From positions 24,477,196 through 24,541,195 of the forward strand of contig NC_058053.1 in the NCBI RefSeq assembly GCF_020085105.1: a stretch of 64,000 nt of DNA, given 5' to 3'. Below the pieces are notes generated by a model. The model did not search any database and was not told the origin of the DNA. It was given only the letters and a program-made list of their open reading frames with translations. The position numbers were made by a program, and so were the translations under genes. Below are positions 1 to 64,000 of the stretch, in pieces. Positions within the stretch are counted from its first letter, which is position 1; every line of letters begins with the position of its first letter. The DNA is from Siniperca chuatsi. Taxonomy: Eukaryota.

Positions 1-1795
1 GACTTACTCAAGCCACCCGTACAGCTGGATCTCAGAATGAACTGACAGCTTTCGCATGATGGCGATTTGAGATACAGTTACTAGTCTAATGACAACGCGA
101 CTGCATTATGCAGGCTATCGGGGCCGTCTCAGTCACGTAAGTTTCTCAGCTAGTCATCAGCAGAAGTTGCTTATGACTTGTTAGCTACGTCTGGACACAT
201 TTACTAAGACTCCCAGCAGATGAGCATGTTCACACATTTTGTGAGATGACAGTCTGCTAGTACCTGCCTCACGGCCAGTGCTAGGCATGTCTCACATCGT
301 CATCTATGTCCTAGTGATTCCAGATCTCGTGTACGTATCACTATTCTTACTCGAAACTTGATCTGTACCAGTTTGTATGACCGATCGGTTGATAAGCTCT
401 GCCTCACACTTCAGGCTGACTGCCAGCCTGTCAGTTGAGCTGACTACGTTGATTTGTACTTAGATTACACTCTACTCTCGTAGAGGTACCTGCTTCACTC
501 ACCATGCGCGGTCACCCATGTCTACAGAAGACTCAGGATGCAGGCATAGCTTGCTGAACCTAGATTCTAGCTGTAATTATCGTACTCTAAACTAGTCTCA
601 GTCACTCTCAACCGGTACCTGTCAGGATCTTGGCATGTCTCGTCGACCAGCTGCTGCTGCAGTCGTCCCTCTGACGCAGTTCAGTCAGAACAAGGTCCGA
701 CATGTGCCTGACGTCCTGAGTTCTCAAGTCTGACGCCACTCGTAGTACCAGCTCGACTCTTGCATTCAGACGTTCTGGAATTAGACGCAGCATGCTAGTC
801 TACCAGCTCTGTACTTCAGTTCTGTACCAAGCCTTACACACTCCTAGCTCCACCGTGCTGTTTCTGTGATTCCATCTACGCTGTGGCTCTGTAGATCTTG
901 TCCCAGTGTACCTCATACTTAGCGCGTGACACGTCTGAACGTGTGAAGCTACTGTCTCAGTCACAGAGCCCGGTTCCGTAGAGCTCGCCAGCTCACACGC
1001 TTGCAGCAGCACTGCGATCTCAGCAGTCCTGATCCTGGCTCAAGCTCTATGCAGATGCTGTATGCCGTGCGACATGCGCAGTTCCAGTGCTCCAGCCTGC
1101 CTCATGTGACAAGCTAGTCAGAATCTATCACCGGTGACAGTAGCATGGCCCTAGCAATCTAGCTTATCTGTTACTGTCCCTCGTAACTACGCCGTACGTC
1201 GCAGTCATTGCATGTAGCGAGCGTGCTGCGATCTGTACTTCAGCATTGTACAGAGATTCTGAACGTATAATCCTCTTGTCATGACTTAAGCTGTTACGAC
1301 TCCGCTCCGATCCCTTCTATTCTCGTTCCTGGATCCGATTCTCACGTAGCAGGACAAGCCTGCTAGGACCAACCGCTATGCTTCACCGACGACTGGCGTT
1401 GACTAGATGCTCTTCCCTGGTTCTGCTCAGGGATCACCTCGCTAGTCTCAAGCCGAACGCGATCCGTCTGCCTCCATCTGACACGCAGTAGAAGTGCTTG
1501 TGACATTCTGTCCGACTAGCCCGACTCTACCGCTTACAGTCCTACAACGGCCCCATGTCAGCTTATCGATTAACCATCCGAGATCCGTAGCGCGCTCAGC
1601 AGTCCTGAGCGCTACCCTGTTTCGTTGGTTCTGGTGGTAGTGGGCTGTGACGCTCCAGAGCATGAGCGCATTTTACACCATCAGCCGCTCTCTGCCTGTT
1701 CCTTCGGACCAATGAATCAGATTCTGCCAGCTTACTTAGCATTCATCTCTCGTCCTGCCCTACTCGAGACCTCGTGAGCTTCGGGCTAGCGAAGC
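1..1795. other. Compositionally anomalous block: ~50% GC, CpG not depleted, almost no homopolymer runs or simple repeats, no ORF >71 aa. Origin unclear (foreign, artificial or mis-assembled segment?)
   Basis: Read directly: only about 20 runs of >=3 identical bases in 1.8 kb, against >100 expected for random sequence. Frequent CG dinucleotides. No A/T tracts or microsatellites, whereas the rest of the window is AT-rich with abundant A/T runs. Confidence 0.5.
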
Positions 1796-2304
1796 ACTGA
1801 CTTGAGAAAGGGGCCGGTCAGTGTCCCTGCAGCCGGGAGCCTTCGCAGCCAACGCCGTCAGCGTACGGCCTGTCAGGTCCGTCAGGCCCCGGTCAGGGCT
1901 GAAACCCGGGTTTCAACCCATCCCGATCCCTACCCGATCCGACTCTTCCTCAGGTTTTCTCTAATCCGGACTCCGGGACTGCTCCCCTTTGTCTGGCGGA
2001 AAGGGCGCCGCCACGGACTAATCTTGAGCCCAAGCTCTTGGCCCCGGGGCTTCTGCCATGGTTAGCCCATCGACCAAGGCTCGCCGCCTGGTGGCCCAGA
2101 AGATGGGGGAGAGCTTGACCCCCCCTCCTGCGGCACTCTGCGGCACCAAGAGGCCCGACGGCTGCCTCGCTCCGGACGAGCCGACCATTCCCCGGCCCTG
2201 GGCGTGGTGCTTGCGCCACACTCTCCGCCTGAACACCCGGGGTTAAGGAGCCCATTGACTCCCGCGCGCTGTCCAGGGGTTTCTTTTCATTCAAAGGCGG
2301 TCTT
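1796..2304. other. Very GC-rich (~65%) CpG-rich segment of unknown nature, abutting a LINE 3' tail
   Basis: Composition by eye. Overlapping ORFs on both strands (1802-2065 +, 1950-2294 -, 2058-2246 +) show no recognisable domains. Confidence 0.35.
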
Positions 2305-2870
2305 TTTTAACGCACTCCATGACGTGCTGGTCAAGCAAAGGAGTACCTTCAGCGGAAGACTCATCCCCACAATGCACCACAGAGCGCCACAGGAAGTCAT
2401 TCCTGCCTGTGGCCATCAAACTCTTTAACTCCTCCTCTAAGTGTTAGTCTGTATGACCCTAAGTCACTAAACTGGACATTGATCATTACATCTCTGCAAT
2501 ACTTGAAACAATCGTGCAATATTCTGTGTAATACTCCTGTGCAATATTTAGTTTTTCCTATTTATTATTCATACCTCCATTACTGCTCTTGCACTACTAC
2601 TTATTACTTATATTATTACATTGCATTATTATACCATATTATCATCATCAACCGGTAAACCCACTTGGTACTGCACACTTATTTTATTTTAGACTTATAC
2701 CCACCTGGTACTTAATTTATTTTCTGACCTGTTTTTATAGTTTTAGAGTGTATTGTATTATATTTTTTTGCTAGTACTTTCTCCTGTGTGCACTGACGTA
2801 AAGGCGAGCTGCTGTAACAAAGACTTTCTCTTGGGGGATCAATAAAGTCTTTCTGATTCTGATTCTGAAA
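2305..2870 (+). mobile_element. Non-LTR retrotransposon 3' end: ORF2 C-terminal tail (...FSGRLIP..RHRKSFLPVAIKLFN), 3'UTR and (TCTGAT)n tail. Rex1/Babar-like CR1-clade family, copy 1 of 4 in this window
   Basis: Near-identical to 42180-42800. Ends with 'caataaagtctttctgattctgattctga'. The tail peptide motif is typical of teleost LINE ORF2 ends (family name is a hedged recollection). Confidence 0.6.
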
Positions 2871-2894
2871 AAGAGCCAACTGAGTCAAAGAACT

Positions 2895-3140
2895 GTCGCC
2901 TCAACTCTGGCCAATGGCCTTCTCGGAGATGTCCCGCCCCTTCCAATCACCGCACAGTATTTGTTCCCGTTAGACAAAACACACAGCCAATCAGATGGCT
3001 GAATTTGTTCCAATTGCGAGAATCAATGTTTTTCGCATCCAATGGGAGAAGCGGATTTGTTCCAATTTCTCTCAGTGATCCCGCCTCCTGCAAGCGGACT
3101 TTTTACTGCAGCGGAGACAGAAGCAAGTCGGTGAGTGAAG
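2895..3140 (+). promoter_or_regulatory. Putative RNA polymerase II promoter plus first non-coding exon: six CCAAT motifs in ~250 bp, GC box 'cccgcccc', then 'gcggagacagaagcaagtcg|gtgagtg' splice donor
   Basis: Motifs read in the sequence (ggccaatgg, tccaatcac, gccaatcag, tccaattgcg, tccaatggg, tccaatttc). Established: NF-Y CCAAT and Sp1 GC boxes are typical of TATA-less promoters. Confidence 0.35.
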
Positions 3141-3699
3141 CATTTGTCAATTATTATGAAGTATTGGACGGAAAACATGTTAAAAACTTATAATTCCGTC
3201 TGACAGTCATACTGAGCTAACCGAGGTGTTTGTATGTTGTGAAATAGTTGAGTGACGGATGACACAGCGTAAAGTTAGAGCATTATTAGTTCTTACAATG
3301 TCAGACTTTAATTTTACTGTAAGGAATTTATTATATAAACGTTTTTATAAATTGCTTTGTTTTAGCCAGCTAACGTTCATGCTGTTAAAACCATTTTAAA
3401 CACTGTACTGCAGGCTGATAGCATGCTAACACACCCACCGCTGTCGGCTGGTCGGTGTGTTTCATACTGCTTATGTGATTAACAGTCCAGCGGAGCTGAA
3501 GGCAGCCGGCATGTTTTATGGGGAAACTAGCAGCTGGTCGAGTGGCTGGTGGATTCCTTAAGCCTTCCTGTTCCACCAGGAGAGAAAGTGCAGCTCCTCA
3601 CCGTATGAATATTCAATTAGCCATGCTGCCAGGAAGGTAAACAGAGGCGGAGCCTGCCATAGGCAACAAGCGGAGAGAAGCAACAGTCAAAAGGTCGCT

Positions 3700-3850
3700 T
3701 TTATTTACAGTTTTTACAATGTACAAAACATCTACTAAGACTCCACACTCTTCTGCAGTAATTCTGTCTCGGTTAAACTGCTTTACAACCCCTGAAGCGC
3801 TTCTCCAGCTTTGCCACAGCCGGGGATCGAACCGCTGACCGCTGAGCCCC
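3700..3850 (-). mobile_element. Possible tRNA-derived SINE fragment (B-box-like GGTTCGATCCC on the minus strand)
   Basis: Reverse complement reads '...ggctcagcggtcagcGGTTCGATCCCcggctgtggca...'. Only the B-box is recognisable. Confidence 0.2.
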
Positions 3851-3877
3851 CTCCTCTTTTTACTCAGTCAATGAACT

Positions 3878-4122
3878 GTCGCCTCAACTCGGCCAATGGC
3901 CTTCTCGGAGATGTCCCGCCCCTTCCAATCGCCGCACAGTATTTGTTCCCTTTAGGCAGAACACACAGCCAATCAGATGGCTGAATTTGTTCCAATTGCG
4001 AGAATCAATGTTTTTCGCATCCAATGGGAGAAGCGGATTTGTTCCAATTTCTCTCAGTGATCCCGCCTCCTGCAAGCGGACTTTTTACTGCCGCAGAGAC
4101 AGAAGCAAGTCGGTGAGTGAAG
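3878..4122 (+). promoter_or_regulatory. Second copy of the CCAAT/GC-box promoter-like module with the same splice donor
   Basis: Same motifs as 2895-3140. Confidence 0.35.
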
Positions 4123-4267
4123 CATTTGTCAATTATTATGAAGTATTGGACGGAAAACATGTCAAAAACTTATAATTCTGTCTGACATTAGTCATAATGA
4201 GCTAACCGAGGTGTTTGTATGTTGTGAAATAGTGAGTGATGGATGACACAGCGTAAAGTTAGAGCCG

Positions 4268-4365
4268 GACCAGACTCCACTCAAGTGGAGACAACATAAA
4301 AGGAAGTGGTGCTGCCAGTGTTCCTCCCTTTTTTCCTCAATCATAACATTCTGTCATTTGGTTAT
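4268..4365 (+). repeat. Interspersed repeat unit (second copy at 11459-11550): '...caagtggagacaacataaaaggaagtggtgctgccagtgtt...gtcatttggttatttt'
   Basis: Two ~90 bp segments at ~90% identity, read by eye. Confidence 0.5.
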
Positions 4366-4435
4366 TTTAAGTGTTACGATTAGTCAAGCCGGGAAACAGG
4401 GAATGCCAGGGAACAGGACCCAAATACTTACTATT

Positions 4436-4438
<3 letters not shown>

Positions 4439-4470
<32 letters not shown>
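4439..4470 (+). repeat. Poly(A) tract (~32 nt)
   Basis: Direct. Confidence 0.95.
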
Positions 4471-4473
<3 letters not shown>

Positions 4474-4799
4474 TTACACTGAATTGGCGGGCAAAGCAAC
4501 TCTCAGTTGGTAAGCAGTCCAAAACAGAAACACAAGTCCCATAGTGAGCAGGCAAAATCTAAAATCCAAAATCTGCAGACAAAATCCACAAGGTCCACAA
4601 GATTCAAGGCCAAGCGGAAGATCTCAGGCTGACGACCCAGGGGCAGGACAGAAACGGGGCAGCGAACCTCAGGACGGTCCGGGGGCAGGACAGATAAAGG
4701 GCTGGGAGCCTCAGGCGGATGGCTCGAGGACTGAAAAGAAGAGCAGAGCAAGTCAGGGGGGCGCCCAGGAGGCAGGGCTGAAGGGCTGAGCAGGTCTCG

Positions 4800-4960
4800 G
4801 TGATGACCAGATGTACGAAGCAACTCAGGAGGTCGGCGACAAAGGCAAAATCCCTCCGGAGGCCGGACTGGAGACCGGCGGCGAAGGCAGAACCTCTCCG
4901 GAGGCCGGCGATGAAGGCGGAACCCTTCCAGAGGAAGGATGTGGCTGCTGCGACCCAACC
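4800..4960 (+). repeat. Minisatellite, ~33 bp unit x3-4 ('ggcagaacctctccggaggccggcgatgaa'-like)
   Basis: Direct. Explains the long proline/arginine-rich ORFs at 4503-5033 and 4604-5020 on the minus strand. Confidence 0.6.
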
Positions 4961-5639
4961 TGAGGCAGGATGCTTGACAGATGTACAATGACGATCTGAC
5001 ACAGAACAAAGGAAGAACACAGACTAAATACACTCAGGTAGGGGAGACAACGAGCTGAACCAGCTGACACAGGTGAAAACAATGAAAGCAATCAAAGACA
5101 GGAAGCCAAACTACCTGACAGAAGAGGGAGGGAGAATATTATAAAACAGGGAAACAGGAAATAACAGGACAAAACCCCAAAACCATTCTTCACATTCAAT
5201 TGGCAAATCTCATACAAGGCGCTTATTGAAGCCGCTTTAGCCTGCCTACCCTTGTTGCTTCCTCTGCAAGCCGCTTTGCAAGCTACCCCAGAACGACCAG
5301 ACTAACAGTGTACGTGCTTCAAATTACCCTGCTGCTTGTCATGTCGATTCCTGTCCATGATGAGGATCCATGGCAGATCGACTGGTATTATGGATTCACA
5401 GCACCAGCGATCTGAAGCAGAGAGTGCCGTTTCCATCCGCCGGTGCTCTCGTCTGGCAAGTAAACATTAAAATACTCCCAGCATTATTTGAATGACCAGT
5501 ACCCAGACTCCTGGAAACCTTATTTCGGAAGACCATTACAGCTCCAGTCGGAGCTTTTCATGAAGAGTTTTTCACATTGTTCGAGGAACATTCCTATCGA
5601 ACTCCCACCTGCAGATATTTTATGATAAAAGTTTTCTTT

Positions 5640-5815
5640 GACTAAAGTGGTCCTGACTGAAATGTTATTTCCACCGTTGTCATGGTTTTGGGTTTTTGTC
5701 CTGCTATTTCCTGTTTTACTTTGTAATATTCTAGCTCCTTCTTGTGTCTGGTAGTTTAGCTTCCTGTCTTTGATTGCTTTCACTGTTTTCACCTATGTCT
5801 AATTGTCTCCCCTAC
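5640..5815 (-). repeat. Inverted partial copy of the 3' part of the 4375-5190 repeat
   Basis: The reverse complement of 5640-5815 matches 5030-5180 ('cactcaggtaggggagacaa...caaaaccatgaca'). Confidence 0.6.
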
Positions 5816-6615
5816 CTGAGTGAATTTACTGTAAGTCTGTGTTTTTCCTTTGCTTAGTGTCAGATCGTCGTTGTACCATGTGCCCTGCGTTTGGCCCCAG
5901 TTCTGCATTTTTCCTATGCCTCTGTGTCCTCTGTGGATTTACCTTTATTGAACTTCTCAAGGATTAGTCTTTGTTGGATGTTTTACCTGAACTTCTTAGC
6001 CGCCCTCAGTTGTTTTTGTCTTCCTTCATAGTAAGTAAATAGTTAAAAGTTATCTTTTGTTCATTTCACCATCTCCGTGTGTATTGTCTACATGTGGGTC
6101 CACCTCCTGAACTGAATGCAACAACTGTGTTTCACTCTGGGCAGCAGGTTGAAGCCCCTACAGCCCCCTCTTTCAGCAGCCAAGTATTATGGACACTGGG
6201 TAGAGATTTTAATGCCAAATTGATATGTAGTGTAAACATTACAAGTATGAACATTTCACTTATGAGCAGCAACTGAAAAGCCCACTCAAAGAAGCTTCTT
6301 TAGAAATAACATTGTTTTCTGTCTACAGTATAGGCTATAACAGTTTTTAGGAACCTGTAAAATATTAAGTTACTTTATTCCTTTTACACTTGTTCTTGTG
6401 ACTGAACATTAAGCAAATCTAGCTTCTGAAAGTTCCTGTTTCAAGTGAGGTGACAACCACTTACCGCACAAACTATATTTACTGTCTTTGAGATGTGACT
6501 TCCTGAATCTAAAGTTCATAACAACTGAACCCAATAAGAGTTTTCTCATTTTCATGTAGAGAAACTTGCGCTCCAGAGTCGACCCTCGACAAAATATCTG
6601 GCATTCTTATGAGCG

Positions 6616-6682
6616 ATGGAGGAAATCTATGTGAATGTTGAATATGACAAATCTGACTCAAAAATGTCACAGAATCAGACAG
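6616..6682 (+). CDS. Lectin A exon 1: cytoplasmic tail MEEIYVNVEYDKSDSKMSQNQT (YxxV motif); ends phase 1 at a GTAAGA donor
   Basis: ATG at 6616. N-terminus 'MEEIY(V/A)NVE' matches fish CLEC4/CD209-like receptors as I recall them. Donor gtaaga at 6683. Confidence 0.75.
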
Positions 6683-6796
6683 GTAAGAATGAGTAGCACA
6701 TAAGCTGACAGACTAAGCTCTGCATAAATGTGTATTATTATCTGTCATATTACTGTTGTATACTTGATTGTATTCACTGGTCTTCTCTGTGTTCAG

Positions 6797-6898
6797 GTCC
6801 CAGGAGCCCAGAGAGCAGGTTTCATGGAGCTGTTGTTCTCTTTCTGGGGCTGCTGAATGTTTTCCTGCTGGCTTTGCTCATCTGCCTCGGTGTCCTCT
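6797..6898 (+). CDS. Lectin A exon 2: transmembrane segment ...GPRSPESRFHGAVVLFLGLLNVFLLALLICLGVL
   Basis: ORF track 6730-6981. 'ttcag' acceptor at 6796, GTGAGT donor at 6899. Hydrophobic 23-aa stretch. Confidence 0.8.
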
Positions 6899-7472
6899 GT
6901 GAGTCTGGTTCACATTCAGAAGTTAGTCAAGCTGAACTCATGATTATAGGAACATCATTCACTTTAACTTTTCATCCATGATTTACTCTGACCTGTTTTT
7001 AAAATTTTTATTTTTTGTTTCGATTGCATTGTTTTCAATATTTTGTACACAATCAAACCTCAAACAGCCAAATCAACATAACAATGCCTCATTTCATTTT
7101 TGTGACGTGTTCAAATTGAATTGGTGCATTTCAGCATTTATCCAGTATCAACTTAATTGCTTATTACACGAGTATCATTTTCAAGACACAAAAGCAGTGA
7201 CATGTTGTATTTCTACTGCTGACAGCTGCACTGAATTACATTTGATGTTCAATTAAACTGCAGTCAAATATGTTCCCTTTACTGAAGACTGCCAGAGTTT
7301 CACTACACTCTTTGAATGGCAGTATTTCATAAGTTTCATTAAGTATGATCATTGATAATCGTGGGACAAAATAAGGAAATATGTAGTCTTGTGAAATACA
7401 ATAGCTCTTTCTATAGAACATGAATGCAGAAGATATCTTGTGTTTCAGAGAAATGTCTCTTGATTATTTCAG

Positions 7473-7667
7473 ACCATAACTCAATACGTGGCTCAGCTGC
7501 AGATTTCTCCACTATCAAAGCCAACCTGACTGAGCGTCTCCAGGCCAGTGATAACAGGTCTTCTTCCCTGACTGAAGCAAGAGACCTGCTGAATGCCAGC
7601 CTCGTTGAAATGGCTAAAGAGTTGAAAAAGCTTCAGAATTTGTCCAAACAGGGAGTACCTGCATGTG
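7473..7667 (+). CDS. Lectin A exon 3: coiled-coil neck (...STIKANLTERLQASDNRSSSLTEARDLLNASLVEMAKELKKLQNLSKQG...)
   Basis: ORF track 7424-7675. Acceptor 'ttatttcag' at 7472. The 3' end was chosen (7667, 'tgtg|gtattt') to keep phase with the next exon; this boundary is uncertain. Confidence 0.6.
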
Positions 7668-8276
7668 GTATTTAGATTTACTTGCTGTTTCTTTAAACAT
7701 TTCTTACTCAGAAATTCCATGATAAAATCACCCTGCATTGTGTTATGGTATTTTTAGTATTTACTCTATGATTTAGTAGCCAGTTTCAGTCCAAAACTAG
7801 AAATTTTATTAATGAAATGTGGATAAAACAAAAGTGGTCTCTATCTCTGCATGTTACTGCATTGTGGCAGTAAATCTTTCTCTCTTCACAGATGACAAAT
7901 TCTAGTTTCATACTGAATGCTAAACTGCGGACACAACAGCTAACTATTCTCTGTTGGCTGCACAAGAGTTACACTGCATGAGATGATCACTAGTAGATGA
8001 GACCATTTATATGGTTCATTTTTTAAACTTTCGTCTTGTTCTTGTGAAAAATGTAATAATTACAATCATAATCAATCAAGCAGGTCAAAAGTTTGAAAAA
8101 ACAAGCAGAAAAATCACAATTTGGAGTCAAGTCTCAAAGTATCCACCAAGGTTACACCAACCAAATGAGCAGCATTAAAGGGTCATTCATTGAAGAAGTT
8201 GACATACAGACCTAACTTCACAAATACATTAACATGAGTCTTGTTGATCTGTAGTTTCTCTTGATATATCTTGCAG

Positions 8277-8419
8277 AGAAAACCTGTCCTGCAGGATGGA
8301 CGATGTTCAGTTATGCCTGTTATTTCCTCTCTGATGAGTCTGGTTCCTGGGATAAAGGCAGAGAGTACTGCAGAGGCAAAGGAGCAGATCTGGTAGTGAT
8401 AACCAGCACTGAAGAGCAG
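8277..8419 (+). CDS. Lectin A exon 4: CTLD part 1 (EKTCPAGWTMFSYACYFLSDESGSWDKGREYCRGKGADLVVITSTEEQ)
   Basis: ORF track 8261-8554. Acceptor 'tcttgcag', donor 'cag|gtactg'. Canonical CTLD start 'CPxGW'. Confidence 0.85.
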
Positions 8420-8777
8420 GTACTGTGTGCGCGTCTTAGCGTTTCCATTAACCTTCTAGCATGTGTTAACACAACACCTAAAAGCAATGTCTACTTTATG
8501 AATTCAATCAATACATATCTGAACATAAATCCCTGCAACAATTCCTCTGTCTGACTGTGGACATCGGACCACACAAAATATCCAGGTGGCCATCTGGCAA
8601 AAGGATTTAATGAAACTCTTTTTTGTTTTTTTTGTTTAATTCTAGGTAATTATAATGACCTAGGTTACAACAATTTAACTTTTACTTTTGTTATTCATAG
8701 ATTCAGATAAATACTTGTAAATGGCACATATTGTGGTTAAAACTAAAATATAATGTGGGTTTCCTTATGTTGAACAG

Positions 8778-8881
8778 CGTTTTCTCTTGGGGTTAACCAA
8801 GAAACCTTCGTGGATTGGTTTGAACGACAGAGATGTGGAGGGGACCTGGAAATGGATAGATGGAACTCCACTGAATCTGAC
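8778..8881 (+). CDS. Lectin A exon 5: CTLD part 2 (RFLLGLTKKPSWIGLNDRDVEGTWKWIDGTPLNLT)
   Basis: Translated by hand. Acceptor 'tgaacag', donor 'gtaagg'. WIGL(N/T)D motif. Confidence 0.85.
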
Positions 8882-10011
8882 GTAAGGCTTCACTTTGGTT
8901 GAATATAGACATGAACATACAACTATCATTTTATATTACTTTATTTGTTTTGGATTGAATTTCCAGCAGAGATTTCTCACAAGCATAGATGCTGTGCATG
9001 CATAACATCTTTTGTTGATGGCCATCTTTGGTGAAGCCCATAACCAAACTACCTGGGCACAGGTAGTCAGTTTTTGGCCGCATGGGGGAACTCAAGTTGC
9101 TAAACTCAAAGCCCTGATGTATAATCACCTTTTTAAAACATTTTATTGCAAATGTGATGGCAAAAATGTACACATCCAGGAGACACAGACCAACATTTAC
9201 TTTCATCTGGACTTAATTAATGTAAGTCAAATGGTCCATCTCTAATTAATTAACTTTCTTTCACCACTATCTCCTGAGAAAAATATGACTCTTTAGCTGC
9301 TTTTTTTTCTTTCACCAGCTAGTCTGTATCTTCATCAGACATTTGGTGCTGGCAGTGTACAGTGTTTATCTGAAATTATTTTGCTAAAAACAGCTTCCTG
9401 CTGCTGGAAATGGAGTTGATGAGTGCAGTAAGACTGAACTATACAGTAAACGTGCCTTAAAAATCAAGAGGTTAAAATGCTGCACAGTTGGGTGATAATT
9501 CTCAGCGAGTTCATCACCGTTAGCAGCGACTTTCATCACACGTAGACATTTGATTCATTGTTAACATAAGAATATTGGGCCTCATGCAAGAGCATTTTCA
9601 TAGTCTTACCCTAAACCTCTTTAGTTTTTTTTTTTTACTCATGTGTTTCAAGTCGAATTCAACAGACTGATAACCTCACAAACTATAAAATTACTCGTTC
9701 AGGTGAGGAGGTGCAAGTTTGCGATTTTATCATTATCATAATCAATTTTCCTATAATCAGATCTCTAAGTTTAAAAAACAAAACTAAAATTGACAAACCA
9801 TAATGAGGACCCCCCATGACTAATGCTGCTTCTTGGAGGACAGTTTCTTTAGAAAACACTACAAATGAGCCATTTCAAAGATATGAGAAATTTCCCAAAT
9901 TAGGATGATATTGGACCCAGTGTTTCAGAAAAATGACTTGTTCAGCCACTGAAGGGCTGCGTTCATGTAAGAGAAACAGTGTCATGATTCTCTTGTTCAC
10001 TGACCTGCTAG

Positions 10012-10162
10012 GTACTGGCACAACAATCAGCCTGATAATGGTGGCGGGAGCCAAAAGTGGGGTGAAGAGGACTGTGCACATATCAGAACGGAGTGGAGCA
10101 ATCATTGGAATGATTTATCATGTAATGCTGCTCTGCAATGGATCTGTGAAAAAATTGCGTAA
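10012..10162 (+). CDS. Lectin A exon 6: CTLD part 3 (YWHNNQPDNGGGSQKWGEEDCAHIRTEWSNHWNDLSCNAALQWICEKIA*), QPD motif
   Basis: Hand translation in the phase inherited from exon 5. Not in the ORF track, whose 9933-10205 ORF is in another frame. QPD = Gal/GalNAc-type Ca2+ site; WND and the cysteines are conserved. Confidence 0.85.
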
Positions 10163-10334
10163 CACTGTTACATATAAAAGATTTGCGGATCCTTTTACAA
10201 TGTAAGCTATGATTACGCAAAGCTTTAGTAATAAGTGTTCATGTATGTTTGTAAAATGTATGTATGCGATTGTGCTGAAGACTGTGCTGTACAAATTTAA
10301 ACACCTCAAAATTGCAGCTGTAGCTAAATAGAAA

Positions 10335-10340
10335 AATAAA
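10335..10340 (+). promoter_or_regulatory. AATAAA polyadenylation signal, ~175 nt after the lectin A stop
   Basis: Hexamer read in the sequence. Confidence 0.4.
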
Positions 10341-11458
10341 GTAGAACATTGAAATGCACCTAATGATGATGATGATAGACCGTCTGTCTTTTCCAATGCC
10401 TCACTTTTCTACTAACTAAAAGTAAATATACACAATTTTTAGAATAATTATCCACAATAATGTTTTTTTTTTTTCTTTTTTAATGAATCCCTTTTTTTCC
10501 CAGGGAGTGATTAACAAAAAAAATATTTATTTCTCAGAAGTAATCACTTTAAAACCACAGGAACTATTCTATTCTAATGTGAAATCTATTTTTGTGGTGG
10601 TATGTAGCCAGAGACACGGCAATTAATCTGTATAGTGATATTTATGTCAATAAAATTATCATGGGGAATTGGCCGTTTATGCAGTCATGGAAACAGCTCT
10701 AATGCTGTGTTCGCCATTGAAGTTTTGCTCAATCGCTTGTGGAAGTAGCATAGCGCCAGTTAACTTAGCTAAATAACACAGTACCACAGCTAGCCATTGT
10801 GGTTTAAAAATGCACGTTACATACCTACCGGGTGCTCCCGTAGCCAGGTGCATTAAAGGGTAGGGTTAACAGCAAGAATATGTTTTTCTTCCATTTCTTC
10901 AGACGGAACAGAATGGGACCGGTGAAACCAAATCAGATGATTGGTGGACGCTTCAAAGTTGAGGCCAGCTCAACAGTGTCGGGCGTCAGTTTGTAGCTTC
11001 ATGTCACCGGCTTCCATTGAAAATGACTTGTAGCCTGATGCTTTGTCGCCAGTAGTCTGAACACAGCATAATGCTTCACTCATAGTTGTGGCAGTTTTGT
11101 TGCATGTTGGCAGCAGTCTATGATGCATGACAAGAGCCTATCTATGATAACACAATTTAGGTATAGAGTAAATATATATAGAGTATCAAACACATACTAC
11201 ACCCTGTAGAAGGTGGTATAAAGTTTGTAGCTTCGTACTTCACAGAGAGCAAAGTCTGCTTGGATTTGTGATGAGTGCAGTTTACTTCAATGGTGACTGT
11301 CACTGGAGAAAAGTATCAAAACATCTTCACGGCTAAATACTACTAGAGGAACTACTAGGTGTTTTTATTTATTATTTTTTTGATCATTGGTTAAATGGGT
11401 GGTTTTTGCAGACAAATTGTTAGCAAGCACTTCTTCACCAGCTAATTTTTATATTTCA

Positions 11459-11550
11459 CATTCAAGTGGAGACAACATAAAAGGAGGTGTTGCTGCCAGT
11501 GTTACTTCCTCTGTCCTCAATGTACTGTCATTTGGTTATTTTTCCTCTTT
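11459..11550 (+). repeat. Second copy of the 4268-4365 repeat unit
   Basis: Aligned by eye. Confidence 0.5.
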
Positions 11551-11799
11551 GTAGCACAAGTTAGAACTCACATGCATAATACTTAAAGCACAATCCTGCG
11601 TTCTTTGATCAACAGTTCACTGCAGATATAACAGATGACCAGATCCTGTGTTTGTTTAAAAAATAAATGCTATTCATAAGTATGGTCATATTAGCAATCT
11701 TGTTATCATGCAGGTTTACACTACTGTTACATCTGATACTATCTCTGATAATTTTGCCTATTTTTTTCTTGTCACTAGTAGTCACACCCAGTGGTGAAC

Positions 11800-12260
11800 A
11801 TTTCATACTGTACTTATTTTGAGGTACTTTTCTTGATACCATTTTCTACTACTTTATACTTCTACTCCACTACATTTTAGAGGCAAATAGTGCACTTTTT
11901 ATACCACTACATTTATTTAATAACTTTAGTTACTTTGCAGATTCAGATTAATAATACATTATATGATCAACAAATAACTGATGTATTATTACGGGTAAGA
12001 TAAGACATTAATGAAAAAATATAGAAATTCACAAGCTGCCCAGCAGAATATAAAGTAATTAAAATTTGCCCCACCTTTACCTGCTGCAACACTAAAAGGA
12101 TGTACACATTTATGCATCAATAATTATTCTGAAACGGGCCATTTTGCATAATTAGTACTTGCTAGTAATAAAATTGCTAGTACGTGCTTTAAATATATTT
12201 TGATGCTAATACTTTTGTACATTACTTGAGTAAAGTTTTGAATGTAGGACTTTTACTTGT
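11800..12260. repeat. Teleost 'tacttgagtaaaagtac / acttaagtacagtacttg' repeat family (probable non-autonomous DNA transposon); one of >=5 copies
   Basis: Characteristic palindromic 'agtacttaagta / tacttgagtaaa' words. Other copies at 15840-16215, 16600-16770, 44760-45175 and 49185-49320. Confidence 0.45.
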
Positions 12261-12995
12261 AACAGATTATTTCTACACTATTGCCAATCACTGGTCACAT
12301 CATAGCACACCACTAGAATGTGTTATCGTGATGCTGCAGATCACTTTATGCCTATTTTTAAAGAGGTGCAACCTCCTCCCATGATAACAGCTTGCTATTA
12401 CCACTGTTCTGGAGTAAAAGTAATTAGGGCAAGTCTGGTGGGTTGCAGCTGTATTCACTCCTGTGTGTTGGTCAGGACACATTAGCAGGAGCACAGAGTT
12501 ACTGATTTCTTTATGAATGTTGACCAGTGGATATTCAAGCAACAGAATCCTCCAAATATGGTCTGGAAAAACACAAAGAAAAATACAGGATATCTCAATC
12601 TAAAGCATACCCAACAAACGTAAACAAATGACATAAATAACTTGAAGCGAACAGATTGCATAATGAATACCTGGTTATACTGGAAGTCAGTAATACACCC
12701 TGCACAAACTGCACTACAAATGCTGTAGACATTCTGGTAAATAGTTGGCTATGCCACATTAGAAGAGAGCTGACACTACCCTCTAGTAGGCAGGTTTTTT
12801 ATCTGCAATGTAGCTGGATTTAATTAGAACAAATGGAACTAATGGACTACATTTCTGCAGCTTTCTGCATTTGTCCCCCTTTTAAAATGTAAAAACTTGA
12901 ATATGGCACCAAAATGAAATGAGGCATTGTTTTATTAATTTGGCTGTTTGGGTTTGATTTCTTTTCTGTGTACATTCACAAAATATTGAACCTAC

Positions 12996-13012
12996 CTAAC
13001 CCTAACCCTAAT
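12996..13012 (-). repeat. Short interstitial telomere-like repeat (CCCTAA)2.7 exactly at the truncation point of a duplicated lectin TM exon
   Basis: 'ctaaccctaaccctaat' read directly. It abuts the 3'-truncated exon copy at 13014. Confidence 0.6.
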
Positions 13013-13013
13013 G

Positions 13014-13111
13014 GACACCGAGGCTGATGAGCCCAGCCAGCAGGAAAACACTCAGCAGCCCCAGACAGAGAACAACAGCTCCACGAAACCTCCTCTCTGA
13101 GCTCCTGGGAC
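13014..13111 (-). pseudogene. Lectin paralog C: TM-exon-like copy (SGPRSSERRFRGAVVLCLGLLSVFLLAGLISLGV), 3'-truncated
   Basis: The reverse complement matches the TM exons of A and B, with the 'ctgtgttcag' acceptor retained. The last ~6 nt and the donor are replaced by TTAGGG-like repeats. Confidence 0.6.
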
Positions 13112-13237
13112 CTGAACACAGAGAAGACCAGTGAATACAGTCAAGTATACAACAGTAATAATGACAGATGATGATAACAATAAACATCTATTCACAGCTC
13201 AGTCTGTCAGTCTCTCAGTCTGACTGAACATTCTTAC

Positions 13238-13289
13238 CTGTCTGGGTATTTAAGGGTCTTGGGTCAACAGGTTTGTCGTGTTCCTCCAT
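13238..13289 (-). pseudogene. Lectin paralog C: exon-1-like copy (MEEHDKPVDPRPLNTQT, gtaaga donor) lacking the IYVNVE (YxxV) segment
   Basis: Reverse complement aligned with B exon 1 (MEEIYVNVEHAKPVDARPSTNQT). Similar upstream flank. Confidence 0.5.
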
Positions 13290-13329
13290 TGATGCCGACT
13301 ATTTTATGAAGGGTCACCTCTGCAGCACA

Positions 13330-14395
13330 TGCTACGTTACATGTAAATGACTTAAGTTGTCTGCAGGACAAACTCTCCCAGCTGAGTGTGACTGACTCCA
13401 CCTGCAGGTGGATCACACACTTCCTGTCCGACAGGAGGCAGCACACAAGGCCGGGGAAACGTGTCTCTGACTCCCGGACCATCAGCACCGGTTCCCCCAA
13501 GGCTGCGTTCTTTCGCCTCTGCTCTTCTCCCTGTACGCCAACAGCTGCACCTCCAGTCATCAGTCCGTCAAGCTCCTGAAGTTCACGGATGACACCACCC
13601 TCTTGGGCTCATCTCTGATGGGGATGAGTCCGCTTACAGGTGGGAGATTGACCATCTCATGATCTGGTGCAGTCAGAACAACCTGGAGCTCAATGCTCTC
13701 AAGACAGTGGATATAGTTGTGGATTACAGGAAGAACCCAGCCCCACCTGCCCCCATCACCCTGTGTGACTCCCCAGGTGACACTGTGGAGTCCTACGCTT
13801 CCCGGACACCATCATCACCCAGGAGCTCAAGTGGGAGCTGAACATCAGGTGATTGGCTGCAATCTACCTTCCCTCCAGGACCTGTACGCCTCCAGGACCC
13901 CGAGGCTGCAGGAAAGATTGTGGCAGACCCCTCCCACCCTGGACACAATCTGTTTCAGACACTCCCCTCCGGCAGGAGGCTGCGGTCCAAAAGGACCAAA
14001 ACCTCACGCCACAAAAACAGTTTCTTTCTGTCTACAGTTTCTTTCCGTCAGGACCCCCACTGACACTGACTCCCATAACCACCCAACTCACCCCTTTTAG
14101 TACAGACTGTACAACTTTTGCACATTCCCATGTAAATATTTTGCACATCTCTGCACAAACTGTAATTTAAATAAGTCATATTGTACATATACTTTATTAT
14201 TTTCTTATGCTCTTTTTAAATATTATTTAATATCTTATTGTCAATTTTATCTTATATTTATGATTCTTGACCTGCAGTACTTGCTTTATCTTTCCTCATA
14301 TTTCTACTATGTTTACTGTTTTGCGCCAAAATACCAAAGCAAATTCCTTGTATGTGTGAACCTACTTTGCAGTAAAGCTGATTCTGATTCTGATT
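13330..14395 (+). mobile_element. 5'-truncated non-LTR retrotransposon (RT domain ...GAPQGCVLSPLLFSLY...FTDDTT... with frameshifts, then the ORF2 tail ...LQDLYASRTPRLQERL...HPGHNLFQTLPSGRRLRS... and a ctgattctgattctga tail). Copy 2 of the Rex1/Babar-like family
   Basis: ORF track 13388-13579, 13659-13841, 13717-14100 and 13853-14170. RT motifs read by hand. Confidence 0.7.
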
Positions 14396-14678
14396 GGAGG
14401 AAGCAATCGGAGGAAACAGTCAATTTTATTATCAGATTAATTTACCAAAATCCATCAAAAAGATAATAATGATAAAGTGCATTTCAGGGTAATACTTCAT
14501 TATAGTATGCAGTATATTCAGTGTAATGTGTTAGCTAACTTTAAGGCAGCTTCGTTTCACTGCATATGGTAGCCATCAGCACAGTATAACACAATAACAC
14601 TATTAAAGGCCTTTTGTATAATCATAACTTACATTGTTAAAGTATTTTCAAATGTATTATTTCAAATCTCATTAAAAT

Positions 14679-14832
14679 CTAAGCCAGTTTTTCACAGATC
14701 CATTGCAGAGAGGCATCACACCGCAGGTCGTTCCAGTTTTTAGTTTCCTTGCTAGCATTGATGTGTGCACAGTCCTCTTCCCCCCACCGTGGATCTCCAC
14801 GACCATTATCAGGCTGCATGCTCAGCCAGTAC
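14679..14832 (-). CDS. Lectin B exon 6: CTLD part 3 (YWLSMQPDNGRGDPRWGEEDCAHINASKETKNWNDLRCDASLQWICEKLA*), QPD motif
   Basis: Hand translation in the inherited phase. Stop TAG at 14679-14681. Confidence 0.8.
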
Positions 14833-15106
14833 CTAGGAGGTTAACAAGAAAGTTCATTTTCACAGGATTGGCCAAAGCCCCCAATAAATGCAGCTTTAAG
14901 TTTTCCAGTGAACTAATTTGTGGAGATAAAAAAATTGGATTTGAAGTCAACTTATGAGTTACAAGTAATGTTGCAAATTCAGTTCAGTCTGATTCTGATA
15001 ACAATTATTTAGACAAGCATACAACAATAAACTTAGTCATGTACAGCAATAGTTGTATATGTGTCTATATTCAAATAAGGTGTAGAACATGTACTGTATG
15101 CCTTAC

Positions 15107-15213
15107 TCCAGAGTCAGTGGCGTTTCATCAGTCCACTTCCAGGTGCCCTCACTGTCTCTGTCATTCAAACCAATCCAAACAGAAGATCCTTCCTTGAACT
15201 TAGTGAGGAATTC
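15107..15213 (-). CDS. Lectin B exon 5: CTLD part 2 (EFLTKFKEGSSVWIGLNDRDSEGTWKWTDETPLTL)
   Basis: Hand translation. 'gtaagg' donor. Confidence 0.8.
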
Positions 15214-15839
15214 CTGTTCAAGGTAAACGAAAGAAAGCCAGTATTCATACTTTAATTTTAACCATTCTATATATGCAATTTACAGGAATTAATTCAAACA
15301 CTCCGATAATAATTCAGTTTTATTGGGCTCAAAAATATATTAACTATTATAATTGTAACCTAATCATTATAGCTGATACAGTTAATGTTATTTCAGAATT
15401 GTATGTCCACACCTGTATCTACCACATATACATAGAGTAAAAATTCATAACAAAAGATGGGAGGGCATGAGTTAGTTGGTGTTTTCTATATGCAGGCGAG
15501 AAACAAAAACATATGTGGATGAGGAAAACTTCAATCTGAAGGAGGCAAAGGGGAAAGATTTGATTTGCCATGTTGCCACCATTATTATCCACTTTTAAAA
15601 CTAAAGGTGACGTCAGAGTGATATTCAATCCCTATTTATTCCAAGGTTCAAGGTTCAATTTATTCATCCATAAATTTATAGAAATTACATTGCTCCCAAT
15701 CGAATCAACCAACTCTGATTTCAGAACACAAGAAATAAATACCCATCAAATAAAGACAAACATAAAAAGAACATAAAAACATATTCCACAATAAAAAGTA
15801 TATATATATATAATAAAAAGCTGAAAAGTGCAGCTTGGT

Positions 15840-16215
15840 GAAAAGGAGAAAGTGTGGTCAGTGGTGGCAGAAGTACTCAGATCTTTTTCTTAAGTAGAAG
15901 TAGCAATAACACAGTGTAGAAATACTCTGTTACAAGTAAAAGTCATGCAGTACAAAGGAACACATTTATAATAATACATGATAGTTTATTTGTTGATAAA
16001 ATGTTGTATTAATAATCTGAATATGCAAAGTTACTAGTAACTAAAGCTTTAAAACAAATGTAGCGGAGTAAAAAGGACAATATTTGCCTTTGAAATGTAG
16101 TGGAGTATATGAATAAAGTAGCATAAAAAAGGAAATACACAAGTACCTCAAAAATGTACTTATGTACAGTTACGTAATTCCAAGGTCTTGGAATTTTTCT
16201 TTTTATAGAAAACTG
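15840..16215. repeat. Copy of the 'tacttaagtaaaagtac' repeat family (in a lectin B intron)
   Basis: Same motif words. Confidence 0.45.
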
Positions 16216-16396
16216 GACAAAAACGTTGTGTACATAAAGCATTTAGGAAGTTGAAGTTGAGTCATTTTTATTTTTAGTCACAAATTTGTCTCAGATGGCT
16301 TTACAATCTATACAACACACAGCACCCTCTATATAGAGAGCCCTGATTCGGGTAAGGAAAAACTCCATATAAAAGGGATAAAGTAGCACACACTAC

Positions 16397-16539
16397 CTGT
16401 TCTTCATAACTGTCTATTACCACCAGATCTGCTCCTCTGTTTCTACAGTCTTCTCTGCCTTTTTCCCATGATGCATACTCAGTGGAGAGAAGATAACAGG
16501 TACAACTGAACATCCTCCATCCTGCAGGACAGGTTTTCT
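16397..16539 (-). CDS. Lectin B exon 4: CTLD part 1 (KTCPAGWRMFSCTCYLLSTEYASWEKGREDCRNRGADLVVIDSYEEQ)
   Basis: ORF track 16301-16513 (-). 143 nt, the same length as A exon 4. Confidence 0.85.
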
Positions 16540-16599
16540 CTGAAATGCATCAAACAAAAGACATTAAAGATCAGAAAAGACCCATGTCTGTCTATCTGA

Positions 16600-16770
16600 G
16601 AGGTTGTGGATTCAATGCATGTTCTGTGGATGGCAATGTTTGAGAAATAACCAAGTAATGTACAAGTACCTAAAAATTTTACTTACGTGCAGTGCTTACA
16701 GTACACCCCTACTCCTCACACTCTACTATAAGTCAAATTATTTATTAGATTAAATGACTTATTACTTACA
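16600..16770. repeat. Copy of the 'tacttaagtaaaagtac' repeat family
   Basis: Same motif words. Confidence 0.4.
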
Positions 16771-17313
16771 GTACTATTTCTAACTCACATGATGCACATC
16801 AGAAAAAAGGAAGGCGATATTAAAATAATTCCTGGGAAGCAAAAATATTGTAACTTGGAAATCACCATATAAAGAAGTTGTACTATCATGAAGCAGATCA
16901 CAATCGTATGAGGAAGTGAAAGTCTTTCAAATGCAGAACTGAGGATCCGTTCAGTCTGTCAATGACAGCAGCTGCTTGGAATAAAACATCCTGCTGAGGG
17001 AAAGTGTTGTAGTCCTGCATGTTTCTTTCCAGTCCAGTTTTTTAGGGAACAGTTTAAGCAAAGAAGTCTGTTCACCTTGGAAGCAAGTTATGACTCAGCT
17101 GTTGCATATGACTGTTAATGTAGCTTCACACATACAGTGGCCGCATTTAAAACCTAATATTTGGACTGAAACTCTGGCTTTTAGCTATAAAATTGAGCTG
17201 AGAGTAGGATATAACAGTGTCATATAAGCCTGTTCTCTGGATCATGGTGTGGGTCCTGACCTAACCTCATGTTAAGAGACAACTGTGCAGAACCCACACA
17301 GGCAAGCACTCAC

Positions 17314-17448
17314 TCTGTTTCGACAAACTCTGCAGCCTGTTCAACTCTTTAGTCGCTTCAGTAAGGTTGGCATTCAGCAGGTCTCTCTCTTCAGAGACGG
17401 AGGACAGGTTGGCTTTGATAGTGGAGAGTTCTGAAGATGAATCACGGT
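17314..17448 (-). CDS. Lectin B exon 3: neck (RDSSSELSTIKANLSSVSEERDLLNANLTEATKELNRLQSLSKQ)
   Basis: Hand translation. GTGAGT donor. Paralogous to the A neck. Confidence 0.7.
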
Positions 17449-17698
17449 CTGATATAAATCAAGATACACGTTTCTTAAACAGCAAATCCTTCATGCATTC
17501 ATACTGATACTGTCTTAAGTTTCTATACTTTGGTAAAAAAATCAAGTCTATATCATTTTGCTGCTCTAGCTGCTTGAACATGACTTTTTACTATGGGTGG
17601 AAAAATTCATATTCATGGAAAATATATTTACAAAACAAGTACTTCATGAGGTCAATGTTTAATTTAATTCATTTCAAACTTATGAAAACCAGACTCAC

Positions 17699-17800
17699 AG
17701 AGGACACCGAGGGTGATGAGCCCAGCCAGCAGGAAAACACTCAGCAGCCCCAGAAAGAGAACAACAGCTCCATGAAACCTGCTCTCTGGGCTCCTGGGAC
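17699..17800 (-). CDS. Lectin B exon 2: TM segment (...GPRSPESRFHGAVVLFLGLLSVFLLAGLITLGVL)
   Basis: ORF track 17664-17870 (-). Same acceptor and donor context as gene A. Confidence 0.8.
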
Positions 17801-17898
17801 CTGAACACAGAGAAGACCAGCGAATACAGTCAATAATACAACAATAATAATGATAGAAAATAATACACATTCATTCACAGCTCAGTCTGAGTTGTTAC

Positions 17899-17968
17899 TT
17901 GTCTGATTTGTTGAAGGTCTTGCATCGACAGGTTTGGCATGTTCAACATTGACATAGATTTCCTCCAT
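17899..17968 (-). CDS. Lectin B exon 1: MEEIYVNVEHAKPVDARPSTNQT (YxxV motif)
   Basis: Hand translation of the reverse complement. GTAACA donor. Coordinates +/-2. Confidence 0.7.
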
Positions 17969-18899
17969 CGCTCATGAACATGCCAGCTTTTTCCTAGAAG
18001 GTCAGCTCTGCAGCATGGACCACATGTAAATGATGAAACGCCTGATGGTTTCAATTTCTCCTTTTTTCAATTTATGAGGAAGTGACAAATTTCAGAGGTG
18101 ATGAAAATAGGCTGTACCATCCACCACTGAAACTCAAATTGCATGACTTCTGCATGGTGTCACGTGTCTTTTTATCTATAGATGATCTTCACACTGCATC
18201 ACGTTTGTACTGAGATTGGGAAACTGGCTCTTAAATACTATGCTCTACAGATGTGGAACATTCTGCAGAAGCTTGTGAAATTAGACAAGCTTTTAATCAA
18301 TTAAAATCTCCTTTGATTGACAGAGCAGTGTGAATGCATGTTTTCTTCGAATTGATCTTGTCCCTTATGTTGATGTCCTTGGCCCTTTTTGTAGTATAAT
18401 TTGTTGAATGTATACTGTAACTTTTGTGGGCTTTTTCTGCTTTACAGGTACTGTAATCAGGACCAGTTCGATTCTCAGTGCGGATGCGTCGGTGCATGAC
18501 AGCTTACAGATTGTAATTCCCACGCCGCTATTTTGATTTGTGTAACTTACTGTTACCAGCAGTGCTGTGCGAGAAATGACTGTTGAGAAAGGAAAGGCAC
18601 GTTTCTATTTGTTACTAGATGTTTATTTCTTTCAGTCCTGGCCACCTGTAATGCCTCCACCAGGCCTGCTACACACAGCATAAACTGTAAGTACCAGTCA
18701 TGGCTACTTGACTTTAGACGGCTGATTTTACAATGTCTTCAAAGGACAGTAACAAAACATTTAAAGACTGTCATCTATATTTTGAAGTGTTGCTCCCTTG
18801 TTCTATTTTCTCCTACAGATGTGACATAATAGTGTTGTAAACATGAAAAACTGAGCCACCCTTTATAGTTAACTTTATATTTTTCATTATCTGAAGCAT

Positions 18900-19260
18900 T
18901 TATTACACTCATTTATTTTCCTCCCATGATCACAGTGTGGATCATTGGTGAGAGAGCTGCGGACACCTTGGGAAGCAACCTGTTGGTTTGGCTGGGGTGG
19001 ACTGTAGTTGGCAGTGGAAAGGCCTTCTCCCATTCTTTTCCCAGTCCCTGTGGCGGCGACGGGAGCTCAGCAGCGTCAAGCTGGTCAACATGATGAAGGA
19101 GGACCTGCACCAGCTTCACCTCCAGCACCCGGGCATGAAGATCATGTTTTTGTCTGTGACCCAAAAGGTGCCGGTAGAAGGCTGGTGTCAAACTGGTGAA
19201 GCTCGACAAGGCCAGGAAATTTGTCAACAGTGTTACAGCTATATTTGTACGTAGATTAAA
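18900..19260. other. GC-rich CpG-island-like segment between the PARP4 3' end and the lectin B 5' end. Overlapping ORFs on both strands, no recognised domain
   Basis: ORF track 18913-19227 (-), 18988-19254 (+) and 19008-19199 (+). Composition by eye. Confidence 0.3.
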
Positions 19261-20738
19261 TGGTGTTATGATAGAGCACCCTCACATGACTGGGCTATTT
19301 TTGAAAGATGGAGTTTATTTCACACTTAGAGGAAATGATAATTGCCACTTCCAAACGCAGTGAACGGCTTACAGTCGGCGGTATCACTGCTTTCGAATTT
19401 GGCCTTTAGGACCCATTTTGTTACACCTAAACATAGCCCTGACTGTCATGGCTAATGTTGATTATTTTTTATGTTCATTATGGTTGTTAAAAAAACAACA
19501 TATGTAGCCATAGCTGTTACCACCTCTGCTCTTCCTCATTCCTACAATCCCACCCTTTATAGTTTCTCAGTGAATGTTCCACATTTGTTTTAAAGAAATG
19601 TCAAAACAAAACCAGCACATAACATTATCTTTTCATTTTTTTACTTTCTGCTAAGATCTATGCAAAATGTTAACCTATAAATACCATCTTAATATTTTCA
19701 TTTATAACTATTCAATATTATTTTGTTAAAAGTTTTATATCACTATATTTCCAATTAACATGACACTGATGAATGACAGCTTTTAAGAATGTGTTTTTTT
19801 TAAAGTAAATTTAGTCTGATCCATTTTATATACCACTACACAAGCAACAGTTTAACAAATTAAAATCGTATCTTGCATTCATGAAAACATCAATATTAAA
19901 AGGTTGAAAATTTCATTGCGCATCACCCATGTCTTGAGCTCACAACCTTTGTCACCAATGGCATGTTGTGATCACGTTGAGCTACCCACAAAAACGGCAT
20001 AAGGGGATGTGGCTTCACACAAAGACTGATGCAACCACCAGGGTCGCGATAACAGCTTAAAGGCAGATTTCAAACTACTGTCAAAAATACTTTTCACACC
20101 TCACAGAGGCTCTGGAGTGAAGCTAAACTCTAATACATTGTGCCAATCAAACACATTATGTTAAATAGAGAGAATGAAGAGTGAGATCATCTTTAAACAC
20201 ACCTTCCACCTGCTGCAGGGCTGCTGTGTGGACAACTAGATTTTTCCTGCAGAATTAACTAAATATGATGATAAACACAAGAAGAGATATTATGGCACTC
20301 AAGGAACATTTTAAAAGATTTTAATTCTGTTCATGATTAGACACACAGAAACAATATCAACTACCACCATAACAAAGAACAAGTGACACTTGATAAAGCC
20401 AACTACCTAATTAGTGCAAATCTGTTGTGTGTAATTATCTTTTTTCTTTAAAGATAGTCATGAATACATGTAAAAAGACGATTAGTGTACCCAGAAACCC
20501 GTATGCATGAAGTTTAAAAAATCAGTTTACTGCAGAAAACCAACTGCATCTTGTTATTTAAGTGCATGTAAACACACTGACAGACACATTCAAATTGCTT
20601 TACATAAGGCAAAGAAATCCGTACATATCTATGTAAAAATAAATCAAAAAGATAATCTCATCCACTCAAAAAGGCAAGCAGGTATGCATTTCTCTCACTT
20701 CATCTTCTCTTCATGTTCCATCAGTCATGTTGGCCTGC

Positions 20739-20946
20739 TCAGGGGACCAGTAGAGGGACAGCGGTCCTCTGCAGTTTCAGACCACTGAGAGGTGAGGAGG
20801 GAGGGAGGCCTTCGTAACCTAGCAGCTGACGGGTGGAGGATTCCCAGCTCAAACCAAACTCCAGTCGGCTGTAGACACATGGGTACTGCCGGTCAGCCCA
20901 GCAAACCCAGTCCACCGCCCTCTTCACCTCCTCCCACCGCTCGGGC
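20739..20946 (-). CDS. PARP4: PARP4 last coding exon (RPERWEEVKRAVDWVCWADRQYPCVYSRLEFGLSWESSTRQLLGYEGLPPSSPLSGLKLQRTAVPLLVP*)
   Basis: ORF track 20739-20927 (-). Human ...AFEAIKQASEWVRRTEGQYPSICPRLELGNDWDSATKQLLGLQPISTVSPLHRVLHYSQG*. Confidence 0.85.
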
Positions 20947-21491
20947 CTGGAAGAAAAAGTCAGTTGTTAACAAAAGACGTAGCCACTCTGGATGATTTTA
21001 CAAACCTAACTGTCAGAGCAGAAAATGACAATAAATTATGAAACTTCTCCAACTGAGGAAAAAACAAACAAAAGAAAAACAAGGTTAAACCAGGAATGTA
21101 TGATTTTAAGAAGTACTTATAAGGTCATTTTTGAATAAAGTGCTAATAATTGTATAGACTGCTTCCTCTTACAGATGAGTTCCTCTTCTGACAATTCAAG
21201 CTTTTATGCTTGATCTTGGATTTATCATATCTTCAGTTGACTTTTTACATCTACTGTAGGTTGTAACCCACATGATTCTAATTTAACCTCATGTGAGTAA
21301 GGCTGAGAAAGATTTGCTTCATTACCATAAGACATCACACTTCTTTTGTCCCCACATGTCCTGTTTTGAACATGTATTTTGGTTGCAGTATGTGCCTTCA
21401 AGTTTAGTCTCAGTTGATGTGTTTTCACAAATACCAAAAAACGCATTCATTTCACTATCTTCATGTTGGTTTTGTCTGGTTTTGGACAGAC

Positions 21492-21606
21492 CTGGGCTGA
21501 GATGAGTCGTCCAGGCAGAAGAGGGTGCGGAGCAATTTGCCTTCCGCCAGCTTCTCCACCCTCATCAGCTGCAGAACCAGAAGAGTCGCCACCAGCTTCA
21601 GGATGT
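21492..21606 (-). CDS. PARP4: PARP4 penultimate exon (DILKLVATLLVLQLMRVEKLAEGKLLRTLFCLDDSSQP)
   Basis: ORF track 21461-21658 (-). Human LLDLIATMLVLQFIRTRLEKEGIVFKSLMKMDDPS. Confidence 0.8.
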
Positions 21607-22540
21607 CTGCATGGGCCCTCACACCTACACCACACCACACACGCACACACACACACACGTTTTTAACATTGGTAGCAAATGGTGAGATCCAAAGCGCAAA
21701 TCCTGGCCGAGATATCTGTAACTAGTAGCAAGGACCGGCCACAGTGAGGAAAACCGAGCAGATTTCTTCACTAATACAGAAGTTCCCAATGAAAATTGGC
21801 CACAATGACAGGACATTTGGAAAGAGATGTTACTGTTGCATTTTTAAAATGTATTTTTTTAATGGAGCACCACAAAAAAATCCCATTAACCTTCATTGTA
21901 TTGGGGTGGCAGCGGAGGTCTTACTGGTGAATATCTCAAAACCTGGACAAGGCTAGATAATTCTGGGGGAAAGTTGGAAAATGTTGCTTGTGATTTGGGG
22001 GAAATGACCACTTCCTTCACTCCTTACTTGCTGACAATGCTAATAAAGTCTGTTTCAAAGCAGAGCTGTCGCATGAGAACTGACCTGTTTTCCACCATGT
22101 TTGTAGTTAATAAAAAAAGGATGTTGTTTTTCAACTCATCCTAATGATCTAAAAACAAGAGAATCTTCATGAATAAAGGTAAGACATTTTCACCTGAAGG
22201 GTCAATACAATGCAGTTGAACTCCCCAGTAGTATGCAGACCAACCTGCCCTTGGGCAATTTATGTAATTTCAATACTGTTTACATGATTATGCAATGTAC
22301 TTGAGAACATTTAATGCTTGTATTTGTTTACTTTTAAGTAAAATGTTACATTTAACTTGTAATGGAGAAATTTTACATTATGGTACTTTTATTTAAGCAA
22401 ATGATCTGTATATTTCTGTCTCCACTGTATGATCCCAATCTTCTAGACCCAGAAACAGATGTTAGAATTGGTAAAAATGATCTGAAATGACAAAGCGATT
22501 TCCACACTGAAGGTATGAAACAGGTTCTGAGAGTTCTCAC

Positions 22541-22642
22541 CTAGAGAATGGATGCCCTTGCTTTTCAGGAACACGTTGGCAAAGAGTTCTACATCGACAT
22601 TTATGAATTCACCCAGTTCTGTGGTTAACTCCCAGAAGCCCT
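22541..22642 (-). CDS. PARP4: PARP4 MVP-interaction-region exon (EGFWELTTELGEFINVDVELFANVFLKSKGIHSL)
   Basis: ORF track 22443-22652 (-). Human EDGFWKLTPELGLILNLNTNGLHSFLKQKGIQSLG. Confidence 0.8.
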
Positions 22643-23857
22643 CCTGCAACACACAGATAAATGTTTCAATTTTTCATTTCCTATGCAAACCAATGTCCCA
22701 CTTCCCCACGGACTGCTAGTATGAAAAAGCATGCTAATAGTCAAGGACAAAAAAATATGTTTTTTTAAATCCAAGAAAGACAAAAAAACAGTACTGTAAG
22801 TTGCTTTGGACAAAAGCGTCTACTAAATGAATGCAATGTAATGCAATATGTTACACGTTATATACAGTATGATGACACTGAAATTGCTTAGTAAGAGATT
22901 GTAAGGAAAACCCTGTGGTGAAAGGAATGACATTTAATAAAAATAAACTTTCAAACTATGGCAGAACTTAACTTAAATATTGCTAAAACTGACGCAAAGC
23001 AACTGCTTTTGTAGCCCAAATTGGCTCTGCTCATGGACGCATGCTGTCAGAATACATCATTGAAACTGCTGACATTAAATCACTCACAACACTGTCTGTT
23101 AAGAAATGGTTCCAGTGTTTGAACAAAGTGCAATGCAGGCTTCGTGACAGATAGTGGTCCTAGAACAATGGGTTACAAAAAAAATAAATCAAAAAATCAA
23201 AAGATCAGAATTGATAAACCTTTCTCAAAGAAGACATTTTAACTTTCTGCAGGAAAAGCAAAGGTTTAATTTAGGCACACAAGTAAGCCAGCATACAAAA
23301 TATTAGGGCCCTGGAATTGCTACACCTGAATGAAATGCAGCCATGATTTATGTTTTTAGTTTAAGCTAAGTTTAGTTTCATCTGTTCATTGGCTACATTC
23401 AAGTAGACCCAATGAAGTTTTATCATATCTTACTGAATGCTGCATCTTGAAGATCTTTGTCCATCTGAGCTTCAGTACTTCAGGATCTGCTGCCTCTCTC
23501 CTGAAACAACATGATCACAGCAGGACACTCTTAGTGAATATTGACAATGATGTGACAGCTGTTCTATATTAACAACACACATGCATCCAGAAATGTAAAC
23601 ATAAACACACACTTATGCTGACTTTCTTTTCCTTCCACATGCATAGATGCATACATAGGACAAATAACTTTCAGTCCATTAGTCAGTTAACATACAGATG
23701 ATGTAGTCTGTTTTCATTTTTTCAACCAAAACCTTGCCACCATTTCAAATGAGTAAAGCATTTTGACAACAACAATTGATTCACAAGAATTATTATTAGG
23801 GTTTTCTAAGTTGAAGCATATCTAAATAATAATAATAATAATTGTTTTTGGACTTAC

Positions 23858-24813
23858 TCGAAGGGTCGATGAACTGGTAAAAACAGAGGATCAGGGTGCT
23901 TCATGCCTGACGCAGGATAAGCCTTCTGCAAAGCTCGGGGGCGACTTAGACTACTATTTAAAATCCCACTCCCGAAAACAGGCTGAGGTACACCTCCATC
24001 AGGGGCAAATTCACTCTGGGCCTGACTTGCCCCAAAAGAAAAAAATGTTGGTTGAACTGCTTCAGGCATTCTTAATGAGCCTAGTGCCATCCTTTTCTTA
24101 CGTGGGAATTTGTTTTCAAGTTGGTGCATCGACGGATGCAATGCATCTTTTGTTGGATAATCCCATTTAAGGGGTTGGACTTGAGGCAGAAGGGGTTCTG
24201 AAGTCCCAGAAAATTCCTCTCTAACTTTAGAGCCACTGAAACCAAAACCTGATTGTTGAACTTCAAAACTGTGTTCTCTCCTCCCCACCCCAAAGAGAGG
24301 CTTGTGTAAGCAGTGATCTCTTTTTGAATTTCTAGTGAAATCATCTGTAGAAGGTGCAGGTGCAAGTCCTGTGTAAGAGAGGATTTTCATAGAGGCAGGG
24401 GAACTATTGTTTGTGCCATAAGACTCAGCAGCCAACTGAGGCATGCCTAGATCACCACTGAGAAGATTCCTGATGTCTCTGAGCGTGGGAATTTCAGGTA
24501 AAAAGGAAGCTTGCATCCTTAAGTTCCCTGAACTTATATGTGTCACCACTGACTCACTGACTAGAACTGACTCATCATAATGGAGAGAGGGAGAGGGTTT
24601 TCTAGCTACAGGAGGAGGAGATGGGCAAGGAGGAGGAGGAGGAGGAGGAGGAGGAGGATCAAATGAGAGGCCTGGATGAACACTGAAAGTGTGCGACTCG
24701 GGTTGCGGAAGTCTGTCGCACAGATAAAATCCCACTTCTTCAGATTCCATCTCTTCATACGCCTCTTCCACACAAACATTTTCCTCATCTCTCATATAAA
24801 AAATGTCGTCTTC
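23858..24813 (-). CDS. PARP4: PARP4 large proline-rich exon (EDDIFYMRDEENVCVEEAYEEMESEEVGFYLCDRLPQPESHTFSVHPGLSFDPPPPPPPPPPCPSPPPVARKPSPS...KHPDPLFLPVHRPFE); ~318 codons
   Basis: ORF track 23854-24795 (-, 313 aa). Acceptor 'ctgttgtag', GTAAGT donor. Corresponds to the long low-complexity Pro/Ser-rich exon of vertebrate PARP4. Confidence 0.8.
24628..24659 (+). repeat. PARP4: (GGA)n trinucleotide repeat inside PARP4 coding sequence; encodes the poly-proline run (P10) on the minus strand
   Basis: 'ggaggaggaggaggaggaggaggagga' read directly. Confidence 0.9.
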
Positions 24814-24918
24814 CTACAACAGAGAGACAAATACAGCTCATAAAAGTGTCAATTAGTAAATCACAACAAGTAAATTGGCTCTTTCCTTCCCCCCCGATTT
24901 CACAAAACTCACACACAC

Positions 24919-25080
24919 AGTCAAATCATGGAAACAGCAATATTCAGCCTTGTCTTCATTCATTCCTTCCTCTTCACTATCCTGAGGAGAAATCCAGCTG
25001 ATGTAGGGGAGGAAGTCCACATCTTCCTCTGCGATCAACTCGGGGATGTCTGTGAAGCCCTTCTCTGTTTGTTCTGAGTC
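24919..25080 (-). CDS. PARP4: PARP4 exon (DSEQTEKGFTDIPELIAEEDVDFLPYISWISPQDSEEEGMNEDKAEYCCFHDLT). Donor choice uncertain
   Basis: ORF track 24853-25038 and 25035-25274 (-). Human ...FPDIPKVSELIAKEDVDFLPYMSW... Confidence 0.7.
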
Positions 25081-25254
25081 CTAAAACAAGGTAGAGAAGC
25101 TTGGTTTGGTTGGGAGCTACAAAACATGATGTTACAAAACCTTAAAATCCAGGGTGTAAAGTGAGTGGGTGAGTGGGTTGGTTGCCCTGGGCAGCTACCA
25201 GATATAAATACAAATAACCTTATAAATGTGAAAGAGGCTGAAAAATGCACAAAC

Positions 25255-25350
25255 CCTTTCCTCGATGGCCACAAAACTGGTAAACTGAGATAGGATCGAG
25301 AACTCTTTGCTTAACTCGATGATGAAGCTCTTCAACTCTGCTTTCTTCCC
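25255..25350 (-). CDS. PARP4: PARP4 exon (GKKAELKSFIIELSKEFSILSQFTSFVAIEER)
   Basis: ORF track 25195-25416 (-). Human MKKQTLKSLIIKLSKENSLITQFTSFVAVEKR. Confidence 0.9.
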
Positions 25351-25438
25351 CTGGGAAAGAAAAAAATCCAGGTCATCCCACCAGACTGGACGTTGGTGGG
25401 TTGTTTTTGGTCTCACTCAATAACACACACAAACACAC

Positions 25439-25519
25439 CTCATGTTCAGCTTCATTGGTATCCAGGCTTCCGTCTTCATAATCCCTGATGAGGGCCCTTG
25501 CTGTGAGCTTGTGAAGAAA
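25439..25519 (-). CDS. PARP4: PARP4 exon (FLHKLTARALIRDYEDGSLDTNEAEHE)
   Basis: ORF track 25373-25600 (-). Human MIHKLAARALIRDYEDGILHENETSHE. Confidence 0.9.
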
Positions 25520-25656
25520 CTGAACACATAGATCAATAGACATCATAATCACTGCCTCATCATCCTCATGATAATGACAATCACCATCAACCTGCATCAT
25601 CTATCTATCTGTCTATCTATCAGGTACTGTTGAGTCTGTTGAGTGTGAGTACTTAC

Positions 25657-25737
25657 TGTGCCCCTGGTCTTCTGCAGCTCACTGGTTGACACCATGGTTT
25701 TGAGCTCCTGACCACTCAGGTTTCCAAGGAGGGTGGC
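25657..25737 (-). CDS. PARP4: PARP4 exon (ATLLGNLSGQELKTMVSTSELQKTRGT)
   Basis: Human ATLCALIQEKEFRTMVSTTELQKTTGT. 81 nt, GTAAGT donor. Confidence 0.9.
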
Positions 25738-26173
25738 CTGTAGCAAGTTACAAGCAACAATTATTTGAGTCTTTTTTCAAGGAAAAATGCCAAATATTTG
25801 CTGGTTTCTAGCTTCTTAAATATGAGGATTTGCTGCTTTACTGAGTTTTATATCATTGTAAATTTAATATTGTGTGTTTTTGACTAATGGTCAAAGAAAA
25901 CAAGCAATTTGAAGATATCACCTTGAGCTCTGGGAAATTGTGATGGGCATTTTTCACTAGTTTCTGATATTTTATAGACAAAACAACTGATTGAAAATAT
26001 TTGACATATGAATTGATTAATAATAAAAAATAATCGTTAGTTGCAGCCCTAAGTGAGATTCAGAATAATAGCCTACACACACTCACAAAAATATAAAAAT
26101 ATCGGCAAGCAACACAAGAAAAAATGCAATTCAGCAGTAATTCAGTTTGCAGTCATGTGTATAAAGTGCGTAC

Positions 26174-26344
26174 CTGAGTGCAGTGCGGCACAAAGCCGTA
26201 AACCAGGGTGTGACAGTCATTAAATAGAGCATGGAGCTGCTTGGGGGCTTGCACAGGAAGGGGCGCTGTTGGATTGAACTGCTGCCACTTTACAGACACT
26301 GAACTGCAACCAGGAGACGCCATACGCTTCACCTGACATGCCAC
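26174..26344 (-). CDS. PARP4: PARP4 exon (VACQVKRMASPGCSSVSVKWQQFNPTAPLPVQAPKQLHALFNDCHTLVYGFVPHCTQ)
   Basis: ORF track 26153-26368 (-). 171 nt. Human ...LCSPSCHSVSVKWQQLNPDVPEALQAPAQVPSLFLNDRLLVYGFIPHCTQ. Confidence 0.9.
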
Positions 26345-26817
26345 CTGCAGCCAAGACAGACAAAACAAAGGGTAAACAGATGGATCAACAGAGGTTATTT
26401 CATTCTATGTGAAAGTGTATTTGTGACATTTTATGAGTGTTGGTTGCATTAGAAATGCATTAGGATTGAAAGGGATGTCACTAAAATGGCATTGAATGCA
26501 CTTCATTTGAGGGTACAATAGTACAACAATCTCTTGTACGAGGCCTATATGGAAACATCTGTATAAGTGCTGTTACATTAAGTGTGAATCATTTATTTTC
26601 ATTTAGGTGCAATGGAAATGTAGTTATATCCTAATTTTGGATTCGTTTTTTCAACATAATTCATTAACAAATGAGTGCATGAGAAATTATGCAAAAATGA
26701 AAACCACAAAATGGTGACCAGTAGTAAAAACAGTTCACACAATAATTAATAGCAGAAACATAAAATCAGAATATACTGTATGATTATCTGTGATTAATTA
26801 AAGGTACGCAGTCTCAC

Positions 26818-26917
26818 CTTCTCTGCCCAGTTGTGTTTGGTTTTTGTGTCGAAGAATTCAAAGGCTCCACCCCCTGCCTGAGACAGGGCTCTCAGCATGT
26901 GCCGATTGGCTGTCGGG
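26818..26917 (-). CDS. PARP4: PARP4 exon (SPTANRHMLRALSQAGGGAFEFFDTKTKHNWAEK)
   Basis: Human STANRHVLRILSQCGAGVFEYFNAKSKHSWRKQ. 100 nt. Confidence 0.85.
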
Positions 26918-27311
26918 CTGAAACGACAAAGAAACAGCAACACGCACCGTTAAAAAGTCTGTAATCAAAAAGAGCTCAGTGTGCAGAGTATAGTAGCTTC
27001 TACTGTACTGTAGACAAATGCTGTATATGAAAAATGTATAAATGTGTTTGTCCTTAGAGCTCAGAGAGTTTTAACCTGTCTGCACCTTTTCACCTTATAA
27101 AAGTGTCTTTCTGACTAGTGACGTTATAGATTTTAAACAGTGTCATCGACTGTAGTAGCACAGCACTCATCAACATAAACAGTAAGCTAAAAGGATGTTC
27201 TTGTGATTTGGGGCTCTGTTGGGCATTTCATGAGTGAACCTTTAACTGAGAAAATCAAAAGTCGATTTCCTCACACCAGCCGTGACCAATGACCCCTCCA
27301 CCCGTTCAGAC

Positions 27312-27499
27312 CTGAGGCCGCAGGTGAAGAGGCGGCTGTGCTGAGCGTTGTCTCTGAGCAGCTGCAAGGTGAGCTCTGGGTTCTGGATGTGGCCATCCGA
27401 CAGCAGCAGCAGGTTCCTGATGCCGCGGGATGGAGGCAGCAGGCTGAGCGCTCGTAGGGGCCGCCACAGCTCAGTGCTGCCCCCTACAGGAGAGAAGTG
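27312..27499 (-). CDS. PARP4: PARP4 vWA exon (HFSPVGGSTELWRPLRALSLLPPSRGIRNLLLLSDGHIQNPELTLQLLRDNAQHSRLFTCGL)
   Basis: Hand translation. Human SATPTMGNTDFWKTLRYLSLLYPARGSRNILLVSDGHLQDESLTLQLVKRSRPHTRLFACGIG. Confidence 0.85.
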
Positions 27500-29038
27500 C
27501 TGGTAGGAGAGGGAGAGGAACAGAGCTTTCAGAACACACAGGCATATGCTGCGTTCAAATCATATCATTAAACCGGAATAACGAGCAACCAAGTGGGAAA
27601 AATCATTCACATCAGTCTCCGACTCGTTATTCTGAGTCGGCGATATCTAGTATTTCCGATCTGACAACATCTCCCACTGAAACTACAGATACGTCAACAA
27701 ACTCTTGGCAGAACCGCTTGCAGTTACATCAAAATCAAATCCTATACAATACACTAATACAATCAATTCAGCTAATTTCATATGAGCTATACACTTTTTG
27801 TTTGATTGTATCTGGCTTCACTTTGAAACAAACTGCTACAAAAAAGTAGCTAATTTAGGCTAATTATCTGACGTGAATACAAGGTTAGCACAAGGGCTAA
27901 CCACCTTGGAATAATGTGTGAACACTCCGAAGTTGAAATAAGGGGTGTTTTTCCTGTTCTTTGGTTGGCGTCTCCCTTTGGGCCGTGGTGTGTAGCCCCC
28001 CGCCAATAACAGCGAGCAGGCTGTGAGGTCGGGACTTTATAAAAAAATAGCGACATCGTTGTCTCCTTCTCTCCTCTGTCTGTGTGTAAGTCTGTGTGTC
28101 TGTTTGGCCGAGGGGCTGGGGCTGAGCTACACTCACACACAGTGCAGAGAGGGCCACAGAGCGGACAGGATGAAGCCCTATCTTCATTAATTCTCTAGCG
28201 TGCCAACTTGTGTTTGCAAACAGCAACTGAAAAATTCTACTTATTCTGCCTTTAAGTCTCCTAAATGACTAATTAACTAAACATGACTTTTAAATTTCTT
28301 GTTTTTTTTTTAAAAACCTAGCTTTTGGATGAATTGTCCACACACACTAGGTGTGAAATTCCGATTCCGATTTGATGTTACTTTTAATATTAAATTTAAA
28401 AAAATCCTAAAAAAAATTTGCTATGAGAAACATTTTTGTCTGGTTATTTACTTTTTAAATATAATATAGCTTTGTTCAGTATGTTGTTAAAGGAATCCCT
28501 AAATTCACATAAGAAATTCACCTTACATTGGCCAGTCCATTGTTTCCTGTTTATTATACAGAATATATAGAGTGAAATAGTAAAGTTTAGTATATCTATG
28601 TATCACAGGATTAAGTTCCTTTAATGGCTGCACGGTCAGGTTGGAGCCATTTCACACAGATGAAAAATCTCTTTTGTTTACCACACAAGTGCAAAAAAAG
28701 TGTAGCACACTTTTGGTACTGCAGTAAAAATAGCCTATTATTACAGTACAGTAATACAGTAGTAGTGACTTTTGTGTAGTTAAGTTGATAAATTACAGTA
28801 TATTAACTAAGGTCTGTTACATGTTACACAGTTGAACTTTAGTACTAGGTTAATAATATTAATCAATGGAAATAAACGAAGAAAAAAATAAAACATCTGC
28901 AGCCCTCTAATTTGGATTTGAAAAACAATATATGCTTGCTTCATGTCAGAGCTCTGCAGTAACATTATTCAATATTCTCTATAACAATGGCTTCCAGGTT
29001 GAACTACAGTATGAAAGAATCTGCCAGTCATAACTCAC

Positions 29039-29109
29039 CTTGATGAACCTCTCGGCTGCCTGACGAGCTTCAACAAGCGGCTGTGCTGTCGGGAAAGTTT
29101 CTGTGTGAT
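29039..29109 (-). CDS. PARP4: PARP4 vWA exon (DHTETFPTAQPLVEARQAAERFIK)
   Basis: 71 nt with phase 1 in. GTGAGT donor. Confidence 0.75.
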
Positions 29110-29425
29110 CTGACAGACAAAACCACAGTAGAAAGTCAGGAAAATGACTACTGACTACTGTAGTCATTAGTTACTTTTGCAAAATATTAGGTAAGATAAT
29201 GATCTATGAGAAATTGATTGAACAAGTTTAAACTAAAGAGTTTGGTTTATTAAGAGGAAACTTTCATGTAAAAGGAGAGTTTGCATGGTGAAAAGTCGGG
29301 TGAAAAGCTTCCTCTTTAATGGTGAGACAGTTTCACTTTGTCTCATCTTGCCAACTTGTACTTCCTCTGTATTTTTTTAGGTCTTATCACTATATACACA
29401 AAAACATAAGAAGGATAAAACTGAC

Positions 29426-29615
29426 CTGTGCCAAAGAAAATTACATTGAGTCTGAGGTTGTGGTCGAGGGTTTTGAGGACCTGCAGGGCGATTCTCTGGG
29501 CCATGCGGAGAGACTCTCCCTTCATGGACTCAGACGTGTCCAGCAACAGGACGACTTCATCGGATGCTGGACTGGAGTTGACGTCAAAGTCTGGATAGAA
29601 AACCAACATGCAGGC
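29426..29615 (-). CDS. PARP4: PARP4 vWA start exon (ACMLVFYPDFDVNSSPASDEVVLLLDTSESMKGESLRMAQRIALQVLKTLDHNLRLNVIFFGT); MIDAS D-x-S-x-S motif
   Basis: ORF track 29343-29609 (-). Human ACMLVFQPDLDVDLPDLASESEVIICLDCSSSMEGVTFLQAKQIALHAL...VNIIQFGT. Confidence 0.9.
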
Positions 29616-29693
29616 CTAGAGGAGAGAGTGACAGATGGTTAAAAAAATAAGTAACACAGAGTGAGAGAAAGAGATGAAGACAGACAGACAGAC

Positions 29694-29831
29694 CTGGCTG
29701 TCCTTGTCAGGGTGTTTCTCAACCCACATCCTGGGCAGGTGGACCTCAGACAGAGTGACTGACAGCTGGAAACCTTCTGGACCCATGACCTCTCCTGGCA
29801 GCACGCTCACCACTGCCTTACAGTCTGTTCT
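29694..29831 (-). CDS. PARP4: PARP4 exon (RTDCKAVVSVLPGEVMGPEGFQLSVTLSEVHLPRMWVEKHPDKDSQ)
   Basis: ORF track 29616-29813 (-). 138 nt. Human RTDCKAVISTMEGSSLDSSGFSLHIGLSAAYLPRMWVEKHPEKESE. Confidence 0.9.
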
Positions 29832-30439
29832 CTATGGGATCACACACACAGAAAAGAAAAAAGGATAAACATGAAAAAGAGAAAATGGACTAGGGTTGTA
29901 AGTAATGATTACTTTTTTATGGATTAAACTATCAAGTATAGTTTCGATGATGTAATGACAAATCTGCATCATATCATAACTCAATCTATAGGCTTAAAAT
30001 TATTTATGCAGTCTAAGCAGCAGAATAAAATAAATAAAAATAAAATACATCAAATTCTGATATGAAGAAAAGAGAAAAGCAAGCATATTCTATTGAAGCT
30101 GTAACAAGCAGATCTTTAGTATTTTGACATGGACAAAAAGATAAATCATTTCGAGATTATGTTAATTAAACATCCTCATAATTACAAATTCTCTGCTGAT
30201 AAACTTCTCATTTTATCAAGTCATAATTTTAGCAAATGTGAGGTAGACAGTTAAACCCCATTAGTAGAAATATATGAAAGAGAAACATTTTTATCTTTAT
30301 TTTATGGTACGCAGGTTGTGCAAAGTGACACAGCTTCAGTACCAAAACTCCAAACATTTTCTAGAACTTAATTCCTTGATCCATTTTTATATTAAGGCAT
30401 TCAACATATTCAACACAATAAATGTTTAAATCAAATTAC

Positions 30440-30521
30440 CTTAATCTTGACTTTGTGAGTGATGCACTTCAGGCTGGAGATCTCATAGGGCATCTCAATT
30501 GACATATCCAGGGTGAACTCT
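30440..30521 (-). CDS. PARP4: PARP4 exon (REFTLDMSIEMPYEISSLKCITHKVKIK)
   Basis: Human FSLTMSIEMPYVIEFIFSDTHELKQK. gtaatt donor. Confidence 0.8.
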
Positions 30522-30793
30522 CTGAGGGAAAAAAAACAACACATTGAACATAGCCTCTAGCTGCACACGCTGGAGTAGGCATTAGAAAAAACAATATAGA
30601 GAAGGACAACACACTTTTTTGTCCAAATGTTTTACTTGACAAATGACAGATGAGCCACAATAGATCCACTGCTTCACCACACTACACCACTGAACATTCA
30701 GCATTAAAGGAGTCAGATTTCAGGGATCTAATGGGTTCAAAATTACGTTAAACACAAATTGCATTAAAATAGTCAAAACATAACATAACTCAC

Positions 30794-30840
30794 CTCGTAC
30801 TTGCTGCCTCATCAGTCACACACACCTTCTCCACAGTGAC
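30794..30840 (-). CDS. PARP4: PARP4 small exon (VTVEKVCVTDEAAST)
   Basis: Hand translation. Human DTVEKICIKEIGTKQS. GTGAGT donor. Confidence 0.65.
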
Positions 30841-31326
30841 CTGTTGAGCAATGGAAAACAAACAAAAACACGAGAACACCAGCCATTTTACTTTCAATGC
30901 TGAGCCCCTCACATACTATGATATCCTTGCCTTTCCTCTAAACTCCATACGAAATTCAAGCAGGTGGGGACAGTCTAGCACTAGCCAAGACAGAAAGACA
31001 CAAGCCTGATGCAGCAAAATAAATAAACAAAAACACTTGGCCTCGGTTTATAATTTCTCCTGTGATGAATGGTTCATGCAAAAGTAAGTTAGCTTGGTGA
31101 TAGCAAACTAAACATTAAATTGAAGACCAAACACTGCAGGCAAGTCCCGCTATGTTTGATATGTGTTGCTACCTAATACATTTCATTGACTAAAAAACAC
31201 TACCAAAAGGAAAATAAGGAGCAGAAATTAAAGAAATCACAGTGATGCAAATACACTTTGTTTTCTTGCTGTTTTGCTCCTTTTTTTTTTAGGTTTTGTC
31301 AGACCTCCTGTCCAGGTTCTCCTTAC

Positions 31327-31491
31327 TTGTGTGGTCTGGTTGAGCGCTGCACTCTCCTGCCATGGAGCCACACTCCCAGGCAGGGAGAAGAGAATACTCC
31401 CGTCCCTGACGATCAGCTCAGACACAAAGGTAACTTTAATGAGGACAGTTGCATCAGGTGGCAGATTGCCCACACTGATGGTGAACACATC
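31327..31491 (-). CDS. PARP4: PARP4 VIT exon (DVFTISVGNLPPDATVLIKVTFVSELIVRDGSILFSLPGSVAPWQESAALNQTTQ)
   Basis: ORF track 31237-31581 (-). 165 nt. Human DVFTVSVGNLPPKAKVLIKITYITELSILGT...ATVAPWQQDKALNENLQ. Confidence 0.9.
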
Positions 31492-32384
31492 CTGCAGTGA
31501 GTACAAAAATAACATGACAACCAGTGTAGAGAAATAGAGTTGCGAAGAGAGAGGAGCTATTTCAGGCACCCCTGGTTCCACAAGTAAATTTCATTTATTT
31601 TTCCCATAGACAATGTATGTGACTCACAGCTGGAGCTCCTCTACGCCTTGGATTGGCATGAAACTCTCCAGGTTAAATCATCAGTCCAAAATTTTAACAA
31701 CTGCGTTAGAAAATACCTGGTCCTTTGATACAAAGTAGACGGTACAAGCTTGTGTACATAAAAATTTCAGAAGTTAACGAAGTTAACTACGACTCCCACG
31801 GTGCATTTCGGCAAGAAACATCCAATCACTAAACATAAAATTCTGTCATGTGCGCCGCCAACAGCGGGTGGAAGCTAACGATTATGCTGTTGAAAAAAAT
31901 GATTTTATAATCTGCAGCTTAAGTCAGTTCAGTTTCAATTTTGGGGTCAACTTTGGTTGAATTCAGCAACTATGGCGCCGGGTTTTGTTGCAACAACAAA
32001 GCGTTTTGAATTGGCCACCGCTCTGATTCGCGCCTCTGACTGGATTCTTCTCCATGGCAATGGCCGCTGAGGCTCATGGGTATTGTAGTATTTCTAGCAA
32101 AAGGACAGTAACATTGAAGATATTGTTGAAAGAAAAAAATTAAATGGGAATACAGAATGGAGAAAAACACTTACGGAAGCAGCGGTTTCCACTTCACAAC
32201 TCTAAACACTTTTATGTATCAATTTAATTATTTGATGACATTAATGAAATGCTGTGAAAAGGGTTATAAAATATTCTGATATACTGATTGTGCAGTCTAA
32301 TATTTTAGGATTGGAAATAGCTAAACTTAGAGCTTGAATCAGCACAATGATATGTGTTTGGTTGAGTGCAGATTGTGGACATAC

Positions 32385-32471
32385 AGGGGCGTCCTGGTCC
32401 ATGAGGTAGGCTCCATGACCTTTCTCAATAGCCTGCCTGTACTCCTTGCGAGCCTCCTCTTTTTCCTTCAC
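32385..32471 (-). CDS. PARP4: PARP4 VIT exon (VKEKEEARKEYRQAIEKGHGAYLMDQDAP)
   Basis: ORF track 32241-32699 (-). Human IKEKEEAQQEYLEAVTQGHGAYLMSQDAP. Confidence 0.9.
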
Positions 32472-32912
32472 CTGAGTTCCAAACACACATGAAAAAACAA
32501 AGTTAAATTGGTTTAGCAAAGAATCCATAATGTTAGTTTTATCCTTTGTGTTGTACTGGTGGGTGAAAATGTATCCAATCACTGAGCAGTGAATCAGAAA
32601 AGAGCAGCCTGTCAAAAGTTGCTCACAATGTGTACAAGCACCAAAGATGAGAAAGAAATCCAAAACTTTGTACTGTACATCTGGATCAAATGGACGCAAA
32701 TTCCAAATGCAAACTTTTGAATCTGGCTTTCATGAGAATATCAAACTGAACTTTTTCAATTTCCTTTGTGTCATTTACAGAAGGGAGCAAACTGCTGGGA
32801 ATAAAGATAAATAATAAAGAATAACATATTAGATAATAAAGAAATACTGTAACTGGAGGTAAAAAAAATAGTAAAAAAAAGAAATGTTGATAAGAAAGTA
32901 GAGTTAGGTTAC

Positions 32913-33044
32913 CTGTCCCACCACATGTTTCCCATTGATGAAAGCTTCAAATCCACACACTGCTGCAGAATCATCCAACGGGAAGACATACTTTGCCTCA
33001 ATGGGCGCAGAACTTAGATTGGTGTATTTTTGGAAAATGATGAC
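32913..33044 (-). CDS. PARP4: PARP4 VIT-domain exon (VIIFQKYTNLSSAPIEAKYVFPLDDSAAVCGFEAFINGKHVVGQ)
   Basis: 132 nt. Acceptor 'ttttag', donor gtaacc. Human VIVFQTYTNKSHVPIEAKYIFPLDDKAAVCGFEAFINGKHIVGE. Confidence 0.9.
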
Positions 33045-33244
33045 CTAAAAGAGGACAGAGGAGAGGGCAGATTTCAAGGACGGATGAGAGACATATACTG
33101 TCAGCGCTTTATTTGAGATATGAGCCAGTAAACTCAGCAGTCAGTTTTTTTAGGAGGTTGAATAAAATCCCCCATCGAGCTGTCATCAACCTAACACACA
33201 AAAAAATAAATAAAGAAAAAACTCAATGAGCTGTCTTTTTTCAC

Positions 33245-33387
33245 CTGAGAGAGCAGATCCATCAGTTTGCACTTCACGTGGACAGCCTGCAGAGGGAGCT
33301 GCTGACCGGAGCTGTCCAGCAGTCCAGCTGTCACACCCTCCAGTGGGTTTTTAATGCTTTCAACCCCGTCATCCTCCGAACCGAGCT
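33245..33387 (-). CDS. PARP4: PARP4 exon (ELGSEDDGVESIKNPLEGVTAGLLDSSGQQLPLQAVHVKCKLMDLLSQ)
   Basis: ORF track 33191-33463 (-). Human ...KAGLQDASGNLVPLEDVHIKGRIIDTVAQ. Confidence 0.8.
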
Positions 33388-34702
33388 CTACACACACGCA
33401 CACACACCAAAACATACACAAAATCCTTGTTTTCTGCATTGCAATCACAACAATACAGGACATCTCTTTAAAATCTCTTTCAAAAACAAGTTTAACAAAT
33501 TACAAGTAAACTAAAAAAATGTAAAACCAAGTATTTCATTGAATGAATGTGAAAATAAAACCCGAGTCTGTATTACTTAAAGTAATTATCATTGATAAAA
33601 CATAACACCTTGAAATTATTATTTTTTTTTAAAGTGACTCAAGACTCAAAACACCCCTTAACTGACAGTACATTGTATTCCATTTACTTTCATAATTACC
33701 ATTTATGTATGCTGATTTTAGTACAGTATGTTTTTTTTTCATGCTTCATAGTGTATATAGTAAAAGCTACGTGGAATCAATAAAGGTTTTCTTATCTTAT
33801 TCCATAATAATCCACATAATTTACAACATCTAAAGACTTTCAGTCATTCTTGAGGAAGGCTTTAACTTCAGTTACTTCTGCATGGAAATGTGATGAATTA
33901 TAATGACTTGCTTTGATGTGATGGTTAGCAAGACAAAACGCTGTCTCTGGTGATGATAACTGACTATGTCTTTGGAAATATGGGATTGCCTCCTTAGGCA
34001 AATTTCAGGGTGTCATAGTTTTAAATGACACAGTAGACTGTGCTGCAGTAGGTTTGCCACATTTAGGCTTTTAAAGGCCAATAATGATATAGATATCTTG
34101 AAACAGAAACCACTGATAGCCAAACCTTGATCATTGCAAGGCCAAAACACTGTGGAGATTCTGTCTCCTTGCCCATGTATTTCCCGTGTGTGTCTCTGCT
34201 GTGTGACCCCTGTAATTAAATGTCCCTGTAAATCCCGTATTTTGTATAATTCTGTATAAATTCTGTATGTCTTACTTGTTTGTACTATGTTTGCACTGAC
34301 TGTGGAAAAGAATTTCGTCATTGAGGACAAATAAACTATCTATCTATCTAATCAGAACGGTCCTCTCATTGGGATGGAAAAGCCTTTGAAACAGCATTTA
34401 GACACTAAACACGAAAACTAAAACTCTGCTAAAACGTTTCTGTGGTCTGAAGTAAAGTACTCCACACTTAAGCTGAGTGGACCAGAAAATTGCACTTTGA
34501 TGGTATTTCAACACAATTTTGACTTCATCAAAGTGCTTTAAGAGCCGAAGAAGTCAGATAATTTTTTCAATCATGTAATCTCTCAACTGAAAAGAAAACA
34601 CAACAATCGCCACCAACACTATGGTGTGTAACATCAGAATTTCATTTTTAAACTGCTAACTCTTAGGAGAACTATACTTTGAAATATTTTGCAGGTGCTC
34701 AC

Positions 34703-34844
34703 CTTGGTCAGAAGATGGCAGACTAGGCTCAGCTGAGGTGTCGATGGCAGGACTGAACTCTTTCAGTTGGTCTCCCTCGATGCTGAACTGAACCACGTAC
34801 TTCAGTTTCACCTGATCAGGACTGTACACCACATATTCATCATC
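34703..34844 (-). CDS. PARP4: PARP4 catalytic exon (DDEYVVYSPDQVKLKYVVQFSIEGDQLKEFSPAIDTSAEPSLPSSDQ). Catalytic Glu in the DDEYVVY context is conserved
   Basis: ORF track 34656-34907 (-). Human DDEFVVYKTNQVKMKYIIKFSMPGDQIKDF. Confidence 0.85.
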
Positions 34845-35192
34845 CTGGAGCACAAGTATAATTATACATGTTAAGAGGCATAGACGAAGAGGCATGTATA
34901 CAGGCATAGACGTATTGATGTGTTACTGCAACATAATGTAGAACAAGAAAACATTTTTTTTTTTGCCTGTACATACATGCTTTTATTCCAGTTTTTAATG
35001 AAGTTAAAACTCTTAACTTTGTGTTCAAGTGTTCCAAATCAGAATTGAAAAATCAATTTGATTGGTCATCATGATAAACAACCGATCTGTGTCCCATATT
35101 AGGAATGAAAATCAGTTTAGGGACACTTCGTGTAGAGGAAGGCCCTTGTTCTATTTATCTTTCTATCTACATTCACACTCAAACACTCCTAC

Positions 35193-35376
35193 CTCAAACT
35201 CAGAGTGAGTGTTAGGGGTGCGGCGGACCCCGTGCACGCTGTGGTGTCCTTCAGGAGCCTGGGTCAGTGTGAGGTCTTTCTTGTTGACGTCCCTGCACCG
35301 TCCCAATGCCACATCACACACCAACAGCAGCCGAGAGCCATCTGTCTCACTGGGCTTGGAGTATTTCAAACTGGTG
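35193..35376 (-). CDS. PARP4: PARP4 catalytic exon (STSLKYSKPSETDGSRLLLVCDVALGRCRDVNKKDLTLTQAPEGHHSVHGVRRTPNTHSEFE)
   Basis: ORF track 35163-35393 (-). Human STSIKYSHPGETDGTRLLLICDVALGKCMDLHEKDFSLTEAPPGYDSVHGVSQT. Confidence 0.85.
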
Positions 35377-35717
35377 CTGTGGATGGAGGACAAAAGACAT
35401 GCTTACTAAAGATGACTGTGTTGTTGCCATCTGGGTTCCCAGATAATGTAACTGAGGACTGCAGGCTCACTAGTGCAATATTAGCTTTCTTAAAATGTAT
35501 TTTCAAAGACATGCTTTTGAAATTATTTTGGGCTTACTTTGTTTCTTATGATTTAAGGCAATACAAGAGTAACTTGTTAAGTTCAAGTTAAGGACAAGTT
35601 AACTCATATGTCTCATGTTAGTGGACCCATTTTTGTATGGGTAAGTTGGTGTTATATGTCAAAACAAGTTGACAATTTTTACAGAATAAACCTTGTCAAT
35701 TTCAGATTTTCTACTAA

Positions 35718-35817
35718 CCTGATGGCATCACTAAAGTAGATTCCACTGCCCAGATTACCAACATCTGTTCTCTCTATCCCATGATGCTCCACTCCAACAC
35801 GGGGCAGCAGCAGACCA
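35718..35817 (-). CDS. PARP4: PARP4 catalytic exon (GLLLPRVGVEHHGIERTDVGNLGSGIYFSDAI)
   Basis: ORF track 35679-35861 (-). Human GLLLPKVVEDRGVQRTDVGNLGSGIYFSDSL. Confidence 0.85.
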
Positions 35818-36454
35818 CTGAAGAGAAAGTGAAAATACCGAGTTACAAAATAAAAGTCCATGTAAGATTTCTTAATTGTTCAGTTGAAGATGTAGACCTG
35901 CACAATAGTGTAACTGTCAGGCTGTCAGCATTACTATGCAGAATATTGATTAACTGATTTAAATTGTGTATATGCTAAGAAGTGAGCTATTATATAAATC
36001 TGTCACTACATCCAGTATTTTTGCAGTCTCAGCTCCAAATAGCACTAGAGGGTTACTACTTGAAAATGTATTTATTCATCCATAATCCCTGTAGAGTGAA
36101 AGCTGCACTTAATCAAACTTACAGCCAATGACCTGGGTAGTCTATAACTTAATTTTTTTTTTTAAATAAACCCAAAAGAATATATTATGTTCCTCTGGTG
36201 GTGTACTGGCTTTTGAAATCTCAGGATGCTCAATTAGTTAAAATGGGAGGCTCTTCTTCAGTGCAATCCCACTGTGTGTTTTAGGCAAAAAGAAAATAGG
36301 TCAATTTTTACCACCAAAATTTTCTATACAATATGTAAACAAATACAGATATTATTAGATACATGATATTACAAATATATATTCAATAAATGGTAAGACA
36401 TTTTTATCATGAAAATTCTAGTATTCTAGTGTATTTGTGTGTGTGTGATCTCAC

Positions 36455-36586
36455 CGAGACAGGACTCCCACAAAGTTGCGGGGGCTGGAGGAATGGAGGA
36501 GGGGCTTAATGTTCCCGAGCTCGCTCTTAAACGTCTGAAGCTCCACCCCTCTGCTGACACGCAGAACCTGTTGGATCTGCACCTTG
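36455..36586 (-). CDS. PARP4: PARP4 catalytic-domain exon (SKVQIQQVLRVSRGVELQTFKSELGNIKPLLHSSSPRNFVGVLSR). Contains H-S-S where PARP H-G-S is expected
   Basis: Hand translation. Human VDVLQIFRVGRVNETTEFLSKLGNVRPLLHGSPVQNIVGILCR. Confidence 0.8.
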
Positions 36587-37014
36587 CTGCAAAGCACAGA
36601 TGGAAACATGGGCACTAAGGCTTACTACTATTTACAACAAATGGATTGAATGGCACGTCCCTGTGACTTTATATAAAGCCTTTGGTAAATAATGTACTAT
36701 CTGTATTTCCTATGTCTTGAGAAGAGGAAAGGCTAATTAAGCTAAAACTGCATTATATACCTCCAAACACTCTTTGAACATTTACTGGGTTCTTTATTAG
36801 ATTGTGTGACAACTGTGGTATTTGCTGGTAGATTTGTGACAATAAATGGCCTTAAATAGGAACACAATTAACAGGTGGTGTGCATTTATACCAGCAACAG
36901 GTTTTGTGAAAAGCAGTGTGTGTTATTGGGGTTAGAAGCACTGTATCACTGCAAATGGGTTCTGCTTTCCACCAGAATATCGGACATACAAGCATTTCTG
37001 AGGCGGTGCGCTAC

Positions 37015-37166
37015 CTGTCCTGCAGCAGAGAGGTCACAGCCTGAAACTCGGAGCTGCTGGAGGGAACCGTCTCAATGCTGCATCTCAGAGCACGGTACTT
37101 CCCCAGACAGGAAGGCATTGGGCTTCTCAGAGTCATCTCACTCACGTTCAGAACATCTCTGATTAA
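37015..37166 (-). CDS. PARP4: PARP4 exon (LIRDVLNVSEMTLRSPMPSCLGKYRALRCSIETVPSSSSEFQAVTSLLQD)
   Basis: ORF track 37011-37280 (-). Human LIRDMVNVCETNLSKPNPPSLAKYRALRCKIEHVEQNTEEF. Confidence 0.85.
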
Positions 37167-38051
37167 CTTGACAAAGAGAAATGATCGTGTATATGTTAAC
37201 CTGGATATGCGCAGGGGACAGTGGTGACTTGGGTTTATGAATGTGAGTATGTGGGGCCTCAAACAATACATTTTTTGCATTTATCATATATCAATATTTT
37301 GTGGTCAAACAGTAAAAGTGTGCTATTGTGCTACACTCTAGAATTGTTTACAACAAAATAAGCCAAATGAGTTCATATCATTTGATAATAACAGAGGTTT
37401 TAATTACCATACAATAATTTCAATTAACACAAATCCAAATATTTAAAATTTTAATGCATGTACATTCTCTTAAACTTCAAATGTTGAAGAACTAAATGGC
37501 TTTAGAAGCCCAAGAGGTCAGAGAAAATTTTCAAGCATGTCATCCCTCAACTGAAAAGAAAACATGACAATCACCTCAAACAATGTGGTAGTTTAACAAT
37601 ATCAGATTTTAATCTTATCTAAACTGCCACGCCTTAGTGTGTGTTTAAGAGTATTTATCAGCGTTAATCAGACACACCATTCTACCTACTAATTGTATAC
37701 AGTATATACTATATGCTAATTGTCTTAGTATACTGTTTTTGTAGTTAGTTTACAAAAAACCCAATATACTTAAATGTGTTATACTAAGAAGGAATGATAC
37801 AATATGTATGAGTATGTTGAGTATGCTTAATTTGGTCATTTTTTCCAGTGTGAACACACCACAGACTCAAAACCCTTAGATTTAGTGTGTAGCATGGATG
37901 TAAGATACAGCTAGCGTGTGTGCACATGACAGACCTTTTAAAACATGAGTGTTTGGTTCTTTATGTCTATATGTCTGTTATGTGTATCTGTCATAGTGCA
38001 TGTACTCGTATCCACGTGTTCGTGTTTGTGCATCTGCGTATGTTGTGTTAC

Positions 38052-38219
38052 CTGACAGAGGTCCAGTTTCTGAGAGATGAGCTTGGCATTGGGAAGAAAC
38101 TGGGGCGCTTGGTGTGGTAGCAGCGTGTAAACCTCAGCCATGAGAGACGCCGCCTCAGTATGATTTGCCTCCCTCAGCTTCCTCTGAGCTTGAAGCAACA
38201 AGCCCTCCACCCTGCTCAC
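38052..38219 (-). CDS. PARP4: PARP4 exon (VSRVEGLLLQAQRKLREANHTEAASLMAEVYTLLPHQAPQFLPNAKLISQKLDLCQ)
   Basis: ORF track 37938-38219 (-). 168 nt with gtaaca donor. Human VSKAEGILLLVKAALKNGETAEQLQKMMTEFYRLIPHKG...KKADLCQ. Confidence 0.85.
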
Positions 38220-38388
38220 CTACACACACACACACAAGACATGGAGCACAAGTGCAATTCGAATGAGATTCATGATTAGAAAGTCTTTCCTGAAAGGTGA
38301 AACAAACAACAGGCTGATGGGACAGCTGATGTTGTTTTCAGTAGTTTGACAGCAGACTGAGATTTTGCAGAACAATCCAAAACCTTAC

Positions 38389-38526
38389 ATCATTGAGGCT
38401 GAGCTTATCGATCGAAACCCTGAGGATGTTGCCAAGGCAGCCCAGGGCCTCGGTCCACAGCAGCTCCACAAATACGCCCACTTCCTGTGATAAGCTTCCT
38501 GTGTTCAGCTTCTCCTCCAGCAGCAG
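38389..38526 (-). CDS. PARP4: PARP4 exon (LLLEEKLNTGSLSQEVGVFVELLWTEALGCLGNILRVSIDKLSLND)
   Basis: ORF track 38338-38541 (-). Human ALLLEEVMNSSTLSQEVSDLVEMIWAEALGHLEHMLLKPVNRISLND. Confidence 0.8.
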
Positions 38527-39259
38527 CTGCCAGTCAAACAAGGCAAATGAAAATGAACTGATCAGTTCATTAGATTCGGCTAGACAAATGTCCAGCAGCA
38601 GTGACTCCTAAGGCTTCAGATATAATAACACAATTTCTAGCTCAAAATCCTGCTAACTAAGATATTATTGATGTGTATCAGAAATACCTCAGAACATGTG
38701 TGCAGCGCATACTGTAAACCTTATATTTTTTATTTTAGGGTCAAAGAAACACTGACATTCTGGTATATTTTGATGGGTTGCTTTTAAAGTTGGTGATCTA
38801 GTATGTGATGCTTACTAAGGCTACCACAATATCAATATAGTTAGTCACAGATATGCAAACCTCAAGACAATTAGGTAGTGTAATGTATTATTAGAATTTG
38901 TATTGTATTTTTTATTACGGTGACTATTATTATATTATATAATAGATCATTATCAACCTTAAATATACACTATATACTATTAATGTGTCATATTATCAGG
39001 AAATTTTGTAAATTAACTGACTGGGCATGAATTATTGAAAAAAAAATACAGCTACTTGAACACGTGATGATAAAATTATGCAATTATGCTAAAAAATACA
39101 ATGCCTTGCAGCAAACCAGGGAACTGCATTCTAAGTTACAGTACAGTACCCTTCTCATAATTGCCTGCAGCTTTATTTTTCTTGCTTTGGAAAAGGACTG
39201 TCAGCAAAATGTGTAAACTACTACTATTACTAAAGTAATGTGCAGAGAGTGTGTCGGAC

Positions 39260-39418
39260 CTGCTGGAGGGGGGCGGAACCCAGGTCCTGGGCCTGCGGAG
39301 GGATGTTGCTCCTCAGCTGCAGACCAGTAGCCTGCAGGGTCTCTATCAGGGCCTTGTACACCTCCAGAGCTTCCTCTGAGGTGGACAGAAACACCAGCAT
39401 ATCCCTCACCGCCGCCTT
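39260..39418 (-). CDS. PARP4: PARP4 exon (KAAVRDMLVFLSTSEEALEVYKALIETLQATGLQLRSNIPPQAQDLGSAPLQQ)
   Basis: Aligns to human ...EDASEYFENYIEELKKQGFLLREHFTPEATQLASEQLQ. 159 nt, phase 0. Confidence 0.75.
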
Positions 39419-39818
39419 CTGTTAGCACAAACACAGGTATGTGTTTTTCTGTTTTCCCAACAAGTTAACCTTCTATCCAAGTCTGACTTGAGTCCCAAAT
39501 TTTGATTAGTTGTTACTCTGATGGGGCTAAAAATGGATGACTCTTACTTGAGAACCTGGGTGATCTGGTCTCATTGGACAGTTTAGTGTCTTATGATGGT
39601 CTAAATGCGGTCTCAGAGGCTTTTTCAAACTGATGAGGAAATTCTGAATACTTGTGCTTACACTATTTTGGTATACAAATTGAAACAAAAACCTTACAAT
39701 TCCACATGGGTTGAACAATACTGAAAATACCTTTTAACTTCAGTTTACTTCTACAGCATAATACAATGAACATCACAGGAAATTATTACAACAAACACAA
39801 ACAGCACAATATATATAG

Positions 39819-39824
<6 letters not shown>

Positions 39825-39882
<58 letters not shown>
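39825..39882. repeat. (AT)n microsatellite (~29 units), in a PARP4 intron
   Basis: Direct. Confidence 0.95.
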
Positions 39883-39884
<2 letters not shown>

Positions 39885-40007
39885 CTGAAATTACGTTTTG
39901 TTTGTTTTCAAAATCGAGCTCACAAAATTATTATATTTCCCAATTGCTAACATGTCATCTGTGAGCTGACATGCAGTACAAGCAGTAATATACAAAAGAC
40001 TTCATAC

Positions 40008-40112
40008 CTTGGCTGCTACATCATCCTTCCAGTACCTGACCACACGGTACTGCCGTCCTTTCTCTCCTTTGAAACTCTGCAGCTCCAGCACACACCAGGT
40101 GTTGCTATTTAT
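40008..40112 (-). CDS. PARP4: PARP4 exon (INSNTWCVLELQSFKGEKGRQYRVVRYWKDDVAAK)
   Basis: Hand translation. Phase 0 in and out. gtatga donor. Confidence 0.6.
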
Positions 40113-41640
40113 CTTGAGAGAAATGTATATTATTAATAATAGTAATTCTAGTACTACTGTAATGGCAGTGGTAGTAAGCTAAAATTAAATTGCAGCTTTA
40201 CCTTTTCAAAAATCGAATACTTGGCCACTTGAAAATTATCCGGATACGTTGGAAGATCAGAATCAGTTTCAGTATAATGTCTGTGAAAATTTAACAATTG
40301 AAGACAAAAATGCAAAGATCAATGACATTTTATTTATTTTATTTGGGAATACGTTTTTCTGCAGAAATGCTTATGAAAACTAAATGTTGACTTAGTTTTT
40401 AAACTCTTGTAGTGTGTTTTCTCCAGTTGTTTCTACCACCATGTGACAAAGGTATGTGATAATATGGTTATTCTACCAGAGGTGTGTGGGTGAAGAAAAG
40501 GAAGGAAAATTATCCATTTTCTTTTGAAAATTATTCTTATGGTGGGCTGCCTGTGAGTGTGTGAAAGCTACTCTCTTTAGTATTATAATAAGTCTATAAT
40601 AAGTCTTATAATACGTCTTTGACTGAAGGAGCAGGGAATACTCAAAGATATACAGGAATAGGCTGTCAATCAGCTTCATAAAGGCCTCATCTGTCTATGC
40701 CAAAAGTGTCACACTATATTTACGATGCCAAATAAATGCTTTAACCATCTTTAAAATTAATAAGATTTTGTTGTATGGCATTGTCTCCTAATCCCCAGTG
40801 TTAATATAACACACTACTGTGCATGTCCAGGATGATCGTTGTTCACACCTGAACTTTCCCAGGACGTTTCCGCTCCTCTCCGGACTCTTTGCCCTCTGAG
40901 GCGCGCCAACTGCTTTGCTTGTTGGTACTTTGGACACTACAATGCACAAGGCAGAACACATATACATTAATAACACACCCAACCTCTGGTATGCATTTAA
41001 ACACACAGGCTATGTAAGCGAGGTGACATATGGATTCCTGAGAAGGATCATGAGTCACTGTGTTGGAAATGGGTGGAGTTCTGATTTCTGGTTCAGCCTG
41101 TCTGTCCTCTGTAACTGGCTGACACAGTACAAACAAAGTGAATGATTAGCATTTTACATTGCCACATCTCTGATTGCACAAACAGTGTACAAACCCACAC
41201 TGCATAATCTGCACATTTTAAAACAACCCAACTTTAATTTTTAATTTATTTTAAAGTTCGATACATAAAAAGATAAATAACGAGCATTTACAAATATCAG
41301 GGTTAGGGGTAGGCGTGCTGCAGTAACAGGGATCAATAAAGCTCGGATTTGCATAGCCCTGTAGCCACCGACAGTTTAGTTTTGGAGCCAGCGTTGGTGA
41401 TGTCCTTTTCTTTGGAGTTTGGTAAGTTTACTTTGAGTTTGGCGCTATTTTCCTTTGCCTATCCAACCATAGCAGCCATTGCTACTCATGCTAACTAGCC
41501 AATTTTTCTATTTACTACAAACAAACGAGAAATGTAAAATTTAAGATGCATCCATTAGTGAATTTTAAAGACTTCCTGGATCGAGATTGATCAATATCTA
41601 TGTGCTTTTTGGAAACAATTACTGCTTATAAGAATAATAC

Positions 41641-41866
41641 CTTGATGCAAGAGTGGGCTTTGCCTCTGTGAGAAGAGAGGAAGAGGAGGTGAAAAAGTGG
41701 AGAGAGAGGAAGTATCCAGCTTGTATTCATCCACAGGCAGAAGAACTCCTCTCTGCAGACAGCTGTACACATAATCCACCCCGACCACGGGCGTTTGGTA
41801 TTTTTGAATGCTACGCAGCCTGTTGGTGCTCAGGTTGGACACATCACTGGTCACTACCAGAGAGCA
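41641..41866 (-). CDS. PARP4: PARP4 BRCT-domain exon (CSLVVTSDVSNLSTNRLRSIQKYQTPVVGVDYVYSCLQRGVLLPVDEYKLDTSSLSTFSPPLP...). 3' boundary uncertain
   Basis: ORF track 41591-42025 (-). Acceptor 'ttcccacag'. Aligns to human CTHIILDNADVLSQYQLNSIQKNHVHIANPDFIWKSIREKRLLDVKNYDPYKPLDITPPP. Confidence 0.6.
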
Positions 41867-42052
41867 CTGTGGGAAATGAAGGCAGAAATCAGAAAGCAAG
41901 TTGTGATTTTTGTTACTGTATATGAACATATCCAACGCGCAGAAGTGCCCTGGAATCAGACAAAATCTAGGAGGCAGCAGCATGCATTGCTGCCATGGTG
42001 TCTTACTGACATACAGAATAATCATGAATGCTGAATCTACATTAATAGTACA

Positions 42053-42800
42053 TTGAAGAAGGATATCACCGCCAGAGAGTCAGCTCCACCCCACAATGTC
42101 ACTGGCCTGATCCGTAAGGCCAGTGACATTGTGGGGCTGGAGCTGGACTCTCTGGCGGTGGTGTCAGAGAGGAGGATGCTGGCCAAACATGCCATCTTGG
42201 ACAGTGTCTCCCACCCTCTCCATGACGTGCTGTTCAAGCAAAAGAGCACCTTCAGCGGAAGACTCATCCCCCCACAATGCACCACAGAGCGCCACAGGAA
42301 GTCATTCCTGCCTGTGGCCATCAAACTCTTTAACTCCTCCCTCTAAGGGTTAGTCTGTATGACCCTAGGTCACTAAACTGGACATTGATCTTTACATCTC
42401 CGCCATAATTGAATAATTGTGCAATATTCTGTGTACTACTCCCATGCAATATTAGTTTTCCCATGTTAGTTTTTCCTATTTATTGTTATTGATATTATAT
42501 ACCTCTATTACTCTCAACAGTACATGCACCTCTGCTTATTACTTATTACTTATTTTGTTACATTGTATTATTATACTGTACTATCATCATCAACCGGTAA
42601 GCCCACTTGGTACTCGACACTTAGTTTATCTTATACTTATACCCACCCGGTACCTAATTTATTCTCTGACCTGTTTTTATAGTGTTTTTATAGTGTATCA
42701 TATTGTTTGCTAGTACTTTCTGCTGTGTGAACTGACGTAAAGGCAAGCTACTGTAACAAAGAGTTTCCCTACGGAGATCAATAAAGTATTTCTGATTCTG
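42053..42800 (+). mobile_element. Non-LTR retrotransposon 3' end (ORF2 tail ...SVSHPLHDVLFKQKSTFSGRLIPPQCTTERHRKSFLPVAIKLFNSSL*, 3'UTR, ctgattctgat tail); copy 3, inside PARP4 intron 1, antisense to the gene
   Basis: ORF track 42053-42346 (+). ~90% identical to 2305-2870. Confidence 0.7.
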
Positions 42801-42883
42801 ATATTTAGTTTTTAATAAAAGGCCTTAACCAGCCTGATATCTCTGCAAACAGTCATGCCTGGTACTAAGGAACATCCTCTGAC

Positions 42884-43009
42884 CTCTTTATTGACCACAA
42901 ACAAAATGTGGCCTCCATTCTCTGTTACTGCTGACTTCAGCTTCTTCTTCTCCGTGTAGGGCAAATTCCTCAGCTCCAAAAGCACAGAGCAGTTCTCAAA
43001 CACAGCCAT
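42884..43009 (-). CDS. PARP4: PARP4 exon 1: MAVFENCSVLLELRNLPYTEKKKLKSAVTENGGHILFVVNKE
   Basis: ATG at 43009. Aligns to human MVMGIFANCIFCLKVKYLPQQQKKKLQTDIKENGG. Donor gtcaga. Confidence 0.75.
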
Positions 43010-43849
43010 GCCTGTCAGGAGTGGACACACCCAAAGAAGTTAAATTTAAATAAATAATGCACACACCTAAAAGAGGATTGCTGGGAAACAAATACGGAAG
43101 TAAATCCACAGAACTACGCTGTACAACAGCCGAAAGGAAAAGAAGAAGACGCTGTACAACAAAAAAAAAAAGTGCAAAACAGGCCACGATGTGAAAGTAT
43201 CTGAATAAAAATGTAACTTATAACGATACAATCACATCGGGGTGCACTGGAAACAGCATAACTGTACATAGGCCTAAATATAGGCCTATGTACAGTTATG
43301 TACATGTTTTCGACGTATATTTTTCATATAACGACTATGGAAAAAAATAAAGACACAAAACAATCAGAATTAAACAATTCAGAAAGTAAGCAAGAAAGTG
43401 AAGGTGTCCCAAAATGTCGAATGAAATGTTTGATATGCATTTTAAAAATCATTTGGATAATTGTACAAATTAACAACATAGTAACAGCTATTAGCTAACG
43501 TTAGATGAGACGTAAGGTTATCTAACGTCTGGTTAAATAAAGAAACTGAGGTTTACTTTACTGTTAACATTCATGCGATACTTCTGCAGGTTGCTGTCAG
43601 AAAGTAAAAGCTGACGTTAGTTCTTGTATCAGACGAAGCACTGAAAAACACAGACTACTTCTGTCAGGTTAGCATAAAGCTAGCAGCGGAATCGTGTCGT
43701 CTTCCGGTGCGTGTGTTCATGTTTTCAAAATAAAGGTCGCGACGTCAACGTGAAATGAAGGATCTTTCACAATAAACTCCCTCGCTATCATAATGAACAA
43801 CCAGTGGTGAAAGAAGTTCTCAGATATTTCACTTAAGTAAAAATAGCGG

Positions 43850-44760
43850 TGCCAAAGGGTATACATACTCTTCTTCTTTTCCTTTCGGCTGTTCCCTTTC
43901 AGGGGTCGCCACAGCGAATCATGTGCCTCCATCTAACCCTGTCCTCTGCATCCTCTTCACTCACACCAGTTAACTTCATGTCCTCTCTCACTACATCCAT
44001 AAATGTCCTCTTTGGTCTTCCTCTAGACCTCCTGCCTGGCAGCTCCAACCTCAGCATCCTTCTACCAATATATTCACTGTGTCTCCTCTGAACATGTCCA
44101 AACCACCTCAATCTGGCCGCTCTGACTTTATCTCCGAAACATCTAACATGAGCTGTCCCTCTGATGTCCTCGTTCCTGATCCTGTCCATCCTCGTCACTC
44201 CCAAAGAGAACCTCGACATCTTAAGCTCTGCTACCTCCAGCTCTGCCTCTTGTCTTTTCTTCAGTGCCGCTGTCTCTAAGCTGTACAACATCGCTGGTCT
44301 CACCACCGTCTTGAACACCTTTCCTTTCATTCTTGCTGATACTCTTTTATCACACAACACACCTGACACTTTTCTCCACCCGTTCCAACCTGCTTGCACT
44401 CGCCTCTTCACCTCTTTTCCAAGGTCTCCATTGCTCTGAACTGTTGACCCTAAGTACTTAAAGTCCTGCACCTTCTTCACCTCTGCTCCCTGTAACCTCA
44501 CCGTTCCACCTGGGTCCCTCTCATTGACACACATGTATTCTGTCTTACTGCGGCTAAGCTTCATTCCTCTGTTTTCCAGAGCAGACCTCCATCTCTCTAG
44601 ATTTTCCTCCACCTGCTCCCTGCTCTCACTACAAATCACAATGTCATCCGCAAACATCATAGTCCATGGAGATTCCTGTCTAACCTCATCTGTCAGCCCG
44701 TCCATCACCAGAGCAAACAAGAAGGGGCTCAGAAAAGCCATGCATTTAAAAAATTCTACT
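43850..44760 (-). mobile_element. 5'-truncated non-LTR retrotransposon: reverse transcriptase C-terminal half (FADDIVICSESREQVEENLERWRSALENRGMKLSRSKTEYMCVNE...RWRHMIRCGDP), ~0.8 kb upstream of the PARP4 start
   Basis: ORF track 43899-44741 (-, 280 aa). The FADD motif (YADD variant) and RT thumb are recognisable. Clade not assigned. Confidence 0.85.
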
Positions 44761-45175
44761 TAAATAAAAATACAAAAGTATTGGCATCAAAATATACTTG
44801 AAGTACCAAAAGTAAAAGTAGAGTGGTCCATTTCAGAATTATTTATATTATATCACTGGATTATAATTATTGATGCATTAAGCATCACTTTAATGATGCA
44901 GCTGGTAAACTTATCTTAACCTATAATAATGCATCATAATACATATTTGTTGATTATGTTTTGTATTATTAGAATCTGCAAAGTAACTAGTAACTAAAGT
45001 TATCAATTAAATGAAGTGGAGGTAGAAGACAATGTTTGCCTCCGAAATGGAGTAGAAGTATAAAGTAGCATAAAATGGAAATACTCAAGCAAAGTACAAG
45101 TATCTCAAAATTATACTTAAGTACAGTACTTGAATAAACGTACTTGAAGTAGTTGAATGCATCAGAAATCCTTCT
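44760..45175. repeat. Copy of the 'tacttaagtaaaagtac' repeat family
   Basis: Same motif words. Confidence 0.45.
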
Positions 45176-45212
45176 GTTGTTTGTACTTTAAAACTGAATT
45201 AAATTCATTTAA

Positions 45213-45292
45213 CTTTCATAAAGTGTCAAAGTGTCAGTGACACTTTGACACTTTATGAAAGTGTCAGTGACACTTTCATAAAGTGTCAAAAT
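45213..45292. repeat. Near-perfect long palindrome, or nested inverted repeat, built from 'ttcataaagtgtcaaagtgtca(g)tgacactttgacactttatgaa' and a second half-copy. Strong hairpin/cruciform potential
   Basis: Direct: 45213-45261 is a perfect 49 bp odd palindrome centred on g45237. 45262-45290 repeats one arm again. Confidence 0.8.
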
Positions 45293-47096
45293 TCTCTACC
45301 ATCAAGTAAAACAGTGTCTGTCTCCCTTACTGATAACACACTGATGATCCATCACTGCATAATGTCCAAGCGGCTGTTTCAGCAAAAGATAGCCTCCATT
45401 AAAATTAAGTAGCATGTCCCAAAAGTTGTGCATCTAGCAGCTAAAGACCCAGATGTTTTTTTCAGGGATTCTTTTTTTGAGGGGTTTGTGGAGTCCAAAA
45501 CAGAGCCAAAAAGAGCACGATGATTGGACAGCTTTATAAACTTGTGCTATGATGGTGGCTGTGTATCTGTCAGCTTGTTATGATGTTTTCTGTCCTCCAG
45601 TGCCCAAAAAGTGATTAATGCAACTTCATATTGCAGAGTTGGATTTTGATTGTCAGCAGTAGTATCTCTTTCATGCTTGGTGAAGTAATTTGATATCTAC
45701 ATGGAAATATTGCTTGATGCAGCTATAAAACTAATAAGGTAAAAAAAAAAAACAGTTTACTGATCTGGGTAACATTGCTAAGTAACCCCTTTTAATTTAT
45801 TTTAGTTTTGTTTCGATAAGAGTTCAGATTAAACAATGCGTAACTGCCCCTTTGTTGTCATGCAAGCAAAGTTGTGTATATTGAAAAAGAAGGAGTTCTG
45901 GTTAGAATATAAATAAAAATATAGATGATGAGATGATGAGAAAGAGAAAAATATAGACTTCTTTTCAAATTTATTCCATCTGAGGACCCTTTTCTGTCTG
46001 GCTTTTACATTGAAAGAAAATTCACAAGAGTGGAAGTAGTCTCACTGTCAGTTACATGTGACTTGACAGAGTTAGTCAGTGGCTGACTTCCTGGGTCAAA
46101 GCAAACACAAATTGCAGTTATCCACATGGGCTGCTTTATTTATAGCACAGCCAAAGGGCCATGCTGCCCTCCTCTGGATGAAGAGTTGGACTACAAACAA
46201 AAACGGTATGGAACCCTAAATATGTATGTATTGCCCAGAATAATTAGTGGTGGACAGTGAGCAGCTGCAGTGAACCAGTTGTATGTGTGTGGTCTGGTAT
46301 GTAAATTAGAATGCTGCTTCTTGCTATTTGAACCAACATCCTCAGATTTTAAACCAGCACTGGTTCTTATTTGTTTGTTCTTGTTATTTATTTAGACAAA
46401 ATTTCCCATAAAGATGTGATATTTGGAGTGGATAAATACTTTAACATATTGTAAATAGAAAACAGTAAATACTGGATATACACTGTGTTATACCATTTTT
46501 ACAACAATACCACACTACATTTTTACCCCAAAGATCTACCCTAAAACAAAAAAAGGAATATTTTAAATGATTCAAAGACAGGTACATGCACCAGTGGAAA
46601 CTGAAGTTTCCAGTTTGAACGTCTCCTCAAATCTAAAAATCTAATTTTATCTTTCTTTCTAAACAGCGGCAAAAGCACTTTCTCTGTCAGAGACAGGAGA
46701 CACTGAGGTCATAACCAAACCCAGTTAGTAACACAAAACCAAAGAGCTCTGCGGCAACCTGAACCAGCTGCAGCGGTCTAAAATGAAATAATCTGAAATC
46801 CAACGATGGGAACACAAAGTTGGCCAAAGCTTTGATTCAGATACCAAGCAGTCTGGTGACTCTAGAAGTGGCACACTGAGATTACTCAGTAGACAATAGT
46901 TACTGTTGTCATCTGGTTTGTTTATTTGGCTAAACATTACAGAAAAAGACTGAAGATCATAAATAGCAAATGCAGACAGAGGAAGTGTTTGGACTTAAAG
47001 AGAATGGTAGAGGACCAACACCTCAGAAGGTACTGAAGACTTGAGACTGATGTCCAAAACTGGGACATTTAAGCTTGTATACTGTATCTCTACAAT

Positions 47097-47402
47097 TCAA
47101 ATCCTCTGTATTGCACCAGAAAACATGTTTAGATATGTTTCACATTCACACATCACAGTTTCTTTTTCTTCTGCAAATGTGAAATCTAACATTTCCTCCC
47201 GCACAGCATCCTTTCTGTAAATATAAAGGTGAAAAGGTTGTACCGGGACGTGATGGTGAATTTGTGCTTTGAAATGGGGCTTTAAACAATCCTCCTCTTC
47301 ACTTGGAAATGGAGCGGCACAATCCCACCTGATATCACATTTCAGTCTCTTTAGATGTTCGGTTGCTTTTTTCATTTTTGAAATTTTAAGCCAAATCACC
47401 AT
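47097..47402 (-). other. Unassigned 101-aa ORF (…CLKPHFKAQIHHHVPVQPFHLYIYRKDAVREEMLDFTFAEEKETVMCECETYLNMFSGAIQRI); possible exon of an unknown gene or chance ORF
   Basis: ORF track only. No motif recognised. Confidence 0.15.
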
Positions 47403-47969
47403 TCTGTTTTATGAGCAGACAGTAAATTAAACATTGCACACATACACTACTTTGAAGTACTTTATGATTTAAGTAAAAGAAAAAAAATCATCACTTAATA
47501 TTTGCAAACATGTTTAAATACTCTGTTTGTAAAAATCTTACTAAATAAAGTTGACTGGTAAAATAAAGGTAAATAGTGCTCTGTAATATTACTATTTCTG
47601 CTACTACTATTATTACACAGCTTTTTTATTATATTTATTAGATTTATAACAGACACGTGATAGAAATCATGAACGTAAGCTGCAAATGGTACTTTATGAA
47701 GCATACAAGGAGTTCAAACAATGCCAAAGAGTTTAGTTATGTATCACAATTCTTCAGAAATGACAGATGAAATCCACAAGGGGGCATGTGAACTCACGAA
47801 CTTGTGTTTTCTTCACAGTGTGTGGCTTCAATCATGTGGAGCCATCCAGCTGTCTCAACAGGTTGAATGTGCATAGGTAGACTTTCATACGCTTGTTTCC
47901 TGTATGAAATGGCTGTATTCTTATTGCACTGCATTTTTATGAACTATGATAACCTGGTTAAGGGCCCTA

Positions 47970-48092
<123 letters not shown>

Positions 48093-48937
48093 ATTTCTCC
48101 CTCCTCGTCTCCTTGCAATTTTCCTGCTTGTGTCCAGTCTTCTTGACTGTTGTTGCTATGGCTGCTTTGACATAAAGTATGTTGGTGTTCAGGTTTGCTT
48201 TCTGTTGTTCTGCTGTCTAAAAATGTTCTAAAATAGATAGTAAATTATTGTTAATTACTGGTATATCCAGAAAGAAAAGAAAGACTGTTTTCATTCAAAT
48301 CATCATCATATAAGGTAAGGTATAAGGTTCATCTAAATGAAATAATTAAGTCTTGCTCATGACAAAACATTTTTTTTTAAATCTTGGGATTATTTTAACA
48401 GTGCCACATTGTTTTGTGGAGGATTGTGTGATGCTTACTCATGTCTGCAGGATCCTAACATTCCTGCATGAATACTAGAAGTCACACAGATGCCTAGAAC
48501 AAGCCCAGCTGCCCTTTTCTAACAGAATTACTGTTCTATCCCAAGTGAATTTGTCTGGTTGAGTCAGCTAATTGCATTGACTGAACTGTGAAGCACAACA
48601 TGGCAGCACCAAAAACAGAAACTGTAACTAGTGTTAATGTATGCTGATGTGTACATCATTCACATCCTAATACAGTTGGACTGTAGGACATAATTTGGCC
48701 GAGAAATGAAACACCACCAGCTTGACAAATATTGATAGTGTGAGCTACTGAAGATGTGGGAGTAGCTGTGTGTCCAAGAACATTTCTGAATGACAAATTG
48801 GACGATCACCATATGCATCATGCTGGAAAGGAAACGATGGATTGAAATAGAATAGCAGGAAGCAAGTTCTTCCCAATCAGAGCTTCCACTCATCCTGTGA
48901 TTGTGAAAAGATAACAGAATCAAATCAATACCGAATG

Positions 48938-48938
<1 letters not shown>

Positions 48939-48978
<40 letters not shown>
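48939..48978. repeat. (CA)n microsatellite
   Basis: Direct. Confidence 0.95.
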
Positions 48979-48981
<3 letters not shown>

Positions 48982-49184
48982 GCATCTCAGTGGGGATTTT
49001 CCCAGCTGTCATTTCTGCTGCCAGGACTTGCATCATCAGGTACCAGAAACCTCCAAAGCTTCTGAAAAGCTGCAGAGAGATGAGAGGATCACTGATAAAA
49101 CTGAGAATATTCTGAATTGCCCACAAACCCAGAGACAAAAAGTGAAGGATAGAGCAGGAGGCTCTGTTGGAGGATGTATTCAGA

Positions 49185-49320
49185 TCCTTTACTGAAGTAA
49201 AAATACTCCATTACAAGTCAAAGTCTTGCATTGGATTGCATTTACTTAAGTAAAAGTATGTAAGTATAATCAGGAAAATGTAGTTAAAGTATTAAAAGTG
49301 AAAGTGCTCAATGAAGAAAA
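49185..49320. repeat. Copy of the 'tacttaagtaaaagtac' repeat family
   Basis: Same motif words. Confidence 0.4.
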
Positions 49321-51300
49321 ATGGCCCCTATGACTGTTATACTGTTATATATCATTAGATTATTACAAAGGAAATATATTTTCTTCATACAGCCTGTGGG
49401 TATTTTCCTGCATATAGATTCAATCTGTCCATGTACCAATCATGCCTTAGCACTCCCTAATAGCAGCTACCTCTCACATCTCCCTTGGTAACTTTTTTCT
49501 GACTCCAGCAGTTGCAGACAGCACGTTATCTGAGTCATAACATGTTGTCACTCTGTGTTTAATTGGAGTATTACTTCAGAGAAAGCTGATTGCAGATTGG
49601 CTTTGATACTCTGCCCCCCCCCTCACCAACCCACCATCCAGACTGTCTTTGAGTAGCTTTGCAGGTGTGACACAGTGTCAGCTTTATTCAGAGCAAGGGC
49701 TGAACAGAGATGTGAGTCAGCTTTCTCATTTCTGTGCACTTCCCTTTGAGTCTGTAGAGCAGTTACCTCGATATATTTACTGAAGCAACTCAGGAACATT
49801 GTCACAATATTCATTCATTGTCCAGTTGTAATAGCTTAGCTGAGTACTGTGTACCATGTAGCACTGAGCTACATGGTACACAGCTACATGGTACATGAGT
49901 GTTGACTGCTGATTGCCCCTCGCAAATTGTAAAAAGATGTGCGAGTATTTCAGGTCTCTTGCATGCTCATGCATGGGTCGCGAAAAGGGAATTTGTTTTG
50001 AACATTAAAATGTGTTAAAATGAACGCAAGAGAAAATGATCTCATGTTGTAAATTGTAGGTTGCATGTTGCAAATTTGGTGAAATGCCCCCCCCCCAGGT
50101 CCTCTCACACAAGTCTTTTAGTTGTTCCAAAATGCAGGACGAAAACATTTGATGAGCTTTAAGTTTTTGTGCTTGGAGCCATTAGAACAGCCTGACGGAG
50201 GATCTATGAGTAGATGAAAGCACTGATATCTTTAAAGATAAACTTAAGATCTACCTCTCTGGCCTGGCTTTTGCTCAGAGTGTTTTATGGCTATTATTGG
50301 ATTTTATCTTTTATTATTTACTTTTTAAATCCCCTGAAAACTTGGCTTCAAATCTTAAGTATTTATCTATAACAATGAATAAGCATGACAACTAAATAAG
50401 CAACAGTCACAGTAAAAACAAAAACAAAAACAAACACCTTTAGGAGTTATTTTTATTGTAAGTTTAACACTCAAAAACTGTGACCAAGCAACCTACCTAC
50501 TGTCATTAGATTCTGAGTCAAATTCAAATAAGTTAAATCCTGATTAGTGCACTGGATTATGTGACATCACCATCATCATCATCATCATCAAAAAACAGAA
50601 ATCACTCATGTGAAATGACCAAAGCTGTTGTAAAAAAGTGTGTTGATCTCATCACTTCTATGGTAAGAAGCAGGTTGAGAAAATAAGTTTTCAGCCTTTA
50701 AATGTTTTTTATTGTCTTTCATCTACTATATTTTATTGTTTTTATAATTTCATTTTTATCATTTACATCTTAATTATACATACTCACATGCATTAGTCTC
50801 CAATTATTTCACAGTTTATATACAGTTTATATGTCTTATTATCAGCTTGTCAGTCACCTGTAAAGCGCGTGTATGAGATTGATTGATTGATTCAGCTAAT
50901 TCTGCTGTTAACCTCATAAGCATCAAGATGGAAGAGAAAATCATTACTGCTTCATGGGAGTACAAAGCACTGCAGTGGCTTAGTGTCTGACAAGCCTTCC
51001 AACTGGACTTCCAGGATTTCATTTTAACTTCTCGTTGGTACATGTAGCAACATGCCCACACTGACGCATGTGTGTTTTCTGACCAGCTCCCTCCTAAAAG
51101 TCTGGGGGCGGCCCAAGGCAATGACACTCATAAGAGAAAGATAAGAAAACTAAATACAAGGAGGGGAAAAAATCATTTAATATATTATTATTATTATTAT
51201 TATTACATTATGTTCATATATGCGTGTATGTGCACATATGTGTATATTTTGTTTTTCACCACATTTTCTTTTTTAATTTATGTGTTTATTTAATTTATTT

Positions 51301-51307
51301 ATCATCA

Positions 51308-51350
<43 letters not shown>
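51301..51350. repeat. (ATT)n/(TTA)n microsatellite, plus nearby (TTA)n at 51185-51205
   Basis: Direct. Confidence 0.9.
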
Positions 51351-51351
<1 letters not shown>

Positions 51352-52699
51352 TTACTTATTTATTTCTCTCTCCTCCCCCTCCTCCTCGCACATCCCTCTG
51401 GTCACAGTTAGGCATATATGATTACAAGACACACTTACACAACACACTTTTGTTTGTTAGTATACACAAACACGTACAATACTCTCACCAACAAAAACAA
51501 CAAAACACCTGTACCATATTCAAATCGTAACCACTGTTTGTTATGTCTTGTGTTGATGTCTGTATATTTTGTAACACATTTTCCCTCTAATTTGTCATCT
51601 CTTTGGATTATGTCACAGTGAGAAAATGAAAAGGAAAGAAAAACAGCTTCACACATGTGCCTGCACCTCATAGAGTACTGCAGTGCCCAAACCTGCCAGG
51701 AGGAGGAGCTCTGGCTCCTATGGTTGACACCAACCATGCTACTCTCTGACACAGTGGATGATGGTTAGAGTGAGGATTTTATCTCACATTCCTTCTTTTG
51801 GGAGCCACACATGGTCATAATTTCCCTGAATAGTAGTCATCACCTTACACACCAGACATTTGTCCTCCTGATTGATTCCATTCATGCAAAAAAGTAAAGC
51901 ACATTAGAGCTCCTCCTCCCTCATCCATCCCTTCTTCCTCCTTCTGCATCCTTCTCTGCCTCCTCTTTTTATACCTCCTGTGTTCACTGCCACCTGTCTA
52001 CTGTCTTTCCCTCTTCCACTGATGTTATTTACTCATCTAACTCATCTTATTGCACAGTATGTCACATCAGCTGGACATGGATTCCCTCCATCTCTCTCTT
52101 TCTCAGCTTCTCCTCCTCATCCTCCTCTTTCTCCTCTTGTGGCTTAGTTAAGCTTGAATGAGAGAACACAGGGAGTGTAGTAATACTGTAGCAGGACTCT
52201 GGGTTAAAGTCACACAACTGAAAACCTGACACCTGCGGTGGACTGCATGGTGGTGGATGACAGTGGCTGCCCAAATATCAATATAAGACACACACAGAAA
52301 TATGAGGAAGCAAAGCATGAGTGTGTGCGTAAGGATACCTGCCCACTTTCTAAGTACACATTTGGGTGTTTTCATCTATTTAATATTCCCTAAAGGAAAC
52401 ATTTATACAATTTCCCTGAAATAATGTTTGTTTTTTTTGCACTGAGCGAATCATGTTACTCAGTTGGCAACAAATATTCGTTGTCAGATTTTTGGGCTTC
52501 TGAACTTAATTTTTGTTCAAATATTTTATGATTTGAATCATAATTCTATTAAATATATCCTGTATTTCATTTTGTGTACAGCGGCTTGCGTTTAAACAAC
52601 ATTAAGCACTGATGCATTGTAGAAATACAGCTTATTTAGCTAAATGGAAAAAGTAAAAAGGTGTTTCTGCAAATATTGTTTCGGTATCATGGAAAACTG

Positions 52700-53530
52700 A
52701 GGTATCAGGTCTGCATACTACGGCTAAGAATTTGCAGCCATGCCCTGTGAGGCTGCGCTCAGTGGTACTTGAGCTAAATGCTAACGTCAGCATGCTAACA
52801 TGCTCACAATGACAAAGCTAACATGCTGATGTTTAGCAGGTGGTGTTCACATTCACCATCTGGCACCTTGTCTACACACAGGCTGCATAGCAAAAGCAGC
52901 ACATTGGCACATCAGCAGCAGAAGCTTCAGTCCTCTCACTGTCTACACAGGATGCATTCAGGCACGGTACTGCTTTGTAGATCACCCATGTTTCAGCAGC
53001 ACTCAAAGCAACACACTGTAGTTATGCACGTAAAAGTGAAGTTGAACTTGAAACGTTGAAATATGGGGTAAAGCGTGAGTGAAACAAAAACCATTATAAT
53101 GGCCCATGTAGACAGCTGTATCGATAAAAAACAGAGGTGAATCTGAACTGTCAGACATGCGAGAGACAGATTATAAAACGTGGCAAAAAAACATCACACA
53201 CAAGCAAAGTATTGGACAAAATGAAAATATGAAATGATCATGGTGCTGTATGGAAAGTTTGTGGATCATTTAAGTTGGCAATTCACCCAATAGATGTTGA
53301 GACATTTCATTTAAACCCCGTCAAACCCATTGTGGCGCCAGATGAAAAGTCAGGGGATCACCAAAAGTAATTAGGATTCATCCTCTGGGGACCATGAATG
53401 TCTGTACAAAATTTCATGGCAATCCATCCAGTAGTTGCTGAGATACTTCAGTCTGGACCAAAGTGGTGCTCTGACAGACCGCCTGACTGACGAATGTCCT
53501 TGACTTAAAGGCCTTGTAGGTTTGTGCCAA
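52700..53530 (+). mobile_element. Unclassified teleost interspersed repeat ('gctaacatgctaacatgctgatg...', '...gtcagg(g/a)gatcaccaaaagtaattaggattcatcc.ctggggaccatgaatg.ctg.ac.aaatttcatgg'); copy 1
   Basis: Collinear similarity with 61380-62040 (same orientation), aligned by eye. Confidence 0.5.
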
Positions 53531-56500
53531 TCAATGACACAGTAATCACTTAAATGTAAACTACCCCCACTGATTGGAACAAGAATCAATATAACAGAGT
53601 GAGAGAGCTGTTAGGGAGACTGAGTGAGCCATACAACATCTGGAACTTGGACAACAAGCTATGCATTTTCTCCACCTACTGCTCCCACAAATCCACATAG
53701 CAAGGCTGGATTTACCAGGTGGGAAAAGTGGGCAACCGCCCTGGCACTCCAGACTCCCAGGTATCCGTGCATGCAATCAATGTACGTCAGCTGGCTTTGG
53801 TAATTTGATTAATGGAAATTTTATTAGAGAATCTACACCACAAATGTACAAAATCAACTAAGGTAGGTTTTATATTAGTAGGGCTGGTCACATCAGCATT
53901 TAAAATGGCAGAATTTCACGACGAAAATCACTTCATTCCAACGGAATTGTCACAATCAATGGATTCGCTTGCAGCGGAAAAGTAAATTCATGTGAATTTT
54001 TTCCATCAAGATCAATGTTGGTGAACTTTGACATGAGAATTTGTGCTGTTGACCATCAGCAAGCCGTCTTGACACTGCTGAACTTTAGGGGTAATGGAGA
54101 GCAAGAGAGTCCAAAATGGAGGAAGCTATTAATGTTATTACTTTAGCTTATTAGCTGTGTTGCACCATCCACTTTTATTTAATCTCCTCTGTTGGAGCCA
54201 TTACTACGAGGCCAGGACAGCGACACTTTTGATTTTGGCATCAAAAATAACATTTTGCATTTAAAACAAAACCTGAACTAAAAAACTGACACACATATTC
54301 AAAAAAGTTGTATTGGCACTGAAAGAAGTTCCACTAAAAAATAAAACTCAAGCATAAAAAAAAAAGAGCTAATTTTTTCCCCAGGGCCCCCTAACAGATT
54401 TATCCTTCCATGATCCATACAGACATATATAGAAAGACAAACAGTCCCTCTGTTTATTTCTTTCTCCAGGCCTGCAGCAGATTGCTTTGCACAGTACAAT
54501 GATCATAACAGTCAGCATTAATATTTTTGTGCTTGCTCTTCTCCCAGAGAGAAAGAGACAGAAGAGGTGGTGCAACTAAAAGGGAAACATTTTATGTTTT
54601 GAAGTAGGAGGTCATTGTGGGAGCTGGAAACAAGTGCTGCAGGTTCAGTTTTAAATCCTTGTTGACATTCATTTTCATTTCCCAACACAAGTGCTGAATG
54701 TGAACAGACACAATGTCCAGTTAAGATAGATGGTGTAAACTGATCCCTACAACCCTCCTACATTTAAACTTTGGCTGAAGCATGAGAGCACAGAATCTGA
54801 AAAAAGGCACACATGCCTTTGTAAGGGACTGCTTTTGTGCATATACTGTATGTATGAACAGTATGATCTTCATTTGTCAAAGTGGAGTCTGCATTCATGT
54901 TTATTGTCGGTATTGTGAGTCCAGTCTTAGGTCTGTCAAAGTCCAAACTTTGTAGAAGCTGTGACTCTTTTAGTGAATTGGAGATCATTGGGAATTAAAA
55001 AGGAAACAGCTGTCAATGATATACTTCATTCTCGGGTTCACTCATGAATAAGCCACTGACTTATTTTGTGAGGGTCCATTGCACAATTCTTTCTTCATCA
55101 TCTATAGAGTAAATTGACCTTTTCAGTTAAACAGACAGCTGCCATAAGCTGTCTGGCTGTCTTATACTGCATTTTCAGTCATCAGTCGAATAGTTTCACA
55201 TCATTTTCCTCCAGTTATTTGGTATGTACACCTGATTCAGGTGGAACAAAGTACTATTTATTAGGAAGTTCTCAAGTTCTCAAGGGTGATTAACGATTCA
55301 AGACACTGTCATATAAGGCCCATTTTGCTTCTCTAATTCTTTTTGAACAAATTGTTGAGTTGCAGCAATCTAGGTCTTTTGTGTAGGACATCATTAAGAT
55401 ATGTAAGAAGCTGGAATAAATAGCAGAAGAACTGAATAGTGAGCCTTCGACTAAGAAAAGAATATTCAAGTAACTGCCCTCAGTGTTTGACAGCTAATCT
55501 CTGGAACATGCAGAGTTAAAACATAAAATAAATGCTAAGCACAAACAAAAGACAAAAACCTGACAAAAAGCAATATGTTGCAGATTACTTTTGCAACTAC
55601 TTCTTGAAATGCTGGCATTTAACTAACCTTTCTAGACCTTCAACTCTTATTCAACTCTAATTAAATGAAAGAATGTGTACGTGAATGCAGAGCTGAAATC
55701 AAGGTTGTTTATAACTGAAAAGTGTTTGACGCAAAACATGTCAGACAATGAGCTTCCTTGTCAGAAAATAGAAAATTATCCAACGCCCACTGCAGTTCTG
55801 CATCATGGAGCACTAATGGAAGCATTGTAGATAAAATTAAGGTACAGGTGCAAACACCTCAGGAGAATGAGGTCGAACAAATTCATTTTGGAGATTCCCA
55901 GTCAGACAAAAGTCCAGCGAGCAGTGAAATCTGACTCCTCCTGCCAAACAGTATTAAATTGGCTCATTTTGTCTTTGCTCTCACTCGCTTGCCAGGTTTC
56001 TGATAACATATTCAATACAAAGCTGGCAGCAAATTAATGGCCCCTGACATAATAAACAGAACTCGATACTGTTTGCGTAGCCTGTGGGTGTGAAAGCAAT
56101 TCACTTCATAAATGTTGGCAATAGGCATCCAATTAATTTATGGACTGTCAATATCTGTAGTTAACATGGAACAGGAAAGAGATTATATCAACAACCACAA
56201 TAAGTATTTACATATTTTTTATGTTTAAACAAAAAGATAATTTAAATTCAAACAAGTTAACAAACACAATAACAAAATATTTAATAAAGTATTTCACTTA
56301 ATGTGTTTTGGGAGACACTAAATTTCAGAGAGAATTATATTGTTTTTTTTCTCCACTACATTGATCTTCAGCTGGTGTTCGCTCAGACCAGGGGCCTGGA
56401 TCACGAAGCAAGTTCAGTTTAGTCTGGCTTCCTTGAGCCTAACATTGACCGTCCTGGATAACCCGTAGCACAAAGCTGGTTATCAAATAGTTCTGTTAAC

Positions 56501-57164
56501 TCTGGGTTTTCCAATCCAGCTACTTTTACAATGACTAGTTTTACAATATATTGGGATACTTGCTTCCTACTACTTAAGGTGAATTCTGAAGGCAGGACTT
56601 TTAGACTTCAGCAGTTTTGTAGATTTCAGTTTCCTTTCAAGACTAACAGCCCATGAAGCAAAAGCCTCAAAAAGATGGCCTCTAGGCGAATACTCCTCGT
56701 ATTTTTCTCTTCTGCCAGATATTCTGACTGAAGCCAGTCACTTTCACTGGTGCTGCCTCCATGGAATCTAATTTCATGCTGCTCTCACCGTGCACCATCC
56801 TCTGGTCACGCTACTGATCTAATATCTCAGCCGTTGGATTGATTTACATTGCTACAGCTTCTATTTGGAATGCTTCTGTCTTAATGTAATAACTGAACCT
56901 GCATGCTTTTTATGTCAATGTTGTAGGCCATTTGGGTTCGGACTTCATCACATACCACTGCACTAACTAGATTGACCAACACTGTCTAAAGATTTTCTTA
57001 AAACTAACATATGACAGAAAAGAACCTGAAACTGGTTGGACTTAGTTTGAACTGCTTTACATCAATGATTGTTTTTTCTAGAGAACTACTTAATAATTAA
57101 CTTTAAGGATGAGCCATTGTAAATAAAGATTGTGTTATATTCTGACATCCATGTCAGATAATTA

Positions 57165-57589
57165 AGTCAAGCTGGGAAACAGGGAATTCAATGGAATAGG
57201 ACCCAAGCGCAGATAAGCAGGTAGCTGGTGCAGATCAATAGTTTATTAACAAAAAGGCTTACACTGAATTGGCAGGACAAAAAGCAACTCTAAGCAGGTA
57301 AGCAGTCCAAAACAGAAAAACAAGTCCAAAGGTGAGCAGGCAAAATCCAAAATCCAAATTCCACAGACAGGCAACAACAAGGGAAGAAACCAGGGCACTA
57401 GACAGAGATACAACAACAAACTGACAAATGAACAACCAAGGACAAAGACTGAAATACACTTAGGTTAGGGAGGCAACGAGACACAGGTGAAAACAATCAA
57501 AGTAAATCAAAGACAGGATGCAAAACTAAAAGAGACTTGAGGGAAGGAGATGAACACAAACCCCAAAACCATGACATGTGCAATATGTT

Positions 57590-57590
<1 letters not shown>
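57165..57590 (+). mobile_element. Second copy of the 4375-5190 repeat family (no minisatellite expansion)
   Basis: 'gtcaagctgggaaacagggaat...aaaaggcttacactgaattggcaggacaaa...gcaggtaagcagtccaaaacagaaa...ccccaaaaccatgaca'. Confidence 0.55.
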
Positions 57591-57985
<395 letters not shown>

Positions 57986-59779
57986 GGCAAGCACAATGCA
58001 AATACCACCTAGAATATTTACAATAGTAATAATGTAATGGTAGTGGTAACATTAACTGTGTGTTCAGACAAAATATGAGGCCAATTTTGGAGGTGGTGTG
58101 ACTGACAAAATGACACAAAATCAATGGAAAAATGCAGTTAGATGCGAATTTGCCCAGGCGGCGTGAAATGACGTGAAGACGAGTCCTCGCGAGTTGAATA
58201 TGTTTTAACATGACCTCTTATCCCGGGGCTTTATGAATCTGCTTCATAAACATACAGAGATGAAAGGAAAAGGGAGAGAAACTTGGGGGAAATAAAACAA
58301 AGAACTGAAGTTCCTGCTGAGTTCTGAGATCAGTCAGAAGCTGAACTCAACACCAACACACACAGGCACACTCCCACACAGGGGCAAATGTTTGCAGCTA
58401 GCTTGCAGCTAATATCTGTACAGTCTGTAAATTGGCTGTTTGGGGCGAATAAACACAGAGTGCACAAACCGTCCAGTAGTCAAATTTGTGTGAATGACTC
58501 ATTAAAATATGTTCATATACAGCTAATTTGCAACATCCATTTTGTGTGAAACGTGATGCTGCCCAAAATCCGTTTTTTATCAACATAATGAGAAAACTTA
58601 ACTTAACAAATCTACCACGTTGCAAAAAGTTGATACTGAATGTATCAGTAAAATATTATCTGACAACCTTTTGAATTTGTTGTAGCAGCTAAAGCCTCAA
58701 AAAAACATTTGATGGTTAGGCACGCACAACACTTTAAGGTTAGGTAAAGTTCATGGTTTTGGATTAATATTGAAAAAATACACTGATTTGAAGCAAAAGA
58801 CAGATGTGCTTACTTAATCAACACTTAGCAGAAACCACAATCTTTCCCTGACCTTAACCAAGGTAACATAATTCAGACACCAATTACATGCAATCCCTGC
58901 AAAACATACTTGGCAAAAATGAATTAGTTGCATGTAAACTCAATTTGGCAAAATACAACCTCAACAAATCTGACTGTTTGCCTCTTCGCCAACAAAATGG
59001 GGTACAGCAGGATTATTGTTCAATTTGCGAATTCAGTACTGGATTCAGTTTTGAAAAATACTATTGACCTCGAAAGCATGTTCTCTTCTATTTCCTGTTT
59101 CATGAACCAAAACAGCACTGAGAGTTAAGAGAGGTCAGGAAGAACACAAAGTAGCCTCATACAGCACAGTATCCTATTTCTCCCCTTTCTCTCCATTAAT
59201 GACACACCACTTTTCAATGAGGTCCATACTACAGTATGCCTGAAATAAAAGCATTTGAGGGGATTGATCGATACCTATTGATTGCTATAAGATATTTAGT
59301 TCATCTATCCACTTAACTCGGGCTGAAATAAAAGCAGCACTCTGGACAAAGTTGTTTTTTGTTCTTTCACAGCTCAAGCTGTATAAACAGACCCTAAAGA
59401 ATAACCCAGTGGTTTGGTGTGAAAACCGCCTGTCGTTTCAGTTCAGCCGAATCGATTTAGCCTGGATTTCTGTTAAACACATTAGAGCACTTTGATTTTT
59501 TCTCTCTCTCTTTCAAACCAAAGTCTCTGCAGACACTCACAGGTCTGTCCCTCCTCTTTCATAAAAAGCATTCTCACTCAGAGTAAATTTAGAAGACAGG
59601 TTTAGTTCAGCCTTATGGTGCCCCAAAATATCATGAATTTAAAGTATATTTTGGATGGGTGGATTTTTGAAAGGTAACAGACTTTTGAACATTTTGCAGA
59701 CAGTTTTTCTAAAGCTATGATCAAAAAGCCAAAAGCTAAAATAAAAACTTACATGATGTCATCTGGCAAATGATAAGAA

Positions 59780-60570
59780 ATGTATAGAGTATCTGAGTAT
59801 ATCTGAGCGATGCTTGTCGAAGGTCCCTTTCACACCTGTAGTTTGGTTCACTTGTTCTGGACCAAGGGGAAAAAAAATACGCATTGTTGTCTTTTAGTTG
59901 TAGTCCATTTTGACTTGAACCAAGAGGAGTAAACATGACGTCTAATGGACTGACAGGTAATTCACTGAACAATTTTGATAACATCATTCTGCATCATCAT
60001 CTTTATTCTTATTCTACACTTTACCATGCTGTTTGGGTTCATTTATTTTCTCTGGTGGCCACAAAAAGCTTGCTAAGAAATAATGTATTATCAAGATTGC
60101 AACTGGACCTCATATGTCATAAATAATGACAGAGACGTAAAAGCAGGAAAATAAAAATAGTCATTTGTCGTAAAAGGGTGGGGGGGTGGGGCTGGATGAA
60201 ACGAGAAGGACACAACACAAGCTGAACACATCTTTATTTTAACTTTTCTAATGCAAAATCCCTGCATGAGATCACATGATCAGCAGATGGATTTAATAGT
60301 AGTTAATTGTTGGAAATCCTGCTAAAATCACTTATCCACTATCACACAGTCTTGTGGTTGGTCTGCTCTATTTTTACACCACAAACTAACTGCACCAGAA
60401 CTCGGTTGGAAGCAGAGCAACACTCACATTTTCATGCAGTCTTGGTCCAGTTGTTTGGTTTGCAATTCGAAAAGACAGCTTTCACAGCAGCCAGAATCAA
60501 TTAAACTATATGGACAAATGCAACAGAGTTCGGTTGAAGCTTACCAAACTGTTTAGGTGTGAAAGCACCC
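59780..60570. mobile_element. Possible MITE-like element bounded by imperfect inverted repeats ('...ccctttcacacctgtagtttggttcac' / reverse complement 'gggtgctttcacacctaaacagtttggtaagc')
   Basis: Inverted similarity of ~25-30 bp at both ends, seen by eye. No coding capacity. Confidence 0.25.
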
Positions 60571-61379
60571 TTAAGCTACGGTAAATAAACTGATAGCTTC
60601 TTCTTTATTGGACTCTCCAGTGTGTCCCACCCCTTATAGGTCAGCCCAGTGAGCAGCGAGTGCTATTCATCATGAGACTGGGCCCTATTAAGCCCATATA
60701 GACAGCACTGATGTGCTGTTAATATCAAATACCAAGGTCAACCAGCGAGCACCAGCAATTCCTTACTGACTTAAAACTACAGTATATTGTTTATAATAAC
60801 AATGAGAGCTGAAGTGAAAAGAAATACATTTTACCAAAGTGCATTATATGGTCAGCAAATGGGAATTCAACAAAACCACATTAAACATTTGTTATTTTCA
60901 GCAACTAAACCTCAAAGAGGAGTCCTTTCCTTTTATATATCAGCCTTTTCACCCAGCAGAACCTCTCAGACTGATGAGATGCACAAGAGATACATAGAGA
61001 GTGGTGTTCAGCATTCAATGGTCTTTCCCTCTTCATATGCTTTAAAAAGAAAGCGCTAAAAGAAGAAATGCTCTTCACCCATTCACGCCACCCTCACCTA
61101 CAGAGCATACCTCCTTTAAACAGCCCTCCTACATACTTCAACGAAAAAACCTTTTTACCCTGCGGCGATGGATGTGTATCTGCTATGCAACTGCTTTTAG
61201 CACCAAAGCTTACATGGACAGCCGCAGGCATTTTTGTATGAGTTGCCTGCCTTCTGTCTTAACTTGTGTATCTGAAGTGACTTTAAAGTTAGACAAAGTG
61301 AAAAATAATTGATCAAATTTCACGTCATTCATAAGTGTTAGCTTAAAGTATGAACTATGATGTTCACCATAGCGTATAC

Positions 61380-62040
61380 GGAGCTTCTGATTAGCCCAAA
61401 TTCTGACTGAACATACTCACCATGACAATGCTAACATGCTGATGCTAAGCGGGTATAATGTTTACCATGTTCACCATTTTAGATTAGTGTGTTAACATGC
61501 TAACATTTCCTAATTAGCACTAACCACAAAGTGTAGCTGAGGCTGATGGCAATGTCATGCAGGTGTTTGGTCATAAACCAAAGTACTGGACAAACTGAAA
61601 TTTTGACCTATACGACATCCCTGCCTCGTTGCTATATGACAAGGCAGGGGGTCACCAAAGTGAATATATTTCATCCTGCGGTGGACATGAAAGTGTGTAT
61701 CAAATGTCATGGCAATCTGTTAGTTGTTGAGACATTTCACTTTATAAACCACAAATGTGAACTTCATGGTGGTCCTAGAAAAAAAGTCAGGACCAAAGTC
61801 AGTAGGATACATCATCTGGGAACCATGAATGCCTGGACTAAATTTTGTGCCAATTCATCCCGTAGATGTTTAGATACAGTATTTCATTGGATAAGTGAAA
61901 AGTTTGACCTGCTGGTGACGCTTGAGGGAAAGTCAGGAGCTCATCAGAGTCATTAGGATTCATCCCCTCGGCACCATGGAGCTCTGTACCAAATTTTAAT
62001 GGCCATCCATCTAGTATATATCGAGACGTTTCACATTGAC
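61380..62040 (+). mobile_element. Copy 2 of the 52700-53530 repeat family
   Basis: Shared motif blocks. Confidence 0.5.
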
Positions 62041-62339
62041 ATTAGCCTGGCTAAAAATATAAACCTTTTAATATTTTCACAATCCATTTAGATAACAAAA
62101 TAAACTGTATTCTTTATTTATGTATTTGATTATACTTTTGATTCATCAGTGTAATTTGTTACTCTCAGGCACTGTAAGGCATTGTTATCCAAATTTTCTC
62201 TGCATTAAATGAACAAAAAGATGTGTCAGAGGGGATATACATTATTTTTTTTGGTACCAAATACACAATGCATATGAATGAAACCGTTGCAAATTCTGTG
62301 TTGTCTCTTCAAAGTGAATAGAAGATCATCGGCTGCTCA

Positions 62340-62900
62340 CTGCCCTTAGAGGACTTATTCAGCCTTTGCTGCCTCAGTAGAGCAGCCAACATACTGAAAG
62401 ACCCATCCCACCCTGGACACCATCTGTTTGACCTGCTGCCCCCTGGTAGACGCTTCAGGTCCATCAAATCATGGACAAACAGACTCAAGAACAGCTTCTA
62501 CCCCAGAGCCATAAGAGGAATGAACCCTGCCAAACACTGGCACTGACTGGGACCCGCGTGACTATCAGCACCACAATACTTACAGTTACATTTATATAAC
62601 ACTGCGCAGTTGTCTACATCCCAACTGCACCTTTGCATGTATATTCCTTACCACACTACTTGTACATAGGGCCACTGCAATTCAGCAAATGTACTATATC
62701 CAGAAGTGCAATATCTCAGCTATCTTATTGTTTTATAGGTTATAGCAAACACATATATTTTATTTATAATATATTTTAATTTCTCTATTTTGAATTGCTG
62801 TTTGATATGTGTGAATGCTCAACCAGGATTGCGACTCAGTTTCATTGTACTCAATGACAATAAAGTAATTCTATTCTCTTCTATTCTATATGAGGCTAAA
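62340..62900 (+). mobile_element. Non-LTR retrotransposon 3' end (ORF2 tail ...KDPSHPGHHLFDLLPPGRRFRSIKSWTNRLKNSFYPRAIRGMN..., 'caataaagtaattctattctcttctattct' tail); copy 4
   Basis: Hand translation. Same subfamily as 13330-14395. Confidence 0.65.
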
Positions 62901-64000
62901 TTCCCTGACTAAAGGCTATCAGTTTTGCAAGTGTTACAAACTGATTTGGGAGCAGTAGACCCCCAGGGTCTCTGTGTGCAGACGCTATTATGACTGTAAC
63001 TTTGATTTGCCTTTTATAGTAAGTATTACCGACAAATCCCAGGTAAATCTCTCTACAGAGGAATTCGTCCAGTTGATTCCTTTTAATTCTTTTACAAAGG
63101 TTTGAGACAAATTGAATAAAGTATGACTAAACCTTGCAGTTTCCAGTGGGATTTTACCTCCAAAGCTTCTTTTCAGCAGAAGCAATGTGAGGTAGAATAA
63201 AGACAGTGAAATGCACTTTGATAGTGTTCTTCCGGGCTCATGAAAGGTACACTGTAAAACATTTCAAGCTGGTTCACCTTTGAGACATGAGTTCCCCCGC
63301 TGCCTTTAAACAAGAGTAAACTCAACTTGAAGGTAACCTTTTTTCCAACTCAAAAAATAAAGTAGAAAAAGTGCAGTTCCAGTCATGCTCTGTTTACAGT
63401 TGGCAGTTTGTTTACTTCGATTCTCATGGTTTTGATTTTTCTGTCCACTTGTACCTGATCTTTTGTCTTTTTTATTTTTTCAGATCAGACAATTTTAAGT
63501 CTTTCCCTTTTCAGCAATTCTCTAAAGGAGGCGGTTTGCCTGCTCTGTTTCTTTCTGTACTGTCATTGATTCTGTTTTAAACCATCCTGCTCATTCTGGT
63601 TACATCCTTATTTTTCGTAATTCAGTGACTTTCCGTTATGCGGAAACTGGAAGCAACTCTGGTAGAGAGAATCTAAGCTCAAAGGTCCACTTACTACATG
63701 TAGCAGCCAGAGCTTTCAAGAAAGACTGTCCTCACAAGACAAAAACAGCATTTGTTATTTGTTCAAAAGCATGTATGAACTATTTTCAGTAAGCGATTTG
63801 TTAATTTTTAACAGGGGGGGTGGCTCTATGGAAGAATTCACTAAATACATTAGAGCTTTATTCTGTGAAAATGATTGGCACATTCAACATGAAAAATGGT
63901 CTGCTATTAGCAGAAATAAGAGATACTACCATTTATAGACATAGTTCACAGTTAGAGTGAGACAGGCTAGGAGCTCAATGCTACTTGCATTTGATAATTA

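Follow-up and report, generated by a model that had tools for sequence, protein, structure and literature searches.

The window analysed here, 64,000 nucleotides of Siniperca chuatsi (mandarin fish) contig NC_058053.1, contains two CD209-like C-type lectin genes arranged tail-to-tail (convergent), one at 6616-10159 on the + strand and the other at 14682-17968 on the - strand, both with exons 100% identical to NCBI Siniperca chuatsi proteins, which by themselves assign the window to this species or a near-identical one. Between the two genes lies a partial third lectin copy (a first-exon homologue at 13014-13283, - strand), and beside this copy, at 13.3-14.1 kb, is a fragment of a Rex1-like reverse transcriptase. 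Further to the right, weak Pfam matches to VIT and BRCT in exon-sized frames at 31237-31581 (-) and 41591-42025 (-) are consistent with a PARP4-like gene occupying ~24-42 kb of the - strand. The longest ORF of the window, an ATG-initiated frame of 313 aa with a proline run (23854-24795, - strand), is found on the 3' side of this PARP4-like gene, and the searches revealed neither a Pfam domain nor a homologue at E<=1e-20 for it. A LINE reverse-transcriptase ORF of 280 aa is present at 43899-44741 (-; RVT_1, E = 3e-14). Simple sequences occur at 4440-4470, ~39.8 kb, ~47.9 kb and ~57.8 kb (an A31 run and (TA)n, (CT)n(CA)n and (GA)n microsatellites); they represent normal repeat content and are absent from the first 1.8 kb. 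There are no Ns in the window.

The subject of this analysis is the left end of the window, positions 1-1795 (the block), together with the DNA that adjoins it. As the preliminary description had proposed, the block gives way to a GC-rich segment and then to a LINE tail. The unique GC-rich segment (1796-2312, no strand assigned) has 64-65% GC, a CpG observed/expected ratio (o/e) of 0.78 and an identical-neighbour fraction (the proportion of bases followed by the same base) of 0.34. With this normal-to-high homopolymer content, it is the first stretch of the window with the look of ordinary DNA. Searches with 1796-2312 yielded no homologue, at either the DNA or the protein level, in the collections covered, and an exhaustive search with this region returned just repetitive multi-stretch matches and one 100-aa protein aligned over the LINE-tail part. 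The LINE 3' fragment itself (2313-2866, + strand) is 5'-truncated, has the C-terminal ...RHRKSFLPVAIKLFN and finishes with the tail (TTCTGA)3. A second LINE 3' copy at ~42218-42802 (+), which also has TTCTGA repeats at its end, is 84% identical to 2313-2866 and carries a different sequence upstream; the divergence of the two copies upstream of 2313 led us to reject the idea that 1796-2312 is part of the adjoining LINE. Next comes a tandem duplication with a unit of ~983 nt (2879-3018 and 3862-4000, 93-96% identical), in which a 32-nt motif containing CCAAT occurs five times, along with near-identical open frames of 109-115 aa with no Pfam match. With a CpG o/e of 0.71 over 2867-4000, the DNA adjoining the block forms a CpG-rich domain. 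The gene start nearest to the block is the first coding exon of the + strand CD209-like gene, at 6616.

The composition of the block is unlike that of the remaining window. Its GC content is 0.513 and its CpG o/e 0.80, compared with 0.32 over 4001-64000, which bears out the GC of about 50% and near-random CpG frequency noted in the preliminary description. The identical-neighbour fraction is 0.153, where the base composition predicts 0.254 and the rest of the window has 0.278; the block is thus, as had been claimed, poorer in homopolymers than the neighbouring fish DNA. The scarcity of runs described earlier is real, although the counts given for it have to be corrected: the block contains 30 runs of at least 3 (not roughly 20), with 87 expected (not more than 100). 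Runs of at least 4 number 4, compared with 23 expected, and 4 is the maximum run length. In 1000-nt windows the identical-neighbour fraction was 0.131-0.160 in the block and 0.278 ± 0.020 in the background, whose minimum was 0.224, which places the block ~6 sd from the window background.

The boundary of the block is sharp. A single-change-point fit placed the maximum-likelihood switch to the next segment at 1800-1806 (support interval 1611-1810), in agreement with the abrupt change reported near 1795. Within the block, two parts can be distinguished, neither with an assigned strand. The stronger part (1-1256), which reaches past the left edge of the window, has an identical-neighbour fraction of 0.137, lag-2 and lag-3 identities of 0.218 and 0.223, 19.4% of 4-mers with all bases different, a GC content of 0.50 and a CpG o/e of 0.72. 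Past ~1256 the signal weakens, a change that the preliminary description did not mention, and the weaker part (1257-1795), which terminates at the change point, has an identical-neighbour fraction of 0.191, a lag-2 identity of 0.207, 13.6% of all-different 4-mers, a GC content of 0.54 and a CpG o/e of 0.98. The composition also drifts slowly along the block (A from 0.25 to 0.19, C from 0.25 to 0.32), and its + strand is pyrimidine-rich, with a purine fraction of 0.435 (z = -5.5). Among the non-identical dinucleotides, CpG and TpA are the rarest, and AG/CT and CA/TG the commonest.

The depletion reaches beyond homopolymers, to lags 2 and 3, a property that was not part of the preliminary description. 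Identity between bases was 0.214 at lag 2 and 0.235 at lag 3, and the value given by the composition (0.254) is regained from lag 4. Words of the ABA type are scarce (ATA at 0.27x, GAG at 0.47x), and 4-mers with all bases different make up 17.6% of the block, compared with 9.1 ± 0.8% in iid sequence and 8.0% in the rest of the window; CTAG and AGCT rank among the commonest 4-mers. As natural comparators we used 1795-nt windows from the remaining 62 kb of fish DNA, from 50 kb of E. coli K-12 and from 48.5 kb of phage lambda, the last two of which have ~50% GC, as the block does. The identical-neighbour fraction of the block (0.153) lies below the minima of these comparators (0.222-0.239), and its fraction of all-different 4-mers (0.176) above their maxima (0.106-0.111). 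The block statistics are thus far beyond those of the natural DNA compared, and the earlier view was right in holding that the block differs from ordinary teleost DNA and has a constrained look. Note that five ordinary patches of the window, at 13090-13452, 23385-23727, 34641-34954, 49583-50006 and 52649-53077, combine few identical neighbours with many all-different 4-mers. These patches (300-400 nt) approach the local values of the block; they are never sustained, and we regard them, for that reason, as the sampling tail of ordinary DNA.

The way in which runs are extended gives further information about the source of the block. The probabilities of extending a run from 1 to 2, from 2 to 3 and from 3 to 4 bases were 0.159, 0.124 and 0.133, while in fish DNA they were 0.26, 0.33 and 0.34. 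The block behaves as the output of a stochastic process in which the bases just used incur a soft penalty of short memory and run extension is memoryless. In support of this, the phase of identical pairs was uniform for moduli 2-12 and no Fourier peak was seen, which led us to discard a triplet or block code; likewise, a design under a hard run-length cap is excluded, since four runs of 4 occur and extension stays flat (0.12-0.16). Flat extension, runs of 4 and the lack of phase together argue for a stochastic generator, sequencing noise for example, and not for design by hard rules. Moreover, the block contains 1268 distinct 6-mers, fewer than the ~1450 calculated for uniform random sequence, and is therefore not a de Bruijn-like non-repetitive design. 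The defining marks of constrained-coded or designed DNA (a hard cap, with codeword periodicity or maximised k-mer diversity) were thus not found in the block, and the designed origin that had been suggested for it is supported in part only.

The block does, however, reuse words. Exact words of 11-14 nt recur in it with unrelated flanks: GTCTCAGTCAC is present in three exact copies on the + strand (126-136, 595-605 and 954-964), and TCTGTACTTCAG (at 808 and 1232), CTCAGCAGTCCTGA (1019 and 1595) and GGCATGTCTC (284 and 632) in two each. Nine pairs of 11-mers are held in common within the block, where Markov models of order 1-3 give 1.0-1.9. Such reuse with unrelated flanks is not how natural repeats behave, but would be expected of a generator that prefers certain outputs. 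Tandem Repeats Finder reported no tandem repeat in the block (its first report is at 2128), and the self-alignment scores equalled the Markov-2 expectation, which revealed no hidden direct or inverted repeats. A degenerate tandem repeat or satellite, which would also be expected to raise the lag-4 identity, was rejected on these grounds, since that identity is not raised. Enrichment in restriction sites or palindromes was also considered and set aside, 6-mer palindromes being at expectation and 4-mer palindromes ~1.5-2 sd high.

Searches for homology, repeats and coding capacity gave a uniformly negative picture. Their scope comprised plasmids, phages, E. coli and prokaryotic and metagenome contigs, fish DNA being represented by the other 62 kb of the window. 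No similarity to these 62 kb was detected and no terminal repeats were found in the block; nor did any Pfam domain or Rfam family appear in it. With no copy in the window, no domain and no terminal repeats, the block does not have the features of a transposable element. Open frames reach at most 79 aa, compared with a Markov-1 expectation of 113 ± 26 aa for the longest, and the block has no coding potential. The claims that it lacks microsatellites, interspersed-repeat words and ORFs beyond chance length therefore stand. Using blastn with 11-nt words, we obtained no match to the block in the plasmids of PLSDB (72,556) or in 20,395 E. coli records; among 50,697 phage records, lambda included, the sole match was one of 34 nt with E = 0.5, as expected by chance. 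Two 30-mers of the block had no exact occurrence in 185,579 prokaryotic genomes or in JGI metagenome contigs. Finally, no member of a panel of sequencing adapters and common primers matched beyond shuffles after correction for 18 tests, the best being TruSeq R1 (p~0.02). An adapter origin was rejected accordingly: the 12-mer in common with Illumina TruSeq and the 8-mer in common with an ONT adapter are not significant after multiple testing.

These searches bear on the possibility that the block is synthetic or in-silico DNA of another origin, either a library spike-in, control or construct, or a product of gap-filling, padding or a generative model at the file level. Several properties would suit such an origin: the balanced GC, the avoidance of homopolymers and ABA words, the doubling of all-different 4-mers, with CTAG and AGCT among the commonest, the reuse of exact words with unrelated flanks, the slow drift in composition, and the fact that the start of the block coincides exactly with the edge of the window. 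Against it, the block resembles no known sequence in PLSDB, the phages, E. coli or the adapter panel, as a vector, adaptor or spike-in would, and the preliminary suggestion of a vector or foreign insertion consequently found no backing. A common spike-in would also be expected to leak into prokaryotic and metagenome contigs, from which the two 30-mers are absent. The soft constraint, the lack of codeword phase and the shortage of distinct 6-mers argue further against constrained-coded, barcode or de Bruijn-like designs. We therefore consider a synthetic origin of this kind unlikely.

Another possibility could be that the block is a genuine single-copy, CpG-rich (unmethylated) region of the mandarin fish with an unusual composition, located upstream of the CCAAT-rich duplicated segment and the CD209-like lectin gene. 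The classical CpG-island thresholds are formally reached (GC 0.51, CpG o/e 0.80, more than 200 bp), the neighbours at 1796-2312 and 2867-4000 are CpG-rich as well, the preferences among non-identical dinucleotides are vertebrate-like, and by sampling the natural patches of 300-400 nt reach similar values. The sequence side of the CpG-island idea put forward in the preliminary description thus holds, but it leaves the homopolymer anomaly unexplained: in the CpG-rich segments next to the block, homopolymers are at normal or raised levels (identical-neighbour fraction 0.28-0.34), and being a CpG island therefore fails to account for what is seen. In addition, no comparable 1795-nt window exists in the fish, E. 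coli and lambda DNA compared, neither repeats nor a gene, an RNA family or an ORF were found in the block, and one of its strands has a strong pyrimidine excess. We know of no mutational or selective process that strips identities at lags 1-3 evenly for the four bases while run extension stays memoryless. Reverse-complement symmetry was tried as a discriminator and abandoned; at k = 4 the block has r = 0.39, which is lower than in fish non-coding DNA (0.64 ± 0.14) but equal to the value of bacterial DNA, and hence not decisive. Taken together, genuine fish DNA of this kind appears improbable. We would give a very slim chance to the specific proposal that reads support a kilobase-scale, single-copy fish sequence that avoids its previous one to three bases. 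If that were true, it would imply a mutational or selective process as yet unknown, or natural non-templated synthesis, and a real block would represent a class of composition for which natural DNA offers no known example.

A third alternative is that the assembler or the polisher made the block from real reads, either as homopolymer-compressed or run-length-encoded sequence that was left uncorrected, or as a consensus of non-homologous reads at a false join. The depletion of homopolymers and the sharp boundary with normal sequence would be consistent with this, and glitches have been reported for wtdbg-type assemblies. Simulations, however, did not reproduce the block. Full compression predicts an identical-neighbour fraction of 0, while the block keeps 241 runs of at least 2, and partial compression of fish DNA, tuned to a fraction of 0.15, gave a lag-2 identity of at least 0.30, compared with the observed 0.214. 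A MAFFT mimic of the consensus of 2-8 unrelated fish segments had identical-neighbour fractions of 0.25-0.32 and lag-2 identities of 0.28-0.30. Since both types of simulation miss the observed lag values, the signature must stem from the read sequence itself. Nor could any similarity be detected between the block and the fish sequence elsewhere in the window. This alternative is, in our opinion, very improbable.

The reading that we favour, with moderate confidence, is that the block consists of non-templated long-read noise, kept at a contig end or at an assembly glitch and never polished; most likely, then, it is no biological feature. Such noise would best account for a kilobase-scale block with no second copy in the window and no homologue among the sequences searched, for its soft, memoryless source and few favoured words, for the lack of coding potential and for the sudden passage into normal sequence. 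Its statistics lie outside those of templated natural DNA, as those of a technical artefact would. In the proposed sequence of events, a long-read base-caller, most plausibly of Oxford Nanopore, would emit the block from uninformative signal. One read would then bring it into the assembly, as a contig-end overhang, a local glitch or a weakly supported join, and polishing would leave it intact, as no genuine long or short reads would align there. We infer that the generator was a base-caller working on noise, that nanopore reads underlie the assembly and that the block is located at the end of a contig or at a join. By our reasoning, nanopore noise would yield both the depletion at lags 1-3 and a word usage such as that observed. 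Homopolymers are systematically called too short in nanopore base-calling, whereas same-base insertions are added by PacBio noise (branching, sticks), and Nanopore is for these reasons the likelier platform. The vertebrate-like dinucleotide biases of the block could reflect either the prior of the base-caller or a real origin. Against long-read noise, unsupported sequence is usually trimmed or deleted by assemblers and by Racon, and the real neighbours of the block are themselves CpG-rich (o/e 0.71-0.78). A search of the literature for composition data on nanopore noise reads returned nothing usable. One published S. chuatsi assembly rests on Nanopore reads corrected with Canu and used WTDBG 1.2.8, Racon, Pilon and LACHESIS (PMC9321114); another rests on PacBio Sequel II reads and used Canu and Pilon (PMC12119445).

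If the block is an artefact, it matters as quality control only, as a non-biological stretch in a public fish assembly. As an immune lectin gene begins 4.8 kb downstream, it could then mislead analyses of promoters, CpG islands and synteny, and it would flag a possible break or misjoin in the assembly. The measures used here (identity at lags 1-3, all-different 4-mers and flat run extension) could serve as a cheap, reference-free screen for junk in long-read assemblies.

Finally, the block can be compared with the known systems that it most resembles. As in the sequence of assemblers that use homopolymer compression or run-length encoding, homopolymer runs are much scarcer than expected; compression, however, removes all runs and raises the lag-2 identity, while the block keeps runs of 2-4 with flat extension and has lowered identities at lags 2 and 3. 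With constrained-coded synthetic DNA (barcodes, data storage, spacers) it has in common a GC content of ~50%, few homopolymers and no repeats or ORFs. Unlike such DNA, it obeys no hard limit on run length, lacks block or phase structure and does not maximise k-mer diversity; it reuses exact words of 11-14 nt, and it is contiguous on the kilobase scale and joined to fish DNA. As occurs with vertebrate CpG islands, its GC exceeds 0.5 and its CpG o/e 0.6 over more than 200 bp, next to a CpG-rich neighbour and upstream of a gene; CpG islands, however, are not depleted in homopolymers, and the CpG-rich neighbours in this window have identical-neighbour fractions of 0.28-0.34, compared with 0.15 in the block. 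The last comparison is with the "random" and "junk" long reads and the assembly "glitches" that form categories in the long-read assembler benchmark of Wick and Holt (PMC6966772). The junk reads are described there as low-complexity, which the block is not, and the descriptions of junk reads and glitches give no composition statistics for comparison (PMC6966772). As with these junk reads and glitches (PMC6966772), the block matches nothing among the sequences searched, adjoins normal sequence abruptly and carries no genes or repeats, and the species from which it comes has a Nanopore/wtdbg assembly.

Follow-up and report, generated by a model that had tools for sequence, protein, structure and literature searches.

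A duplicated CCAAT-rich promoter-like module upstream of a CD209-like lectin gene in Siniperca chuatsi

The G2/M promoters of cyclin B, CDC25C and TOP2A are TATA-less, carry multiple CCAAT and GC boxes, are conserved and are usually unmethylated. NF-Y/Sp1 promoters of this G2/M type often show a box spacing of about 32-33 nt and a CHR element. In NF-Y-dependent TATA-less promoters, transcription is expected to begin some 60-100 nt past the proximal CCAAT box. A promoter made of sub-repeats is seen more typically in mobile or viral elements. The monomers of the mouse L1 5'UTR are CpG-rich, methylated units of about 200 nt that directly abut each other, with ORF1 next. At UGT1A and protocadherin-type loci, each duplicated first exon has a promoter of its own, and these alternative exons stand before common downstream exons. 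NF-Y-bound retroviral LTRs with multiple CCAAT boxes have been documented in mammals (PMC12065363, PMC3730095). Those LTRs (ERV9/LTR12C and MER122; RLTR10B2 and MMERGLN) are lineage-specific and often silenced, and their transcripts can splice into neighbouring genes (PMC12065363, PMC3730095, PMC5085097).

Here we describe a duplicated CCAAT-rich module found near one end of a 64-kb window, by which we mean the whole stretch of 64,000 nt that was analysed. The window also holds a lectin whose exons 3-6 are 100% identical to the Siniperca chuatsi CD209-like lectin.

The duplicated module and its motifs

As listed in Table 1, the module is present as two copies, M1 and M2, on either side of a spacer. 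A sequence-only reading of this DNA had noticed two copies of about 410 bp, more than 95% identical and about 983 bp apart. This was borne out by blastn, which found direct repeats with 95.8% identity over 406 columns and an offset of 982-985 nt. In an alignment of 401 columns the copies differ by 12 substitutions and 5 gap columns (three indels), with a K2P distance of 0.031. Neither blastn nor nhmmer, the latter run with a profile built from M1 and M2, found a third copy in the 64-kb window; nhmmer also found none in three other fishes (about 80 kb searched), and no TIR or TSD was seen. Exact 24-mers from both module halves had 0 matches in metagenome and viral contigs, which are poor proxies for fish genomes. 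The 108-codon frame of the module had no protein relative in a word-indexed search or in an exhaustive HMMER search against 1.84 billion representatives, and its long minus-strand frames had none in one concatenated protein query or, for a subset, in Pfam. The long frames of the spacer gave no coding relative in a concatenated protein search and, for a subset, no Pfam match. Because these frame searches gave no protein relative, we regard both module and spacer as non-coding.

Table 1. Positions in the window of the module copies, their motifs and the neighbouring features (a slash marks a splice boundary)
Feature	Position	Strand	Remarks
LINE 3' end, 5'-truncated, (TTCTGA)3 tail	2310-2866	+	tail 13 nt before M1
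Module copy M1	2879-3281	+	403 nt; promoter-like 5' half, donor-containing 3' half; blastn, alignment, nhmmer
TGAGTCA at M1 5' edge	2881-2887	+	TCAGTCA in M2 (mutated)
Six CCAAT boxes, M1	2911-3066	+	starts 2911, 2943, 2987, 3010, 3039, 3062
GC box cccgcccc (Sp1-type), M1	2933-2940	+	M2 equivalent 3915-3922
Three internal 32-nt sub-repeats	2940-3067	+	at 2940, 2984, 3036; spacing 44, 52 nt; each CCAAT...ATTTGTTCC
Second, weaker GC box cccgcc, M1	3080-3085	+	M2 equivalent 4062-4067
Donor-like TCG/GTGAGT, M1	3131-3136	+	donor matrix score
Spacer between copies	3282-3861		580 nt, single-copy; nhmmer, protein search of all frames, Pfam
Isolated Pol III B-box consensus GGTTCGATCCC	3823-3833	-	motif scan
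Module copy M2	3862-4265	+	404 nt; 95.8% identical to M1
Six CCAAT boxes, M2	3893-4048	+	same as M1 set; motif scan
Donor-like TCG/GTGAGT, M2	4113-4118	+	donor matrix score
Lectin-gene 3'-flank relic	4278-4368	+	starts 12 nt after M2
Inverted-repeat element, long arms at 4960-5186 / 5682-5900	4375-6101		between M2 and lectin A
Lectin A conserved proximal upstream region and 5'UTR	6383-6615	+	ACTTCCT (ETS-type) motif; YAG/AG at 6558/6559
Lectin A first coding exon	6616-6681	+	MEEIYVNVEYDKSDSKMSQNQT, then GTAAGA

The six CCAAT motifs predicted for each copy are present on one strand, in a tighter span (156 nt) than the roughly 250 bp first proposed. The number expected by chance is 0.12 (Poisson P = 3e-9 at a background rate of 7.5e-4 per nt per strand), and every other 156-nt stretch of the window has at most two. 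The cluster arises in part because the 32-nt sub-repeat occurs three times. The NF-Y flank consensus is RRCCAATSR, and flanks of this type are good at three of the six boxes (2911, 2987 and 3039, with GGCCAATGG, AGCCAATCAG and ATCCAATGG), which are spaced 76 and 52 nt. The boxes at 3010 and 3062 fall within the sub-repeat motif ATTTGTTCCAATT, and the GC-box unit is found twice in M1, at 2920 and 3067 (2 x 27 nt). The cccgcccc box that had been reported was recovered in both copies. The TGAGTCA at the M1 edge matches the AP-1/TRE consensus. No TATA box was found upstream of the proposed transcription start, and no CHR element was seen in the module. The motif content of the module is that of a TATA-less CCAAT/GC-box promoter, and the clustering is far beyond chance.

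A donor-like site lies about 90 nt past the last well-flanked CCAAT box. It had been described as AG/GTGAGT at about 3141 and 4123; GTGAGT is indeed present in both copies, but the exon side reads TCG and the positions were about 10 nt off. Scored with a vertebrate donor matrix, the site is at the 99th percentile of the plus-strand GT sites in the window. Donors as good occur once per ~2.1 kb (GTGAGT itself is found 16 times on the plus and 21 times on the minus strand of the window), so that the module donor alone is not beyond chance.

The spacer had been thought to hold a tRNA-B-box-like SINE fragment. The exact B-box is there and is the sole match in the window (expected 0.07; at least one in 6 of 100 shuffles). 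On the minus strand an A-box-like GGGCTCAGCGG precedes it by just ~5 nt, a spacing that is not tRNA-like. No tRNA-like structure was found in the spacer by ARAGORN or in Rfam (E up to 10), which leaves its assignment as tRNA or SINE unsupported by either, and nhmmer found no other copy of the spacer in the 64-kb window.

Divergence between the copies and flanking sequence

The CpG observed/expected ratio of the module is about 0.8 (0.84 in M1) versus a window median of 0.31, and it is at least 0.6 throughout positions 1-4400. Six of the 12 substitutions between M1 and M2 are at CpG columns, which make up 10% of the alignment (p = 5e-4). Divergence is 15% at CpG versus 1.7% at other sites, a ninefold excess that rests on 12 substitutions in all. 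CpG transitions account for 4 of the 7 transitions, and transversions make up two of the six changes at CpG sites. With half of the substitutions at CpG, real divergence under germline methylation is indicated. This pattern suggests that the module is methylated in the germ line rather than a constitutively open promoter, and the methylation so inferred suggests in turn that the cassette is mostly silent there. The high CpG content itself could equally fit a genuine unmethylated host promoter that was very recently duplicated. Taking teleost neutral rates of ~1-3.5e-9 per site per year, the 1.7% non-CpG divergence would place the duplication a few million years ago.

To the left of M1, the LINE piece has a second copy at 42213-42802 (83%). 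Beyond it, positions 1791-2310 form a 66% GC block that would abut the module were the LINE fragment not there. The composition of the window's first ~1790 nt does not look like that of natural DNA, and this part gave no match to the rest of the window when homopolymer-compressed. A minus-strand gene driven by the module was considered and rejected, as a convincing ATG exon and a Pfam match are both lacking in 1650-2320. To the right of M2, the relic is homologous to 11459-11542, which lies 1.3 kb past the lectin A stop, and to lectin 3' flanks in Chaetodon and Enoplosus. The inverted-repeat element that follows has an expanded internal A34 run and a related copy at 57165-57577. A retrocopy made of M2 and this A34 run was ruled out by the copy at 57165-57382, because the run is an expanded internal CAAAAA of the element.

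No homologue of positions 1-4277 was found in Micropterus (L001), syntenic Chaetodon (L004) or Enoplosus (L005), whereas the lectin gene aligns well in the same three species over its proximal region, its exons and its 3' flank. This transposon-filled block seems to have lost an upstream lectin paralogue.

Origin of the module and competing explanations

The explanation that we prefer, and to which we give about an even chance, is that M1, spacer and M2 arose when a promoter cassette of NF-Y/Sp1 type, either an orphan or derived from a repeat, was locally duplicated in this lineage not long ago. An ordinary orphan or repeat-derived promoter relic is most likely. The cassette is a non-coding, CpG-rich unit of about 400 nt with a 5' half built of sub-repeats bearing CCAAT and GC boxes, a design that resembles the promoter/enhancer of repeats, a retroviral U3 or an orphan-promoter relic, and it lies in the non-conserved block 1-4277, full of transposon debris. 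Its repeat or mobile-element origin is putative: neither the 64 kb of this genome nor ~80 kb from the other fishes yielded a further copy, and TSD, TIR and LTR hallmarks are lacking. The internal promoter region of an uncharacterised transposon, first raised as an alternative to lectin exons, would be one such origin. If the cassette is active, Sp1 and NF-Y, the latter bound to the three good CCAAT boxes, would direct Pol II to start at ~3095-3125 in M1 and ~4077-4107 in M2. The predicted product is a non-coding exon of ~10-35 nt ending in TCG/GTGAGT, giving non-coding or chimeric transcripts. The duplication probably occurred by unequal exchange or template switching, with subsequent loss of a second spacer.

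Alternatively, an unannotated host gene or lncRNA could have its true promoter, which may be bidirectional, and its first exon in the module; after partial tandem duplication the spacer would be the start of the first intron. The CpG-island-like composition, the NF-Y/Sp1 layout with its suitably spaced donor, and the fact that module and spacer are both single-locus within the sequence searched are all consistent with this, and the 66% GC block would adjoin the module absent the LINE. We nevertheless judge it unlikely. A conserved, hypomethylated CpG-island promoter is not what we found: the module is not conserved in three related species, where it is absent, and the 6 of 12 differences at CpG amount to CpG-biased decay. 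No exon with a protein relative was seen up- or downstream, sub-repeat-built promoters are commoner in mobile or viral elements, and to the left there is a LINE fragment and, beyond it, DNA of abnormal composition.

A narrower form of host function, raised at the outset as a possibility, makes M1 and M2 alternative 5' ends of lectin A (CD209-like protein E): two TATA-less promoters whose non-coding first exons would be spliced at 3131 or 4113 to the ATG exon. The geometry holds as first described (2.4-3.5 kb downstream): the modules are on the same strand, each with a strong donor, and the lectin A ATG at 6616 is 2.35 kb from the M2 end and 3.5 kb from the M1 donor. There are two candidate acceptors before this ATG, at 6558/6559 and 6581/6582. 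The first (ttttctcattttcatgtag/AG in lectin A) is a YAG/AG 57 nt before the ATG that could be the acceptor of an upstream non-coding exon. An orthologue-type mRNA contig (L002) begins exactly at Chaetodon's conserved YAG/AG, the equivalent of 6558/6559, and could mark an exon boundary, and homology between lectin A and its paralogue B by standard blastn begins only 46 nt before the ATG.

Against this reading, lectin A has its own conserved proximal block. Positions 6383-6616 are conserved in Micropterus (77%), alignment starts from 6409 in Enoplosus and from 6473, with 6245-6325 in addition, in syntenic Chaetodon, and similarity to paralogue B reaches -142; the proximal 230-370 bp are conserved in three species and between paralogues. 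The 56- and 104-nt 5'UTRs in spliced mRNA contigs of two homologues are collinear with proximal genomic DNA. One of them (L003) continues through the region equivalent to the acceptor and is collinear with the genome for at least 104 nt before the ATG, through the ETS motif, and the start of L002 may be a mere transcription start or contig end. The 10 kb that precede the lectin genes of Micropterus, Enoplosus and Chaetodon do not contain the module, nor was it found near paralogue B by blastn or nhmmer. A 1.7-kb repeat and the relic of another lectin's 3' flank intervene between M2 and lectin A, and the CpG-biased differences between the copies suggest methylation. A literature search on the mandarin-fish lectin 5'UTR returned nothing useful. 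The earlier picture of a TATA-less NF-Y promoter with a first exon is supported in motif content, CCAAT clustering, two Sp1-type boxes, lack of TATA and a strong donor, and is disfavoured where it offered the modules as 5' exons of lectin A. According to these alignments the module is not part of the conserved regulatory region of lectin A, and we consider its use as alternative first exons quite improbable. Somewhat more doubtful still is the version in which a lineage-specific, repeat-built NF-Y/Sp1 cassette reached the DNA before the lectin in the mandarin-fish lineage, was duplicated at that site and then co-opted as one or two alternative lectin A promoters with non-coding first exons. 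Such co-option would give a myeloid, ETS-type lectin gene an additional, NF-Y-driven mode of expression, of the cell-cycle or stress type.

Two direct repeats of ~400 nt around a short internal region, with the 3% divergence typical of LTR pairs, a promoter-like, U3-like 5' half and a tRNA-like motif adjoining one repeat, recall a degenerate LTR retrotransposon or TRIM, with M1 and M2 as its LTRs and the 580-nt spacer as internal remnant. This model is very hard to credit and was rejected on five hallmarks. There is no TG...CA, as the copies begin ACT(G/C)AGTC and end GTTAGAGC (ACTGAG...TTAGAGC). There is no 4-6-bp TSD (left ...GAGCCA, AGCCA; right CGGACC..., CGGAC); a TSD, had one existed, could have been erased by later insertions on the right side. 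No TGG-initiated PBS follows either possible 5' LTR (ATTATTAGTTC follows M1), and the tRNA-like piece is sense where a PBS would need antisense. M2 is preceded by the pyrimidine run CCCCCTCCTCTTTTT and not by a polypurine tract; the sole polypurine run, AAAAAGAGGAGGGGG on the minus strand, is at the PBS position and not before the 3' LTR. Neither AATAAA nor ATTAAA occurs in 2879-3281, and Pfam and the protein search of frames gave no gag/pol remnant. An assembly artefact, with haplotypes or noisy long reads set in tandem, is just as remote: the odd composition of the first ~1790 nt hints that this window end may be poorly assembled, but 3% with three indels is far above heterozygosity-level differences, the CpG share of substitutions (6/12) and transitions (4/7) is a biological signature, and the spacer is present once, not duplicated.

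Significance and comparison with known systems

On present evidence the locus is an ordinary by-product of turnover in the lectin gene cluster. If transcription did run from the module into lectin A, this would be a clean case, in a teleost, of an innate-immune receptor gene rewired by a young, duplicated promoter of repeat type, in parallel to the LTR12-driven genes of primates. The chief practical use of the locus is as a warning, since a promoter-plus-donor appearance does not make a first exon where the gene has its own conserved proximal promoter. CpG-biased divergence between copies is a simple hint of germline methylation that needs nothing beyond the sequence and can be reused on other duplicated candidates.

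Like human ERV9/LTR12C and MER122 and mouse RLTR10B2 and MMERGLN, the module is lineage-specific and packs same-strand CCAAT boxes into a repeat-built promoter region. Unlike those LTRs, it is without TG..CA, TSD, PBS, PPT or poly(A) signal, its host is a teleost, its NF-Y sites are predicted and no dispersed family is known for it. With the promoters of cyclin B, CDC25C and TOP2A it shares multiple CCAAT and GC boxes, the lack of TATA, raised CpG and a short (here predicted) 5' exon, but its well-flanked boxes are 76 and 52 nt apart, there is no CHR, and it is unconserved in three fishes and shows CpG-biased decay. The copies appear to resemble mouse L1 monomers as CpG-rich, putatively methylated, tandem-duplicated units of promoter type with internal repeats; their period of 983 nt, the unique spacer and the lack of a LINE ORF after them are different, and the adjoining LINE piece is a 3' end located upstream of M1. 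As at UGT1A and protocadherin-type loci, repeated promoter-plus-donor units are found upstream of exons on the same strand; here, however, the donors are candidates only, and the lectin first exon has its own conserved upstream region with collinear homologue 5'UTRs.

Composition of the duplicated module

The two copies of the CCAAT-rich module, M1 and M2, were aligned by blastn with 95.8% identity over 406 columns, so the near-identical pair proposed in the sequence-only reading is real. No third copy was found in the 64-kb window, either by blastn or with an nhmmer profile. The six CCAAT motifs claimed for each copy were also found: all are on the + strand and lie within 156 nt in M1 and likewise in M2, with 0.12 expected from the remaining window (P = 3e-9). 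Nowhere else in the window are there more than two CCAAT boxes per 156 nt, and the density in the module exceeds chance. The cluster is partly due to internal repetition, as a 32-nt unit occurs three times inside M1 (2940, 2984, and 3036) and is bracketed by two copies of a GC-box unit (2920 and 3067). Good NF-Y flanks surround only three of the M1 boxes (2911, GGCCAATGG; 2987, AGCCAATCAG; 3039, ATCCAATGG), and a repeated ATTTGTTCCAATT motif encloses two weak ones. The AP-1 consensus TGAGTCA is present at the 5' edge of M1.

An AG|GTGAGT splice donor had been placed at ~3141 and ~4123. GTGAGT is indeed present, at 3131 and 4113, but the exon side reads TCG|. Scored with a vertebrate donor matrix, the site is in the 99th percentile among GT sites. 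Equally good sites occur about once per 2.1 kb on the module's strand, and the window has 16 GTGAGT on one strand and 21 on the other. The site is a plausible donor but by itself no evidence.

Features of the window around the module and the lectin genes
Feature	Position	Strand	Remarks
LINE 3' end, 5'-truncated	2310-2866		83% identity to 42213-42802
M1	2879-3281		
Spacer	3282-3861		580 nt, single-copy
M2	3862-4265		
Putative lectin 3'-flank relic	4278-4368		12 nt after M2; homologous to 11459-11542
Repeat element with long inverted arms	4375-6101		~1.7 kb; related to 57165-57577
Lectin A	ATG 6616	+	N-terminal exon MEEIYVNVEY...
Lectin transmembrane-exon relic	13012-13294	-	isolated; adjoins LINE 3' fragments at 13264-14170
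Lectin B	ATG 17968	-	
VIT/vWA PARP4-type gene	after lectin B	-	

The module and the lectin genes

The window is teleost DNA, and a S. chuatsi CD209-like C-type lectin (P0001) matches exons 3-6 of lectin A at 100%. Synteny with the Chaetodon locus is genuine: a + strand lectin, a - strand lectin, and a - strand PARP4 come in identical order there.

It had been suggested that the module supplies alternative 5' exons to lectin A. We consider a role as alternative promoter of this gene unlikely, because the proximal sequence upstream of its ATG is itself conserved. Micropterus gene 1 aligns over 6383-6906 (77%) and Micropterus gene 2 from 6388 on; the alignment starts at 6409 for an Enoplosus lectin and at 6473 for the Chaetodon orthologue, which also matches 6245-6325, and that with paralogue B reaches back to about -142. 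In Logan sample SRR28040512, two lectin homologues are represented by spliced mRNA contigs with 5'UTRs of 56 and 104 nt; both are collinear with this proximal genomic DNA, and the longer runs through a conserved ACTTCCT (ETS-type) motif. Moreover, in Micropterus, Chaetodon, and Enoplosus the 10 kb of DNA upstream of the lectin genes gave no alignment with any part of window positions 1-4277, so the module is lineage-specific and not the ancestral lectin promoter. In favor of the link, the contig of the lectin A orthologue type (L002) has its first base immediately after a pyrimidine-rich, conserved YAG|AG, 57 nt before the ATG (6558|6559 in Siniperca, ~9944 in the Chaetodon locus, position 1 of L002). 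The site could be where transcription begins, where the contig is broken off, or a true acceptor, and the last would leave room for an upstream non-coding exon.

In the lectin proximal regions, ACTTCCT and GAAA-rich motifs at 6490-6560 and 18030-18090 (-) are common to paralogues and species. We take them to be ETS/PU.1-type and IRF-like, respectively, presumably fitting a myeloid-type TATA-less promoter. The transmembrane-exon relic is 76-79% identical in protein and 82-92% in DNA to Micropterus, Chaetodon, and Enoplosus sequences, and is a third, degraded lectin paralogue.

Divergence, surroundings, and identity of the module

The M1/M2 alignment holds 12 substitutions and 5 gap columns, with 401 aligned columns (K2P 0.031). 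CpG columns make up 10% of it but hold 6 of the 12 substitutions (binomial p = 5e-4), with a divergence of 15% at CpG sites versus 1.7% elsewhere. This bias is a biological mutational signature and argues against duplication by assembly artefact. As a mark of germline cytosine methylation, it also speaks against a CpG-island promoter that is constitutively open. The CpG o/e of the module is 0.8 (window median 0.31), and raised CpG content is common to the entire 1-4400 block. Given the methylation signature, the o/e of the module means that it was CpG-undepleted when it was duplicated, as would fit a sequence whose arrival or silencing was recent. The window's strongest CpG island, at 43001-44100, reaches an o/e of 1.23. 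It overlaps both the probable start of PARP4 (MAVFENC..., ATG ~43009, - strand) and a LINE reverse-transcriptase fragment (43899-44741, - strand), the latter in its 3' part.

The LINE fragment on the left ends in (TTCTGA)3, 13 nt before M1. Directly left of it is a 66% GC block (1791-2310) with a 72-nt imperfect palindrome (1872-1943), whose ORFs gave no Pfam match. The composition of 1-1790 is unlike the remaining window and natural vertebrate DNA: AA, CC, GG, and TT reach 0.47-0.67 of their expected frequency, a base equals its neighbor in only ~14% of cases (against 25-33% elsewhere), no homopolymer exceeds 3-4 nt, and the CpG o/e ranges from 0.65 to 0.95. It contains no repeats and does not match the remaining window, even homopolymer-compressed; noisy, unpolished, or artificial sequence is a possible explanation.

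To the right of M2, the ~90-nt relic matches lectin-gene 3' flanks in Chaetodon (L004, 15357-15444) and Enoplosus (L005, 4008-4087). In three species its relatives lie downstream of lectin genes, at a distance of 0.6-1.3 kb (in Siniperca 1.3 kb beyond the lectin A stop codon), which suggests the surviving 3' flank of an otherwise lost upstream lectin paralogue. The inverted-arm element that follows includes a 42-nt tandem repeat (4631-4714) and, in this copy upstream of lectin A, an A34 run. The run is an expanded internal CAAAAA and is therefore not the poly(A) tail of a module retrocopy.

As an LTR pair, M1 and M2 lack TG..CA, TSD, PBS, PPT, poly(A) signal, and internal coding remnants. The tRNA-B-box-like SINE fragment reported in the spacer holds up as to the B box, which is exact and unique in the window; a SINE was not supported, there being no tRNA-like structure, wrong A/B spacing, and no second copy in the window. 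Neither module nor spacer has a protein relative in any frame. As a dispersed transposon, the module lacks TIR and TSD, and no third copy of it was found within the ~145 kb compared. Metagenome and viral collections, scanned with exact words, gave zero matches and were uninformative.

Proposed nature of the module

The sequence best supports the reading that an orphan NF-Y/Sp1 promoter cassette, probably of repeat or virus type, was locally duplicated not long ago in a rapidly turning-over part of the lectin gene cluster, and that it is mostly silenced by methylation. If active, the cassette would initiate ~60-90 nt past the CCAAT box at position 3039 in M1 or 4021 in M2, and its very short, non-coding exon would run up to the GTGAGT donor. 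The module differs from LTR12C-type promoters in its lack of LTR features. Its closest known functional likeness is to the multi-CCAAT LTR promoters bound by NF-Y, such as LTR12C (PMC12065363, PMC3730095, PMC5085097).

Follow-up and report, generated by a model that had tools for sequence, protein, structure and literature searches.

Among the group II C-type lectin receptors, teleosts possess a fish-specific, tandemly clustered 'DC-SIGN subgroup' whose members are type II proteins combining a neck with a single long-form C-type lectin domain (CTLD) (Zelensky and Gready 2004, PMC514892). This branch has no one-to-one tetrapod ortholog and its members carry various automatic names (CD209-like or CD209 antigen-like A-E, CLEC4E-like, CLEC10A-like and ASGR-like). 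MGL (CLEC10A) and ASGR1 display the tail motifs YENF and YQDL, both at positions 5-8, in which phosphorylation of Y5 is required for uptake and signalling (PMC7404283). Fish Mincle has a short tail devoid of signalling motifs and depends on FcRgamma (PMC11929736).

The window analysed here, a stretch of 64,000 nucleotides from the mandarin fish Siniperca chuatsi, contains two intact lectin receptor genes, A and B, and the dead fragment of a third, copy C (Table 1). Both genes are already annotated by NCBI, since their proteins are 100% identical over their full length to the Siniperca chuatsi entries P0001 (A, 'CD209 antigen-like protein E') and P0066 (B, 'CLEC4E-like isoform X2'). They lie tail to tail, their stop codons (10162 and 14679) separated by 4,516 bp; splice sites are GT-AG at all 10 introns, both frames are open and the intron phases 1,1,1,0,2 are common to A and B. 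The sequence-only reading of this stretch had described a convergent pair (A on the + strand, B on the - strand) about 4.5 kb apart with a shared six-exon structure, several exons of identical length and phase, a QPD motif in the Ca2+ site, an N-terminal MEEIYVNVE in both proteins and a partial third copy between the genes, and all of these features were recovered; exons 2 and 4 are equal in length and all phases coincide, the other exons differing in length. Our interpretation, to which we give a probability of about 0.78, is that A and B, both intact, are old paralogs within the teleost-specific group II branch, accompanied by the dead remnant of a third gene. They are ordinary members of a well-known, fish-expanded family of membrane sugar-binding immune receptors, with no essential difference from the rest of the branch.

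Table 1. Positions of the lectin receptor genes, the remnant copy and neighbouring elements in the window.
Feature	Position	Strand	Length (nt)	Description
Gene A	6616..10162	+		six exons, 253 aa; ATG at 6616
Gene A exon 1	6616..6682	+	67	cytoplasmic tail MEEIYVNVEYDKSDSKMSQNQT; ends phase 1; ATG and GT donor
Gene A exon 2	6797..6898	+	102	juxtamembrane and transmembrane; AG/GT boundaries
Gene A exon 3	7473..7667	+	195	helical neck; A-specific GVPAC extension at end
Gene A exon 4	8277..8419	+	143	first CTLD exon
Gene A exon 5	8778..8881	+	104	second CTLD exon; WIGLNDRD; Ca2+ site 1 ligands D186, E190
Gene A exon 6	10012..10162	+	151	third CTLD exon; QPD210-212, loop NGGGSQKWGE, E223, C225-A-H227, WND236-238; stop codon included
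Gene B	17968..14679	-		six exons, 236 aa; ATG at 17968
Gene B exon 1	17899..17968	-	70	cytoplasmic tail MEEIYVNVEHAKPVDARPSTNQT
Gene B exon 2	17699..17800	-	102	transmembrane segment
Gene B exon 3	17314..17448	-	135	neck; 20 codons fewer than A
Gene B exon 4	16397..16539	-	143	first CTLD exon
Gene B exon 5	15107..15213	-	107	second CTLD exon
Gene B exon 6	14679..14832	-	154	third CTLD exon; QPD192-194, loop NGRGDPRWGE, WND219-221; stop codon included
Copy C exon-1-like piece	13238..13289	-	52	MEE-HDKPVDPRPLNTQT; sequence read, blastn/tblastn
Copy C exon-2-like piece	13010..13111	-		transmembrane; no GT donor; reads into TAG stop
Telomere-type repeat	12995..13011	.		(CCTAAC)2.8 on + strand, i.e. 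(TTAGGG)n on - strand
Copy C intron-2-like fragment	12890..12985	-		lectin-gene homology stops here
LINE reverse-transcriptase fragment	13390..13850 (approximate)	+		degenerate, frameshifted; three-frame translation

Each protein is predicted to be a type II membrane glycoprotein. In A, the best hydropathy window of the transmembrane segment (TM) covers residues 35-53 and residues 34-56 include no charged residue, which would leave the receptor without an FcRgamma or DAP12 partner, so that any output would have to pass through its own tail. The AF2 model of protein A places residues 32-115 in a single continuous helix. This helix would oligomerise the receptor as a predicted coiled coil and so present several Ca2+-dependent carbohydrate-recognition domains (CRDs). 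The neck, about 45-64 residues long, gives no sign of 23-residue tandem repeats, and Tandem Repeats Finder detected no tandem repeat in exon 3 of A or B. The necks of the two proteins do differ, as had been noticed earlier; however, B lacks 20 residues rather than about five, its neck exon being 60 nt shorter. Only the last five of the 20 A-specific residues (GVPAC) stem from the exon 3-4 junction of gene A that had been flagged for confirmation, where the sole in-frame GT donor directly follows 7667. An alternative GT at 7655 was rejected because it yields an exon of 182 nt and a broken frame.

The conceptual translations match the Pfam Lectin_C profile with E-values of 5.5e-24 (A) and 6.8e-24 (B), as the sequence-only reading had anticipated, and both contain a long-form CTLD with QPD and WND; in the AF2 model pLDDT is >90 over this domain. 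Common features of the 120 closest homologs, almost all of them from percomorph fish, are the tail motif and a QPDNGGGxxxWGEEDC loop; QPD is found in 97/120, EPN in 11/120 and WND in 117/120. In 95 homologs P211, E223, C225 and W236-N237-D238 are invariant, and D186, E190, D212, N213, E222 and D224 are kept in at least 90%. Judging from these motifs, galactose-type sugars would be bound through their 3- and 4-OH at the QPD/E/WND site, an expectation founded on the 10-residue Gly-rich loop from QPD to EDC and the histidine of CAH, both as in ASGR1 and MGL. The CRDs of A and B are unlike in this loop and have probably diverged in fine specificity for their ligands. Fish CRDs reportedly do not always follow the EPN/QPD rule: in bass, a DC-SIGN of the EPN type was inhibited by mannose and galactose alike (PMC11084180).

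Such features had led to a first description of the pair as ASGR/CLEC10A-like, and this stands for the group II fold, the QPD motif, the loop, the CAH histidine and the tail tyrosine, but not for a demonstrable kinship with ASGR or MGL. True ASGR/MGL orthologs would be Gal/GalNAc clearance receptors of liver or macrophages that rely on a plain YxxPhi signal for constitutive, clathrin-mediated endocytosis. Besides QPD/WND, the loop of ASGR1 length and CAH, the fish proteins share with these receptors a helical neck and a tyrosine at position 5 (PMC7404283); two clade members, P0120 and P0189, have an ASGR-like QPDEW loop, and the best Foldseek matches of the fish CRD are MGL (6py1) and ASGR1 (5jq1), with TM 0.91. 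DC-SIGNR, SRCL, ASGR2 and Mincle nevertheless follow close behind, and no more than noise separates the group II CRDs (E 5e-14 vs 1e-13). The galactose-stacking Trp of ASGR and MGL (QPDxW) is missing at QPD+2, a Trp (W220) occurring six residues later, the GGG stands at the start of the loop instead of its end, and the fish neck is much shorter. A neighbour-joining tree whose human references were PDB-verified puts the fish proteins in a clade of their own (91% bootstrap), which leaves the human references outside and joins ASGR/MGL with 25% support and CD209 with 19%; gene B groups with Micropterus P0021 (93%). Among the human references, CTLD identity is highest with CD209 (A 47.5%, B 43.8%), then CLEC4E, against 39-41% for MGL/ASGR (ASGR1 39.5%). 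Bit scores from phmmer point the same way, CLEC4F and CD209 scoring above ASGR1 and CLEC10A, the best single-domain PDB sequence matches being CLEC4F, CD209, CLEC4E, ASGR2 and CLEC10A. The best homology stays within the CLEC4/ASGR group, where it had been placed. Fugu moreover has a separate, single ASGR-family ortholog (HML2) beside its DC-SIGN-like cluster (PMC514892), and we consider ASGR/MGL orthology unlikely.

Taken literally, the NCBI names would make A a DC-SIGN (CD209) and B a Mincle (CLEC4E) homolog binding mannose or glycolipids, the latter coupled to FcRgamma. These names are borne by the identical NCBI proteins and agree with the two highest human identities; A and B share the WIGL-x-D-x-x-x-EG-x-W-x-W-x-DG core and the GEEDC motif with DC-SIGN and a group II CTLD of about 40% identity with Mincle, including that of Takifugu (PDB 9kpl). 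Yet neither name is borne out by the features that define the receptor concerned. Both proteins have QPD and not EPN; compared with DC-SIGN their loop counts 10 residues against 4, their neck is free of 23-residue repeats and their tail of a di-leucine motif, and compared with Mincle their TM offers FcRgamma neither Arg nor any other charge and their tail holds a conserved tyrosine motif. The names reflect automated best-hit transfer, a caveat also made for Gnomon names (PMC11929736), and their literal reading is scarcely credible. A barramundi 'mincle-like' gene with QPD, cited in PMC11929736, probably belongs to the same fish family.

Between A and B, the CTLD shows a dS of 0.78 and a dN/dS of 0.30, and tail, TM and neck a dS of 0-0.26. 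For each CTLD, closer relatives exist among the genes of other percomorphs than in its partner in the window, and A and B are mutual best matches in tail and TM only. These divergences mark A and B as old paralogs, not as a recent tandem duplication, and the 'local tandem expansion' of the first description overstates their recency. Their 5' exons (tail and TM) appear homogenised, the signal of gene conversion coming from few synonymous sites (0 of ~22 in the TM). That A, B or both might be non-functional duplicates decaying like copy C is very improbable: a dead copy does belong to the same cluster, and family members of another percomorph are highly polymorphic, with nonsense variants (PMC11346364), but here the ORFs are complete, the splice sites canonical at 10/10 introns, the Ca2+ ligands and cysteines intact and the CTLD dN/dS 0.30.

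The tail motif was surveyed in 103 homologs with Y5, whose counts are not independent since the proteins are related by descent: position 7 is N in 98/103, position 6 is variable, position 4 is I or V in 96, and acidic residues occupy position 2 in 101 and position 3 in 95. The IYxN core persists in representatives of 50%-identity clusters despite quite different CRD loops, and divergent representatives retain N even where Y+3 is A, D or E. The motif had been called YxxPhi endocytosis-like; it fits that pattern, but these counts indicate a constraint on Y-x-N, more specific than generic YxxPhi. Within the consensus M-[ED]-[ED]-I-Y5-x-N7-[VI], the tyrosine motif falls at positions 5-8 and is the positional equivalent of MGL YENF and ASGR1 YQDL, the fish Y-x-N-V being comparable to the Y-E-N-F of MGL. 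It would most likely serve as a phosphorylatable motif for both internalisation and signalling.

A more restricted role, possible though the less probable one, is that the tail is mainly a pY-x-N docking site for Grb2-family SH2 domains, or hemITAM-like as in CLEC9A (EEIYTSL), which would make these proteins signalling pattern-recognition receptors instead of cargo-uptake receptors. The consensus of the Grb2 SH2 domain is pYxN, and acidic residues with Ile ahead of the tyrosine, as found here, constitute a favoured context for Src-family substrates; Val at +3 is nonetheless atypical for Syk SH2 binding. An Asn as conserved as the Tyr beside a free Y+1, its retention when Y+3 changes, and a TM uncharged for an ITAM adaptor argue for docking, as does MGL, whose YENF likewise carries Asn at +2 and reportedly signals via Src/Syk/ERK (PMC7404283). 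The argument is drawn from sequence, and Y-x-N-V satisfies YxxPhi too, so that uptake and signalling are not exclusive.

Copy C (- strand, 13289-13010, then an intron-2-like piece down to 12890) is the dead relic of the 5' part of a third gene, situated downstream of B on the same strand and recognised by tblastn (E 4e-11) and blastn (identity 86% to A and 89% to B). It holds equivalents of exons 1 and 2 only, and no CTLD match was found in 10163-14678, exons 3-6 being absent. Its exon 1 is that of B minus an in-frame 18 nt, with IYVNVE deleted, its exon-2 ORF terminates as LISLGVH-stop, and the short TTAGGG repeat occupies the site of the lost exon 2 splice donor. The intron-2-like fragment is 87% identical to intron 2 of A (7051-7117) and 95% to Micropterus L001:22579-22664. 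The local particulars of this locus within the teleost branch are that the two genes converge, that their 5' exons look homogenised and that this dead third copy accompanies them. About 100 bp upstream of the copy C ATG begins the LINE fragment, whose stitched peptide matches Pfam RVT_1 (E 1.3e-9).

Genes A (forward strand) and B (reverse strand) are already-annotated members of a known receptor family that is expanded and clustered in teleosts. They were located by a six-frame motif scan of the window, which placed MEEIYVNVE at 6616 (+) and 17968 (-) and QPD, WND and WIGLNDRD at corresponding positions on both strands, and their exons were then assembled by direct sequence reading. Both yield open six-exon models with GT-AG at all introns, the exons encoding in order the cytoplasmic tail, the transmembrane (TM) segment, the neck and, in three pieces, a C-type lectin domain (CTLD). 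As a sequence-only reading of this region had reported, intron phases are the same in both genes (1,1,1,0,2), several exon lengths are shared (exon 2, 102 nt; exon 4, 143 nt), and the pair lies tail to tail, with 4,516 bp between stop codons where about 4.5 kb had been estimated. The two proteins are 63% identical (BLASTP). The junction of exons 3 and 4 in gene A has a single in-frame solution, with the donor after 7667 and a product that matches the NCBI protein; an ancestral-looking donor GT at 7655 gives 182 nt, out of frame and with stops, and was rejected. Since the neck exon of B is 60 nt shorter than that of A, B is without 20 neck residues. The same reading had put this difference at about five: only GVPAC, the last five of the 20 extra residues of A, arises at the junction that it had flagged. 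Each product is 100% identical over its full length to an NCBI Siniperca chuatsi protein, A to P0001, 'CD209 antigen-like protein E' (253 aa), and B to P0066, 'C-type lectin domain family 4 member E-like isoform X2' (236 aa), so that both genes already stand in the public annotation. A literature search found nothing specific on functional work on these two mandarin fish genes.

Coordinates of the lectin genes, the partial copy C and other features of the window
Feature	Position	Strand	Remark
Gene A, exons 1 to 6	6616-6682, 6797-6898, 7473-7667, 8277-8419, 8778-8881, 10012-10162	+	253 aa
Gene B, exons 1 to 6	17968-17899, 17800-17699, 17448-17314, 16539-16397, 15213-15107, 14832-14679	-	236 aa
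Copy C, homologous piece	13289-13010	-	
Copy C, exon-1 equivalent	13289-13238	-	52 nt; exon 1 of B minus an in-frame 18 nt, exactly IYVNVE
Copy C, exon-2 equivalent	13111-13010	-	passes directly into TAG
Copy C, intron-2-like fragment	12985-12890	-	
Telomere-type repeat	12995-13011	-	(TTAGGG)2.8, exactly at the expected exon 2 splice donor of copy C
LINE reverse-transcriptase fragment	~13390-13850	+	frameshifted, degenerate; Pfam RVT_1 E 1.3e-9
Inverted repeat, ~185 bp	11817-11991 and 15969-16153		A-B intergenic and intron 4 of B; 77% identity
PARP4-like gene	23854-42025	-	BRCT exons 41.6-42.0 kb; VIT exons 31.2-32.7 kb; vWA-like exon 29.3-29.6 kb; terminal ORF 23854-24795
Retroelement ORF	43899-44741	-	280 aa; Pfam RVT_1 E 3e-14
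G+C-rich segment	1-6000		46-52% G+C
Microsatellite	57765-58211		(CT/AG)n type

The conceptual translations match the Pfam profile PF00059 (Lectin_C) above the gathering score (E 5.5e-24 for A, 6.8e-24 for B), confirming the lectin assignment. The sole strongly hydrophobic segment covers 35-53 of A and 36-54 of B; it is uncharged, no charged residue being present in 34-56, and together with the C-terminal position of the CTLD this single hydrophobic window points to a type II topology. The AlphaFold2 model, for which 95 homologs were used (mean pLDDT 81), consists of a disordered tail (1-29), one continuous helix (32-115) covering TM and neck, and a CTLD with pLDDT above 90; the neck is about 64 residues long in A and about 45 in B. 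Both CTLDs are of the long form with three cysteine pairs (C125, C136, C153, C225, C241 and C249 in A; C106, C117, C134, C207, C224 and C232 in B). The ectodomains carry seven cysteines each, the extra unpaired one being placed differently in each paralog: in B it is C115, within the CxC of the family, and in A the first cysteine of that CxC is lost and C121 is gained in the A-specific GVPAC insert (7653-7667 region). This difference may reflect a relocated inter-chain disulfide. The galactose-type QPD motif, expected from the earlier reading, is present in both proteins along with WND (QPD210/WND236 in A, QPD192/WND219 in B). Among the 95 aligned homologs, P211, E223, C225 and W236-N237-D238 of A are invariant, and 90% or more of them keep D186, E190, D212, N213, E222 and D224; from the alignment to DC-SIGN and ASGR1 and from established CTLD knowledge, we take these residues to ligate Ca2+ at sites 1 and 2. 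On the same long-loop scaffold, 97/120 fish family members carry QPD and 11/120 EPN.

With a profile-detected CTLD of the long form, three CTLD exons and separate exons for tail, TM and neck, A and B belong to group II. In a sequence search of the PDB, multi-CTLD proteins come out on top through the summing of their domain scores; entries with one domain then follow in the order CLEC4F, CD209/DC-SIGNR, Mincle, ASGR2, CL-P1, CLEC10A, BDCA-2 and ASGR1, each of them from group II or its neighbourhood. With the AlphaFold2 model, Foldseek returns MGL (6py1, a GalNAc complex) and ASGR1 (5jq1) on top, both at TM 0.91, the spread down to DC-SIGNR, SRCL, ASGR2 and Mincle being within noise. Names among the best 120 homologs, those with names coming almost all from percomorph fishes, are an automated mixture of CD209-like A/C/E, CLEC4E-like, CLEC10A-like, ASGR1-like and hepatic lectin-like. 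A neighbor-joining tree (Kimura-corrected p-distance, 300 bootstraps) was computed from 22 fish carbohydrate-recognition domains (CRDs) with human ASGR1, CLEC10A, CD209, CLEC4E, FCER2, CD207 and CLEC4A as references and rat MBP-C as outgroup; each reference sequence was verified against PDB entries before use. The view of A and B as relatives of ASGR/MGL finds little backing in this analysis: all 22 fish CRDs form one clade (91% bootstrap) whose sister, in a tree based on distances and a small set of references, is ASGR/MGL in just 25% and CD209 in 19% of replicates. Within the clade, B pairs with P0021, a Micropterus relative (93%), and A weakly with a Chaetodon protein (55%). The CTLD of gene A is 47.5% identical to that of human CD209, 42.7% to CLEC4E, 41.1% to CLEC10A and 39.5% to ASGR1. 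Zelensky and Gready described an over-represented, tandemly clustered and fish-specific 'DC-SIGN subgroup' of group II lacking assignable tetrapod orthologs (PMC514892), with which tree and identities agree at the level of sequence comparison.

The functional motifs, as judged from alignments, nevertheless resemble those of ASGR/MGL. The Ca2+ site 2 made of QPD and WND is shared, the long, Gly-rich loop from QPD to the glutamate of EDC is exactly 10 residues in ASGR1, CLEC10A and the fish proteins (NGGGSQKWGE in fish, DWYGHGLGGG in ASGR1), and the histidine that follows the cysteine (CAH), which goes with this loop in GalNAc preference, is found in the fish proteins as well. One difference concerns the tryptophan of QPDxW that stacks on galactose in ASGR/MGL: it is missing at that position in A and B, and the alignment shows it displaced by 6 residues (A has QPDNGGGSQKW, ASGR1 QPDDWYGHGLG). 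DC-SIGN has EPN instead of QPD, a loop of 4 residues, a di-leucine tail motif where A and B have no LL, and 23-residue tandem neck repeats, of which none is reported in exon 3 of A or B by Tandem Repeats Finder at the DNA level. Mincle (CLEC4E) is defined by EPN, a charged TM residue (Arg) for FcRgamma and a short tail devoid of signalling motif (PMC11929736); A and B have QPD, an uncharged 34-56 region and a conserved tail tyrosine motif, a combination which argues against the name 'CLEC4E-like', and the uncharged TM also argues against coupling to FcRgamma or DAP12. The automated names CD209-like E and CLEC4E-like are thus misleading about function: by their motifs, A and B would be galactose-type, adaptor-independent receptors.

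The N-terminal tail had been read as carrying an endocytosis-like YxxPhi motif. Y5-V-N-V occupies exactly the place (tail positions 5-8) of YQDL in ASGR1 and YENF in CLEC10A, the latter sharing the Asn at +2 (PMC7404283). CLEC10A is reported to depend on phosphorylation of Y5 both for being internalised and for signalling through Src/Syk/ERK (PMC7404283), which together with the shared position makes the endocytic reading reasonable. The conserved core, however, is Y-x-N. In the 103 homologs whose fifth residue is Tyr, position 2 is acidic in 101, position 3 acidic in 95, position 4 Ile or Val in 96, position 6 variable, position 7 Asn in 98, position 8 Val or Ile in 86 and position 9 acidic in 85. 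The I-Y-x-N core persists in distant representatives of 50%-identity clusters with quite different CRD loops, some having Ala, Asp or Glu at position 8; this search was dominated by giant multi-CTLD proteins and left about 30 usable single-CTLD representatives. I-Y-x-N in its acidic context is kept across fish group II lectins whichever motif, QPD or EPN, and whichever loop, long or short, their CRDs have switched to. Of all features outside the CRD, this tail motif, which mammalian MGL shares, is the best conserved in the fish family. Constraint on the Asn exceeds what YxxPhi requires and fits a pYxN phosphotyrosine docking motif. Motifs of the pYxN type dock Grb2-family SH2 domains. Internalisation and SH2 docking, both predicted, would be compatible with each other. 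Two other tail motifs were compared. An ITIM ([S/I/V/L]-x-Y-x-x-[I/V/L], as in DCIR) was rejected, Y-2 being Glu (M-E-E-I-Y) with Ile at Y-1; the acidic hemITAM of the Dectin-1 cluster (x-Y-x-x-L) is approached by E-E-I-Y, but the 86 homologs with Val or Ile at Y+3 depart from its Leu. Searching homologs with the N-terminal 80 residues returned just 2 short matches, which say nothing on how widely the tail module is spread among taxa.

A tentative scheme can be drawn from these motifs. The neck helix would allow A and B to oligomerise, the QPD site would bind galactose-type terminal sugars in a Ca2+-dependent manner, and, once ligand is engaged, Y5-x-N7-V8 would serve internalisation, signalling through SH2 domains, or both, no ITAM adaptor being involved. 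The fine specificities of A and B for sugars probably differ, because their loops (GGGSQKW against GRGDPRW) and neighbouring surface residues differ. The EPN/QPD rule is not always obeyed by fish CRDs (PMC11084180). A bolder version, in which I-Y-x-N is a dedicated Grb2-family SH2 docking site, the whole family signals by itself independently of adaptors, YENF of MGL is a tetrapod relic and gene conversion keeps the 5' exons uniform while CRDs diversify, strikes us as unlikely. A possible CD72-Grb2 precedent found no confirmation in the papers retrieved and was left out of the evidence. In aquaculture species, the tail motif offers studies of signalling or of the uptake of pathogens a reasonable target; beyond annotation the locus has little importance, both genes being already in the public mandarin fish annotation. 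On the whole, the sequence-only reading was accurate as observation and largely sensible as interpretation.

That reading had also spoken of a local tandem expansion. Nei-Gojobori estimates between A and B differ along the gene: dS is 0.78 in the CTLD (dN/dS 0.30), 0.22 in the tail (0.64) and 0.26 in the neck (0.75), and in the TM it is 0, with 0 synonymous and 5 nonsynonymous differences. Ranked among 94 homologs, each gene of the pair comes first or second as a match to the other in tail plus TM, but takes 32nd to 62nd place in neck and CTLD. They have in common the derived residues SPESRF, LFLGLL and GVLY, where the family consensus and copy C, the partial third copy lying between them, have instead SSERRF, LCLGLL and GVH(Y). 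On the simplest reading of these sequences, A and B would be old paralogs that predate the split from other percomorph lineages, and the few sites available suggest gene conversion, confined to the 5' exons, as what homogenised exons 1-2 (6616-6898; 17968-17699). On this reading the pair did not arise by local tandem duplication in recent times. The two intact genes encode complete Ca2+-type CRDs under purifying selection.

The truncated third copy is real, and can be specified as a dead remnant of exons 1 and 2, which stands head-to-tail to gene B and converges on gene A. On the reverse strand, tblastn and blastn detect this third homologous piece only at 13289-13010, besides the intron-2-like fragment; tblastn finds no neck or CTLD exons after its exon 2 and, with A and B as queries at E up to 10, no credible further CTLD exon in the window beyond the three copies. 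The short interstitial telomere-type repeat may have been left by the repair of a break. Copy C was also considered as an alternative 5' exon of B and rejected: its place is downstream of the last exon of B, and it terminates at a stop codon and is without a splice donor. Its intron-2-like fragment (12890-12985) is 87% identical to intron 2 of A (7051-7117), and an 86-bp non-coding piece of it is 95% identical to Micropterus L001:22579-22664, intergenic and just downstream of P0021 at that gene's locus. In Micropterus salmoides P0021, to which B is most closely related, is followed by a paralog on the same strand, and this arrangement together with the 86-bp piece hints that the B-to-C tandem order is old. 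The piece is single-copy in both samples and more conserved than the neighbouring exons.

Other features surround these genes. The LINE fragment lies between the 3' end of B and copy C, starting about 100 bp upstream of the copy C ATG, and the inverted repeat is probably a transposable-element fragment. The large gene whose 3' end faces the 5' end of B has an architecture typical of PARP4 (vault PARP) and finishes in a proline-rich terminal ORF of 313 aa. Further along, a retroelement insertion retains the C-terminal part of a reverse transcriptase. The first 6000 nt stand out in G+C from the ~37-40% found elsewhere and hold overlapping ORFs on both strands with repetitive, proline/arginine-rich translations (e.g. 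4503-5033), and the microsatellite gives a long SLSLSL run in a spurious ORF.

Follow-up and report, generated by a model that had tools for sequence, protein, structure and literature searches.

A pseudogene relic in the CLEC4/CD209-like lectin cluster of the mandarin fish Siniperca chuatsi, with a deletion probably patched by telomere-type sequence

The 64-kb window of Siniperca chuatsi (mandarin fish) DNA analysed here, i.e., the whole stretch of 64,000 nucleotides under study, is a CLEC4/CD209-like lectin cluster in which two intact genes (A and B; Table 1) lie convergently, tail to tail, with a spacer of 4.5 kb between their stop codons. A third, incomplete copy (C) is situated inside this spacer, on the strand of gene B (i.e., the minus strand) and ca. 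1.3 kb past the gene B stop codon. A first-pass annotation made from the sequence alone had described C as a truncated paralog capped by a telomere-like tract at a duplication breakpoint, and had regarded it as either a dead duplicate or the donor of a motif-less isoform. The locus raises the question of what C is, when it arose, and whether the tract marks the end of the copy.

The intact genes were assigned by means of a query protein built from conserved exon blocks, the top matches of which were the S. chuatsi proteins P0001 and P0028. With the exons of gene A as tblastn query, no CTLD exons other than those of A and B were found in the whole 64 kb, confirming that no neck or CTLD exons follow C. 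The 6.4 kb of the window that precede gene A likewise gave no lectin exon with tblastn. A search for known RNA families in the window yielded none (Rfam, at gathering thresholds), and look-ups of exact products (P0001, P0028, and P0010, and the 59-, 98-, and 47-aa ORFs across C) returned none on record. In the literature on Siniperca CLEC4/CD209 genes, nothing specific to this cluster was found.

Table 1. Features of the B/A spacer and its flanking lectin genes (positions in the 64-kb window).
Feature	Position	Strand	Remarks
Gene A, intact	6616-10162	+	CD209 antigen-like protein E; exons match S. chuatsi P0028; Lectin_C E=6e-24
Intron-2-like remnant of C	12893..12990	-	Adjoins far side of tract; true 3' end of copied segment
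Telomere-like filler ATTAGGGTTAGGGTTAGGTAGG, 22 nt	13012-12991	-	Directly after TM-exon-like segment; junction CC/ATTAGGGTTAGGGTTAGGTAGG
TM-exon-like segment of C	13111-13013	-	Reads GPRSSERRFRGAVVLCLGLLSVFLLAGLISLGV
Intron 1 of C, 126 bp	13112..13237	-	Aligned to intron 1 of A, B, and two Micropterus genes; acceptor CAG 13114-13112
Exon-1-like segment of C, 52 bp	13289-13238	-	Includes ATG 13289-13287; reads MEEHDKPVDPRPLNTQT plus one G; intact GT donor 13237-13236
5' flank of C	13290..13355	-	Homologous to promoter-proximal/5'UTR DNA just upstream of the A and B ATG (global alignments)
LINE fragment, 5'-truncated, frameshifted	13361..14395	+	Antisense to C and gene B; ca. 70 bp upstream of the C ATG; (GATTCT)n tail 14380-14395
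Gene B, intact	17968-14679	-	C-type lectin domain family 4 member E-like isoform X2; exons match S. chuatsi P0001; Lectin_C E=7e-24

The sequence features listed by the first-pass annotation were all recovered at the positions it had given. The homology of C to the parent-type genes spans exons and introns in genomic order, running from the 5' flank (in which C 13350-13292 matches gene B 18033-17980 by BLAST) via exon 1, intron 1, and the TM exon into a piece of intron 2. Since intron 1 is retained, the copy was made from genomic DNA rather than from mRNA, i.e., it is unprocessed. The TM-exon-like segment is 92% identical to that of gene 1 of Micropterus salmoides (see below), 89% identical to that of gene B, and 86% identical to that of gene A.

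In affine-gap global alignments against both A and B, the exon-1-like piece displayed an 18-bp gap exactly over ATCTATGTCAATGTTGAA, encoding IYVNVE, so that the reported loss of this tyrosine motif could be upheld. The gap is bounded on both sides by a GAA direct repeat, and a loss between such 3-bp direct repeats is as would be expected for slippage or microhomology-mediated deletion. In the same alignments, 9 bp are also missing immediately before the ATG. A MAFFT alternative, in which the ATG of C falls on the internal AATG of the IYVNVE codons, was rejected, as the combination of the 9-bp and 18-bp gaps keeps a 9/9 match to ATGGAGGAA. This two-gap solution was preferred because it is also the optimum of the affine-gap global alignment against both A and B. 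As a separate observation, A, B, and Micropterus gene 1 carry an upstream out-of-frame ATG (ATGAGCG) directly before the start codon, and the 9-bp loss (C 13290-13300 vs. A 6605-6615 and B 17969-17980) takes out this ATG in C.

The telomere-like tract follows the TM-exon-like segment without any intervening sequence, as the first-pass annotation had it. It consists of a perfect TTAGGG-phase run of 17 nt (13011-12995) and a degenerate TAGG (12994-12991), which amounts to 2.8 perfect units, or to ca. 3.7 units when the degenerate TAGG(TT) is counted and three single-base deletions are allowed. An iid model predicts 3e-5 such runs of 17 nt in 64 kb, and no other telomere-phase run reaching 11 nt was present in the window or in the two outgroup loci L001 and L002 (ca. 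118 kb altogether). Telomere-type 12-mers with one mismatch were found three times in the window (vs. 0.18 expected), with two of these matches overlapping inside the tract and the third located at 41297. The tract is absent from the Tandem Repeats Finder output, for which it is too short. It supplies an in-frame TAG at 13010-13008.

The splice donor of the TM exon of C is destroyed exactly where the tract starts. Ancestral-type exons end in GTCCACT/GTGAGT (with the slash marking the exon end), and C reads GTCCATTAGGG at this position. At this left junction, the ancestral bases may have been CAC-T or CAT-T, and according to this single C/T difference the microhomology in register would amount to 0, 1, or 2 nt (T or TT). 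Together with the GTGAGT donor, C misses at most the last 0-4 nt of the TM exon. The first-pass annotation was correct in stating that the donor is gone at the tract, but the last codons that it also considered lost are thus largely in place.

Immediately past the tract, homology to lectin intron 2 restarts at TTCAATATTTTGT (12990-12978). Specifically, C 12990-12893 matches gene A 7034-7117 in alignments (and C 12959-12894 matches A 7051-7117 in the self-comparison of the window), C 12978-12893 matches 22579-22664 of the Micropterus locus L001 (86 bp, 95%), and C 12990-12947 matches 16931-16889 of the Enoplosus locus L002, which is intron 2 of the A-ortholog (44 bp at 95%). Because intron-2 homology resumes after the tract, the copy extends beyond the latter and actually ends near 12893, i.e., ca. 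100 bp further on. In gene A, the last base shared to the left of the tract is 6895 and the first one to the right is 7034, leaving 138 bp (6896-7033) in between. Moreover, intron 2 is continuous at the tract position in Siniperca gene A, in a Micropterus relic described below, and in the Enoplosus A-ortholog, in the last of which the replaced length exceeds 138 bp. Judging from these alignments, the tract is a 22-nt filler that stands in place of an internal segment which had a length of 138 bp or more and contained the splice donor as well as the beginning of intron 2.

The intron-2 piece (12990-12893 in the window, 22579-22664 in L001, and 16931-16889 in L002) is 95% identical across these loci, compared with only 72-77% for gene B introns and their Micropterus orthologs. 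An identity of 95% is unusually high for neutral DNA and counts against reading C as a relic. The piece may represent an element under constraint within the intron of the A-type gene, or BLAST may simply have picked the best short stretch.

In the Micropterus salmoides locus of P0002 (L001), collinearity between gene 1 and gene B extends over the exons, the introns, and the 3'UTR. An orthologous relic was found at L001 22379-22690, at the same syntenic site, i.e., ca. 1 kb beyond the gene 1 stop codon and on the same strand. It retains the 5' flank of C (C 13355-13318 vs. L001 22379-22415, 87%), 23 bp of the TM exon (96%), and the 86-bp intron-2 piece. Both relics share GAATGTACACAGAAAAGAA, which is absent from Siniperca gene A, and this shared feature identifies them as orthologs. 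The syntenic position of the counterpart of C 12990-12893 further argues against an unrelated dispersed repeat.

The Micropterus relic contains no TTAGGG and has ca. 150 bp of intron-2-like DNA at the position where C carries the tract. It has lost exon 1, intron 1, and half of the TM exon to a 267-bp deletion, and the end of the TM exon to a second deletion, so that the reading frame of C is not conserved in this ortholog (with the start codon and half of the TM exon gone). The junction of the 267-bp deletion lies in a GCTGC.GAG string that is present in both the 5' flank and the TM exon, which suggests that this deletion may have been microhomology-mediated. Given the tract-less relic in Micropterus, the stump, already devoid of lectin exons, predates the Siniperca/Micropterus split, and the tract was added later, on the Siniperca side. 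The idea that the copy is a recent event tied to the tract had to be abandoned for this same reason.

The Enoplosus armatus locus of P0020 (L002) shows the same convergent layout of B-ortholog and A-ortholog, and collinearity is seen at either side of its spacer (window 14589-14397 and L001 21429-22306 correspond to L002 12611-12987, and window 12794-12226 corresponds to L002 13151-13660). No trace of relic C was found in the intervening 163 bp, even with a very permissive search. The first-pass annotation had proposed to look for C in other species, and the copy is indeed present in Micropterus salmoides, without the tract, but not in Enoplosus armatus. The Enoplosus A-ortholog shows the ancestral junction GTCCACT/GTGAGT and the ancestral intron 2, which aligns along its full length with the Micropterus relic and also with the intron-2 piece of C; this alignment indicates that the relic derives from an A-type 5' end. 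With Enoplosus as the single outgroup, the history of the relic may have been that a partial copy was inserted in the Siniperca/Micropterus ancestor, or that a full third gene was reduced before the split and lost in Enoplosus.

The same outgroup bears on the DNA downstream of C. A stretch of ca. 830 bp was considered as a Siniperca insertion relative to Micropterus, and this was rejected because Enoplosus has the same DNA (window 12794-12226, i.e., L002 13151-13660), making the difference a Micropterus deletion. Elsewhere in the Enoplosus locus, a PARP4-like gene with BRCT, PARP, VIT, and VWA domains (L002 1-7526) flanks the lectin cluster, and a third lectin gene is positioned head to head with the A-ortholog.

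The LINE fragment that had been noted upstream of C proved to be real. Its translation, stitched across frameshifts, matched RVT_1 with 43 bits (E=4e-11) over profile positions 97-190 of 205, and on its recognised motifs we tentatively take it to be an L2-type element, i.e., a non-LTR retrotransposon of the L2 clade. It is absent at this site in Micropterus and Enoplosus, and its flanks are collinear with the intergenic DNA of both. Other repeats in the window include a dispersed repeat of ca. 190 bp with 73-77% identity between copies (at 11817-12004 in the spacer, at 15967-16170 in a gene B intron, and at 44910-45127), a copy of which also occurs in the Enoplosus locus. The GC-richer start of the window further contains a direct duplication of ca. 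400 bp (2879-3281 and 3862-4265, 96% identical and ca. 1 kb apart), and a 550-bp repeat (2315-2863 and 42218-42802, 84% identical) recurs at a distance of 40 kb.

Synteny identifies Micropterus gene 1 as the ortholog of B, and the Enoplosus A-type gene as that of A. The TM exons of A (6797-6895) and B (17800-17702) have three derived bases in common, reading AGCCCAGAGAGCAGG and CTCTTTCTGG, and C and both Micropterus genes carry AGCTCAGAGAGGAG and CTCTGTCTGG at those sites. The pattern looks like gene conversion between the convergent paralogs, with relic C keeping the older state. With a TM exon older than those of A and B, C could help to reconstruct gene conversion in this cluster.

C shows several disabling lesions, i.e., the absence of neck and CTLD exons within the 64 kb, the deletion of the exon-2 donor, the TAG at 13010-13008, and the deletion of the tyrosine-motif codons. 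Combined with the homology in genomic order and the unconserved frame of the Micropterus ortholog, these are the features of an unprocessed partial pseudogene. The product of C had no Pfam family match, Lectin_C being found in A and B only, and C is thus devoid of the downstream Lectin_C domain by which a functional CLEC4/CD209-like receptor is recognised. No evidence of function was found for C, and a function does not appear to be supported.

One question with regard to the tract is whether the lectin duplication itself broke in or just after the TM exon and had its end healed by telomere-repeat addition, which would make the tract a duplication breakpoint. The tract does start only 0-4 nt from the end of the TM exon, no further exons follow, and the TTAGGG strand runs 5' to 3' away from the gene fragment, as expected for healing. 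However, ca. 100 bp of lectin intron 2 follow directly past the tract, in the correct order and orientation, and the Micropterus relic has the same 3' end without any tract, so that the tract must have been added to an already truncated fragment. We therefore regard a duplication breakpoint, as well as the capping of the copy that had initially been claimed, as very unlikely. An assembly artefact, in which both the tract and the deletion would stem from a consensus or joining error, is exceedingly improbable, as both flanks are collinear, in the right order and on the right strand, with the orthologous relic and the paralogous introns (unlike in a chimeric join), and as the tract is far too short for a scaffold-end telomere. 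Somewhat more room should be given to a tract that is not telomeric at all, i.e., random or templated end-joining filler, or mutation and slippage of the old donor region (TCTGTGAGTCTGGTT) with an unrelated deletion adjoining it. Indeed, with its 2.8 perfect units the tract is very short and below the usual criterion, a MAFFT alignment shows it to match the ancestral donor region at 7 of 15 positions, and end-joining junctions often carry short filler. Nevertheless, such an origin is rather unlikely given how rarely a perfect 17-nt telomere-phase run is expected per 64 kb, the absence of a local template for the tract in the window, and the ca. 8 specific substitutions that would be needed to turn the donor region into the tract, against an identity of 86-92% to its relatives in the remainder of the copy.

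The fragment could also be functional, either through splicing of 13238 to 13111 into a 51-residue decoy membrane micro-protein or as a gene-conversion donor for A and B. Its ORF, with a splice in the correct phase, is uninterrupted between the ATG and the TAG of the tract, the 18-bp loss is in frame, both the donor and the acceptor of intron 1 are intact, and A and B show signs of sequence exchange in the TM exon. Against this, the Micropterus ortholog has no exon 1 and only half a TM exon (so that the unit is not conserved), the LINE is inserted ca. 70 bp upstream of the ATG, and only 1 of the ca. 8 TM-exon differences from Micropterus gene 1 is synonymous (as counted on the alignment), giving no sign of purifying selection. 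Moreover, one in three deletions is in frame by chance alone, and the in-frame size of the 18-bp loss, like the TAG stop of the tract, is best read as an accident in neutral DNA. Among 5.8 billion protein sequences, none had the motif-less N-terminus of C, and a search with the spliced 51-residue product retrieved two short proteins only (P0121 and P0122), both of which keep the IYxNVE motif. We thus consider a functional fragment to be highly improbable. The most specific version of this idea, i.e., a type II membrane micro-protein of 51 residues (MEEHDKPVDPRPLNTQT-GPRSSERRFRGAVVLCLGLLSVFLLAGLISLGVH) that would be unique to Siniperca, be spliced from the relic, and owe its stop codon to a telomeric repeat, is extremely unlikely; if true, this protein, devoid of tyrosine motif and lectin domain, would pair with full-length CLEC4-like receptors through its TM segment and damp their signalling. 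Nothing was found in favour of the motif-less isoform donor that had been suggested earlier, with no downstream exon on the strand of C, no TM-exon donor, and an in-frame TAG provided by the tract. Of the two readings of the first-pass annotation, it is the dead duplicate that was corroborated, C being truncated, without lectin domain, and with its donor destroyed.

Taken together, C is very probably an old, non-functional, unprocessed partial relic of a lectin gene that decayed independently in two lineages, with the Siniperca tract representing a deletion that was patched with telomere-type filler. The copied segment would have begun with ca. 65 bp of 5' flank and continued through exon 1, intron 1, and the TM exon to a point a few hundred bases into intron 2. 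A stump without neck and CTLD exons would then have been present in the common ancestor of Siniperca and Micropterus, followed by separate decay in each lineage. On the Siniperca side, this decay is proposed to have included the 18-bp deletion between the GAA repeats (by which the IYVNVE codons were lost), the 9-bp deletion beside the ATG, the antisense insertion of the L2 LINE ca. 70 bp upstream of the ATG, and one deletion-plus-filler event. The latter would have cost C its exon-2 donor and no fewer than 138 bp of intron 2, and would at the same time have introduced the 22 nt of telomere-type sequence.

The tract has the pattern of a single clean replacement, with a flanking deletion and short TTAGGG-type repeats reading 5' to 3' from the proximal break end. 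We infer that an internal double-strand break was repaired here and that the tract is a product of this repair. Once the break had been resected, its 3' end (...GTCCA(T)(T)) would have been lengthened by telomerase, or else a fragment of telomeric DNA would have been captured, with subsequent joining to the distal side of the break. In mammals, short interstitial telomeric sequences (s-ITS) have been described as arising in this way. The earlier suggestion that a broken end was repaired is therefore reasonable for the tract itself, as internal double-strand-break repair, but not for the end of a duplication. At this tract length, i.e., below four units, an involvement of telomerase cannot be distinguished from other sources of filler. 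Comparisons of filled and empty loci in primates and rodents have shown that s-ITS are inserted at sites of double-strand breaks, that loss of flanking sequence is the commonest accompaniment of insertion (ca. 50% of loci), and that 1-5 nt of in-register microhomology are frequent (PMC2246262); the analysis has since been extended to other vertebrates, including fish (PMC8537989). [quoted passage not shown] Since the tract falls short of four units, we describe it as working like an s-ITS rather than filing it as one.

For annotation, C should be labelled as a pseudogene relic, and should not be merged into gene B or called a short lectin isoform; beyond annotation, it matters little. It does provide a neat case, from a teleost, of telomere-type repeats patching a deletion, a process that has been documented mainly in mammals, and one paralogous and two outgroup references show what the tract replaced. 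The B/A lectin spacer has held the stump since before the split of Sinipercidae and Centrarchidae.

Compared with known systems, the tract shares with chromosome healing and neotelomeres that telomere-type repeats sit directly on unique sequence, in an orientation that fits extension of a 3' end. Neotelomere-type junctions have unrelated DNA beyond the repeats, whereas in C the original sequence (intron 2) continues past them, at an internal site and with a repeat of only 17-22 nt. Given this internal site and short repeat, no chromosome end was ever formed or retained there. The resemblance extends further to the s-ITS at double-strand breaks (Nergadze et al. 2004/2007; PMC2246262, PMC8537989, PMC7215372), which likewise consist of internal TTAGGG-type repeats and in which insertion with loss of flanking sequence, as seen against "empty" related loci, is the commonest class; in C, there may be 1-2 nt in register at the break. 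In contrast to s-ITS with their four or more units, the C tract has 2.8 perfect units, and its "empty" references are a paralog and a decayed ortholog rather than a clean orthologous site. With regard to the TERC-ITS subclass, no TERC-derived flank was recognised at C; the bases after the tract (TTCAATATTTTGT) are lectin intron 2, leaving only AGGTAGG unexplained. C also differs from the s-ITS studies in having a teleost host and in being a single case and not a census.

Finally, judged by its sequence, C as a whole is an old and ordinary unprocessed pseudogene, the stump of a gene for a lectin receptor. It resembles the partial pseudogenes of tandem immune-receptor clusters (CLEC4/CD209-like and NK-receptor-type C-type lectin genes), in which promoter-proximal DNA, exons, and introns were likewise copied together, and, like these, it resides within the cluster, is devoid of the functional domain, and has been hit by indels and the insertion of a transposon. 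Nothing essential sets C apart from such pseudogenes, among which it stands out for its age, being common to Sinipercidae and Centrarchidae.
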